Below are positions 1 through 64,000 of a DNA stretch of 64,000 nt, piece by piece; position 1 is the first letter of the stretch, and every line of letters starts with the position of its first letter. The DNA is from Botryllus schlosseri (lineage: Eukaryota): contig CM119371.1 in assembly GCA_051294905.1 (NCBI GenBank), forward strand, positions 1,676,001-1,740,000, given 5' to 3'. The notes under the pieces were generated by a model that made no database searches, was not told the origin of the DNA, and worked only from the letters and a program-made list of their open reading frames with translations. Made by a program: the position numbers and the translations under genes.

Positions 1-770
1 GGCGTCAATCCATGTAACCTAAAAAAAAACTGCGATGTTCCCTCCCAATCTAATGCTGGCTTGGCGTTTGGACTTTATTTCTCTATCGCTCTCTTCTGAC
101 CCACCTCACTATTCCGTAAAAACATTTCTGTTGTTACCTGACAGTTATTGAAAAAAGCTACTGAATCCGGCGGCAGACTAGTCTCCTTAAGTGCAACAGC
201 ATTTCTATCGTATATTTTTCGGAGGAAAAGGGGAACGGGGAACGGGGAGTTTTACTGTCGTTGTTGTTGCCGTCACGGTAGCTCGAGTTATTGCATTATG
301 ACGTAACCCTATTCTCAGAGAGTTTAACCTTAGGTCACGGGAAGGTGATGCGGCGACCATTCATTGCGTATAAATAATAAATAAAGTGATTGTGGGATGG
401 AGTAACGACAGAATTCAAATGCCCGGTTGATATCCATCCGCGACAGGGTTTGCTGTTGAGATGAGAATTATTAGGATTAGGATTTGGGAAAACAGGATTT
501 GAGAAATTATGGTGGATTAGGATTCTGATTGGATTTACTGATTTTCGGAAGATTGATGTCCTGTGGCGAATGGCGACAAAGTTTTTCGTCCTATCAAGTT
601 ACTTCATGGATTTTGAGCATTTTATCTATTTTTTACAGAATTATAGGCATTAGATATAGGCTTTCTAAGTGGAATGCTAAGTTTGAATCGGATTAGAATT
701 GGGACTAGAATTGTAGTAAACGGAATTTTTGGATCAGAAAGGATTTGATGAGGACATTTGATATCATGCG

Positions 771-1353
771 AAGGGTTGTAACCAAGTCCCACGACTCCGA
801 GTCACAAGTCAATGTCACTTTTATAGTTTTCACTCGAGTCAAGTCGAGTCAGTTTCAATTCACCACCGAGTCAAGTCCGAGTCCAAGTCATCGAGTTGGG
901 GGTCGAGTCCGAATCATGGTATTATGACTCGAGTCCGAGTCCAAGTCATTGTATTGACTGATCAGTTTCCAGTTAACGTCTTGTTAAACCCACTTTTTAT
1001 ATCTCTGTCTGGTGATATCGAATGGTTCGCATTTATAGTATACTGATTTCCTCACTTTTAGCAGTTTTCGGTCGCATTTTCAAGTACCAGTACGAATAGA
1101 CGACAGTGTCGTTACTTTACTATTCTTCGAAATTACAATGAAATGTCGGTCTTGGCCGTCTTAGTCTCGAGTCATATGACTTGGTTCGAGTCATGCGAAA
1201 TGACTCGTGTCCAAGTCGAGTCAATACACAGATTGACTCGAGTCCAGTCATTTCCGTATTTTGGGAAAATGACTCGAGTCAAGTCGAGTCATCAGTAAAT
1301 AGTGACTCAAGTCGGACTCGAGTCGAGTCATGACTCGAGTCATTACAACCCTG
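771..1353. mobile_element. hAT-type MITE, GACTCGAGTC-array family (copy 1), inserted into copia pol
   Basis: Termini (a)AGGGTTGTAA...TTACAACCCTG; subterminal arrays of the palindrome GACTCGAGTC; flanking duplication TCATGCG (764-770 / 1354-1360). Confidence 0.9.
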
Positions 1354-1947
1354 TCATGCGTGTATCAATGCATACGAATGTCGAAATATCCATTTAAATC
1401 AGGGACGAAACATGGATGAGGCGAGGTGGCATAATCGATACCGATTATGGGATACTCTACAAGCGTGAGCCGAATACAATTATGACGTATGCAGATGCTG
1501 ATTTTGGTGGAGATCGAGATGACAGAAAGTCAACGTCTGGATATGTAATAATGAAAAACAATGGTCCTATTGCATGGAGATCGAAAAAACAAACTGTAAC
1601 GGCACAGTCTACTGCTGAAGCCGAATTCATTGCGTTGAATCGCTCGAGAAACTGCATGGTTTCGTCAGTTGCATGACGAAATGGGGAGAAAGATTGATGG
1701 ACCAATCACAATATATGAAGACAATCAAAGTGCTATTGTTATGTCCAAGAATCCTGTCAATCACCAAGCAAACAAGTACATTGCAATAAAATTTGGTTAT
1801 ATCAAAGATGAACTTGATGGTGATAGAATTGAAATTCGTTATGTACCAAGTGATGATCAATTAGCCGATATCTTGACAAAGCCTTTACGTCGACAACCCT
1901 TCTGTTACTTGAGAGATAATATTGGTGTTACTCAAATGCCAGCATGA
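1354..1947 (+). pseudogene. Ty1/copia pol remnant (end of RT plus RNase H), frameshifted
   Basis: YADADFGGDRDDRKSTSGYV...PIAWRSKKQTVTAQSTAEAEFIAL then a frameshift to IYEDNQSAI...HQANKYIAIKF...VPSDDQLADILTKPL, which are canonical copia RNase H motifs. Confidence 0.95.
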
Positions 1948-2064
1948 TGAACAGTTAAAAATGTCCCAAGAGAAGGAGTGTTGAAAATGATAATTTGATA
2001 ATGCTTGAGACTTTGTTAGACTGTCGTAAATAATGTCTGCTATACTACTGTTTGAAGTGTTAGG

Positions 2065-2490
2065 TAGGCTTACCATACGTCCTCTTTTAAGAGGATTTGT
2101 CCTCTTTTTTTACTTTTTTGAAAGTGTCCTCGGAGGACGCCCTTTTGTCCTCTTTTTTGAGATTTTGTCCTCTTTTTTAAAAATTTAGGTCTGAAATGCC
2201 TCAAATTTGCACATAAGTGATGGTCCGGCGGATATTTCGGAGTGAAAAACGGTGAATTTAGCTCTGAGCGAAAAGATGACCTTTTTTTTTTTGTTAGTCA
2301 TCCACCCGGCAATGTGGAGAAAAGAACGGTATTTTGACCTCTGAGCGGAAGTGATGAACTTTTTTTTTTAGTCAACCGATCACAAAGTGGGAGAAATTCA
2401 CCGGTTTTTGAGAATTCTACTCCGGTTTTGCATCTTGCAAATTTCTGAAAAAGTGTCCTCTTTTTACATTTTCAAAATATGGTAAGCCTA
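2065..2490. mobile_element. hAT-type MITE, TAGGCTTACCATA family (copy 1)
   Basis: TIR TAGGCTTACCATA/TATGGTAAGCCTA; perfect 8-bp TSD GTGTTAGG; GTCCTC subterminal repeats. Confidence 0.95.
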
Positions 2491-2521
2491 GTGTTAGGTA
2501 ATATTTATTGTGTTGTGTTGT

Positions 2522-2843
2522 CACCGACGAGATAGCGTAATGGTAAAGCGTCTGGCATCTTGTCGGTAGGTCGTGGGTTCGATCCCCGGCCGGTCAGACC
2601 AAAGACCTGATTGGTAACATGACTTCCCTGCTTGGCGCTCATGCATTACTGGGATAGCATGGAGTGGTGGTACAAGATTTAGAAAGCCGTAAATGGCTAT
2701 ATCTGCACCTTTCTTGTCCTGTGACATATGCACATCATGCACTCATGATATGCATATGCGCAGATCGTTTGTATGTATATCATGAGTCGGTTTATATGCC
2801 CCAAAAAACATCGAGGACAAAAATAAATTACGTCCTTTCCCTT
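2522..2843 (+). mobile_element. tRNA-derived SINE (copy 1)
   Basis: A-box TAGCGTAATGG, B-box GGTTCGATCCCC, non-tRNA body, CTTTCC tail; TSD TGTTGTGTTGT / TGTTGTGTCGT; near-identical to 13604-13943. Confidence 0.9.
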
Positions 2844-3560
2844 TGTTGTGTCGTGATAATGCCGCGTATAATATCTGGCCAGTGTGCTTACCTCGTGGCA
2901 GAAGTTTTTAAGAAAGTTTCGAGACGTCGCCCGCTGTTTTGAACAGGTACGCTGTACAATACTCTGCTGTGTGTTGGACTGGTGTTTGGATAAGAATCTC
3001 AAGCCGCAGGTAGAACGGAGTAGATTCTGAGTTTTTCATCATAAAGCTGAACTTCGACGTCCCTTATTGTCTTTTAATTTGCCAGCATGCGTAACAATAT
3101 ATGATCCCCGCCACTACTGCAAAATAAATTGGACTCACCTAGCAATATACTAAACTACATTCGAACCTAGTATTCATAATCACTATTGGTTATGGTTACT
3201 ATGATGTCACAGCAGGCATGGTGTGTCAAGTGAAACTAAATATATAGCCTACAAGCTCGCGAAAATATATGTTATCCTACATTCATATTTACGTTTGAAA
3301 ATATTTCAGAGCAGCGTTATTAGTTAATAAGAAATGACAATTTGAATTACCCCCCGAAAATTGGTAAATTACCCCTTTTGGGGGTAATTACCCCCAGGTT
3401 AAGAACCACTGACCTAGGGAGTGATGTTGACCCGTTGGTAGTTGGTACTGGCTTGTCGCTGGCAAGGCTGCTGCTGGGATAGGTTCAGGCTGATAAGTAG
3501 GCCTATGTGTGCGTGGAGTGTCGTTACAGTTTGCTGTGCAGTGCATGTATTGGATATAGG

Positions 3561-4144
3561 CAGGGTTGTAATGACTCGAGTCATGACTCGACTCGAGTCA
3601 GACTCGAGTCACGATTTTCGGATGACTCGACTCGACTCGAGTCATTTTCTCAAAATACGGAAATGACTCGACTCGACTCGAGTCAATCTGTGTATTGACT
3701 CGACTTGGACTCGAGTCATGGCTCATGACTCGAACCAAGTCATTGACTCGAGATTCAGACGGCGAAGACCGACATTTCATTGTAATTTCGAAGCCAACAC
3801 ACTATTGGGATTTCGTTTGTTGGTACTGGTGCTTGAAAATGCGACCAGAAACTGCTAAAAGTGAGCCATATTGACATATTATAAATGCGAACCATTCAAT
3901 ATCACTAAACAGAGTTTAAAAAGTGGGTTTAGGAAGATTTTAACTGGAAACTGCGCAGTCAACACAATGACTTGGAGTCGGACTCGAGTCATAATACCAT
4001 GACTCGGACTCGATCCTCTGTTCGCTGACTTGGACTCGGACTTGACTCGGTGGGAATTGAAAATGACTCGACTTGACTCGAGTCAAAAATATAAAAGTGA
4101 GATTGACTTGTGACTCGGAGCCTTGTGACTTGGTTACAACCCTG
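3561..4144. mobile_element. hAT-type MITE, GACTCGAGTC-array family (copy 2, opposite orientation)
   Basis: CAGGGTTGTAA...TTACAACCCTG; perfect 8-bp TSD GATATAGG. Confidence 0.95.
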
Positions 4145-4397
4145 GATATAGGGGTTGTAGATCGTATGGGTTCCGTTATATGTGTCCGTGAGCAATGAGC
4201 ATCGCTATTATGAGTTTCTTGTGTAATATCAATATAATATTATAACCGCATACACTTGTGGTGTTGTCAGTGTCAGTCTCCACCGTGTATTGTGTAAGTG
4301 TCGTTTGAGCAGGCGGCAATCGCAAAGAGACGAGGTCCCGAGCCCAGTAACACATCCGCGTTCCTGTTATTTCTAGTGGTATACGCCGTTCGCCATA

Positions 4398-4537
4398 TCA
4401 TCCGCGTAAGCGGTGCCTTACAAAAGCCTAGAAGTGTATCGCGCTACAAATCGGCAATTAGGGAATTAAAATTAATGAATATTGGCCTGGTGCAAGTGAT
4501 CATTGTAGTCGTCAAGCACCATTAATACTACAAACAA
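4398..4537 (+). repeat. 3' segment of a retroposon with a CAAA-type tail (copy 1)
   Basis: CATCCGCGTAAGCGGTG(C/T)CTTACAAAAGCC...GTAGTCG; also present at about 18073-18205 and 57809-57960. Confidence 0.7.
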
Positions 4538-5009
4538 CATCCCAAAAAACAGCTCTTTGTTTTGAAAAATGTTGTTGAAACTTGACATATTGTCTTCAAA
4601 AGTAGTGATGAATATAAGTTGAGTTGACTTGACAAGGTGTGACGAGTCAAAAAGTATGGGGACCATCGGTCTACCATCTCCCAAACTTACGCATTTCCAT
4701 GTACAAATGCAGTGTACTCTTGAGACTGCGATTTCACCACCATACAGTAAAAAACTGAAAAAGCAATGAAAAATTGTGCTTGAAACCAGCTTTCATATTA
4801 TACACTACTCGCTTGAATATTTTTATAGGATTTTGAACAATTTGCATTCTAAATTGTGCTACGCTTGACCGCTTCCAGACCATCGATCAAATTTCGCCTC
4901 AATTTAACCTGTTACTATAGATAACTAAGGTAAACCGGTTTATACCGGTATATACTGTAATACTACACCGCATGGAATTTAATACCACATTGGAATATAG
5001 ACCTAATAG

Positions 5010-5235
5010 TAGGGATGGTGTGAACCTCTGATATGTTCAGGTTCGTGTGAACGCGAACATTTTTGAAAGGTTCTGTATGAACGCGAACTTGAACCTCATG
5101 ACGTCACGTGACGTCACATTGCTGATTCCAGCCCAACATTTCAGTGAAGTGCTGGCCTATATTAATGTACACGATACCTTGCGACGACTCGGGCCACAAA
5201 ATGCCACAATGCTGAAGTACATATTGACGTCTTAA
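5010..5235 (+). repeat. Interspersed repeat fragment (paralogue at about 13060-13190)
   Basis: Shared ATGACGTCACGTGA(C/T)GTCA...CACGATACC...GACGACTC.GGCCA...ATGCCACAATGCT. Confidence 0.7.
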
Positions 5236-6229
5236 ACGTCACCAAATGGGGCAATACTGGGGCAATCAAATCATATAATAATCCCATATAATCACTATCT
5301 TCCGTCGCTTTGGCAACAATTTCGACGAGGACTTGCAATGGAATATAAGCTTACGCCTAAACGGTGTAGGCCAAACTGGACAATGTATTAGGCGACAGAG
5401 TATTGCTACGTTGTTATTGAGCAGAGTGTAAAACTGGTTTCCTTCTGTACTTGCTACCAATATTACCCCATTACCAAGTTATACAGCTGTAGCCAACAAT
5501 CCAATCGCACGGATTCGGTTTTTATGATGCAATAAACAAATGAAGTCATGATTAACCCAGTACACCTGCTAGAATTTTTACATCAGACAACAATATCAAT
5601 TTCATTGATTGTTTGATTAAGCAACATTCGCTGAGTACATGTCGTGTATTTTTCTCTTGATGTTGTGTGATGGCGGGTCAAGCTCACAGCGGAGAGTCAC
5701 TAACGGAAAGCTGGACATTTCGAGAAAATTTTTGTAACAAAAAATACAACAAACATTTTTCAGATTGTCAAGGCTCGTTTAGTGTGGATTATTTTATGCT
5801 GCCAGCGCCTGGCCCGCAATTGAAATGCAATAAATTTAAACCAAAGATGTTATAATGAAGTGAAAATTCAATATTGTAGTATATGAAAAAGGTTCACAGT
5901 GCAGAACCTACCAAGGTTCAATTTTTCTATGCTGATTACGAATATGAAGTCGCTTTTTTCTCACCTCACGATTGTTTATCATCTGTGATTTAAAATTTTG
6001 CATTTCATTGCTAAAAACAGACTGTTCTGTGACATATTCCATGCTATTGGGTCATAGTTATATTGATTGTGACGTCATCGGAATATGTCAAAGTATTTAG
6101 GTACTCGAATATAAGTAGAAGTAAAAGTAACTTTTTATAAGTATGTGAAAAAGCAAGTATTCTAGGTCTAGTTTTTGATATCAGTATCAATTTATTAATA
6201 TCTTCTTCCTTTTAAAGCATCACAAGACT

Positions 6230-6790
6230 TTGATACAATGAAAATATAAAAAGGCGCCGAAATTACTTGGAGTAGTCTCTCCTACGCGATGTAAAGAAGA
6301 AGTTTGCACGGCACTCTGAATTAAAATAAACGACATTGAGGCTGTGAAGCATTTGAAAACAAACAAAAAAAACTTTAGAATTTCGTGTGCCAATGGTTTT
6401 AATAGAAACACAAAGACATGGAAAGATTGTTGCATTTGATCATGTGTTTTGGGGGGATTCAATGTCAGCAATGATCATAAAATTATATATCCAATTTGAC
6501 TTGCGCAATTCGACCGACTCCTCATGAGCCAGATGTCACAATTCCATTGCCTTCAAAATTTTTACCAATAGTTGAAGAAGATTCTCTCGGTGAGAGCCAT
6601 TGTCTGACGTATGTTCTCGGCCTGAGTGTGATGGTGATCAGCAGCTATATAGAGTTAAACCAGGCTGAGCTAAATATATTTGTCATAAATTTGAATTTTA
6701 CCAAAGGAATTTGGTCTTATTGTAGGTTTCAGATTAAAAGCCAGACGTATTCTCGGCACTAATACCTCGCCTCCGAACCCTCTTTTGTCT
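6230..6790 (+). pseudogene. Decayed DNA-transposon transposase N-terminus, Sola2-like
   Basis: Across frameshifts: FRVPMVL..HG/KDCC..SCVLGGFNVSNDHKIIYP/LTCAIRPTPHEPDVTIPLP...NQAELN...LNF.K.../FRLKARRIL, resembling the PMVWREP..H..DCYFC...YPNLPSAIRPVPH...QxELNDL.RDL motifs recalled for Sola2-type transposases. Confidence 0.7.
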
Positions 6791-8718
6791 ATTGTGTCGT
6801 TGTTCAAGGTCTTATAGAGACATTGGGAACTGTGAATTGCGATTCTTATTCAGGCATCAAGCATCAAAGCTAATTTGTCACACAATACAAATCATTGTGC
6901 GTCTATCTCCGTATCTGGTACAACTGAAATCAAGGGGTCCTACGAGCAGGGCATGGTATGGTATGGAAGTATGGTATGGTATGGATCGATATTTTGGTAT
7001 GGAATATGGAACAATGCAAGTATGTTATGGAATGGAAGATTTTAATCTATGGTATGGAACGACATTTCCTTACTTCCATACTTTGGTATTTTATACATTT
7101 TATTGTGATCAGTGCAAGCTTCATGAAGCGTAAGTTGTTCGCTGTTCATGGAATACGATCGCTTTTATTATGTGTGAACGTGAACTACAGTATTGAACAC
7201 TGTGTAGGAACAGATACACGCTTGTGCAACGGATTTACAAGAGCACTTGGAATGACATGATTTTGTGATGTAATAACGACAGCAGTAATGTTGATCCGAT
7301 TTTCTACAACTCTAGACACGACGTCTCCGACGTCTATCATGTTACGCAATAATTGGAAAATTAGGCAACTCCAACTACCTCATTCTTTAAGTGACGACAG
7401 CTTACAAACAATCATGATGCAACGTACTAATTGCTCAATGTGATTGATAATTACATTTCCTCTGCAACATTGTCCGCATGTCCGCACATTTACACTATTT
7501 ACATACCGAGATATCTTATTGGTCATATTTCAAACGCTCTCGCATTAGGATTATAGATCAGGGAGTGGGGTAGATATAGTTTGAAATTGTCCGTCACGCT
7601 AACCCCAACCAAATAGTGTACTAATAATCACACAGATCGTTGCAATATTGATCGCCTGCAGCTGGGATATTTTATGGGTTCGTTTAAATCAGTGGTTTCC
7701 AACGTGGGCGATAACGCCCCCCATGGGGGCGATTTGGCGGTCTAAGGAGGCGAAAATAACGAAGGGGGCGAAAACGGACGAAGGGGCGACAAGGGGCGAC
7801 AACAACGAAGGGGGCGATGGCGCGTTAAAACGACTTTATTGGAGTCGGGACCGTAACTACCGCATCCCAAACCCCCCAATTGGGGATGGGGGCCCGAAAC
7901 CGAAGGAAGCCCAGAATTATTTCGTGAATTAACATGAATGATAGAGTAATTTTTTTTAAATTCAAGCGACTTTTTCAAAAAATTTTCGCGATTTCATATT
8001 TTAATGAATCTTGATGTTGGGGTCCCCGTCACCCAACAAAAATACGCATGATTTATGGAAATGGGAGACTTCGGCGTCGGCCATTACTGTGCCACGACAC
8101 CCAATACATATGTAGTTAGAGGCCATGTAACATGCGACTCCTAGGTGGCGGAACGATCAGCAGCGAGAGTACCTTGGCCGAAAAGGAATGCCCTTGTGCT
8201 GACCGAAAACTTCGATATATATAAATATATGTTTAAGTGTCCATAGGCTGGCGTCGAATGTTCCTGTCCTGGCGATTTTTTGACGATTTCCATATCTTCT
8301 GACATAGCAGATATTGGAGGTCACGAAATAGCATCATATAAAGAAGTCAATATAACAACGATTCCGCCAGAAGATGTTTTAACAGGGTTGTAATGACTCG
8401 AGTCAGACTCGAGTCACGATTTTTTTGTGACTCAACTTGACTCGAGTCATTTTCTTGAAATGGGAAAATGACTCGACTCGACTCGAGTCAATATTTGGAT
8501 TGACTCGACTTGGACTCGAGTCATTACGCATGACTCGACCCAAGTCATTGACTCGGCTTATTTTATATGACTTGAAGATGAAGAAATTTGCTAATCGTAA
8601 TGGCTAGATCAACGCATCTGACGAATTCTGCCGACACCGCTATTTGTCGCCACTGCTTTCGTTGCATTCGTCTGATATCAGATATGCCACCGTAAAAACA
8701 GCAGACAATGGTACATAT

Positions 8719-9224
8719 CAGTGATGAGCATCAGAGCGGAGTCGGAGTGGATTAGGAGCGGAGTTTTGCCGATTTTGTGACAGTCGGAGCGGAGTCGGAG
8801 TCTACTACAGATATTTTTTCGGAGAATGTCGGAGTATTGTAACTTTTGTCTCCGATATCTTTGGATAGCTCTGACCAGAATACACTATTGATTATGATTA
8901 CAAACCAAAACGCAGACAGTTGACACCTTGTAAAGTTGTAATATGACGGGTAACACGCAAAAATGATTACCAAGTGCATAAAAATTAGACATCTGCACTG
9001 CAATTGGGGGCTGGAGGGTAAACAATACTATGAGTCAACCACATTATCACATGTACCACGTGTACCATGTACCATGTTTGCCACTGTTTCGGATACTTGA
9101 CGAGATTCATCGGAGTATGTCGGAGTCTGGGATTGAGCTCTTCGGAGTCGGAGGGAGTTTTCCTCAGACCCTAAAGTTGTCGGAGGGATTCGGAGTCTCG
9201 AAAAGCACTATCCGCTCATCACTG
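8719..9224. mobile_element. hAT-type MITE with TCGGAG repeats (innermost nested element)
   Basis: TIR CAGTGATGAGC/GCTCATCACTG; perfect TSD GTACATAT. Confidence 0.92.
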
Positions 9225-9355
9225 GTACATATAGTCGCAATGCATTTCACAAAATCATCCAGTGATGAAGAGGTAATAGATCCACCGCAATCAAAGTACT
9301 CAATACTTTTCAATTATACAAACAATCGAAGCAAAGTTCAAGTAGGGCCTATGAA

Positions 9356-9560
9356 ATGACTCAGATGGTCAAGTACTTGGAAGAGACTGATAAGCTCACG
9401 TGTAGCTTTGAAGGTGTTAATTCTTTGCATTATTGGGCGACCAGAAATAATAAGTATCCAATGCTCTTCAATGTGGTTCAAAAATGCTTGTCAATTCCTG
9501 TATCTAGTGCACCAGTGGAACGTGTTTCAGTAGATGTGGCTTTATTCTAAGGCCATGCCG
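9356..9560 (+). pseudogene. hAT transposase C-terminal dimerisation domain remnant
   Basis: YL...NSLHYWATRNNKYPMLFNVVQKCLSIPVSSAPVERV(FS), a typical Dimer_Tnp_hAT signature. Confidence 0.9.
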
Positions 9561-10937
9561 CTATAACGTATATGAGGATCTCCTTTCCACTTCAGTATTT
9601 TCTAATTGTAACTCATCATTGATTTGATCTGCTGTCAGTGAAAGCACACAATACACTCCATCCATTTGACGTTGTGTGATGTTTGTACAATAGGGTTGTT
9701 CAAAAATAACTTATTTATTTTACTGGGTGGCTACTTGGTAAAATTGTTATGTTCCAGAAAAAGAACACTGAATCTGGCTTAATTTTAAAAAGAAGAATCA
9801 ATGATATGAGAGGAGAAAATTTTATATTTGAAAATAAAGGGAGTGTTTTTGTTGAGAAATTATTTCATATAATATAATTACATGCTAGTAGTAAGCCGAC
9901 TATTTTTTCACATCCAAAATATTCCACTCTAATAAATTCGCTTTTTCTAGTTGGAATTGAGCCAAATTTGCTATGAATCATATTTCCACACAATATAACA
10001 ATATCATGTGGTGGCCGGTAAAATTCGAAAATCTCTATTTGTAGTTAATCCAAAATTTCCTCTCATATTAGTAACGCTCCAGCGGCTATTTCGGGAGCTG
10101 AGCAGGAAAGCAGACCTTTTTTAGTCAACCACCTGATAATGTGAAAGAAAAACGGTACGTCTACATAAACATGCATCTGCTGATTCTCTATCACCTGGTA
10201 TCTAGACGTGAATTCATTGGTTCTATATCAGATAGCATGTAGAATGAATTCGTTGATTCTCTATAAGCTATAAGCAAATTCAGGATTGAAAACACGAGTT
10301 GAACATGACTTCAATACTGTGACTTGGACTCGACTCGAGTCATAACACTATGACTCGGACTTGAGCCTTTAAACGGTGACTTGGACTCGGACTCGACTCG
10401 GTGATGAATTGAAAATGACTCGACTTGACTCGAGTCAAAACCACAAAAGTAAGATTTACTCGTGACTCGGAGCAATGTGACTTGGTTACAACCCTGGATG
10501 TTTAATTGTTATTTAGGGGTCAGGCCTTTTCCAACATACCACATCGACCATATTGACCGATACAAACATGAATTATATAAATTTGTCGCGCTTCGCGCGT
10601 TTAGGCGAAATATGGTGACTCACCTAACAGTACATGAAATAGGGTATAGCTGATATGTAGCGACAAAAAGCCCACTGGCTGAGGGGGGTCTGGGGTTCGG
10701 TTTATCACCCTATATGGCCAAATACCAACGTTTTTTTTATTCGAGGGGGGCTGTCGAAGTGCTGTTTTTCGGTTCCCAATACTTGGGGGGGGGCGATGAT
10801 CGGTGTGGAGCTTCAATAGGGGGCGATGAGTCGAAAAAGGTTGGGAACCACTGGTCTAAATGATTTTGCGAATATTTACTACAAACTTACATGTGCCGCA
10901 TGCTAATATACCAGAATGCGATGATATTCTTATGGAG

Positions 10938-11524
10938 CATGGGCGGGCAACTTCTCCAGTCGGCGGGCCGGATATAGGAAAATTAAGTACTAGGCGGGCC
11001 GGATTACCGAATCGATACATTATTCGCCCATATACAAGGAATAAATCGTACTTAATGAATGTATTTTAACGACAGCAATGTCACTTCAGAGCCATTTCTC
11101 GCCGATAATGACGAATAATATGTGGATTTGAGAAAAATATTGTCATAGGCGCCGCCATGTCGGCTTCTCTCTGATCAGTCAACTCACTAACCTTAAGATT
11201 TCAAAGCGTTTGATAAGCCCGTTTCCCAAAATTTACCAAGATATCAATTCATTAGGGTTGAGTACATCGTCAATGGTGATAGTGCAAGTCTTGTCGCTTC
11301 GATGAACTGGTAAGCTCCACTGTTGCACGCTGCGCAGTGCGCGCAGGTTTATAATAACATACAGTCACTAAAATTTGACGTTTAGGCAAGTATAGTGGAG
11401 AATCTCGGCAGACTGGGGCCGCTGGCCATATTATAATTGTAAGACGGGAAACTGTCTGTTGGCCGGACAAAATCTTGTAGCGGGCCGCATCAAGAAGCCC
11501 GTAGGCCGTATGTTGCCCGTCCAT
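10938..11524. mobile_element. hAT-type MITE, GCGGGCC family (copy 1)
   Basis: CATGGGCGGGCAAC...GTTGCCCGTCCAT; colinear with 17598-18497. Confidence 0.85.
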
Positions 11525-12022
11525 TTCGTGGACGGTCCTAGGTAACAATCTGCTAACTATCTCATTTTTCTCGCGGAAGCTGTAGAGTAGACGTACACGG
11601 CACCTCACCACCGTGTACTAAACCTCACCAAAATAGACTCTGTAAAACTAATACCAGGAATTAGATTCGCATCATGGCTAGTTTAAACAATAATGACATC
11701 CGAAATATCAATAATACAGGTGCTAGAAAAGGTACTATACTTACGATATGGAAGTATTTGAAAGTATGGAATATGTATGAAGTATGGTATGGAACAATTA
11801 ATGTTGGTATGGTATGGAAAATCGCAAGTATGGTATGGAGAGAGTAAGGCAAGTATGGAGTATGGAAAATCCTCGTTCCATACCATACCATACCATGCCC
11901 TGCCTACGAGAATATAAAATGTTTGATTTAAAATTTGGAAAATATTATTCAAACTACTCAAACGTGTGAAGTTTCCATAGATTTTGAACATATAAATATG
12001 CTACTGGTTCAACTGTCTAAAA

Positions 12023-12382
12023 CAGTGGTTCCTAACCTTGTTCGACCCATCGCCCCCTTTTCAAGCTCAACACCGATCATCGCCCCCCAAATTTTGTGTA
12101 CCGAAAATTGGGCATGGGCATACAAACTGTAATCACCGGCGGGTTTACTAAAAAAAAGTCATCTTATCGGGTCGATGTCTAATTTGACACTTTTGTAACT
12201 ACATTTCCGTGGGTTGACAAAAAAAGGTCAGCCGTTTTAACGCGTCATCGCCCCCCTATCGTCCCCTTCGCTATTTTCGCCCCCCCCCCGTCGCCCCCTT
12301 TGTCCATTTTCGCCCCCTATCGCCCCCCGAGACCGCCAAATCGCCCCCTGGGGGGCGATATCGCCCACGTTGGGAACCACTG
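12023..12382. mobile_element. hAT-type MITE (TCGCCCC repeats)
   Basis: CAGTGGTTCCTAAC...GTTGGGAACCACTG; TSD GTCTAAAA/ATCTAAAA. Confidence 0.9.
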
Positions 12383-13603
12383 ATCTAAAACTACGAGGTA
12401 TCCTTGTTTTATTTGTGAATGGGACAGTAGAACTCATTGAATTAAACGTAAGCGGCCGATGAGGGAGTATCTAGCACCAGGCTCTACAACGTTTCAGAGC
12501 CTGCTCTGATCGACATATGTAACGTTGTATTCCCCTAATGATAGCCTATATATCAAACCATCTCATGAAAAAGTTGTTAAATGCTCTTTTTAAAAAGAGT
12601 TCACGTTCTTAATGCATTCACGAAAAGTTTCCTCTCTCGAGTTAATACAATAGAGTGTGTAAGTGTATATTTGTTGTACCTCAGAACACTCACCAAAACC
12701 CCCTACTTCTTATTAGGAAAGGGTGTTTAGAAAAATATATATGACTATCTTTCATGCAAGTTGCATCTAAATTTCTTGGAAACACCAAGTATCGTGAATA
12801 TTTGGAGGGTATAGTTTAAGACAATAAAACCTCGAATCCAATAAAGTAAGGAAAGGGCTTTGTAGGGCGTCAGTGACTCCCCAGCCATGAACCTCAACGC
12901 ACATCACTCGTGTACCATAATGTTTTAAGGGTGTAGTACTAGGATTAGGTTAGCCTATATGGGTATAATGGGGAGTTCCACGTGAGATCCACGTCACAAT
13001 GGATCCACGCCATCACAATCAATATTACAGTGGATCACCTCGAACCTGAGAAAAGTCATGTGTGAACAAGTACGTGATCCTATGACGTCACGTGATGTCA
13101 TATTACTGATTACAACCCTACATTTCGGTATTCACGATACCCAGTGACGACTCAGGCCAGATTATGCCACAATGCTTAAGTACGTGCCGACAGCAATCCC
13201 GACAATGTATTCGGCATCTATTTCTCTCATCACGTTACAATTTTTCGAAAAAATCGAATAACATTTTTGCTCAAAAACGGCTATGATAAATGTCTTGTGT
13301 TTCTAAGAATATAATATGGCTCTCAACGAAATACCATTGAAACGCCGTAACTTGCAAAAGATCTATCTAATTCAAGTTTCGCATGCTCAAATAAGACAAG
13401 CAGCGTGATTAGTACAGGTTTTTACGGACCAAAAGTAGCGCAAAACGAATCTCATGTATATTGGGTTCGAATTAGTTCTAGCATGACGTCACGGCTTTCA
13501 ATTATGACGTATAAGATTATTGACGGGAAAATAGGGTCAATACGGCTTTGCGGAAAAAAGAGGTTCGTGACCCCTGCTTTAAACATTTGGCCACAAGATA
13601 GCG

Positions 13604-13943
13604 ATAAGATAGCGTAATGGTTAAGCGTCCGGCTTGTTGATCGGTAGGTCGTGGGTTCGATTCCCGGCCGGGTCAGACCAAAGACCTGATTAGTAACACT
13701 GGTATCCATGGCTTCCCTGCTTGGCGCTCATGCATTACTGGGATAGCATGGAGGGGTGGTCCATGACTTAGAAAGCCGTAAAGGCTATATATATCTACAC
13801 TTCCTTGTCCAACGGCATATGCACATCATGCACTCATGGTATGCATATGCGCAGATCATGTGTATGTGTATCATGAGTCGGTGAATATGCCGCAAAAATA
13901 TCAAGGACAAAAATAAACTACGTCCTTTCCTTCCTTTCCTTCC
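13604..13943 (+). mobile_element. tRNA-derived SINE (copy 2)
   Basis: A-box TAGCGTAATGG, B-box GGTTCGATTCCC, same body as 2522-2843, CTTTCC-type tail. Confidence 0.9.
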
Positions 13944-14184
13944 ATGATTGAGCAATCGCGTTACTTGAAAAACATCCAGGTACATCGTCTCAAAGTTCAT
14001 CCGGGCTACACTGATGGCTTTCATTGCGTTTAATCGAAGTATCAACATGCTGATGACCCATAACACTAACAAAGTTATCATAACTACTTTTTCACACATT
14101 TTGCTAGTCCTTGAAAAAGTGCCTCGAGGTGGACCATTCTCCCCAAGTGAGACCCCATATCGGATGAAAAATCATTCAACTTAC

Positions 14185-14328
14185 CATGACTCGATGGTGT
14201 AGCTTCTTCTTTAGAACTGGTGAAGTTGAACACATTTTTTACGTTCGTCTGATTTCCGGCCACAAGGTTAACGGGGCTCTTGATGAACCTCAGATTAACA
14301 TTTTCACCTTGAGCCAAAGTTGCAGATC
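14185..14328 (-). pseudogene. Internal coding exon (144 nt, phase 1-1) of an unidentified host gene
   Basis: TTTTAG acceptor, GTAAGT donor, open frame (G)SATLAQGENVNLRFIKSPVNLVAGNQTNVKNVFNFTSSKEEATPSSH. Confidence 0.7.
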
Positions 14329-14351
14329 CTAAAACACAAGTGAGTATTGTA

Positions 14352-14796
14352 TAGGCTTACCATATTTGGGAAATCAAAAAAGAGGAAACTTTTTCAGAAA
14401 TTTGCAACTTACAAAACCGGAGTAAAATTCCCCAAAACCGGTTAATTTTTCCCACTTTGTGATCGGTTGACTAAAAAAAAAAAAAAAAAAAAAGTCATCT
14501 TTTCCGCTCAGAGCAGATCAAAATAACGTTTTTTACTCCACATTGCCAGGTGGATGACTGAAAAAAAAAAAGTTCATCTTTTCGCTCAGAGCTAAAATCA
14601 CCGTTTTTCACTCCGAAATACCCGCCGGAGCTTCACTTCTGTGCTAATATGCGTCATATCACTCGCAATTTTCTCTAAATCTGCCTAAATTTTCAAAAAC
14701 GAGGACAAAATCTCAAAAAAGAGGACAAAAGGGCGTCCTCCGAGGACACTTTCAATAAAGTCAAAAAAGAGGACAACTCCTCTTATGGTAAGCCTA
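14352..14796. mobile_element. TAGGCTTACCATA-family MITE (copy 2), intronic
   Basis: TIRs plus perfect TSD GTATTGTA. Confidence 0.95.
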
Positions 14797-14975
14797 GTAT
14801 TGTACTGCGTGCCCGGTTACATACAGTTCTTCTCATAAAATAAATTTGGATTCTATTATGTTCTTCGATATATTTTTGTATATTCTTTACACAGCGAGCG
14901 AAATGTGCTGAATTTGAATAACTATACAACTGTTTACTAAGTGGTCTTCGCTAAAAAACAACAGACATTACTTAT

Positions 14976-15095
14976 CCCTTGCTTGCGGTGATAATGACGT
15001 AGGTATCTCTTCAGCGACACCAGAATCGTGATCTTGACCCCCTTCTGCCATGGTATTAATAGTGTGGTACTAATCAGCTAGAGTATATGACAATA
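14976..15095 (-). pseudogene. First coding exon (MAEGGQDHDSGVAEEIPTSLSPQAR) with non-canonical ATAAGT donor
   Basis: TTTCCAG acceptor at 15096, ACCATGG start at 15051, 76 coding nt (phase 1) matching the next exon; donor reads ATAAGT instead of GTAAGT. Confidence 0.65.
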
Positions 15096-16461
15096 CTGGA
15101 AATATATATATTAATTACATTTCGTAAAGAAGGTTTATGTACATCATATCGTGACTATCAGTTCCAACTGATATGATGCATTTGATAAAAATGTTATAGA
15201 TCAGCGATTCTCAGCCGCCAAAATTGAACCGGTGTCGGTCGGTTTCCAGTTTCTTGCCGGTCTGCCAAATATATTACAATATCACATATCAATTGAAAAC
15301 GCACGAGGAGGATCCCTTGTCTAGAGAAATGGAACGTCAAATTTGCAATTGATCTAGAATTTAGGAAAACGGAATCCGTGATGTTGTAATAGTGTGCATG
15401 GCAGGGGCGGCTCGTGACAATATCGGGTGGTGGGGCAAGGGGTGTATATGCGATTTTTGTTGTCTAAATGACGTCACACTGGATTATTCCGGCGTGAAAA
15501 TGTGACTTCATGGGGGTCGCACACAGTTTGTATGGGGTATAGACATTAGGCATGGTTAACTATGCTTACGTATTTCAAATTAATCGCAAGAAAATATGAA
15601 GTAAGAAGTACATTAGTTATTAGCTGCATATTTTAACGCTTGTATCAGTAGCCTAATGCGCGCGGCGTGATTTCATAGTTGCAAAATGTTCCGTGATGAG
15701 TTAATCTCGAATAACCAGAATGACACCGCTGAGAAGATATCTTTTCACATCCCGATTCTAAGAAAGGCCCCGGTGCGTGGTAATGTGCTGAAACCACGCT
15801 CGGGTTGTGCAGATAAAATCATTTTTATCGACATATGTTGAGAAAAATAGATAATAGTACCCTTTCCTCCCGCGTACGATTAGATCAATGGACAATTTCT
15901 AGGCTGATAAGGACCGAGTCTATTTGCTTCTAAAAATGAAAGTGCACGAACGGCGTACGGATCAAAGAATCGCGCAATAATCTGTTAGAATGCAATCATT
16001 TTGCAACAGTTGACTCATGACACATTACTTTACGGGTGCGACAAATGTGCATTTTGCAATTGTTGATACATATCGGTACCACATCTCCCCTATAATGTCG
16101 AATACTTGAAATTCTAAAATGCCATCGCGAGCCGCGTGTTTGAGACCTCTGGTCTAGTACACGCGGCTTAATTTACACGAGTCATGAACTAAAATTTATT
16201 ATAATCACATACAAGTACCGAGAGAAAGTTTTTAAACGAAGTTTTTCAAGAAACGTTGCCGGGTTCAAGCATGTGAATTATGTGGCATATAAGTTGGGAG
16301 AGGCGAGGTTACATTAATATATTAAATTCGGTAGAACTTTCTAATTTGAGAACGTTGTTAAATAATGACCAGGAAAGTGTCCAATGGACGATTCGCATAT
16401 GGAGAGAACTACTACGAAACCCTACCGCCCTATGTTATCTTGTGCATATGAAATTGTATTT

Positions 16462-17407
16462 GGAGAGATGTGGTACCGATGAATCAAAAATTGCAAAATG
16501 ATCTCTGGCCCTCAAATCGTCAGCCTAGAATAGCGGATCTTTTTTTGTCTCAACACCTTGATATAAGCTCTACCTATCGCGGGCATTTACATGGACATCC
16601 TCCTTTTCAAAAATATTTATAAACGTTTAAAATTTATTGCTCGAACTTATCATCGGTCCCTACCGGGTGGGCCCGATGGCACACGATCATGGTATCTATG
16701 AGAAATACGCTCAAAACTCAACTTTTTCAACTTCTTTTCATGTGTACCATAATCCAAGCTTCAGCATGCCAATGAAGAATGTTTCGTCATCACCTTCAAG
16801 AATAAAATAGATTATATCAACTCAAATATTGGGATAAAATCACGTTTTGATTTCTGCGGAAACTTTCAAAATTAATGCCACATACATATTACCGGAAAAT
16901 CGACATTTTGACTTTCAAATACCTCGTAATAGCGGTGAAACGCAACAGGTAACTATGATTTACAGCCTCTATATATGTAGGCGTATTTCTGTTGTTACGT
17001 GATTAGTTGGTCCTACTATTTTGCTTAATTTGGCTATGGTACCATAGGTCCCCAACCCTATAAATATTGTAATTGAATTGAAAATGGTCCACTCGAGGAT
17101 GGTATCGATTCAAAAGGTATGTGTCATTATATACCCTATACTTCACATAAAAAGTTATTACGGGTTTGTTAGTATGGAAGCTGGTATAGAAAAATGTATA
17201 TGTCCATCCGAAATTACTTTACACCCCCTAAACGCAAATTATTTGCCACAGACCCCGTAACTCACTCAGGTCGAATTTTTTTTTGCATGTGAGGAAAGAT
17301 TCTGCCAGCAGGCCATTGTCAACAAGGGTCGCGTACTGTAATCATGGGATTGTCATGGATAATTTTTCAAGTATTTTCCCAGTGCCTCATCGGTACCACA
17401 TCTCCCC
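16462..17407. mobile_element. Non-autonomous TIR element (GG(G/A)GAGATGTGGTACCGATG termini)
   Basis: About 20-bp inverted termini at 16462 and 17407; an extra solo end at 16072-16090; both CCCC ends are followed by TA. Confidence 0.75.
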
Positions 17408-17597
17408 TACATGATATACCCTTATATATAACTTTAGTTTGTTAACGAACCTTCCTATGCCCTATTCGTTATCTCCATAAGAGAATCACAAGTATTCCAA
17501 CCTAGCCAAAACTCCCATCCTCGGCAAGTGCCGTGCCCGGCAAGTGCCCGTCAGACTATATAAAATTTTAAGACTATATCGTATCTATTGTGTACTA

Positions 17598-18497
17598 CAG
17601 GGGCGGGCAACTTCTCCTGTCGCCGGGCCGGATATAGGAAAATTAGGTACTTGGCGGGCCGGATTGCTCAATCGATACATTATTCTCCCATTTATCCACA
17701 TATACAAGGTGTAAATCATATTTAATAAATATATGTTAACGACAGCAATGTCACTTCAAAGCCATTTCTCGCCGATAATGACGAAGATAATTTGGATTTG
17801 AGAACAGCATTGTCATACAGGCGCCGCCATGTCTGCTTCTCTCTGATCAATCAACACACGGTGCAATCACTAATTAGGATTTCAAGGCGTTCGATAATCC
17901 CGGTACCCCAAATTTACTAAGATATCAATTCATTAGGGCTGAGTAGGTGACGAGATAGGGTCGTTGTTCAACTGTGTGGCCTATTTCATCTCGATATTGA
18001 ATTCACGCGGACCGAGACTTCTACGACATTTGAAAAGTGCATCGCGACCCATTTTGAGTTGGCAACCCCTGGCATAAGCGGTGTCTTACAAAAGCCTAGA
18101 AGTGTGCGGTGCCACATGTCGGCGACTACGGAATCAAAAATAAGAATTATCGGCCAGGTGTAAATTACCATTGTAGTCGACAAACAACATGATTACCACA
18201 AACGATATTAGGGTTGAGTACATCGTAAATTCCTATAATGCATGTCTTCCCGCTTCGACGAACTTAAGCGTAAGCTCCTCTATCGCACGCGCTGCGCAGT
18301 GCACACTGCACAATGCACTGCACATGCATGTATATAATAACAGTCACTAAGATTTGACGTAGTAAGCAAGTAGCGGGGAATCTCGGCAGACTAGCCGCGG
18401 GTCACATTATCATATAAGACGGAAAACAGTCCGCGGGCCGGACAAAATCCCTTCGCGGGCCGGATCCGGCCCGCGGGCCGTATGTTGCCCACCCCTG
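17598..18497. mobile_element. GCGGGCC-family MITE (copy 2) with a secondary insertion at about 17946-18208
   Basis: CAGGGGCGGGCAAC...GTTGCCCACCCCTG; perfect TSD GTGTACTA; insert flanked by ATTAGGG(C/T)TGAGTA duplication. Confidence 0.92.
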
Positions 18498-20849
18498 GTG
18501 TACTACATTGCACGAAACTTAAAGATTGCGTTACATCGTTGGACTCAACTTCATGTGCGACTATCGATTTAACATGTCCTTATTTCAGTATGTAGCATGA
18601 ATGAGCTTGCAATTGCTACAGTAGTGACAGTAGCAGTACTGTACAGTACAGTAGTGACTGGTCGTTTTGCGAACTGGGCAATTTCATTGTATTAGTTTGC
18701 ATTTGCTGCAAACATACGATGCGTCCTGGTAGCTCAACATTCTTCCAAAAATGGATCTTGCTGAACTGCAACACTGAGGATAATTCTTAATTGATACATA
18801 GATGGTACAGCGGGACGTGGTAAGCCATTCGCATTGCAGGCATTTGATAATGGGTATTATAGACACAATGCACGGGGATCGGTTAAGTGGTCTGACTAGC
18901 AATGAATATGTATAATATACATTGTATATAGCATGGGTCGCCAACTCAAACGGATCGCGGGCCACTTTTCAAAATTAGTAGCGGGCGCTGGTCGCATGAA
19001 TTCAATATCGATATAAACTATAGGCAATTACGTTTTCAAATGTATTGACATATTTTATGCGTCACTTAATTAATCCAGGTTTTCCAACCTCAGAAAAATG
19101 GTCATGAAACTACTTGTTCTGATCCGGTTTATATTCATTTACGAGCGGACATTATTGACAATGAACATTTCTAAGACAAGGCTGCGTTCCAATATAAATG
19201 ATGTTCCCGTGCAGTCTTTGCTGAGAGATTAAAGAACTTGTTTACAACTTTGATCGACGACATATGTCTGATTGACCTCAGCAGTTATTTTAGTAGGCTA
19301 CACTACATTGATAAATTCATTAAATACTGTTTTTGTTCTTTATGCTTTAAACGCTTCATTGAATATGATTTATTTCCTGCATAAGTGAATTATTACGCTA
19401 TTATGTATCGATTCTATTACCGTGACTATCATTTCATTGAAAACCCGCCTTTACTACTTTAGCTGCCGTGTTTGCTGATAGGTGATGTCAGTCTCTCACC
19501 CTGTGAATGCTTAACTTTGACATACACTTTTTCAAATGTGCCAAAATTTTAGAATGTTAAACCCAGTGGCGCAGCAGTCACTTGGCGGTATATAATTGGT
19601 AGTAGGCCTACTATAGCTCGTGACCCGAGGGCTTAAATTCTCTAACGCACTGATTCCGAAAACACGAATTAAAATGTGAGCATGACGATGGAACCACTCC
19701 GAAACAGCCGTCAAGACCGATTGTTCCGGCGGAATAGTGATGTTGGGCACAGGCGAATAGCATATTTTGAAACAACAACAATAATAATATGAAACTGAAA
19801 TCAATTTTAGCAGTTTAGTATGCTTTACTTCACGTTCTTCCAAATTCACAGATCAAATCGCCGGCCGCATGTGGCCCGCGTCTAGGCGGCCCCTGGTGAG
19901 TGCAAAGCGCGCCAAGCTTGATGTACAGTGCTCTACCTATTCTCGTGGTTATTGGAACGCACTGTGATTTAATATGAACTGAACTTAAGTTTTGCCGTAT
20001 TTTTTTCTCATTCACAATTTCATGCAATTTCCGAGTGTTTTGCGAATTCAGTAATTCTAATTCTAATCTAATTTGGAAAAAAATTGTGTTGCTTGAATTC
20101 TAATTCCAATCTAATTTTGAAAAAAACGCGGCGTCCTCCAAAACTAGTAAATTGATCTAAGTCTGCTCCGCACAAAAAAGCAGGATTGATGACCTTATTT
20201 TTTAGTCGTTTCTCACTATTGTCCAAGCGACCGCGCAGTGAGTTTGTGAGTGCGCACAGACACGTGAAAATAAGTAGGAACAGAGGCTGGAACCCTCGAA
20301 ATAATCGGTTCGGAAGCTATAGTGCATATAGTTATGGATGATTGGTACAGAATGAATGGTCTGATGATGATGGTGACCGCCTACTGTACAAATGCTGCAA
20401 GATGATGCAGTGCTGGTTGAAGATATTTTGGCCCGTATATGACAGGGGTTGGAAGGCTATTTCGTCAAGTAAGCTATGTTTAGGCCTCATCGATATTTTC
20501 ATCTCTGAATATCAATCGACTATGGTGTCAAGGTGCGTGACGCCGTAGCTTAAAAACAATGAAAAACACGTTTTAAACAAGGCCTTGTTTTAAAAATGTT
20601 TGTTTTAAATTGATTTCTGTTTAAACACTACGTAATTATATTACTCGTACGCTATCTCGCCACCGGTGGAACCAATACTGAAACTCACCCCATGACTCTA
20701 TTGGACCATGAAATGGTTCGAACACGGCCACTAATAACCTTTTACACCGGAGGTGGTCAAAGTAGTCTGTCGACTGCCGTTCCTCTGCTCAGACGCAATG
20801 ACAAAATCTCAAACTTTCCCTGTTTCATTATAGATAACTAGCATCGGTA

Positions 20850-21835
20850 CGTTAGTCATCTGTAGTTTACTTCACCAGAAGACATTTTACACCGAGACAA
20901 CAACCCTGAATAGTGTTTTGGACACAATGGTGAAAGCTGATTTTGTATCACAAACTGAATCACTGACAGTTAGCCTACCTCAGATATTACTAGAAGCAGA
21001 GCATCAATATGGCGATGTCTTGCATATCTGCCATGTTCGCGCATTAGGTCGAGAAGCTATATGCTCGCACGAGTGTATGAACTGAGAAATGAAATAGCAA
21101 CTTTCCTTGAAAATACATACATCGCTGACTCATAATCTTGTCATCGAAAATGGGTATCTGATATAGCTTTCGTAGTACATTTAACGTCACAACTAAACAA
21201 ATTGAATTTGCAACATCAGGAGGAAACAACTAAATACATGAGATGTTGAGACGCATTTGAAACAAAACTGCGACTCTTGGAATGTCAACAGTACAAAGAA
21301 AATTATGCTTACCTTCCTCTGAAGGAGATTAAAACCAGCACTATACTATACATTTGAAAAGAGATGCAGTGGAATTGAATGACAAATTTCATACAAAGAG
21401 CATATCGCTGAATGACTTTGACAAAGAGTACGTTCTTGAAATGGGTCTTCATCCCAGCTTGACCAACAATGGAAAAGAAATGGCATCGATTTTTGTTTTC
21501 AACAATGAAATTCACGACGAGCAAGCTAAGATCACGTATTCCAGCGCCCATTTAGAATATGGTCTGATTCTTGCTTCATTTGACTCGTTACCCGAAGTTG
21601 AAAACCTTTCACAAAGCAAGCTGCGCCAAGTGTCACATTTATCCTGCGTTGTTGAAGTGTAAATACATGTACTTTGCTCTTTTTGTGATTTGTATGATTG
21701 AGATGACAGCATTGTAGGGTAATATACCGACGTGATCGATAAATATAGTATTAAGAAAAATTCCGACCCGCCAAAATGTAGTGCACTCGAAATTTGACCC
21801 GTGAGGCCGTGACTAGCAAAAGGTTGCCGACCCTG
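20850..21835 (+). pseudogene. Decayed Charlie/Buster-type hAT transposase (GTF2IRD2-like) with right TIR
   Basis: LLEAEHQYGDVL..CHVR.../MLARVYELRNEIATFLE...KWVSDIAFVVHLTSQLNKLNLQ/FETKLRL.../SSAHLEYGL...PEVENLSQSKLRQVSH; terminus AAAGGTTGCCGACCCTG. Confidence 0.88.
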
Positions 21836-21931
21836 CCTTAGGGGAACCCCGAATATTCAACGAGTCACGAAATATAAGCATACCACATCTGTGCGTGTTG
21901 TAATATAGGACTTCCGGTAAATCTATGCAGA

Positions 21932-22188
21932 CAGACTTGTACAAACTACCCATTTAGTCAGGTGATGGTGAACTAACTAACGGTTTCTGAGTAGATCTAG
22001 TTTTAGTTCTAGTTGTGGATTCTGAAAATTGACTAGTTCTAGTCGCAGATAATGAAATTCGGATAGTTCTTGTTCTAGTAGCGGATTTTTAAAATCAGCC
22101 AGTTCTAGTTATAGTTGCCAGTTTTAAAAATTAGGTAGTTCTAGTTCTGGTTGCGCTTTTTGAACATTCAGTAGTCTGTACAACTCCG
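21932..22188. mobile_element. MITE with AGTTCTAGTT repeats (CAGACTTGTACAA family)
   Basis: CAGACTTGTACAAACTAC...GTAGTCTGTACAACTCCG; the same left end recurs at about 28435, 43508, 48339 and 51621. Confidence 0.8.
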
Positions 22189-23754
22189 AGAACTGACGGT
22201 AAATCGCGCGAAACACGAAAAAAATTGTTCAGTTGACCGCATCTTCGCAACCCCTTCAGATGTTTTCATGCCGCCAGAGACTGGCGCGTCGCCTAGTTCA
22301 AGTACGACTGTCCTAGTCCAAAGGTTTTCAATCGCGGCCCACTCATCTTGCTAAAGTAGAAAATTATTCAAGCCTATTCATGACCAACTACTTATTTTTG
22401 AAACGTAATGCGCATCCCATCTCTGTTCCTTTCTTGTTATGAAAGAGATATGTGTACCGAAGCTGCTGCGATTTCATTTGAAGCTTTTCCAATTCCAGTT
22501 ATCTTCCCTGCTACGAGGTAAAAATACACCGTGTCAACCTGGAAACTGTGTTTATTTATACATAGGGAGATAGGAGGCAGTGTTGATATATAAGACAATT
22601 AGACTACGGATAGATCGTCCTCACGTAATAGCATAGTAGGTTAGGAAAGCCGACAGATGTGGCTAATAGCAATATATGATAGCTTCGTAAACGTATATGA
22701 CAGATTTGTTATGGCTCGATTCCTGAATGTACTAGAGTCGAGAAATTTTAGTGACTAGACTTGACTCTGGTCAATTTCTGAAATCTGGAATGTGACACGA
22801 CTCGGTTTGGGGCAATTTGTGTATTGACTCGACTTGTACTCGAGTCATCGCGTCTGACTTGATCAAGTCATAGAAGTCGCGACTAGGACGGCCAGACAGG
22901 AATTTCTTTGTAACTTCGAAGATTAGTACGCAACCACATATTGCTATGCCCTAAATATCAATCAAATGAAGTTGTAAAAACGTGAATTGAACAGGATCAA
23001 GCTGGAAAATAAGCTGTGAACGCCACGACTCGGTGTCAGACTCCAGCCTCAACAAGGTGAATCGGACTTGAGCCTTCGAACTCTGGCTATGACTCTGACA
23101 TGACTCAGTGGTGAATTGAAAATGAAATGAATCGACTCGACTCAAATCCATTAATATAGGATTGACTTGCGACTACGGACTTTGTTACAATCACATAGTT
23201 TACGGCCCAAGTGCCAAATTTATTGGAAGCGGCCTTATTCGAATGCTATACTGCCGCAGCTCTGATTTCGAAACTAAAAATTATAATCTGGTCAGGGTAC
23301 TGTAATATGCTCAAAACTACCCTAACATTGGTAGAAATCGACATGGTATGGCAGCAACAAAATGATTATAAAATGACCTAATGTGTCGTTACAAAGCCCG
23401 AATTTAAGAGTTGTAATCAAGTCACAAGGTTCCGAGTCCCATGTCAATCTTACTTTTATAATTTTGACTCGAGTGAGTCATTTTCAATTCATCATCGCGT
23501 CAGCCAGTCATGTTCAAACCAATTTTCTACAACTATACTTTGGTGATATCGAAGGCTTCACATTCCTGATATGCTGATTTTGATCATTCCTAACAAGTTT
23601 AGGCCATAATTTTATATACCAGTACCAATAATATGGAACTTTACTATTTTCAAGTTGCAATGAAACGCCGTTTCGGTCATGTGACTTGTTCGAGTCAAAT
23701 GAAATGACTCGAGTCATTTTCAGCATGTAAGAAATTGGCTCGGGTCAAGTGGAG

Positions 23755-26200
23755 CATAGACGCCGACTTACGAGGTTACGAGGTGGCGGCCACCTCGTAC
23801 AAAATGCTCAAACGCCCAAGTGATTTGTGACCAGTAATTAGTAATCAGGCGAATCGATGCGACCTCGTTAGAGACGTCTTCGATTTCGATACGCGCTTGT
23901 GCCAGGCGCGTAGCCACGGGTTTTCGGGGGTCGGACTTCCCTACTTGAAACGCGAAACCCCGTCATTTTGAAATGATCATTCTAACTCTTGCAATTGCAA
24001 CATTTGCAATTCAATAATTGTGTAAACAGCGTTCCGCGCGGCGGGTTTGCGAGAAACGTGTTGTCAATTAGCGCGAAGAATCTGTGATTATCTCGCGCTG
24101 AAATGGTCGCGAAATTAGGTCATTCGTGAGCGGCAATCGTCGCTAGCCTGATTTACCTCGTGTCGATCAAGCCTGGTTCCGCAATCGCATCTGCAATGGA
24201 CCCAGTTCACACTATATCATCGCTTAACTGCACTATCGAATCTGCATTGGCGGCTTCGGCCTGGTGTGCACGATATCATTGCTGACGTACACAATAGCAT
24301 CTGCAATAGGCCTGGAGTGAAATATATCATTGCTGGCCTATGGCCTAACTATCGCATCTCGGGCCTAGCTTGCTTTGGTTCCTGTCTCTCGCTGGTTTCG
24401 AGACAATGCGGTCGAATTTACGCTAATTAGTTATTGTTTTATGTCATATTGATTGAAAAGCGACACCGCGAAACTGAATAACATCAAATCGCTGCAAACA
24501 GACTTTAACGTGCGAAATTGACTCCCCCTAATACTTGAACGTAACAACCAGAAGATGTGTATCATGTCTTGAGTTCTGAAATACGACAAAGGTTTGTAAT
24601 CGGGGCAATCAAGTTCGGACATTTTGATTTGCGAAAACTGTCGCCGTGACTGCGTAATACTCGCGCGTATTTAATTGTTCACCAGAGATCAGTGACTCGC
24701 TAATTGACAGCAATTCCGGACTCTGGCAAGCTTATCATACGCCTAAAATCGTCGACACGAAGAGATTATATAATCGCGATTTACGCATGTACTTGACTAC
24801 TAATTGATTTGACGCTATATCAGGAAATTTGAAAAAAATTCAAATCCCCCTAATTTTTCGACTGGCTACGCGCCTAGCGTGTGCTAAGAAGCACCATCCT
24901 AGATCTTCTCTGCCGACCAAACGCCCAAATATACATTATGCTTTTCTAAAATCTAAATTATGTGCACCCATATTCGTTTACAAAACCATTCATGAGCTAG
25001 CTAGCTTCGTGATAGGGAATTGCAGCGCGGAATTGAAGGGTGTGTCGGTGTGTGCCTGCAAATTGGAATTAATTTCTTCGCAGATTCGTTTTGTCCGTGA
25101 CATTAAACGGGAGATGCAGCAATACAGCATAAACACCGATATAATGAGAAAACAATTGTCGCGAGGAAAGCCACTCAATACAGTGTCACACTCACAACCG
25201 ATTCGTGGCGATACTGATTAGATTACACGCTTTCTTATTTGCCATCATCCATATTTCTTGTTATCTACTTGATACATTTGTACTCCGAAATTGTCGCACA
25301 AAGTCATTTTTCAGTCTTCCTTTCATTATTAACGTGATGCATCACGGGTGGCACAAATTCTGTTTTATTCGATTCGTTTGAACAGGGAACCTTCTACATT
25401 CCGATAAACTTGATGATTGCTGGATGTTACTCCTATCGAGAATAACATTATCGAATATTAAACTATTAGGCATTAGATCGACAGTGGATTTCTATTGGTA
25501 AGATCGCGGCATGCCTCTGAAAGTGGAATTAATTCTAGCCCAAGGGTGGTCAACCCGCGGCCATAGAACGAAATTTGTGCGGCCGTCAACACGTAATTCA
25601 ATTAGTATGTGTTGGCGGCCGTCGACACGCCAATTGAATTTACGAATTGACCGATGTACTCCCGAAATGCTTCGCGAACTTGAATCGAGAGATGCACCGA
25701 TGTTTTAATCATCAGACAATTGCCGCGATGCGAGTTGGTCAACGCGAAGCAAGAAACCATAAGAGACAATTATTGATTGGCTGCGCAATTTCGCGTTTGT
25801 AATCATCATCATTATCTGCTTGAAGTATTCGAGAGTTGTCGTGTGTTACTTGCAAGGCCAGTGCGTAGTGTATTTCGTTAGTCACACCTGGCATTACACC
25901 TTGCGCGTGAATAACATCGATGCAACTGCAGATTCCGCCGGACGGACTGGTAGCGCAGGCACTTCAACACTTCAAATGATCGTGCCGTTTTAAGATTCCA
26001 TTTAATATCTCGACTGCATGGTTTGATATTAATGAGTGCAAGGCCAGTATTAAAATGTAACGCGAATGGTTTAACGCTGCACGCACACCGGCGGCATGTA
26101 GTAAAGTACGTTTTCGTGTATGATGACGTCATCGATATGGAACAATTATGACGTCACAAGACTTCGCCACCTCGTAAATTAATAAAAGTCGGCGCCCTTG
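23755..26200. mobile_element. hAT-type element (ACGAGGT repeats) inserted in a degraded GACTCGAGTC MITE
   Basis: CATAGACGCCGACTT...AAGTCGGCGCCCTTG; perfect TSD AAGTGGAG. Confidence 0.88.
23903..24876. mobile_element. Nested hAT-type MITE
   Basis: CAGGCGCGTAGCCA...TGGCTACGCGCCTA; TSD GCTTGTGC/GCGTGTGC. Confidence 0.85.
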
Positions 26201-26397
26201 AAGTGGAGTCAACCACAAATCGCGACTCTAGTTATTTCTAGCTTCGTATGGTGTACAATCGTGCAGCCACGCACCGTGCATGTATCAGTACACGCACAGT
26301 GCATGTATCAGTAGGTTAGTTGTGTATAGCGTCGGTAGAAAAGGACAACTTCCAAACCAGTAGCACTTGGAACCATTTTCCGCGGGTACGTTTTCAA

Positions 26398-26920
26398 TTA
26401 CAATTCACTGGAATGACGCGAGCGTATTTCGTAACGAGATCGCCAAACAATCTGTGTCTGCCAGTAGCGTCTTGCGTTGATTTCCTGGCCTCTCCCACTA
26501 AGGCTTCTTGCTTTCCATTTGCGTGACATTCCGCTGCTCGGACTCACTGTGGAGTTTTCTGCTACGTCGCAATTGTACCACAATCTTGCTCTTTTCGGTT
26601 TCACATGATTCATGAACGCTGGCTGTCGTACTGACTTTGCCTTAAAACGGAAGTATAGTCGCATCTGAGGATTATGTGGATAGAATGTGTTTTCCAATTC
26701 TGCAATCCAGAGTTTTGTAACGTTCTCTGTCTTTTCATGTGAGCGACTGAATGTTCCTATGACTTTCTCTTGAAACTTTACGCTGTCCTTTGATTTCCCT
26801 AAAAGGTAGGAATCGGTTGAATAGAGAGAGAACAACAGCCTCGTATCACAGTAACATAAAATATTTTCTAAGATAGCACTCATTATTGGGCTAGGCACAA
26901 TGACCAGAGGTATCGCATCT
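26398..26920 (-). pseudogene. Open frame (166+ aa) with an F-box-like N-terminus
   Basis: ORF in non-repeat sequence; P..IMSAILENILCYCDTRLLFSLYST resembles F-box LP.EIL.NIL.YLD...L..L; the 166-codon ORF has a non-ATG start (in-frame ATG a few codons in). Confidence 0.4.
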
Positions 26921-26984
26921 GAAATCAGTATTAACTCTACTTATTCGAGCCAACTAGAGAAATGATTTGTCTTCTTACCAATAA

Positions 26985-27393
26985 TAGGGTTACCATATTT
27001 TGGAAATCTAAAAAGAGGACACTTTTTCAGAAATTTGCAACTTGCGAAACAGAAGTAGAATTCTCAAAAACCGGTGATCAGTTGACTAAAAAAAAAAGGT
27101 CATCTTTCCGCTCAGAGCTCAAAATACCGTTTTGCCAGGTGGATGACTAAAAAAAAATCATCTTTTCGCTCAGAGCTAAATTCACCGTTTTTCACTCCGA
27201 AATACCCGCCGGAGCTTCACTTCTGTGCTAATTTGCGGCATATTACTCGCAATTTGCTCTAAATCATACCGAAATTTTCAAAAAAGAGGACAAAATCTCA
27301 AAAAAGAGGACAAAAGGGCGTCCTCCGAGGACACTTTCAAAAAAGTCAAAAAAGAGGACAAATCCTCTTAAAAGAGGACGTATGGTAAGCCTA
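26985..27393. mobile_element. TAGGCTTACCATA-family MITE (copy 3)
   Basis: TIRs plus perfect TSD ACCAATAA. Confidence 0.95.
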
Positions 27394-28999
27394 ACCAATA
27401 ATGGCTGTGCAAAAGTACTTGAGCGATTCAATACTGACTCACACATTAGGCTTTGAGCCTGGTGTAGTATTCGAGTATCACCCATTATGACGAAATACCA
27501 GTATATAAGATGTCAAAGTTCATATATATACCCTTTACGCTACTACAAATAATGAAATTCCTGTACTTTGATATTTTTTTCACAATACCGATCTGATTGC
27601 ACTTCGTGACAATGCTGTGGCTTGATCATGACTTCAGAAATATGTTAATCCCAATAACATTCATATCTTTGTACTACATGTTCCGTAGGCTCCAATATGG
27701 CCGTAGAGGTTTCAATGCTCCTACAGTAGAAAACACCGCCGAAACTATAATTATCGTAAACAATTACATTTCAGCGGCAAGGAGCGTATAATATCAGCAC
27801 GGCGAAAATTTCACTACTACTCGAATCATTAGATATATTAATCGAAGCAGATTCCAGTATTCGTATCATTGTGCCAAGCCCTACTAACCATATGTGTCGA
27901 CTTATTAACTAAAATTATCGTTTCGATCGTATTTCCACTGTGGAAGCCTTGGAACTGTATTGGTCATATAGCAGCATACGAAAGCTGTTGTACAAAACTA
28001 CGTTAGCGAAAAGGAAATATCTGTAAACCCGCGGCATTTGCAATGAAATAGCCATGGCCGACATAATACCATATCATTTTTGATATGACGTAGACCCGGC
28101 ATTACATTCTTTGTGGTTGCATGAAAGGTACATTTTTGCACTTTTCACATTTCTCATAACCCTATGATGTCATAAGTAGTGGTACTTGACTCGACGCCTA
28201 CTATTCGATTCATGGTCGAGTCACTCAGGCACTCGATTTTCACAACCCTACCAATGAATTCTACAAGGAGATTGTCAGTGGTCATCAACTCTCACAAAAC
28301 ATCGTTATTCAATAATGAATGGCAGTATCTCAAAATCTATTCGGGTGGCCAACAAGTTCTAAATCACATTGAGAGCGTATTCTTTCACCTACTATTTCAG
28401 GCTTCACCCAGTATAATATGATTCGTTGGTATGCAGACTTGTACAACCAACCGATCTAGTTAGTTGACGATCAACTGACAAATGACTAGTTGCCAACAAC
28501 TAGAAAACTTGCGTCATCGTTTGACGTGAATCGTGATCCGGTGTTTTATCGTGTGATGTTATTGCAGACATTACTACCTTAGAGTCATCACTGCGGAGAA
28601 TGGCGTGGCCAGGCTGTTAGTTAGGAGTTTACAGCCTCCTCATTTCAACTAGGACAAACTACTTCGTAAGGACAGACATTTCCAAACAGAAGGGAAGATA
28701 AGTAGTGCAATTCTAACGTTATGTGGGAAAACATCTAGTTTGCATGATAGGTCAAATTTGTTCAAAATTAGGATTTTTTAGGTCAAAAAATGTTAAAGTT
28801 TTGATTTTTTAGGTCACAATCTTTGGTTTTGTAGGTAAAAGAATCACCCTACTCAAAACCATCCATGTCATCAAACTCTCCGTTGAGACTGGCAGCATTC
28901 TGATTGCATTTGTGACATGACGATAATGGGGGCGCGAAATTTTTCACTATTAAAAAGTGGGGCGTGTCAAAGAAAATTTGAGAACCGCTGTTCTAAATC

Positions 29000-29480
29000 T
29001 AATTGAAGTTGCGGGTTTTGCAAAGAGAGTACAGATTTTGGAAATCTAGTAGTTTGTTGAAGTCTGGGTACAGCACCTGAATAGTGGTTTAAAAGTACGG
29101 TAAGCATGAACGAGTCTACCAACGTTTTCCTTACCATTCAGCGAGTCGATACAATTTGCCACTTTGTCGAAAGTGAAGTCTTGAATTGGACGAGACCACA
29201 TCCTTTGGACATGCCAATGGTGGAATTGATGGCGATCTGAATATGTATAAGATGTCAAAAATGTGACAGCAACGTATTGAAATATATGAATATGTGCAGG
29301 AAAATAATATGCATGCATCTGAGATCTGATGACCATACATATAACACACTTGATATCAAAAAGGAAGAAATAATGTTTCTCATTAAGTTCTAGTTTTTGA
29401 TATTTGCCTTCAACTTCCACACACTTGCCACAATCAAATTTTGAATTCATTTTCATGTTTGGATGACGGATATAGAGCAG
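29000..29480 (-). pseudogene. Decayed paralogue of an unidentified gene family (family A)
   Basis: 136-codon open frame; nucleotide homology to 54075-54530, 52060-52380, 45270-45480 and (GKCV.. segment) 43150-43270. Confidence 0.5.
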
Positions 29481-29559
29481 TGGCCGGCCACCTCTGTATC
29501 ATGATCCCAAGCGGGGTCAATTATCGACAATCGACAGTGCATAGTGGTATGCGATCTAG

Positions 29560-30090
29560 TTAAGTTAGTTGCAGAGCTTTAATGGTCGTGGTTCCAGTTA
29601 CGCATCTCAAACACCCAGCAGTTTGTAGGAATCTGTTGGTATAAATTATTTCAGGAAGTGGGTAGAGTTTTATCCTCATTGGCCGAATGATTATGATCAA
29701 GTGTTGTAAAGGGAAAATGATACCATAAAATGAAACAGAAAACAAGAAAAGGTAATGTCAAAGTCACAAAATGTCTGCTTTGCTTGCATATTTACCTGTT
29801 TTCCAATGAAAATCAACTATGGGCCTCTTGATCGGCACGAAGACACCAGGATTGTCATCAAAACTTTTCGAAGCTTTCAAAGCGTGCTCGTGCTTGGTGA
29901 CGCGAATGAATGCGTATCAGAGCGGTCTTCCGACTCCGTCTTTGTTGAAAGTCTTCTCGAGAATCCATGATAACTGCACCATGTCGATCTTTGAATTGGG
30001 ACAGGAGAAGCTTCTGAAAACATAATGGAATCACTTTATCGAAGTACTCCTAAGAGTAAACGAGTTAGTTACACAAAACGGCTACAGACA
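29560..30090 (+). pseudogene. Decayed paralogue of 48940-49520
   Basis: Colinear homology (TTTACCTGTTTTCCAATGA, TCCTCATTGGC, AAAATGAAACAGA); SSLAE*L*SSVVKGK*YHKMKQ vs SSLAGWWSSVVKEE*RQKMKQ. Confidence 0.5.
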
Positions 30091-33000
30091 AAATATAGAA
30101 CAGCGTTTCTCTACCTTATCAGCTTGTGTAACGATAAAATATCCAAAAATCAAGTTCAACACAGAATGTAATGACGACAACATCATGCAATTTGAAACAA
30201 AGAATCTTAACATTATTCAAATGAGAAATTTGCTACTGTCCGTTTGATATCACACCCGTTATATGAGGTCTCATTGAAGCCTCTGAGAGACGGGATAAAA
30301 CCAACAACTCACTTTTGACCATTTGGTTTATTTTGGAAGAAACGCGACCAAATGTCTGCCGGATATATAATACTGTCAAACATTGCTATTTTGGTATTTT
30401 AGAATGTCCTCAAATTTCGGTAAGTATTTATGACTCATGAATGGTCTTTAACGAGTTGTAGGCTACTTTCAAACACGGTACAGCAATTGAAGCATTGTTC
30501 GCTGAAGACTTCCAGGTTAGCATAAGGTATCTTCAGGTTAGAAAAGGTTAAGAACCACTGCTCTAGTCATTTAGTATACTACCTCGATGATAGCACATCA
30601 TAGAAAACACACATATTTCAGCAGAGAAGTTGTATCCAGTGATAATCAGTTTAACGATGGACTTGTGTCATAGCTATGAATGGAAATTGTTAACATGACG
30701 GATCGAATATTCTGAACCGATGCTACTTGTTCGAGGTTCTTATGCGAGGACAGTAGTTCTTAACCTTTACTAACCCGGTGAACCGTTACATTATTCTGAA
30801 AGCATTAGGAGAACCCCATATTTTTGGCAAGTCACTAACAAGCTACCAGGTAACACATCTAATGCACTACCGTACTATAGAATACTAGTCCACTAAATCA
30901 ATTTTGCATTACCATCACTGTTGAAGGAAAAAAACATATAACATGATGATCACACAGCATATATTACAGTAAATGATTGAGACTTCTGCTGTATGAGTCT
31001 GGTTCAGAATGACTTGGACAACTGAATAATTCTGGTTGTTTGATATCACTAATTATACGAAAATGTCAGTAATATAATTCTAACATAATTAGTGAAATTT
31101 TTCTTTGCTCTAATTCTAATCTAATTTCTTAATTCTAATGTATTTTCTGGTCCATCCAGAATTGCTACAGGAGAACTGTGCCGTGCAAAACGAGTCGAGC
31201 ATAGTGTGCAGACATTTGTCAGCGTCATGCTTATGAGAATAAGGTCTGATATGATATGAACTGGACTTTATTCCATGTCCAAGCTTTTGCAAATTGATTA
31301 ATTCTAATTACAATCTAATTTGGTAAAACTGTGTAACTATGTAACTTGAAGTCTGGTCTAATTTGAAAAAAAACGGTACAGTTATAATTCGAATTCTAGT
31401 CTAATTTGGAAAAGAAAAAAAATGTGCAGCTGCAACTCTAATTCCGATCTAATTTCGAAAACCTGAAAATCATGTAGTTGTCCATGTCTGGCTCATAAAA
31501 CCCCTGCGGTAATCGTATGAGCCCTTGTTAGTAAGCACCGCTCCAAGGTAAAATACAAAGCATGCTATCAGTTGTGATTCTGACACACCTTAAACTTTTC
31601 ACCGTTCACACTTCTAGGAAGATTGTCAAAATAAAGTCAAGTTGCAGAGAGACATTAGGATTTTTTCTGTTAGGCCCGTTTGGCATTGTTGATCTTTTCA
31701 CGTTTCTTCCATTCTATTGCGTTGAGACCTAATGCGGCTCGCGTTCCTACACAAAAAAAAACACATCAGGTCAGTGTAGTCAGCATTGCAATTTACTACA
31801 AGTGTTAATCGGATGTGCCCAGCAAACACTGAACCGTAAAAAAACCTTTCGGGATGGTTTCGAATGGTTATTTTAGGGTTTCGATTTTTATGTTTCAGAG
31901 GTATGTTTAAAAAACGTAGGAAAAATGATCTTGAAGATCAAATTATTCTGTATGAATTCCAATTTGGTGGTAAGTATTCTGATGTGGGAAGCTATTTGGA
32001 ACCTGTAGATACCGTTGCGTTTTGATAGAGTGCTGCCATCAGTATAAATTCGTGTTACTTGGTCGAAAACCCTATTTTCTGATTTACCGTCATCATTATA
32101 TACAGCCTATATTCATTGTCTCGTGAGTCTCGTCTGTTTCGCTAGCTGAGCATGAATTCCAGTTTTATTCCGAGTAAATATAACTAAATAAGTCGAATGG
32201 GTGCACTTAACTGTACGTGGTTATCCGAGCGTAACTTCTAGATTATTCTGGAAATTTGAACCGCGCTTCGCGCTTCGTTCGCGGAATCGCGGGATGACTG
32301 TTTCGGAATGTGGTTGTAGTTGTGTATGTTAAATTCTGGAAGCTGGAATTGCGACTGGTACCGGGTGTGGGTAAAAACTAGCTGTACGGTACATAGTTGA
32401 GCGAGTAATATGCTATTTTGAAGGAATACCCTGTAGTTTATGACTCCGAGAGCTGTTTGACTTGCTGCAAACAGTTCGAAAATTACGTCTATTTCGGTGG
32501 CAGTAATAATAATAATACAAGCATTTTCAGCTATTTATAACATTATAATGTAGCATGTTATCAGGGACAATCACCGTACCGGACTGCATACTATATGGGT
32601 TGCTCAATGGCTTGGTCGTCTGCAGTTATCCACGTAAGTTTCTAAAATTATGCTTATATGAGTCATTTTCGTATCATATTATGATAACATACCGTAACAT
32701 GTAGGGGATTATATGACACGGCCTACTGGGTATAATCTTAGCGCTGGCGACCAGCTGTACCAACTACTTTTTCACTGATTCCTAAAATACTAATTAAAAT
32801 CTCGTCCGGGCACTGAAACCCCCTAAAATCTCCCACAAAGTTGGAAATTTTCATTTTACTGAACAATAGGGGCGCCCGAGCTGAATGCCGATTAACATTT
32901 GGTACGCACGGTACCGATTGTGACGCCATGCCATTGAGCGTCTCGGCGAAGTCAAGCCGTGCTCCCGGTGAGGCCGTGACCCTCTGAGTATGTTGCTAGA

Positions 33001-33257
33001 GATTGATGTGATGCCAATATACGTCCTATTCGAGTAGTTTTAGTATTTCGCGTCGTAGCGCATTTACAAATTTGAGAATACAAATGATAGCACTGAAGCC
33101 AACGCATATTGTAGAATTTACTATCAACATCAACGTGTACTTATTTGAAGCTAGCTGGCCAATTTACAAAACAATTATATAGTTCCATTCGGGTCTTGAT
33201 GGTTCCTAAATTTTATTTGAATTGGCAATATTGGAACGTAGTTTTAGGTGTTGCAAC

Positions 33258-33431
33258 CAATGTTCCCTGTAAGCTGCTCAAGTGTGCAAATGCGACATGC
33301 TGACACCGTATCTGGGCACAGAAAATTTAAGCTGCGCACAAAACATCAAAGTGATGACCTTTTTTTAGTCGCTACGCACTGTTGTCCAAGTTGAGTGCGT
33401 GAAGACTCTTGAAAAATTGGAGGGAACATTG
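33258..33431. mobile_element. Small hAT-type MITE
   Basis: TIR CAATGTTCCCT/AGGGAACATTG; TSD GTTGCAAC/GTTGCAGC. Confidence 0.88.
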
Positions 33432-33734
33432 GTTGCAGCTACTTTGAGTTGGTTGCATCGCATCAATCACTGTAAACGCGAATACGTCCTAAAATGCAAG
33501 TAGCCTACTTTCATATTTTTTGTCGCGCATATAAAAATTTGGACAAATAGAAATGAGAACACACCAGTTATTCTCTGCGATTAACCGACTGATTAACAAA
33601 ACGGCTCATTCTCATAATTCATTCAGCTAAGTCCTAAACGGCATCCCAACCAAACCAAAAATGGCATAAACAGTGGTGTGTGATCTAAGTGGTTTTAGGC
33701 CGCCATGTTTTGATCGGCGTCGCAGATATCGCAA

Positions 33735-34840
33735 ATGTATGATTTCAAACTGCCGAACATCCCAATTATAGGTACAATTTATCTATCTATGATGCACTAT
33801 AAACACTGGATTTCGTTAATTAGCCTGTTATGCGCAGAGAACACCTAGTGTGTTATCGCACTGGTGTCTCATTCACATTAGAACTATGTTATAATATTGT
33901 CAGTTCCGATGAAATTTATGACCCACAAAGAGCCGAATGGATTCATCTGCTACGTGCAAGGAAGTACGCATCTATATCGAATTCCGCAGTGATATGCGTA
34001 GGTAGGCTGCATTTGTATAATCAAAATTCGTGGATGCGCGATGATGCGAAATGCAAAAACTACTCGACGTATTCGGGTCACATTGAATTATATGTCGCAA
34101 AATACTCTGACAATCATGGGGAACACAGCTCGACTTTGCCGAGACGCTTGTTGGCGTCACAGTCGAAAAGAGACTTTATTCGACTATTGTCTACGGGCGA
34201 TACAATTGTTAGAAACAATGTAGATTCGGACATTGAGGGTTATTTTCGGGGGCTTCCAGTGGCCGGACCAAATTTTAATTTATATTTTCGAAATCAATGT
34301 GACAGTAGCTTTCGATTGAGACCGGTTCAGCAAAATTTTGAGCTCGAGTTGCCAGCGCTAAGATTACCACCTACTGCTTTCGATTTCAGAAACAGCAGCA
34401 CTGATTTTTTTCGGAAGAGCAAGCAGATGCGTAAGAGCTGGCAAAATTGGTAAACTTCTTGACCGGAAAGTGAATTAAACTGTTCTACAAAAAGATTGTA
34501 CCGCAGGTATGAGGCTGAATATTTCTAATACTTCTGAGACTTATGGCTAGCAAAACAAGATATACAATTGCAGTTTAAAGTTCATCCAACGCAGAAGCAA
34601 CTTCCCACTTGGCAGACCGGACTGTCACAATATCACATTGAGACGATCGCAAAAGTGGATTATTCCCTCGGTATGTCTAGAATTTTTAACCGGACTGACT
34701 TTGATAATTATAATGATATCAAAAACTCAATCTCAAACCAAGTATCAATCTTTGATTCGTGGATGTGAAGCAATAACTGCAACTGCTGTACCCAGAATCC
34801 CTCAATAGAGTTCTTTAGAGTAATGAGGTATCTTCAGTAA
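33735..34840 (+). pseudogene. Decayed, apparently intronless ZU5-UPA-death domain (UNC5CL-like) coding sequence
   Basis: Longest ORF in the window (33830-34453, 207 aa) plus flanking frames: TIYLSM..(18)..LVCYRTGVSFT...YDP...EWIHLL (ZU5-like); IRLLSTGDT...IEGYFRGLPVAGP...LYFRN (UPA-like); LSQYHIETIAKVDYSLG...FNRTDFDNYNDIKNSISNQVSIFDSW (death-domain-like). Confidence 0.5.
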
Positions 34841-36839
34841 CTTGAGACTATATTTTCATGCTTTGCGGGGATAGTTATGTGCACTAGATTCATTTTAATA
34901 TTCTGAAAACAATGTGGGGGTCGAATATCCGCATTTTACTTTCATGACCAAAAGTATTTAAGAACCCCTGTAGATACGATACCGCCATATTGTATATTTT
35001 GACTCGCGTCAAGTCAGGTTAATCGATTTTCGAAGGTGACTCGAGTCAAATCTCTCGATTTTTGTATGTGACTCGAGTTGAGTCAAAATTCAAGTCAAGG
35101 TGCCTTTTCGTCGTATGAGGCATGATTATGTCATTGCATTTTGCTAGCTGTCTGAAACAGATTGAGCGGTAATTGACTCTGAGCCAATGAACGAATATAG
35201 AGTTAAATATACGCGCAAGAAGACGCTGTATCGCTCACATATACGCAGAACTGTTAAACTGCGTAAGTTATTGCACAGCCTCAGTTTATAGAACTTCTAG
35301 AACTGGTAACTTTACCAGCCAAAATAGAGAATAGAGAAATAAATTGATAAGATGCAATACATTACCCTTTTACAAACAGATATGATACACCATGCGTTAG
35401 TACAACGACGAAGCCGTTTCTGCTAGTGCGGAATAGTGTTGTTGCACACAGGCGAATAGCTTATTTTGAAAAAAGCAATAATTTGAAACTGACATCAATT
35501 TCAGCATTCAACCGTCAGCCACGTGTTGCACATCTATCCGTAGATTAGTTATCAATACCTATATCTATAGCTACTGTTCGGTCAACTGGAAAGTTACACA
35601 GCACATTGCATTGAAATAGCAGTGACGTAACGTTAGCAGTCTTCTCACAACTTTTCTGCAATCCTAGTTAAAACTCCAGACTCAAAGCAAGAGGCTTGGA
35701 TGCATGATGATGCATTTTTGTTTTACTTCTAATCCAATTCCTGGTTTTCCTGTAAAGGCGACTGTAGGCCTATTGTGTGAAACAAGCCAAGCTTGCTGTA
35801 CGGTACAGACATTTGCTATTCTCATGTCCTTAATAAGAATGGACCATGATTTGGAACTTGATGCGATGTCCGAGTTTTCTCGAATTTAGTCATTTTAATC
35901 TAATTTGTATACAAACTGTAGCTATAATTCTAATTTAAATCTAATTTGCAGACAACTGCTGTGTAGCTATAATCCTTATTCTACTCTGATTCGGAAATAT
36001 ATCTAACTGTAATTCCAATCTAATCAGGAAAAGCTAAAATATTTCTAATTGTCCAAGTCTTTTTGTGAAGTCCTTGTCGGGTATGATCGTTGCACTTGAA
36101 TAATTCTGTTTGTATATTATGATTTCAGATAGCTGGATTCAGCTCAGTTGGAGGCGACACAATTGGCCAATCTGTCAGATCCATCATGAAAAAGGTCGCT
36201 ACTACCCGTGTGTGGAGCAGTTACAGCCGTGTTGGAAAATCTGGGAAGGAGGCTTTTAACAAGCTCGCGTTATACAAGATCATATATAGTGAGCAACATT
36301 TATGTTTACCTTCGAACCTATCTATATGTGTTCAGTAGCCTACCTTACACCCCATGTAAATGTTGAGCTAGCTCAGTGGTTCTCGAACTTTTTTGACAAG
36401 CTACCTTGACAATAGCTAAAATTTTCGCCACCACCCCTTTATCGTCATATCAAAAATATTAAAACGAGCAGCCAGAATATTAGCGACCCCAACACATTGT
36501 TTGGCGGCATGCAGGGTATTCTGGCTACACTATGTTACCAGCCTGAACTATCGCGTCTCCAGTAGGACTGTCGTGTGTGCGCAGCGTGTGCGAATGTTAG
36601 CCTGACCGCGGACTTTAGGCTGTTGATGACTAAAATATCAGTTCCGACATGTTGGCGTAGCCAGGAGCCATCTTTGTATATGACCATAAAGTAGAATATC
36701 TCGTAAAGGATTTATTTGTCTTGATATTTTTTTAGCGCTGCGCTCGATTTATTGCCAATCGTTTTCTTGCTTTTAGTATTGGTGTCTCCTCCTGAAACGT
36801 CTTATTTACGGAATTGATATTAGCTATATTGGCAATTAT

Positions 36840-37740
36840 GCGAGAACGTGTCGTCCAACATACGACTTCGCGTCTGCACTCGCGAAAAGATCGTCGGCGA
36901 TGAAACCTTTGCACAAAGTGATAGACGCACTTTCACTGAACTCTTCGATATTGATACGTCCAAGCGTTGATTAATCATGTCCTGGCCAAATGAGCCCAGC
37001 AGTTTACAGCGTCGACCCACAATATATGCAACTAACAATGTTTTATTGACCTAATTCTTTCAATAACTTTAATAATATTTTCGCGCTTTGCGCGACTAGG
37101 ACATGTTTTCATGACATAATTGTTAACGATTTTGATGTGTGGTAATATGAGTCCTTTTTTACCGTCACCTATAATCCGGTTCGTTCCTATCGAACGACTA
37201 AAAAAGCACATCAACATTCAAGTGGCCCACGCAATGGTTTGGAAATCTCATGTGGCCCGTTGGCCGAAAAGGTTGGCCACCCCTGATGTACGGTATCAAT
37301 AAATTTTTGTCAATCATTATTCAATCGATTAACCAATTCAGTGTCATGGTTCAGTTATTCAAATGTAATACGATGTAATGTTATTCAACAGAATGTTATG
37401 TAATTTAACATTGCAAGTCTATTATGGTTAGTGCAGGGGTGGCCAATCGTTTTCAAAAGTCTATTATGGTTTGTGCAGGGGTGGCCAACCCTTTCAAATT
37501 TTTTCAAAGTTCACGAAACAATTAGGTCAATGAAATAATGTTAGTTACATATATTGTGGGCCGTCGCTGTATACCGCTGGGCTTATTTGACCAGGACATG
37601 ATTAATCAACGCTTGGACATATCAATATCGAAGAGTTCAGTGAAAGCGCGTCTATCACTTTGTGCAAAGTTTTCATCGCCGACGATCTCTTCGCGAGTGC
37701 AGGCGCGAAGTCGGATGTCGGACGACACGTTCTCGCATTC
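36840..37740. repeat. About 215-bp inverted repeat formed by two tail-to-tail hAT element ends
   Basis: 36840-37055 is the reverse complement of 37520-37737; termini GGTTGGCCACCCCTG (37285) and CAGGGGTGGCCAA (37434, 37476). Confidence 0.9.
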
Positions 37741-38428
37741 CATTTTGCTGGGTAAAAGACGGATTAATCGGTCATTTATCTTCAATCAAATAATATAAAG
37801 TTAAATATAAATGCAAAAGGCGTTTTATCACTCACACGTAGAACTGCTAATAGCATATGTGAGTAACTTTATAGCTACACGCTACGTTCTATTATCAGCC
37901 AAAATAGAGGATCGAATACGAAGCCTCGAGAAGTTGCAATAAATTGATAAGGGACAATATACTACCCTTCCGTGAGAATAGGGACGCATAGACAGTATTC
38001 GTTCGATTTAAATTATACAGGAGAGTTGGTAAAAGATAGCACCGCGCAATTTAACCACTGTGCTGTCTGAGAAACAAAGATACCTTGCTAACAGAATAAA
38101 CTACTACTACGACGACAACGCAAGCATAAGCTGTGACCGTTTCGTTTGCGGTCAATTAAATTATGATGTAACAACAGGATCAGTGAAAGGTGCGATCAGT
38201 GAATGGCTGTTTGCTCTCACAAGTGATACCGGCATATCGCAAAAAATCCGAACGTACATAAGATATAGGGTGATTTAATTGACACCGTTTACTTGATTAC
38301 TTGAAATTGACTCGTGAATTTTACTCCGAGTCACGAGTCAATCCATACATCTCGAGCGCCGAGTCGAGTCAAGTCATTTTTGCAAAGTGACTCGAGTCAT
38401 CCCAACACTGCGTAGTACTAAGAGCTAT

Positions 38429-38635
38429 CTAAACAGGATCGAGCATGTCTTTAACATTCAATGTTGTTGTTTCTCTGTAGGGTTCTATGGGGAAAAAGGC
38501 AGAAAGCAGCGTCTTATCCTCGTCATCAGAAGATGAAGAAGACACATAATCAGTTGGCTTGATTATTTTTTCATTGGCTTCTTTGACATCGTTTCGTTCT
38601 GAATTATTTTCTTTGAGTTTCGTTGACATTGTTTT
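38429..38635 (-). other. Possible start-codon exon (MSTKLKENNSERNDVKEANEK...SSSSSDDED)
   Basis: TACAG acceptor 6 nt upstream of ATG, hydrophilic/acidic 66-aa frame; ends next to a MITE terminus. Confidence 0.35.
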
Positions 38636-40153
38636 CTGTATGAATTATAAGTTCATCAAAGGTAATGTGTACTGTGTTACGTGTATGTGTCCGCAGCCAC
38701 CCTCAGGTATGCCTAAATATGGGAATACAGGGATGTTAGTATCTCAGGATGTTTTTCTGACCATCGATTGTACGTTCTGAAGCATTGTAGATACACAGTT
38801 TTATCTACGTTTTATTAACGAACCCGATTTGCGTGAAGAACGCGTTAAAACGCGTCGACACAAAAACCGACTTAAAACTATCCTGCTAGTCTTTAATATG
38901 AACCAAATAAAAACGTTTTTTTAACCTCAATGGGCTGTTTCGTGTTTGCTGGGTGGCTACTTTCGAAGTAGATTCTCGATTAGAGTAAAATGATTCACAC
39001 AATACACAGGAAGAATCATGGAAACCACTTTCAACTACAACGACACAGGGGGCTGTAACTCAGTAAAATAGGTGCTGTAACTTAACTCAAAACTACTCTG
39101 TAGTTTTCAAAATCAAAATGCAATAGTAAGTGCCGTAGTTTGGTCGTGAAGTAGAATTGGAAGCAGTCATAACATAACCAATTTAATTAGTTACCGTTAT
39201 ACTAAGCAAAACATACTAAAAAGTTTTAGGAATCAAAATGGAGTCAAATGCCATCCAAGCGGAAGCAGTAATCTTCACAGCAAACAAAAACTTCATGTTG
39301 AGTGAAAATGAGCTTTCAAAGTTGGTATATGATAGTTGCAAAAATTAGCTAAAATAGTTGAGAATCACTGGGTGATATGAACTCAAACGGGAACTGTACC
39401 TCTCGGATACTATGATGATTAATTATGATAAAAATGTACGAGAATGGGTTTTTGATAAAAATGTGTTACATGATACCATGCCATAGACTGCAGGTCTGTC
39501 AGATATAATACAATTTTATACATCGATACGCTAGTACAGTGCTTTTCAACCTTTTTGAACACCATCAGCACTTTTTCTGCAAGATAAATTTCATGGCTAC
39601 ATACCAACCGAAAAATGTTATACAAAAAGAAAATGCAGATACTTAACAAGATCTTGTTTATATGTGTAAGAAGTAGGCGACTGGTTCAGGCTATTAAATT
39701 TCTCATTAAAAAGACCACTCTATTTCGTAGTTTCGATTTCAACTATAGTGCACTAAACCCTTTTCGGCGAAATAAGTGTTCAGTTTTGTACAAGAACTTC
39801 TAGTGCTTGGATATCCAGGTGTTTATCAGAACCATCCGGCACTCCTATCCAGAATACAGCGTCTTTTCCTTGTGCAAAAAAAAAAGTTTCCGACAAAGGT
39901 CTCACAACCTCCAGTTCGTCGAATGGCTGCAAAACCCGCATGTCTGTTTCAATGCTTCTCTCACATGACTTGGAAAGTGAGCCCCAAAACTAACATGAAG
40001 AATAAGCACATATGAGCTGGATACCTTGTGATACGCTGATATACAGTGACCTTGGATATATAAAAACAATCTGCAAGAAATTCCACAAATTTTACCTGCA
40101 TATTATCAGACCACTTAGGTGGCGTGGAGACTCAAAATTATACCATTTGCAAC

Positions 40154-42205
40154 CAAGGGCGTAGCCAGAAAAAATATTTGGGGGCGGCGAAAAATTCGAT
40201 GAAGTAAATGACCCCCCCCCCTTAAAGATAAGGAAAAAATAGGTAAAATCGATGGACTTTGGCGCTTATTGGATGATTAACACAACATCTGGGGCGGTCG
40301 TTGTATATTCCACTCACAGACGGCTGTCCACTCACAGACGGCTGTGATCAAATGGTGATTGTGGAAAACCAGGACGACAACACTTTCGCGCGAAGCGCGA
40401 AAATTTTTCATGGTTAATGAATGAAATTGGTTCATTTTATTGGTATTTGCATATTGCAAATACGTTTTCATTATCACATTTACCGGCAGGGCTGATAGAA
40501 GTGGTGTCATCAAACATTCAGCGGGCAATTAATTATACATCTTGAGCAATATGTTCATACCACACGGCAAGACTATTTAGAGTTTCTAGAGCAGGGTGTC
40601 CAAAGGGCCACATGAGACTTACGAACCATTGCGCGGGCCACTTGAATGGTGATGACCTTTTTTAGTCTTCCGATAGGAGCGTACCGGATAATAGGTAACG
40701 TTGAAAACAATACTTATATTATACGCATCAAAATCAATAACAATTATGACATGAAAACTTGGTGTCGATCCCCGGCCTAGCCGCGCGAAATATTGTACAT
40801 TATAAAGTCATATACGACGATCTGCGAAAATGTGGCTGGCCCCTGGCTACGCCAATGCGTCGGAACTCGGAACTGATATTTTAGTCGGCAAAATCCCAAA
40901 TTTCGCGGTCAGGCTAATCAAATTTTGGTTATTCGGTTTTGGTGATTTATTTTTTGATAATATCAGTAATTTCGAGAATGAACCGCGGGCCTCTCAAAAC
41001 CTTCTCGCGGGCCATAGGTTGGCCGCCCCTGTTCTATAGAGGGTGGACGCCGGACGGGACAGTTGTCATTTATTGCTGTTACTTCATGACTTGCGTAGAA
41101 TGCTGTCACCACTCAAGAGATCGAGCACACGCAAGGTCGTAGCCAGAAAAACAATTTATTTGTATTTTGTTTGGGGGGGAAGTTATGACTTTAGGGGATC
41201 TCTCCCGTGGGAACATCTCGCAGAACCGTACATCCTGCCATAGGCAATTTCATCACTACCCTTTATACATACGATTCTTAGACGCACACACACACATACT
41301 CTATGGAAGCTTCCAGTTGCCAACTATAGCTTGTATTAGGCGGTCGTTGCACGGACGAGCCCAAATCGATGACATAAAGTGATGAACAATCAGTGTGAAT
41401 TTCGGCCCTAGTCACGCGGAGCATAAATGTTTTTGAAAAAATTTGATCAATAATATTGGTACGTCTATATGAGCAAGTGGTGTCCATTCTTATTACTCCG
41501 TTGAAGCACGGTTTGGGCGTAACCTCTGGTAGAGATTGACGCTACTTTAAAGATTGAAATCGCTGATACATACCCAACCATAAATTAAAAAACTCCTTTG
41601 ATCAGACTCGTTCAATTTCAAATTAGCAATTTTTAACGGGAGGTGGTGATATTTTCCTGTGCCAGTTGCGTTTATGTTGGAGGGGTCTGATTGCAGGGAC
41701 AGGATCATTAGGTGCCAGCTATTCAAGCACCCGAAAATCTATATCGAAGGCTTCGGAATACATGGGTCGGTTTTATGGTCGTCAATCATTTTGGGAGCGC
41801 ACTTTGCGGAGTCGCATGTAGCCTACTTTATATATCTTCGTGTGTCCCAGAACGGAAGTTGCCGGAGCTAACAGTCCCCAACCCCCATACTGAACTGACA
41901 CTCCTACAGATTCAATCAACCCAACGACCTCAGGCTACTCTAGTGCATCTACTGGTGCGGTTGTATTCTCATAATTGAGAATGCAGCTAAATTCAATAAT
42001 GGGTATTTGCGGAATAATTTTTTTTCGTGATACCGACATTAAAATTAAGACATGAACGGACACTAAATCGCGCGAAGCGCGAAGAAAAATTTTAGGTTGC
42101 ATACATTTGCCCCAAAATACTCTTAATATCTCTTGATTTTACGAAAATTTTCAAAAAATTTGGGGGGGGCGACCGCCCCTTTCGCCCCACCTGGCTACGC
42201 CAGTG
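40154..42205. mobile_element. hAT-type element (GGCGTAGCCAG termini)
   Basis: CAAGGGCGTAGCCAG...CTGGCTACGCCAGTG; perfect TSD TTTGCAAC. Confidence 0.9.
40592..41031. mobile_element. Nested Buster-like MITE
   Basis: CAGGGTGTCCAA...TTGGCCGCCCCTG; TSD TTCTAGAG/TTCTATAG. Confidence 0.8.
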
Positions 42206-42799
42206 TTTGCAACCGATACTTTGAGAAGCCGTGACGGAACAGAATTTGCTTTACAGAAACTTGCAAGTGTGAGTCTGCGATGGTGGTATGTATTATTATC
42301 TTCGTGCCTCGTGCTAATCGAACCATATTCACGAAAATATGACGATTTTCCAGAGAAACAAACAGACAGTCATTTTTAAGTCATTAATCCCGCGTATCGC
42401 AAGCACAGACTCAGCTGATATAATGTAACCTACACATGCCAATACACCCAGTTTTGTATCAGACTTTTTAGTAGGTAATAAATGCAGCGCACAAATAGTA
42501 ATTCACTACGGCTGGCGTGAGACAAATTTATTGTAAAAGATACGAATAGGTCAAACACGTTTTTGCATTTACGTTTCAACGAGCAAGGTTATGGAGCCAC
42601 TGCACTCGAATTTCCAATCAGCATTATTTAAATTATTCCACGCCAGAACAAGTACGATGACAATTAGTCACTATTTTAATCCGCATTCATCTGCACCACG
42701 TCTCTCATCCGCACTGCAAATTTTTCCATCTGCACTAATGCGTACCATCCCACAAGTTGAGAGGAACTGCGCTAGTTCATTTCATGGAGAACATCAAAC

Positions 42800-43492
42800 T
42801 TTTGAATCGATTTATAAATTCGTAATGTATTTATCTGCGTCTTGTCATGACAGAGTCCATGATCTATTTTGGTCTTGGCATACATCAAAATTCACAATAA
42901 TGTAATTGCTGGACCAAACTTTTTAAAACTAACCTACCTTTCAGCTACTTGAAGAATATTTATATGCGATTGTGTAACCGAATAAGACTTGTAAACCAAT
43001 TTCGTTACATATTGACTCCACCTTTTGGAGAGATCTGTGAGTATAATGGAGTCTGGAGTCCAGCCCACACCAAAGTTGTTGCCTTTTGAAAAGAAATCCA
43101 AGAATCCAAATCAAGCTACTGCTTTTTAATAGAGCCTCATACAACGAGCGTGATATCAAAAAGGCACTAGCAACTGTCTAATTAAAATAAGCCTCTGATA
43201 TTTGCTTTCAAGTTGCACACTTGCCTTAAATACGTTTTAGGTTAATTTTGATTTTTGATGACTGGTCTAGAGTAGGGCAGCATCACAATACTGAAAAGCT
43301 TGTGTTGGATATTGGCCCTCGTGTACCAGGTCGAACGAGACATTGCCTGCCGAGATACGAATTCCTCTTGTTCTAATTTTCATGATTTCGGTTCTACTGT
43401 TGACTGGGAATCCTTTTCATATCAGTACTGCTCACTGCTTGATACGCTTGAATCTCTTTATTGTTCAGGATTTTGTCTGAAATGGCAGCCAT
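42800..43492 (-). pseudogene. Decayed paralogue of family A
   Basis: YLGRQCLVRPGTRGPI...PTLDQSSKI...GKC.../LISRSLYEALLK...FKRQQLWCGLD; homologous to 50400-51600, 56230-56410 and 30185-30520(+). Confidence 0.55.
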
Positions 43493-43649
43493 AGATTTAT
43501 TTACGGACAGACTTGTACAAACTACCAATCTAGTTAGTTGGTTATCAACTGACTACCGATTATTCAGTTAGTTCTAGTTGCGGATTTTGAAAAGATAGTA
43601 GTTCTAATTCTAGCTCATGTTGCGGATTTCATAAGGTTAGTAGTGATAG

Positions 43650-45018
43650 CAGGTTTCTAATGACTCGACTCGAGTCACGATTTTCGGTGAAACGACTGGG
43701 CTCGAGTATTTTCTACAAATGCATAAAATGACTCATATCGACTCGAGTTATTTTGTGCATTGACTCGACTTGTACCCGATTCATTATACATGACTCGAAC
43801 CAAGTCATGTGACTCGAGACTAGGACGGCCAAGACAGACATTTCATTGTAACTTCAAAAAATAGTTAAATGTCAAAAAAAGTCAAAATTAGGTCAAAATT
43901 GTAGCGTTAGGTCAAAATTTGTAAAAATTCCTTTCAAAGTCAAACATATTTTGACCTCTGCATTTCGTTTGTATCGTAGATTTTGCGCTGTCGGTGAACT
44001 TATCATTTGATATTTTACAGCTTGTAGCCTACTTTATAGGCCTACCGTTGTAAACGGACCATCGTCTGCTCATTGTGAATCATAAACGGTCAAATGAAAC
44101 AAATAGTGACATGGTTTTATGGTCAACGTACCGCAATATCCTAGCTGAAGCAAGACTGCTTGGACATTGCATGGTTCTTATATCAAGAAGCGCAAGCTAA
44201 AAAATTGTGATATAGACAACATTGTCGGAATGAAGCAACACGGTTGGTCACCAGCAGTGTGCACACAACTTGAGTGTTGTCAGCCAACAAATGCTGCTGT
44301 TGAACGTTCTTTCTCCGTTCTTGGCAAGCTACGTAGTAAGGACGGACATTATATTATCTACCCGAGAATGTAGGAAAGGATCTTTCGTTGTACTACAACA
44401 AATTTTATTTATTTCCACCAGAATACGTAATGTAACTACTGGACTTCTTCATAGGGCCAGATTTCGTTAAAATACTAGTTTTTCATGTAAAAATCTGTCA
44501 GTTTTTAGCCAAAAACGTTTTTTCAGGCCAATCTACTTTGTAAGGAGAGACAGTTCCAACCAGAAATAAAGATAAGTAGTACAATTTCAACATTATATGC
44601 GAAAACACATAATTTGCATACTTGAGGTCACAATTTGGTCAAATTTCAGTTTTATTAGGTCAAAAAAGGTCAAAATTTAGATTTTTTAGGTCCAAATCTT
44701 CCGTTTTTTAGGTCAAAAAAAAAATTGCCCTAGTAATCATATTATTGGTATTTCGGCTATCGGTCCTGATACTTGTAAAATAGGGTCAGGAACTGTTAGA
44801 ATTGAGGAAAATTACGATGTTATGAATGCGGGCAATTCTACATCACTAGCGTACAGTTGAAAAAGTGGGTTGAATCGGATTGAGATCAAAACTTAACAGT
44901 GAACACAATGACATGGACTCGGACTTGACTCGATGTTGAATTGAAAATGACTAAAGTCAAAACTATAAAAGTGAAATTGACTTGTGACTCGGATTCTTGT
45001 GACTTGATCACAATCCTG
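43650..45018. mobile_element. GACTCGAGTC-family MITE split by a GGTCAAAA-repeat hAT derivative (about 43870-44733)
   Basis: MITE halves at 43650-43860 and 44735-45018; the insert is homologous to 53330-53910 and 28660-28850. Confidence 0.8.
44167..44400 (+). pseudogene. hAT-like transposase C-terminal remnant
   Basis: CCQPTNAAVERSFSVLGKL..KD, the hAT S/AxxxERxFS motif. Confidence 0.8.
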
Positions 45019-45702
45019 AGTTCTAGTTGCACAATTATAAAATAAACAACTAGAAAACACGCGTCTTCTTATGAAGCAAATCAAGATACCGGTGTTCTGT
45101 CGTGATAGGTTCTTGCGGTCATCACTACTGACAGGGGCATAGCCTGGGTTTGAGGGTCGAAACCCCTGCCATTTGACGCTTGAAACCAGTTCCTATTAAA
45201 ATGCAGTTTCTATCTCATTTGCAATGCAAAGTTTGTATTATAATCAGAGTTAGATGTGTTTTATTCAGATAGTGTGGGATTTCCAAAGGCCGTTAGGTCT
45301 ACATGTACTTGTACTTGCGAGTTTTGCAATAGCCGCAATAGTGAATTAAAAGTAAACACGGACACATTTACTTACATTTTCGTCTCAATTCAGCACTTCG
45401 ACTCAGTTTGTCGCTTCTTTCGAGGTCTTGAATTGGACGAGAGCACATCTCTTGGTAATTTTTCTTCGATTCAACTCCCGAAATAACCGTCTCTTGTCGA
45501 TTCGGTCCATATTCACAGTCTTTTGGGGTATTTTCGACTAAAAATAAGGACAAATTGCCAAAAATGTGGAATTTTGGGCGAAGGGAGAACATTTCTTGAA
45601 AAAGGAGGACAAATCCTCCTAAATTTTGACGCATAGTTAGAACTTAGAAGTTTATGCTTTCTACTTGAGAAGCCTTACTGACTACTTTGACCACATCTGC
45701 GC

Positions 45703-48215
45703 CAGACATGGGGTGATTACTTCATGAATGTAATCGATTGCGATTACGATTACTTCAAAATCACGCGATTACGATTACGATTACGATTACAGCAAAATCA
45801 GGAAGTAGTCGATTACGATTACGATTACATTGGAAAAGTAATCACGATTACTCACGATTACATTTGTTTTGCTTCTTAGGACTATAATCTTAAATGATAT
45901 ACTGGAAGACAATACAAGGATTGCGTTGAAAAGGCTTAATGAGATATCAACTCTCTTCATACATCATGCGTCATTTGCTTATTACGTCATAATATACCAA
46001 TGCCCAACATTATAGGGGATGATTTATCGCACCCAACGATTTGCATTATTGCCAGGTCTTTACCTGCCGCACCCCAAATTCCTTAATAGGGTAGGGAGCG
46101 TGCTCGAAGGGAATTCAAAACTATTTCGTAAACCAACATAAATTATAGAGTATTTTCGAGAATTTAATTATTTCTTGAAAATGTTCTTCGAGCTTCGCGA
46201 TTCAAATGTCTCTAGTACAGGGGTCACCAACGCGGACCAAATGAGTCGCCCGCGGTCGCTGTAGCAAAATCAAATCCAACATCCAAATGAGAGATTTGAA
46301 AGTTGAAGCTGGTTTCATATGAGCCGCAGTTAAACATGGGTCGGCCGACCGCAAGGAACATACGAACGCTATCGCTCGGGGCATTGCTCGTCTTCGCCTA
46401 CGCGGCGGCTCAACGGGAAACTATAGCTAATATTCCCGAGTCTCGACGCGGAGATCGGCGCTTCAGCGCGCACTGCAGCAACGCAACTGAGCCTGGAGGA
46501 GCTGGTGTGCGTCCCGGCGAGTGAGCGTTTTTTTGTTCTTGGTAAGGGGCGGAAACCCGGTCCAGTTCTCTGATTGTCTTACTTTAAGTGAAGAAATCCA
46601 ACTGAGCACGGATAAACGGCGGGAGTAAGTGGTAACCCGTCGGTCGTCGCAATATTCAGTACACACTACACAAGAAGTAGCTTTTTGTTTCAAAACGGTT
46701 GGTGACCCGTGCTCCAGTAGATAGCTTGATTTGAAATGCATACCTCTTCCCCTCAAGAAAAAACATGCGTAGGCTATTTTATGGAAACAAGCATTTCGGA
46801 GCCGGTCATTACCGCACCACGATCCCACAACACACCAAAAGAGATATGCAGTTTCGGCCAGCACGCAACTCCACGGGATGTGATACCAAAGAAATACCTT
46901 GGCCGAAACTTAGGGTATTCGTCCATTGTCAATAGCCGCGCTGGGTGGGCGTGACTAATAACTCCTGCCCTTCCAATCTTGGCCCACAATGCAAATGCCA
47001 CCCGGCGCATCCACAAAGGAATAAAGCCATGACAATTTGTGTGTGCGTCTCACGAAAGATATTCTTTTAGTCTGCTACGTTTGGGCGAGTACAATATCTT
47101 TTGATTATACAACAGATTGGAGGTCGCGAATTAACAACATACAATGAAGTAATTATAACAGCATACTAGATGCTATAATTATGAATTACGTGCCCCAGCT
47201 CTACAGGTAAATCTGACACTCGGGGCAGAGAGAGGTTATAAATGAATAGTAATATAATGCAATTACCAATATTATTGACGAAATTCAGTTTTGAAAATTG
47301 ACCAACGGTTGGACTGGGGGACGAATTGCTGTTTTGGTTCTGATTCTAGCTACAACCCACGCTAACATGTCAGGGTATATAAGCGGATGGTTATGGCGGC
47401 AGGTCCAAATGCTGAGTAACGAACTGTGAAATAACGATTGACGCCCGTTTCAAGTAGTTATATGAGAATAAGATATAGTGAACATAAAAATTCTGCCTTC
47501 AACTTAATACATAGGCTATACTGCGAGCTGCTGTTACGAGAAACGGCTAAGCACGGCTCGGTTATGATATATATCAGCAGCTGTTTATTTTAATGCTTCG
47601 TTGTGGAAACTGCAATGTTTTATTCGACGAGTACAAAATTCCGAATCTTCGTCAGGTGCACGTTCGTACGTAGGCCTCCTGCTCGCCAAGCAGCAACGGT
47701 AAACTGCGTTTAGCTAGGCACAACCAAACATCAATACATAAGTTACTATTTGAAACTATAGGCGGAGTGGTGATCAATATCCTGCTGCGAGGTAGGAGCT
47801 GCTGTAGTGTATTGATAACCTGATATACACCACGGGGGTGTTTTTAAAATCACACTACAATGTTCATCGCATGTCTGTTTACTATGTGTGGATACTTCTA
47901 TGCAATGACGAGCGGAGCTAATACTTCTGACGTAATAATGAGTAGCGGCGTTTGAAAACAGACGTTTGTGCTATCGCTAACGTGGTATATTATCTCATTC
48001 TTGTTCACGAATATTCAGTTTATGTCATAGTCCTTGTACAAACAAAAAGTAATCGTTCTTTCACAAAAAAATCGATTAGATACGGAAAGTAGTCGATTAC
48101 GATTACGATTACTTCGGATTTTTTTCGAATGTAATCGATTGCGATTACGATTACTTCAAAATGCTGTAATCGTCGTAATCGATTACGATTACTAATCGCG
48201 ATTACCCCATGTCTG
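45703..48215. mobile_element. hAT-type element with (GATTAC)n subterminal arrays
   Basis: TIR CAGACATGGGGT/ACCCCATGTCTG; perfect TSD ATCTGCGC. Confidence 0.92.
46218..46711. mobile_element. Nested Buster-like MITE
   Basis: CAGGGGTCACCAAC...GTTGGTGACCCGTG; TSD CTCTAGTA/CTCCAGTA. Confidence 0.85.
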
Positions 48216-48759
48216 ATCTGCGCACCATCCACTTTTTGTGACGTCAGGGTCAAAATTTGAGTGCGTCACACATATACTCCTAACCATGTTAGTTATGAAA
48301 GCAAGCAACAATCTACACCCCCCAAGAAACGTGGACTGCAGATTTGTACGAACTACCAATCTAGTTAGTTGAGAGTGAACCAACTACTGGCTTTTTTGAG
48401 AAGTTCTAGTTGTAGCTGCAAGTTTTGTAAACTGAGCAGTCCTTGTTCTAGTTTCAAGTTTTCAATATCCAGTCGTTCGCACATGTCTGGCGGACTACTG
48501 ACTAGCATTCCAATGAGATACGTTACAAAATAAGCTTTACCTTTGCATAGAAAATCCGAGAATGCATTGGCCAAACCGCCTTCCAAAACATCAAAACAGA
48601 TTTTGAACAAATATCGTGCGACCATCGTGGGACGTCTTGGTAGCGTGTTTCTTCTTGGACTGGAGAACTGAAAGCGGGCAAGCATAGCATGCATTTGAAA
48701 TAGGTTTACTGACCTGTCACTGGTGTATCTATTTAGCCAATGTAGCTAACTATATTAGT

Positions 48760-49520
48760 TTGGTAGCAATATTGCCGGCAATTATACCCAAGTTAGAGAC
48801 ACGGCGTATATTTTTGTTTGTATCGTTATATTATACTGAATTGCACAAAATCAGGGCAGCTTCATGCCATCTGAAAGAATGGGTGGAGGGATATATATAT
48901 AGAGAGAGCAAAAAACCAGATGGAGATAGATGGTTCCTGGTAGAGTCAAGACAGTTGCTGACATTGATGCTACGCAAGTAAAATGATAAAATATATCCTG
49001 GCTGAGTCTTTTCAAGTATAGTTGCCGACATTGAGTTGGTTCATTTATACTATTTTAAGAAGTGGTTATAGTTTCTTCCTCATTGGCTGGATGGTGGTCA
49101 AGTGTTGTCAAGGAGGAATAGCGGCAGAAAATGAAACAGATACTGGTGAAAGTTTATGTAAAATATAAGATCAAAATATCAGCATCACTTCAAGTTTTAC
49201 CTGTTTTCCAATGACAATTCAACTATGCGGGTCTTAATCGGTTTGTAAAGGTCGAGATTGTTATAGAAACAGCTCTAAGCTTAAAAAAGCGTGTTCGACT
49301 GTTCGTGCTTGAAGTTGATGAATGCGAATAAGAGCTATTTTCAAATTCTAACAAGTCCGATGAAATTCTTCAGATCTCGTATCATTCGAGATCGAGTGAA
49401 AACTACACCACATCGATATTTGTATTGGAATAGGAGAAATACCGGAAACATGACGGCATCAGTATATCGAAGCATTCAGAGTAAACATGTTAGCCAATAG
49501 CAAAGAACAGCTAGACAGTC
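48760..49520 (+). pseudogene. Decayed gene with an F-box-like N-terminus
   Basis: IPKLETRRIFLFVSLYYTELHKIRAASCHLKEWVEGYI resembles F-box consensus; the downstream part is paralogous to 29560-30090. Confidence 0.4.
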
Positions 49521-50399
49521 CAATCCGCTATTTCTGACAGTTTTGTTCTGCTCCCTTTTGACAAAATTAAGCGGAAACAAAGCTTTGTCCAAGTTCACCG
49601 GAAAATCAATTGCTCTCTTCATGGTTGTGCATAAGGCCCACAACGCATTCAAAATACATTACTGTTGTGGAATACATTAATTGCTCCTCCTCTAAACAGC
49701 AGTAATTGGCACAGATCACGAAAAACGAACATTAGGTTAGTTGTAGGTTAGTTGTATTGCTCACACAGACCCAATTTAAATTTCAGAATTTAATATAAAA
49801 AACTAAAAATAAGATTTCAAATTTTACTGCTGTCCCCAAAAAATTGTTAAATTGCTTGAAAGAACGACGCATAATAATTTTTGCTCAATTCCAACGGGTT
49901 GAAAGCAAATATGCCATTGACGGTTGGAAAACCCAGAATTATTATTGAAAAACTCGAATAACTTTGGTTCTACGTCTTGGAATTGCATCAAACTTGTTTT
50001 GCATCGTTTCCTTAGACAACTCAACAATTTCATGAGGTTTTTTTTGAAAAAAAAATAAATATATATTTGTAATAAATTAATAAATTTCAATTAGCTCTGT
50101 GTCGGCCTCTGCTGGTAGGAATTGAGACAAATTTGGTGTACAGTGTTGTTAGGCAACCTAGCAATTTAGTCAGCGAATCCGGGATCCGGAAACAAAGTTA
50201 TTTTTGAACAACCCTAATGGATATTATGATGATTTATTCAGATACAAATGTATCGGAACGTTACTTTGATAAAATTGTTATTCAAAAGTATATTATACCG
50301 TACCATGTCTATGTCATAGACCACACTGCAGGTTTTCCAAATCTACTACGATTTTAAATCTCTAATTCAGAAATGCGACAAGTTGAACGACAGTTAATT

Positions 50400-51600
50400 A
50401 GTTATTGAATTGATTTAGAAATTTGGAACGTATTTTCTGAATCATGTCATGACATAGTTTATGACCTACTTTGGACTTGGCATGCATCACGATTCACAAT
50501 ACTGCAATTGCTGTGCCATAGCGTTTGAAAGTAGCCTACCCTACAACTGGTTCAAGGATATTTACATGTGAAACCCAAAGCTGTGACCCAGTCACAAGCT
50601 TCCGAGTCACAAGTCCAATAAACTGTTAAGCTAAAACTTCGGCTCAAGTCAAGTCAAATCATTTTCAATTCACCACCAAATCAAGACTGACTCCACGTCA
50701 CGTAGCAATGCGCCGAGTCCGAGTCATTGTGTTAAGACTCGAGTCCGATTCCAAGTGATCATGTTTATTTTGCAGTGAGAGTTAGTCAGGGTTAACTCAC
50801 TTCTATGGAACTCTTGGGTGATATCAAAGGCCAAGGATTCACAATATACTCATTTTTCTCACTCTAAATATGCCTATTCAAACAGATAAATACAGTTTAG
50901 TGGTATATTTTCCAGTTATCAGTATGCTAATGCCATACGTGACTTTGATACGTCATTTAGAATGTGTAGAGTCATGGGAATTGGTTGAGTCCTGCGCAAA
51001 GACTCTAGTACAAGTCGCGTCAATAGACAAATTGACTGGAGTTGAAGTGAGTCATTCTGCGTTTTTAAGAAAATAACTTGAGTCAAGTTGAGTTCAACTA
51101 AAAATTGTGAATCGAGTGATTACAACCCTGCTAAAACCTAAGAAGACGTGTTAAAAATTGTTATTTTTTACCGTACTATTTGCAGACATCTGAGAGTATG
51201 ATCGAGTCCAGCCCACAAGGTTGCAATACTATGAAATGAAATCAAAGATTCAAGTGATTTTAACGGGACTTAATGCCCGGTAACTTAAATAGATTCACAG
51301 ATAACACGCGTATTATCAAAATGGCACTAGCAACTTTATGATTATATAGAAATTTCAGATATCGACTTTTAAATTGCACACAATTGCCGTAAATACATGT
51401 TGGTATGATTTCTATTTTTGATGACTGGTCTAGAGTACGTCGGCACCACAACACCGTCAAGATTGAACTGAATTTTGGCTCTCAAGTATCTGGTCGCACT
51501 ATACCTTCTTTGCCGAGATACAAATATCTCTTTTCCTCCGTTTCATTCATTTGCTTCATCTGTTGACCGATCATTTTGTTCGGGGAGCACTAAAATGGCA
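50400..51600 (-). pseudogene. Decayed paralogue of family A, split by a GACTCGAGTC MITE (50576-51130)
   Basis: YLGKEGIVRPDT*EPKF...RTLDQSSKIEIIPTCIYGNCVQFKSRY...KVASA; resumes after the MITE with CRVGYFQTLWHSN. Confidence 0.55.
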
Positions 51601-52832
51601 GTCAACTGCATGGTTAAAGCCAGACTTGTACAAATCACCAATCTAGTTCAACAGTTCTAGATGAGGATCTCAAATGTGAGTAGTTCTAGTTCTAGCTGCG
51701 GATTTTATAAAGTGAGCAGTTCTAGTTGTGCACCTTAAAAATAATTCAGTCGTGAAACAACCATAAAGCAGATTTTATTGTTAGGTGTTTTCTTGTGTTA
51801 TGGTCTTGCAGCCCTCACTATGTCAGAGTCATAGCTTCTGACTGTGGTGTAACCAGGGGTGGGTTTTATGGGTACAACCGCCTCTCATTTCAAGCTCAAA
51901 ACACCTGCCTTTAGAAATGCCGGTTCTATCTCCAATATTTCTCAGCTCATTTGCAATTCAGTAGTTTCATTTATTTATAGTTATTAGCTGTTTTAATTAG
52001 GATTGTTAAGGTTGTTGTTTATAGATTAGTTGAAGATGTGAGCTTTGCAACGTCAATACAAATTTTGCAAATCCTATAGCTTGTACTTAGTTCAATTGCA
52101 GCACTGGAATAGTGGATCAAAATTGATCATGGACGCAACTGCATACGTTTTCTACACCATTAAGCACGTTGACACAAATTGTCCCATCTCAAGAGGTTTT
52201 GAATTGGATGGAAGAACACCTGTTGTACATTTCCGACGGCGGAGTTGATGGAGATCTGAATAAACAAGATGACAAAAACGTGGAAACAACGCATTCAAAC
52301 ACACCAGTACATCCGGGAGTTGTACAATGTACAGGCACCTGATGACTATACAACTAATAGGGAGGGTAATATACTGACACAACAGTAGGAGATCTTGACC
52401 TGGGGTCTATATATCCTTTGATGGTGTAGACCTACACATATTACCGTAGTTGAAGGGCCATGGAAGGCCAATGTTTAAAAGAGAATAATAGGCTATATTG
52501 TCCTTTATAACATCTGTTCTCATTGCAGACAGACATATTTATTTTGTTTCATTTTTGGCGCTCACAACAGTTCGCAAGCAAAAGTGACGAGCATTTATTA
52601 GTAATCAGGGGCCATCATTAGGAGTGGGCAGAAGAGATGAAATTTCGTTTGTAGTCATCGGGATACCAAATCCCCTTGAAGTGTTTTTACCGAAAATGTT
52701 CCTAAAAATCAAGCTCTCAAAAAATGAACAAGGCGATTATTAGGGCCCCAAATTCCACCATTGTATACTAGGAGTTGGTTTACTTACATCAGACGTGGTC
52801 ATGATCAACGACAAAGTATTTCAACTTTTTGT

Positions 52833-53311
52833 CAGGGCTGTAATCAAGTCACATGGTTCCGAGTCATAAGCCATTCTCACTTTTATAGTTTCGACTCGAG
52901 TCAAGTTGATTCGTTTTCAATTCACCGCCGAGTCAAGTCCAAGTCAGCGAGCAGAGGGTCGAGTCCGAGTCATGGTAACATGCACTTTCCAGTTGAAGTC
53001 TTGTTTAATCCACTTTTTATGACTGTTCGGTGATATCGAGCGGTTCGCATTTATAATATACTCATTTTTCTCACTTTTAACAGTTTCTGGTCGCATTTTC
53101 AAGACCCGCTAACAACAGATGAAATACCAACAATGTGGTTACTTTACTATTTTTCGAAATTACAATGAAATGTCGGTCTTTGCAGCCCGAGTCTCAAGTG
53201 ATATGACTTGAACTCGAGTCATTTCCGTATTTTGAGAAAATGACTTGAATCAAGTCGAGTCATCAGAAAAACGCGACTCAAATCGAGTCATGACTCGATT
53301 CATTACAACCC
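52833..53311. mobile_element. GACTCGAGTC-family MITE
   Basis: CAGGGCTGTAATC...CATTACAACCC; colinear with 771-1353. Confidence 0.9.
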
Positions 53312-54074
53312 GTTGCACGCCAAATTTGCCTCAATTCCAACCAGCATTTCGTTCATATTGTGGATTTCGCACTGTCAGTAAACTTTTCATTTGACATTTT
53401 ACCGCTTGTAGCCTACTTTATAGGTCTACCGTTGTAGACGGCCCATTGTCTAGTCATTGTGAATAATAAACATTCAATTGAAACAAATAGGTCGACATGA
53501 TGGTATGCTCAACGTACCGCAATATCCTAACTTAAGCAAGTCTGAGTGGGCATTGCATGGTTCTTATATCAAGAAGGGTTGTACTACTACACATTTTAAT
53601 TATTTCTACCATAATGCGCAGTGCAACTACTGCAATTTTTCATAGGGCCAGATTTTGGTCAAATGAGTCTTTTCATGTAAAAATTTGTGAGTTATTGTGG
53701 CGGAAAAGTATTTACAGGCCAAACTACTCAGTCAGGACAGACAGTCCCAACCATGAGTTAAGATAAGTAGTAGCCCACAGTTCTAACGTAATGTGGGAAA
53801 CACCTAATTTGCATATGTTACGTCAAATTTGATCAAAATTAATATTTTTAGGTCAAAAAATATCAAAATTTTGATTATTTAGGTCAACATCTTGCATTTT
53901 TTAGGTACTAAATGTCAACTTAGTTAAAGCCATACATGTCATCAAACTCTCCGTCGGGATTGCCAGCATTCTGATTGCATTTGTGATATGACGATAAAGG
54001 GGGGGGGGGGAGGAGTGAAATTTTTCACTATCAAAAGGGGAGCGTGTCAAAAAAACTTTAAGAACAGCCGTTCT

Positions 54075-54530
54075 AGATCTAATTGAAGTTGCAAATTTAG
54101 CGAAACGAGTACAGATTTTGGAAACCCAGTAGTTTGGAAAAGTCTGGTTACGGTGCCGGAGTAGTGATTTGCAATTACGTTAGATATGAACGAGTTCACC
54201 TACGTTTTCCTTACCACTCAGTGAGTCGATACCATTGCCCACTTTGTCAAAGGCGAGGTCTTGAATTGGACGAGAGCATGTCCAATGCCGATGGTGGAAT
54301 CGCTGGCGATCTGAATAGAAGATGTCCAAAATGTAATAGCAACGTATTGAAATATATGAATATGTGTCGGGAAATCATTTACCATTGTACATGTATCTGA
54401 GATCTGATGACCATACATACAACACACTTTATATCAATAAAGAAGCATCGAGTTTCTCAATAAATTCAGCTTTTTGATAATTGCTTTTGGCTTCCCTACA
54501 CTTGCAACAAGCAAATTTTGAGTTCAGTTC
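54075..54530 (-). pseudogene. Decayed paralogue of family A (duplicate of 29000-29450)
   Basis: High nucleotide similarity to 29000-29450, including the adjoining TE junction. Confidence 0.5.
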
Positions 54531-57500
54531 AGTGGTCGGCAACCTCAAGCAGGGCCGTCGTAAATTTTCCTGGCGTCGCCATGACTCAACATATCTATCA
54601 CTGTTTCAATTCAATAGTGAAAATTGGCTAATAGTTTAATGTTCTTGTTCTATACTTAGTTTAGTTCCAGTATGTAGACGTGCGGCACTAGCTCTCAACG
54701 GATGATATTCAGTCAGGTGGATTTCTGTCTAAAGCAATCTTAAAATGGCCTTCACTTTATCATATTTGTCAGTTGGTCCGACTGATACTGAGAACCGTTG
54801 ATTATTGAGGCAAAGCTATCAATAGCGGCAAGTCTCAAGCTGTGATATGCAAGCGTGTTTGTGAAAGCACAGCCTGTCCTAGTGGCCTGGCGGACAATGC
54901 TGAGATGAGTCGAGTCATGACTCGAGTGGAGTCATACTTGAGTCACATTTTTCGTATGACCTGACTCACTTTGCAGAAACGACTTGACTTGACATGGCGT
55001 TTCAGAAATGCGGATTGACTCGTGAGTCGAAGCAAAATTGACGAGTCAATTTCAAGTCATCACGAAATCGATGTCGCTAAAAATCACTGTATACTAAAAA
55101 ATTGTCTCTGATTGTTCTCGCTACGCTTCATTCAATGATTTTGCGTCTTATTGAACGTCCATTATTCTATTACAAATACATTGACCGCTTACTGCCTTAC
55201 AGCGTACGTTGTCGGGTCGCAGTAGTAAAGTAATATAATAACAAGGTGTCTATCTCTGTTCCATAGACTGTTCAGTGTTCATTGGTGCTAGGTGATCACC
55301 TTAACCAAATCTCTTGTATGATCTAATATTCTAAATTGAATTCGAATATAGTTCACAAGTCTATATTACTAGTCAAGCATTGGCGTAGGCTAACTTTGTA
55401 TTTCATGGCTATGTATTATGTCAAGTATCATATCAATTCGTTTCCGCTATCTTAGATTTCGTGTTCTATTCTCTGTTTTGGTTGATAAATTGAAGACAGC
55501 GGGTAAACAACGGTTACATAGTTTAATAGTACTATGCATTCGGGAGCTACGCAATGCATAATTGAATGTGTATTTACCTCTATATTTATCCTTCTATTTA
55601 AAATAAATGAATCTGAATTTCGAACAGCTAGCGAAATGCAATGTGATGCCTTGTACTCCAAAAAGACAATTTGACTCGAATTGTGACTCGATTTGACTCG
55701 ATTCACCTTGAAAAATGGAGTGACCTGACTTGACTCGAGTCAAAATGTGCAATGAATCCAGATGACTATTGACTTGAAAGTAGCGACTTGATCCCAACAC
55801 TGCCATCAGAAGAGAGAGACATGTCATATTTTGCATCATTAACCAATGGCTCAGCAACTACATGATACTACAATAGAGTAGTGCAAGACACAGATGGATA
55901 GCTTCTCGCAGCATAGAGGCAACTATAATGGAACATGGCGGTATTGAAAAATCATTTACTTGCAGTCCCATTATGGTAGTTTTCGGAAGAAAATGGCTAC
56001 AACCTAAAATTTTATCACCATTTTATGTTTAATTTGATACAGCATCATTTTAGAGCGCAGTGACCCTTGAAATGAATATTTGGAATATTTTTGTACGACA
56101 ACATTTCTCAATAGCTGGTGCTTCAGCAATACTTGAACATTATCTGCGTATCGGAAAACAAAATGAGGTCGCATGTAAATGCTGGTTTTATTTTATTTCG
56201 TTTTAATTCTGGTCACGTAGTAAGAAGCTGCCGACAGGTGGTCTAGAGTAGGCCAACCCAACAATACTGACAGTTTGTTTTGCTGAATATTAGACCGCGC
56301 ATACCTGATCGTAAAAGACCGTCCCTGCCGAGATACAAATTCCTCTTGCCATCCTTCTCCTTGGTGTACTTCTTCTATTGATTTATCATCCTTTTCACGT
56401 CTGCTCACAGCTTGATTAACTCGAATCTCATTCCCGTCCAGGTTGTTGCCCTACAATAGTAGTCACAAAGTCACAATTATGTTGACGGACAGACCCGTAC
56501 AATATGGACGACATTTTTTAAATTTCATCCGCTTGATTGTCAAATCGTCAAGTTATCTTAAAAAAACATGCCAACCAGTAGATGTCGAGGTCATTAAAAT
56601 TGAAATTTTGCTCATTTTTTATATAATAGTATTTACGATGAAAACTTCATTCAAAATGGACACCGGTAGCTATATCTACTCAGCTATAGCCTTTCACAAG
56701 GTGATGAGTCGAATTTCATCAAAATCTGCAACTCGATGGAGACCACATCTGTTTTTGGTTCATTTGACATGAAATTACATAAATACATCAGTTACCTAAT
56801 GTCACAAACAATCCAGTAAGTTGACTTGATCATGACTCAAGGTTGAACTTAATCAGACTTGCAGCATCATTTTACATTCAGTAATTCCATTCTCGAGCGA
56901 GGCAGGAACGAGCGATCGATACTCCATGGAAACTTGAAAATCATGTTTGATAGAAGCTGTAAGCCAATATGGAATTTGCTTCTCGTGCAGACTAAAGACT
57001 CTACTGAATACACACAGGTGTGAAGCGAGGCGCTGAGAACCGTCTTGGCACACCAAACATGTCACGCTAAACGTATCAGGATTCCATTTTCGAGCATATT
57101 GATTGAATACATTAACACTTCTTTCTTTCCGAGGGCGATTTCCAGAGTCCGGGGTTATACCGGTATCGACTATCAAGCCATATCAGACCAAACCTTTCGT
57201 AACACACTGATGTAGCCAGAGGCCATCACAATTTCGAGTTGGTAACCTCTATTCCTATCAATATACCAAGACTGTACTTTTGTATGTAAGCACAGCAGAA
57301 GCGCGAAACGGTATGCCAATAAAGCACTGGTCTACAATCAATCAACATCAAGTAGCTATAGCAGAGGTTCTCAACCCGCGGCCCGCGGGCGGCATGCGGC
57401 CCGCAGACGATTATTTTGCGGCCCGCGACATCTTTCATTATGAACGCAATTACTACTGGTACAGTATTGCTATGTAAGACCGAAGTGTCATATCTGTCGA

Positions 57501-57808
57501 AGAACAGTTGTTGTAACGAAGCTAGAAGCTTAAAATGATACCGCAATAGCTTCTTGTGGAGTTAGACATTATCACCTGATGTTAATGAAAACGTTGCTAG
57601 TTAGGTGTCAAGCACAGCAATCCACATTTCCAGCCATTGTTAAAATTACCGACGGCGTTACAGACGCATTGTTCAAAATTGCTTGGAACATCTCCGAACC
57701 CAAGAATATGCTAGAGGAGATGTGACTTCAATAAAATTTCAAGGGAACCGTGCGTATATTCGCTGTTTCCGAAATTGAACAGCAAGGCCAACATCACCTG
57801 ACAAATTC

Positions 57809-57960
57809 ATCATCCGCGTAAGCGGTGTCTTACAAAAAGCCGATAGAGGTGGGCCGTGCTATAAGTCGGCAGTTACGAAAAATAATGAACAATATCGGCC
57901 TGGTGTAAATGATCATAGTAGTCGACAAACTCCATGAATACCACAAAACAAACAAACAAA
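57809..57960 (+). mobile_element. 5'-truncated retroposon with (CAAA)n tail
   Basis: Perfect 12-bp TSD CCTGACAAATTC (57797-57808 / 57961-57972). Confidence 0.85.
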
Positions 57961-58164
57961 CCTGACAAATTCCGAAGCTAATGTTGTGTGATTCAACCGG
58001 CACCAAAAGATTAACAGCAGTGTCCGTCGAATTTTAATCGCTACTTCTTAAACACGTTGCTATACGTAGGCTATAATTTAACCTAGCAGTGGTCGAATCC
58101 ATCTACTTGACACACATTGCCTAGCTAATTATCCAGGTGCATTTTATTACACTGGGCATATTAC

Positions 58165-58424
58165 TGGAAGGAGAGAGAGAGATATGAAATTCTTTTTCGC
58201 CTCCACCATCGAGATGCTTTGACGACGGAGTTGCGATATGGCCGTCAGGACATCTAGTCTTTGCCCCAGTTTTTTTTCTCCTCCATGCTATCCGTGATTG
58301 CTGAGCAACTAGCAGGATAGCTGCGGACACCAATTTTCGAGACTTTGGTATGACTCAGCCGGGGATCAAATCCACGACCTACCGATCGAGGAGCCGGACG
58401 CATAGCCATTACACTATCTCGCTC
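58165..58424 (-). mobile_element. tRNA-derived SINE, related head and core but different 3' tail
   Basis: GAGATAGTGTAATGG...GATCGGTAGGTCGTGGATTTGATCCCCGG...GTCATACCAAAG...CCTGCT...GGATAGCATGGAG; (TC)n tail. Confidence 0.85.
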
Positions 58425-59047
58425 GAAAGGAAATGCTGACTGGGCAAACTTGGGAAGGGGACCAATGAAAAACATTAACTTGACAAAGCTGACTTCTGTA
58501 ACGATTGGTGCAGCGCTCCGGCCATGGAAGAAAGGGAGAAGGGCTGATTTGCTTGCTCCGAGATTAGCCCAAACGTCTGACCTCTCGTATCACTGAGAGC
58601 TCAAAGTGATAATGGCCTCTGTAACGAAGAAGTTACCGTAATTTTATACTTGCTCGCTCCCGCATTGAAACAGAGAGTTCGGTTCTCTGGTGCAAGGGTT
58701 TGGAGGTGCATATACCGACTTCGCAACGAATGCAATGCACGCTCCATGAAGGGACCTGGTTGCTCCGCTGGAGGATAGATATTCTCACACACAAAAAAAC
58801 AGCAACTGTAAACTTACGAACGCTGTCCATTAATGCTTTAGAATGCATAACAGTGTACGAAATACCCATGTAAGACTGGTAAATAGGCTACAGTATCCCA
58901 AATCTAATAGTAGCCGATAAATACATGGTGATAATGTTTTGCGGCCCGCAGCGTCTTCTGCTGTTAAAATGCGGCCCGTTATACGAGCGAAGTTGAGAAC
59001 CCCTGAGCTATAGGTTAGGTTTGCGCATTCGCCCATTCGGCATCGTG

Positions 59048-59075
59048 GAGAGAGAGAGAGAGAGAGAATTTATTC
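59048..59075 (-). repeat. (GA)n microsatellite abutting ATTTATTC, possibly a non-LTR element 3' tail
   Basis: Minus strand reads GAATAAATT(CT)n. Confidence 0.5.
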
Positions 59076-62000
59076 GGTCCATGAACATTGATAATACCCA
59101 GATAGATAAATACAAAGCAAAGTATATATAACTTAACACATAATATAACACATTTGCAAGCAAAAAATATAACATATTCACAATGTATCAGAAACAGATG
59201 AAAAACTAAGTGGTATCACACTATATAGGTAACCTAAATAGACGAGATAACATAATGGCACTGGCTGCAAGAACACAAACTAGGCAAAGAGATGCTGATT
59301 GACGAATTTATAAAGAATAAAGACGTGGAGATCCATCTATTCTTTCCAATGATATATATGCAATGATTGGAAACTGCCACGCCCCTTAACGCTACAAGAT
59401 AGGTTCCCGGCGAAATCAGTCCGTCGCGGGATATGCTTGAGCAGAGGTACGGGATTGTGTATGTCGACTGAGGTGAAGTGCTGCAATCGACCTTGCTGGC
59501 GTACTAATTCACAGATTTTCCCCCAATCGGTTTAGTTTTTGTTGGTTTCTTGAGCATAGTGCGGCAGTGCTGCATACTAGGATGTAACATAACTTTTAAC
59601 AATGCACATTTATCAAAGTACCAACTAAGCTGCGAGGCATTTTAGCATCGGTTGCAACCATGCATGTACAACACAGCCTAAAAAATTAATAGATACCGTG
59701 GATGAGCGTCAATATAGATGTACAGAACCTAGAAGGATTGTTAAAAGAGGATTTGAAAATTTTCTGGCAGCATTTACGTCACCGGATTTTTTTAAAGAGA
59801 AGGGTTGATTACGATATTTGTGTGAGCAACTAAGGTATTTTAAATAGTATATATTGTAATATTGTGGGGTCGAATTCAGCAAGCGCCGAGTTCACTGTCA
59901 ACCATAGTATCAATATATTGATTGTACCTTCATAATATAAAATCGAAACTAACAGAAAACTATCATTGTACTGATTGCTAAAATGCTAACATATATAACT
60001 TTTTACCGGGTCAGGCCGTTAAATCCACATCAATGGTAAGAATCGGCCTTGTACCAAACAATATTCATTCGGCAAAACAATGCACTGATAATCACTCCAT
60101 AGTTGGTATTGTTCCCATCGACCTGGTGTGGTCTGTCGTACTCCTCTCAATAGTTTAATCTTTCACACCGGGGTGTCCGAAAACGTGTACCAATGCCCAT
60201 TTATTCAAAATATACCTGGTAAACGTTTTGGCACTTCTTCGATATAAACTACACGTTGTGAAGTGTTCCCCATGAATTGCCTGTAAACCTTGAAAATTTT
60301 ACAAGGACTACTCGTTAAGATTGATAGCTGGAAGGATTGTACAAAATAGATGATTTATGCATTAGCGAGCAACATTCTATGGCGTCTTATTCATTGAAAG
60401 GTTAGGAAATGATTTTGTAACCTTCATCATTGTATAGTGTGTACGTCAATAGTATTTTATGTGAAATCTTCATAACTTTTCGCTATTTGCATCACGCTTT
60501 ATGACCTGAGCATGAGCATCAACTTGCATTTGTATGTACTGCTGCCTGAAATACCCAGGTTATTTTTCAGCATTGTAACTCCACAATCCTCCAATGCAAA
60601 ATCTCTCTCTTGAATATGCTCATTGCTCAATGCTCATATATATTGCATATGCGTTAATACGGCTTGAATATTTACCTTGATTTCAATTGTAGTTGACTGG
60701 CAAAACTGTGACATAACAAATCCCCATTCTGTAAATGTCTAATGCATAAATTTTTTTACAGGACCGTTATTAACATTTTTTTAAAATTATAGTCCATTCT
60801 AACTTTCAAGAAAAGATTGTTCGTGTATTGAAACAGCCGCAAAGTAACCTACAACCGCGAGGAAATTGAAAAGAATTTATGGATCTTAATAAAAGTGCAA
60901 ATCATTATCTAATGGGATTCTGACACGTCCGGCATTCCGTGAGAAGCAACCATGTCATGTTCCACTCTGCTTCAGACATTGAGATACTTGCAAAGATTGT
61001 AGTCAAAATGGTGTTGGATTGTTGGATTGGTGTCGGATTGGATTGATACTCATTGGATCGATTGATGCAGAGAAAAATAGTCTTGCTGAAAGACTATGCA
61101 TATTATTCAAGTGCGAGAGGTGAGGAGATGGACACTACAATGCAATCTGTGGATAATTTCGTGTGCTTTGTGAATATGACAACCAAGTTCAGCTACAACT
61201 GCCATTTAAAGCCATATTGCATTACAGATATTATTGCTTCACTTTTACTAGCTGGAAAAAGATATGCCGCTACTGCAAAACTTGAGATATTCTTATGCCG
61301 CAGAAACAGCAACGAAATTCGTGAGCAGGGAAGCTTATCAAAGAGACAAGAAAACAACAACAATGATAAATTTGATATGGACATTTTTGCCAATCCATCG
61401 AGCAGACTACCTCATTGTCACCAAGAGATTGAGTCTTGATCCGTTATTGGAATCGTTTTTAGCCTGATCATGAAATCTGGCCGCACCTGCGATATGGTAA
61501 TTTTCAAAGAATAATTGATTTCCAAAGAGGCCTGAAACATCCTAGTGTTCGAATGCCATGGTACTTAATGCTTCAATGCCCTCCGATGCTCAACGTCATG
61601 TAAAATCGCTGCTCTACAATCCAACTGCAGTTCTGTTATTGTCATTAAAAGAGAATAAGAAAGCTCGAAAAAATAACATTTGAGAATATATATTTTTGTT
61701 ACGTGACAAGAAACATTGACGTTATCAACTATTAGGCACAGTTATTCGATTGTTCATAATAGCACAGCACAGTTTCATAAATTACAACAAAAATAGATGC
61801 ACACAGTACATTTATCGAATGGCTTAAAGATAGGTTATATCTGATATTGTGATTTGCATAAACATGAAAATCCCTTTTTGCTATATATTGACTTGACTTA
61901 AATGCTTTCCGTTGACTAGGATTTTGGTTCTTGTTATTCTGAATTTAGATGACAACAAGTCTGACATAATACCAAAAGTTGTTTATGCAGTTTTCAAGTG

Positions 62001-63955
62001 TTATAGTAAATGAAATATCTATACACTGTATAAAATTCTCAAAAGATATTATGGTATTGGTATCCTCATTGAAATTTAGTCACGACTAGTATCAGCGCAT
62101 TCAGGACTCCATGAAGAGTTGAGGTATTTAAGCTGGTCAAAATCCTGTTTCTGTAATACCCATCCAGTGACACATTGTTATGACGCTCAGATTCGATCAA
62201 CTTCTTCCATGATCACCTCGGCCGTTGAGGGAATAGATGGTGACGTGTAAGTTCGGAAATTTGTTGAGTGAAGGGGATTGTTGGACAGCCTCTATTCCGT
62301 CCCATTCTTCGAAGTCACCATCTTGCAAGTCAACTATGATTGTAAGAGTTGACAAACTGGACATGGACAATATTACAATTAAATGACTATACAAAGTTTA
62401 TGCTGTGAACAATCATTTATATATCATTGGCTGTGCACAAGTCTATCAAACCTGAAATGGACAGTGGCAGGAAGTTTCTACCTATTATGGGTCGCTCTTG
62501 CGCACACACACACTTCTAATATATACCATCATATCATGGAAAATTGTACTCATGAAGTAGTTCGAAAAAGTAGGTTAGGACCAGATTTTGCAAAGGTTTG
62601 TAGGTCAATTGGATATTGAAATCGACTTTTTGAAGCAGAAAATGAACGGTCTGAAAAGTACTCAAGTAGTATCAAGAAATGAGTTAGACTATACAATGTA
62701 TACATCCGTTAGTCAATTGTATACTGTATCTACAAGCTGCTGACGATTACTTGCAAGCATATTTTCTGTACCTCCATCACTGCTGTGTGTTATGTATTTT
62801 GATTGGATGAAAATGAAGACTCTCTACTCCTGATAAGTATCAAACAAAAATATGTTTCTATTTATTGAATTGTATGTAGGAGCATTCGAATCACAAGTTG
62901 AATCTCCGTAACAAAGGAATAATGACTATTATTACTTCAAAAACGTGATGCTTTTTGCGATATCCTCAAGTAGGTTTTGCCTACTTTCACAACTTCAGAA
63001 GGCCCGACTTCAGAGTCAGTTTTAGAGCCTGCCTGAATTGACTTGAAAAATTTAGAAATGACTTCGTGACTTGATTAAAAATTTGCAATGACTTGAAAAT
63101 AGTGACCTGATCCCAACTCTACCTCGTACTATGAAGTATCCACCGGTATTTGATACTGCGAGACCACCTCCGGTCGCAATGTTCATCGTATAGGCACACT
63201 GGTACATCAGTTTCGTCTGAATATTAAGGCATGCTACTGGTATTGGCCAAAACCTGTACAGTATGAACACATTTCACCTGCAACAGAGGTCTCGATGAAA
63301 AACTTTTCACTACGTTAACGCCAGTTCCTGAAGAAAGATTGCTGGCGAACCATTTGTTTAGATCGATTTCATACCGCTGGTGAAGCATGACTCGCGACGC
63401 GCTCAAATGCAGAGCTCACTGGAGTTTCCAATCATTGTATATATATCATTGATTCTTCCTAAATTCAGTTGTAAAACCTTACCATGTCACTCTTTTTCGC
63501 CTTATCCAGAAATATAGGTGAGTCAGCCTTAAACATATTAGCTATATCTCCAACGCCCGATCGAATTAAAACTGATATTAGAACACTCAATCAGCAGATT
63601 TCATTCCATGTTTTGACTCAGAGCCATTGATGCACGTGAGACATTAGCTCCACCACGCGGAAGAACAAAAGGCGTCAAATCGATAACACTCAATCACTCA
63701 TGCAGTTCGATATTACATTTCCTTCATAATTTTGTTTTGTCATCTCTCCAAATTTTATTCTCCTGTACATATCGATGTTATCGGATCAGTCGATAAAGCT
63801 CACATTTAAATAGGGCACGTATTATAAACATTTAAAAGAACTAAACTGCTATAAAGGTGAGGAGCCATCGATGCATGACGTCCTTGGATATCAAGGAGAC
63901 CTCTTGCCGTGCCTAGTAACCGCCACTGTATATATCGTTTGCACTTGCCGTATGC

Positions 63956-64000
63956 CAGGGGCGGGCAACTTCTCCGGTCGGTGAGTCGGATATGGGAAAA
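63956..64000. mobile_element. Left end of a GCGGGCC-family MITE (runs off the window)
   Basis: CAGGGGCGGGCAACTTCTCC...CGGATATGGGAAAA matches 17598 and 10938. Confidence 0.85.

Follow-up and report, generated by a model that had tools for sequence, protein, structure and literature searches.

A 7.1-kb transposon with 5'-CCCAG termini in Botryllus schlosseri, very probably a non-autonomous member of a young family

Structure of the Element and Its Ends

The window analysed here, a 64,000-nt stretch of the Botryllus schlosseri genome (assembly GCA_051294905.1, contig CM119371.1, positions 1,676,001–1,740,000), contains a long DNA transposon, whose features are collected in Table 1. The element is enclosed by an exact 12-bp terminal inverted repeat (TIR), CCCAGCAAACAC, with the dinucleotide TG as target-site duplication (TSD) on both sides. 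When a 201-nt probe of the left end was compared with the genome, 31 of 39 non-self matches started exactly at window position 31818 and 4 more one base earlier; with the right-end probe, 22 of 39 non-self matches ended at 38953 and 9 ended one base later. The chance level for the TIR is 3.77 expected matches at ≤2 mismatches. In a single copy, a 12-bp TIR and a 2-bp TSD are short enough to have arisen by chance, so that the two CCCAG ends might be two independent short elements with ordinary host DNA between them. Against this, the whole 7,136 bp is colinear at 10 other loci with different flanks, and at paralogous target sites precisely the element and one TG are missing, which leaves this explanation with practically no probability. 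The two exact 12-mers and the colinear copies confirm the first-pass annotation, which had joined both ends into one element with TG flanks.

That annotation had also seen no recognisable transposase in the 7.1 kb, and this held: of the element's 75 ORFs with 40 aa or more, none matched a Pfam family at E ≤ 0.01, and none of its ORFs has coding evidence. Rfam and tRNA scans of positions 31000–39800 gave no RNA family and no tRNA, and the tandem-repeat scan of this region gave three short tandem repeats. No 9-mer occurs three times or more, as an exact word, in the two 500-nt subterminal regions.

Table 1. Features of the element in window coordinates.
Feature	Position	Strand	Basis
Left TSD copy, TG, 2 bp	31816..31817	.	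Uninterrupted paralogous sites with a single TG
Whole non-autonomous transposon, 7,136 bp	31818..38953	+	10 colinear loci and near-identical full-length copies
Left TIR, CCCAGCAAACAC	31818..31829	+	Exact 12-mer; start point of 31/39 genome matches
Nested non-autonomous Merlin-type element, 1,640 bp	32729..34368	.	Inverted repeats I3, I4, I8, I10, I23; end homology
209-aa open frame, judged chance	33824..34453	+	No profile, homologue or codon bias; crosses nested element end at 34368
Transcribed exon, GTGAGC donor at its end	35968..36288	+	RNA depth 82; upstream limit undefined
GT..AG intron, 2,192 nt	36289..38480	+	Removed in RNA
Inverted-repeat module	36838..37738	.	Arms 36838–37080 / 37496–37738, 243 nt, 90% complementary
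Last exon	38481..38925	+	RNA evidence; 3' end inferred from AATAAA
Right TIR, exact 12 bp	38942..38953	-	Same 12-mer inverted; genome-wide match ends
Right TSD copy, TG, 2 bp	38954..38955	.	Directly outside right TIR

Copies, Target Sites, and Age of the Family

The family comprises about 45 copies in the B. schlosseri assembly. Ten of 20 fetched loci were colinear over positions 1–7136 with an identity of 98.0–98.7%, and nine further ones possessed both ends with internal insertions or deletions. The 11 full-length copies are pairwise 98.66–100% alike and differ by 0.31–0.72% from their majority sequence; two of them, on contigs C7 (L031) and C2 (L033), are identical across 7.15 kb, yet their flanks and TSDs differ. 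Matching 2-bp flanks were found in all 20 elements compared, which are the window copy and L025–L043, with the TSDs TA (five), AT (three), GA, TT, and CA (two each), and TG, GG, TC, GC, CT, and AA (one each). Four further complete elements all had matching flanks as well, giving 24 of 24 and 13 different dinucleotides. Copies with the same ends and interior and different 2-bp TSDs, for which the first-pass annotation had proposed to look, thus exist.

The uninterrupted site that it had also proposed to seek (...GGATGTG/GCTAC...) is present, at paralogous sites of the same assembly: 16 were found, in which the left- and right-flank matches overlap by exactly 2 nt, TG. A joint seen in reads or contigs of runs X5, X7, and X24 leaves out exactly 7,138 nt, corresponding to the element and one TG. 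This skip was considered as an empty allele and dropped, since the flanks are a repeat with 16 uninterrupted paralogues, and empty-site reads may derive from these rather than from alleles.

We are confident that the element is a member of a young cut-and-paste DNA transposon family of about 45 copies, long and non-autonomous, and that its interior is non-coding and its ORF open by chance. Judged from sequence comparison, it was mobile in recent times; the family is very young and, because identical copies exist, probably still mobile today. A DDE transposase supplied in trans would bind the 12-bp terminus and excise the element, which would be reinserted at a cut with a 2-nt stagger, the repair of which would generate the 2-bp duplication. 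The interior consists of non-coding DNA rich in nested repeats, together with one + strand transcription unit, rather than of a captured gene.

Nested Repeats and the 209-Residue Open Frame

The left half of the interior holds a nested element whose arms, at about 32729–33246 and 33879–34368, are about 78% complementary. It is flanked by an 8-bp duplication, GCCTACTG (32721–32728) and ACCTACTG (34369–34376), with 7 of 8 bases matching. Its arms match the end of another element (L048rc 1–3262) at 72–76% (E = 2.5e-62 and 1.8e-51), of which the terminal ~440 nt are present in both orientations in the genome, and which encodes a 461-aa protein with a DDE_Tnp_IS1595 match at E = 1.3e-16. TSDs of 8–9 bp characterize the Merlin superfamily, which we take to be that of IS1016/IS1595-type enzymes. 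The nested element resembles it in its 8-bp flanking duplication and in long TIRs homologous to the ends of an element encoding an IS1595-like enzyme, and differs in lacking a transposase and in the limited complementarity (about 78%) of its arms. The inverted-repeat module in the right half is composed of another interspersed repeat with raised word depth, also located in L049 and at window 40600–40917. Several high-copy repeats are present in the interior as well.

The first-pass annotation had interpreted the longest ORF of the window, together with a second candidate exon, as a ZU5-UPA-death-domain gene, which a Pack-type element had captured and might have spread. The ORF indeed lies inside the element and, with 209 aa, is the longest stop-to-stop frame among the 18 ORFs of at least 110 aa in the window. 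It is open at 209–212 aa in 12 of 19 other copies, being shorter or absent in the remaining 7, and plant CACTA elements are known to capture genes; these points would fit such cargo. On the other hand, the ORF gave no Pfam-A family at E ≤ 1, including ZU5, UPA, and Death, and no homologue at E ≤ 0.01. A phmmer search of the PDB at E ≤ 10 gave no chain with any of these domains, only designed Kelch proteins over about 20 residues, and the recognition value in Atlas (1174) falls in the range of shuffled sequences, that is, not protein-like. Death, ZU5, and UPA domains are likewise missing from the 75 ORFs of the element and from another 214 ORFs, each 62 aa or longer, elsewhere in the window.

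The manner in which the ORF varies points in the same direction. Among the 11 full-length copies, its changes are distributed 10/7/8 over the three codon positions, showing no bias, and its share of variable columns (25 of 627) is the same as elsewhere in the element (261 of 6,553). RNA depth was 0.2–2.5 across the ORF versus 82–262 across the transcribed exons. Recognisable host-gene fragments, by which a Pack-type element is known, are absent; the recognisable interior consists of other transposons and repeats. As judged from its sequence, the 209-aa ORF is open by chance across the right end of the nested Merlin-type element and evolves like the adjoining non-coding DNA. Neither gene capture of the Pack type nor an expansion of death-fold genes by way of a transposon has any support, because the interior contains neither a ZU5, UPA, or Death domain nor a recognisable captured gene, the ORF lies inside the right arm of the nested element and runs across its end, and it evolves as non-coding DNA. 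We consider the capture of such a gene extremely improbable. The ORF instead provides an example of a long open frame arising by chance over a nested insertion.

Spliced RNA from the Right Half

The family produces spliced RNA from its right half. The joint 36288>38481 was covered by 298 junction reads from 48 start places, and RNA depth reached 262 at 38400–38703 in a single-cell cDNA library. An AATAAA signal is located at 38906–38911, 42 nt before the right TIR, and the RNA is probably polyadenylated. The canonical donor and acceptor, the number of junction reads, and the AATAAA near the right TIR are what a functional gene of the element's own would offer, whether it codes for protein in several exons or yields a functional non-coding RNA. 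Against this, no frame is open over the junction beyond about 55 codons, no ORF of at least 40 aa has a Pfam match, and the reads, all from a single 3'-biased single-cell library, may originate from any of the about 45 copies. The spliced RNA does show that a part of the element works as a transcription unit. The joints inspected were the best 15 of 101, which is compatible with a small product or upstream exons. A functional gene appears quite improbable, and in our reading the + strand transcription unit is either a non-coding remnant or fortuitously transcribed.

The Shared Terminus and Related Elements

The 12-mer CCCAGCAAACAC occurs 597 + 627 = 1,224 times in the genome, while a control occurs 10 + 15 = 25 times. 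This terminus marks roughly 600 elements, which is of use for annotation, as they would otherwise be mis-called as genes or unique sequence. It is found on five or more long families that are unrelated to one another and all lack a transposase; L046, L049, L050, and L052, for example, have the terminus in common and different interiors. In every element examined, the termini were 5'-CCCAG...CTGGG-3'.

The long or diverged relatives examined yielded no autonomous partner bearing these termini. L045 holds a pogo-like DDE_1 frame and was rejected as autonomous, as was L046 with its 298-aa and 202-aa frames, which have no Pfam family; the 298-aa frame has no homologue. The copy on contig C3 (L044 and L051) owes its extra 4.7 kb to a nested P-type element, which has a TIR of 35 bp, a TSD of 7 bp, and a weak match to THAP. 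A 704-aa DUF1759 frame in L049 lies inside a nested element that has a pair of identical 288-nt LTRs, and L050 and L052 are without long frames.

Candidate Transposase and Comparison with Known Systems

Among known superfamilies, EnSpm/CACTA-Mirage-Chapaev (CMC) is the best fit, and with moderate confidence we assign the transposase acting in trans to it. This part of the first-pass annotation stands together with its 2-bp TSD; the CCC terminus is atypical for CMC, and the search for an autonomous partner had the outcome described above. The short TSD without sequence specificity, seen in 24 of 24 elements, is as expected for CMC, where it measures 2–3 bp, while the terminus agrees with CAC at positions 1 and 3 only and so deviates from 5'-CAC(TA)...GTG-3'. 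Yuan and Wessler are said to have given in 2011 a wider terminus consensus, CMCWR, which CCCAG would fit. TSDs of 2–5 bp are reported for CMC-related lineages (PMC12730594), and the termini of CMC elements are given as 5'-CAC or 5'-CA..TG (PMC6004678 and PMC12730594).

The genome searches for such an enzyme scored the best candidates only, so that absence is weak evidence in both directions. By tblastn, two CMC-like transposases of the genome and their second ORFs left no remnant in the element or in four related ones, and on contig C1 up to 23.6 Mb no CMC-like transposase match lies inside any listed +/- 12-mer pair. The PF02992 profile found no match over the genome, with controls equally silent, which makes this result uninformative. 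Two CMC-like candidates, L047 with a weak Plavaka match and L048 with a weak Transposase_21 match, were rejected as the source of the transposase, as the 12-mer is absent at both loci; of the L047 element one end could be read, and it has no resemblance to CCCAG.

The enzyme may instead lie outside CMC, being an ISL2EU (PHIS) transposase or one of an undescribed lineage that recognises 5'-CCCAG termini. This is suggested by the CCC rather than CAC terminus, by the fact that no CMC-like transposase was found inside any element with these termini, by the hundreds of DDE_Tnp_4 genes in the genome (891 first-look candidates), and by the 2-bp TSDs that Harbinger relatives can make (PMC12730594). 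ISL2EU elements share with the present family that they are animal DNA transposons with a 2-bp TSD. In ISL2EU, this TSD is always 5'-AT-3' within A|AT|T, the TIRs usually begin with GG, and the autonomous copies carry genes for a DDE/HTH/THAP transposase and for a YqaJ-domain protein (PMC4482050). In contrast, only 3 of 20 TSDs are AT in the CCCAG family, the termini start with CCC, and neither protein was seen. Furthermore, no DDE_Tnp_4 match on C1 up to 23.6 Mb lies inside a listed +/- 12-mer pair. A non-CMC enzyme is a tentative and rather unlikely alternative, and a CMC transposase is preferred.

Non-autonomous and gene-capturing CACTA elements of plants are similar to the CCCAG family in their long heterogeneous interiors, in sharing only the termini with an autonomous element, and in a transposase that acts in trans. 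They differ in their 3-bp TSD, CACTA start, and subterminal repeats, as opposed to a 2-bp TSD, a CCCAG start, and no exact subterminal repeats or captured gene fragment found here; subterminal short-repeat arrays are typical of plant CACTA elements, though not a universal feature. Ciona savignyi, likewise a tunicate, harbours the CACTA/EnSpm transposon ENS1_Cis, which also has 2-bp TSDs and a short TIR (PMC6004678). By that description, ENS1_Cis and its relatives show an invariable 5'-CAC...GTG-3', whereas the CCCAG family has 5'-CCCAG...CTGGG-3' and no transposase.

It is conceivable, though improbable, that the ~600 elements constitute a distinct, still active 2-bp-TSD lineage with 5'-CCC termini, whose transposase is not among the recognisable CMC-like or Harbinger-like genes of this genome, and whose members are almost all long (5–15 kb) non-coding passengers, some with a spliced transcription unit of their own. 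If the missing transposase were found, the family could give a natural cut-and-paste system for large cargo (7 kb and more) from a chordate relative, which is for now a prospect only.

Boundaries, Copies, and Target Sites of the 7,136-bp Element

The dinucleotide TG lies immediately outside both TIRs of the 7,136-bp element, and past base 12 its left and right ends show hardly any likeness. The assembly (495.5 Mb) was searched with probes for both ends, which gave 43 first-look candidates for the left end (a 201-nt probe) and 48 for the right, the best 40 being scored in each case. Thirty-one of the 39 non-self places listed for the left end start at exactly window 31818 and 4 start one base earlier, while the 39 places listed for the right end stop at 38953 in 22 cases and one base later in 9. 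The candidate numbers for the two probes indicate a family of roughly 45 copies. Twenty loci with paired ends were then aligned to the element: 10 matched the full 7,136 bp in a single piece at 98.0-98.7% identity, 9 kept both ends with internal insertions or deletions, and one was a diverged partial copy. Since the whole interior is colinear between paired ends at other loci, both ends belong to one element whose interior moves along with them, as the first-pass annotation had proposed. Matching dinucleotide flanks were found for the window copy and for all 19 complete fetched copies; over these 20 elements they are TG, TA (five), AT (three), GA, TT, and CA (two each), GG, TC, GC, CT, and AA. 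In four more complete elements bounded by this terminus the flanks are GC, TT, AG, and AC, giving identical 2-bp flanks in 24 of 24 complete elements with a sequence that varies between copies. The predicted copies with the same ends, the same interior, and different 2-bp TSDs were thereby found. The 7,136-bp element is real, young, and a member of a large group, being an ordinary fresh example of an already known transposon kind.

Features of the 7,136-bp element and of other loci bounded by the same terminus
Feature	Window position	Strand	Description
Left TIR, CCCAGCAAACAC	31818-31829	+	exact 12-mer match
Large diverged inverted repeat	32729-34368		within the 7,136-bp element
Inverted-repeat module	arms 36838-37080 and 37496-37738		243 nt each, 90% complementary
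AATAAA	38906		42 nt before right TIR
Right TIR, CCCAGCAAACAC	38942-38953	-	exact 12-mer match
L050			CCCAG-bounded element, 5.66 kb
L052			CCCAG-bounded element, 7.94 kb
L049			CCCAG-bounded element, 9.9 kb
L046			only the left end, with 74% likeness to the 7,136-bp family over 351 nt

Both insertion flanks (window 31440-31817 and 38954-39330) are parts of an older repeat with 30 or more matches. These lie almost exclusively on C1 at 0.2-3.8 Mb and, with a single exception, in one orientation; C21 and C32 also carry copies. Such a same-orientation array over 4 Mb is not the pattern that a dispersed transposon leaves. At 16 places the left-flank match ends one base after the start of the right-flank match, indicating that the flanks are contiguous there with a single TG common to both. 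Three public runs also contain reads and contigs in which 31814 is joined to 38953 (3 ambiguous bases); the joint removes the element and one TG, giving the ...GGATGTGGCTAC... that had been predicted for an empty site, and may stem from paralogues. The joint was not counted as proof of a segregating empty allele, because paralogues that are 90-95% alike exist and read placement accepted 95% likeness. A short repeat rich in AT, whose units include TAATTCTAATCTAATTT, lies both in the left flank (31106-31465) and inside the element (35890-36036), and yields many spurious joints in read placement. Some copies of the flank repeat adjoin matches of the repeat at L047:5280-6816, a locus of a CMC-like transposase.

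Age of the Family

The 11 full-length copies show a pairwise likeness of 98.66-100% (mean 99.04%) and lie 0.31-0.72% from their majority sequence. The copies at L031 (C7) and L033 (C2) are identical across 7.15 kb, and their flanks and TSDs differ. Near-identity of this degree points to very recent transposition, which may still be going on. Separately, 0.55-0.61 of the words sampled from window 30800-39900 occur in runs labelled organisms B to E, and contigs of run X10 (organism D) carry element sequence with 18 differences over 2,500 nt and no flank; these runs may be of the same species under other labels or of relatives sharing a near-identical element.

Larger Group and Superfamily

The exact 12-mer CCCAGCAAACAC occurs genome-wide 597 times in forward and 627 times in reverse orientation, against 10 and 15 occurrences for the control, the 12-mer read backwards. 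The first 100 places listed, all on C1, form +/- pairs 2.1 to ~22 kb apart, among which a spacing of ~5.66 kb is the most frequent. With the 7,136-bp family, L046, L049, L050, and L052 have the 12 bp in common and no more than diverged subterminal sequence besides; their interiors are unrelated. Every complete element of these other kinds (L049, L050, and L052) has a 2-bp TSD, and no transposase frame was found in any of the four loci.

For the superfamily, the TSD and terminus were compared with those in published accounts. ISL2EU elements are described there with AT duplications within AATT and TIRs that start with GG (PMC4482050), neither of which fits the present family. The account of CMC-related lineages (EnSpm/CACTA-Mirage-Chapaev) gives 2-5-bp duplications and mostly 5'-CA..TG-3' termini (PMC12730594), and that of a CACTA element of Ciona savignyi gives 2-bp duplications and 5'-CAC termini (PMC6004678); in Repbase, non-autonomous elements are described as being sorted on their TSD length together with the first 11 bases of the terminus (PMC4455052). 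By these published properties the TSD of the family fits CMC and its CCC terminus only half fits; the family would be placed in CMC on TSD length alone. The genome has many CMC-like transposase genes, with at least 54 and at least 56 matches to two queries. Among them are intact multi-copy genes on contigs other than C1, such as four identical copies of 818 aa. None of the matches on C1 below 23.6 Mb lies within a listed +/- 12-mer pair, nor does any DDE_Tnp_4 match in that stretch of C1, and tblastn with CMC-like transposases found no remnant in five CCCAG-bounded loci.

At L047 (C1:2674000-2681000), positions 1506-4022 of the minus strand encode an 839-aa CMC-like transposase, with two further intact copies 98% identical to it (C1:203902-206406 and C3:32646376-32648880) and one at 91%; the surrounding DNA is common to L047 and the two 98% copies over at least 5,277 nt. 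Longer relatives were considered as an autonomous partner and rejected, as they are of the same passenger kind and carry nested P-type, LTR, or pogo-like insertions. At C3:21150514-21162650 (L044 and L051), a diverged family member, in which another 1.8 kb replaces element positions 545-4356, contains a 4.7-kb P-type element (reverse strand, 394-5114) with a 35-bp TIR starting CATAG, a 7-bp duplication AGCTGAG, long frames all on one strand, and one weak THAP match (E 0.002). At L049 (C1:14820474-14830436), positions 6523-9526 are a 3-kb element in which the two 288-nt direct repeats are identical and the sole content is an intact gag-like frame of 704 aa (DUF1759, E 2.4e-9). In relatives elsewhere the frames are 1,900-2,100 aa long, and the 3-kb element resembles a gag-only LTR element of very recent origin.

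Interior Repeats and the Supposed Death-Domain Cargo

The arms of the large inverted repeat match the last 320-350 nt of a repeat at L048 at 72-76% (E 2.5e-62 and 1.8e-51). Many genome copies of the L048 repeat share one end point, and the final ~440 nt of the repeat is found in both orientations, indicating that this end is a long TIR; a 461-aa protein encoded in the repeat has a DDE_Tnp_IS1595 domain (E 1.3e-16). The nested copy starts with GGTATAATCTTAGCGCTGGC... and ends with ...GCCAGCGCTAAGATTACC, and is flanked by GCCTACTG and ACCTACTG. These features make the inverted repeat at 32729-34368 a non-autonomous Merlin-type element of 1,640 bp, with a duplication of 8 bp. As the full-length copies of the 7,136-bp family also carry it, its insertion predates the spread of the family. 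At L048 itself (C5:15213000-15220500, reverse strand), the Merlin-type element with TIRs of ~440 nt (1-3262) directly adjoins a CMC-like element (3267-7501), in which an 811-aa transposase (weak Transposase_21 match, E 1.6e-4) is followed by a 317-aa second ORF.

The arms of the inverted-repeat module at 36838-37738 are an interspersed repeat, of which L049 holds two more copies and window 40600-40917 another. In several bins, including 33232-33535, 35056-35359, and 38096-38399, runs X5 and X7 show a word depth raised 4- to 150-fold over the family level, which marks further high-copy repeats. Rfam and tRNA scans of the element region gave no match.

The 209-aa frame at 33824-34453 is the longest in the window and had been taken for a captured ZU5-UPA-death-domain gene. 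It matched no Pfam family at E<=1 and had no homologue at E<=0.01 among 5.8 billion clustered proteins; its sole match to PDB sequences covers ~20 residues of designed Kelch repeats, and its Atlas recognition value (1174) falls within the shuffled-sequence range. Among the 75 stop-to-stop frames with a length of 40 aa or more in 31700-39100, none reached Pfam at E<=0.01, and in the remainder of the window no Death, ZU5, or UPA model was matched by any of 214 frames with 62 aa or more. Changes among the 11 full-length copies number 10, 7, and 8 at codon positions 1, 2, and 3, hence with no codon-position bias, and variable columns make up 4.0% both of the ORF (25/627) and elsewhere (261/6,553). 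In 12 of the 19 other copies the frame is 209-212 aa long, and in the remaining 7 it is shortened or missing, a pattern as expected for a 1%-diverged neutral stretch. The frame begins close to the inner boundary of the nested element's right arm and extends 85 nt beyond that element's end, and is in this respect unlike a captured gene. The death-domain assignment is hence withdrawn; a cargo gene is absent from the 7,136-bp element. Just one clear protein domain was found in the window, a hAT C-terminal dimerisation domain (E 5.3e-10) in a 93-aa frame at 9269-9547 (+), which is a hAT transposon remnant.

Transcription

A splice junction from 36288 to 38481 is supported by 298 reads with 48 start places in one raw single-cell cDNA run, which may derive from any copy of the family. 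The donor (TATATA/GTGAGC) and acceptor (TCTCTGTAG/GG) are both on the + strand, and no open frame beyond ~55 codons crosses the junction. RNA depth peaks at 82 over 35968-36288 and at 262 over 38400-38703, and is 0.2-2.5 over the 209-aa ORF region. We read this spliced + strand RNA as a non-coding transcription unit, which is perhaps what is left of an ancestral gene's 3' end.
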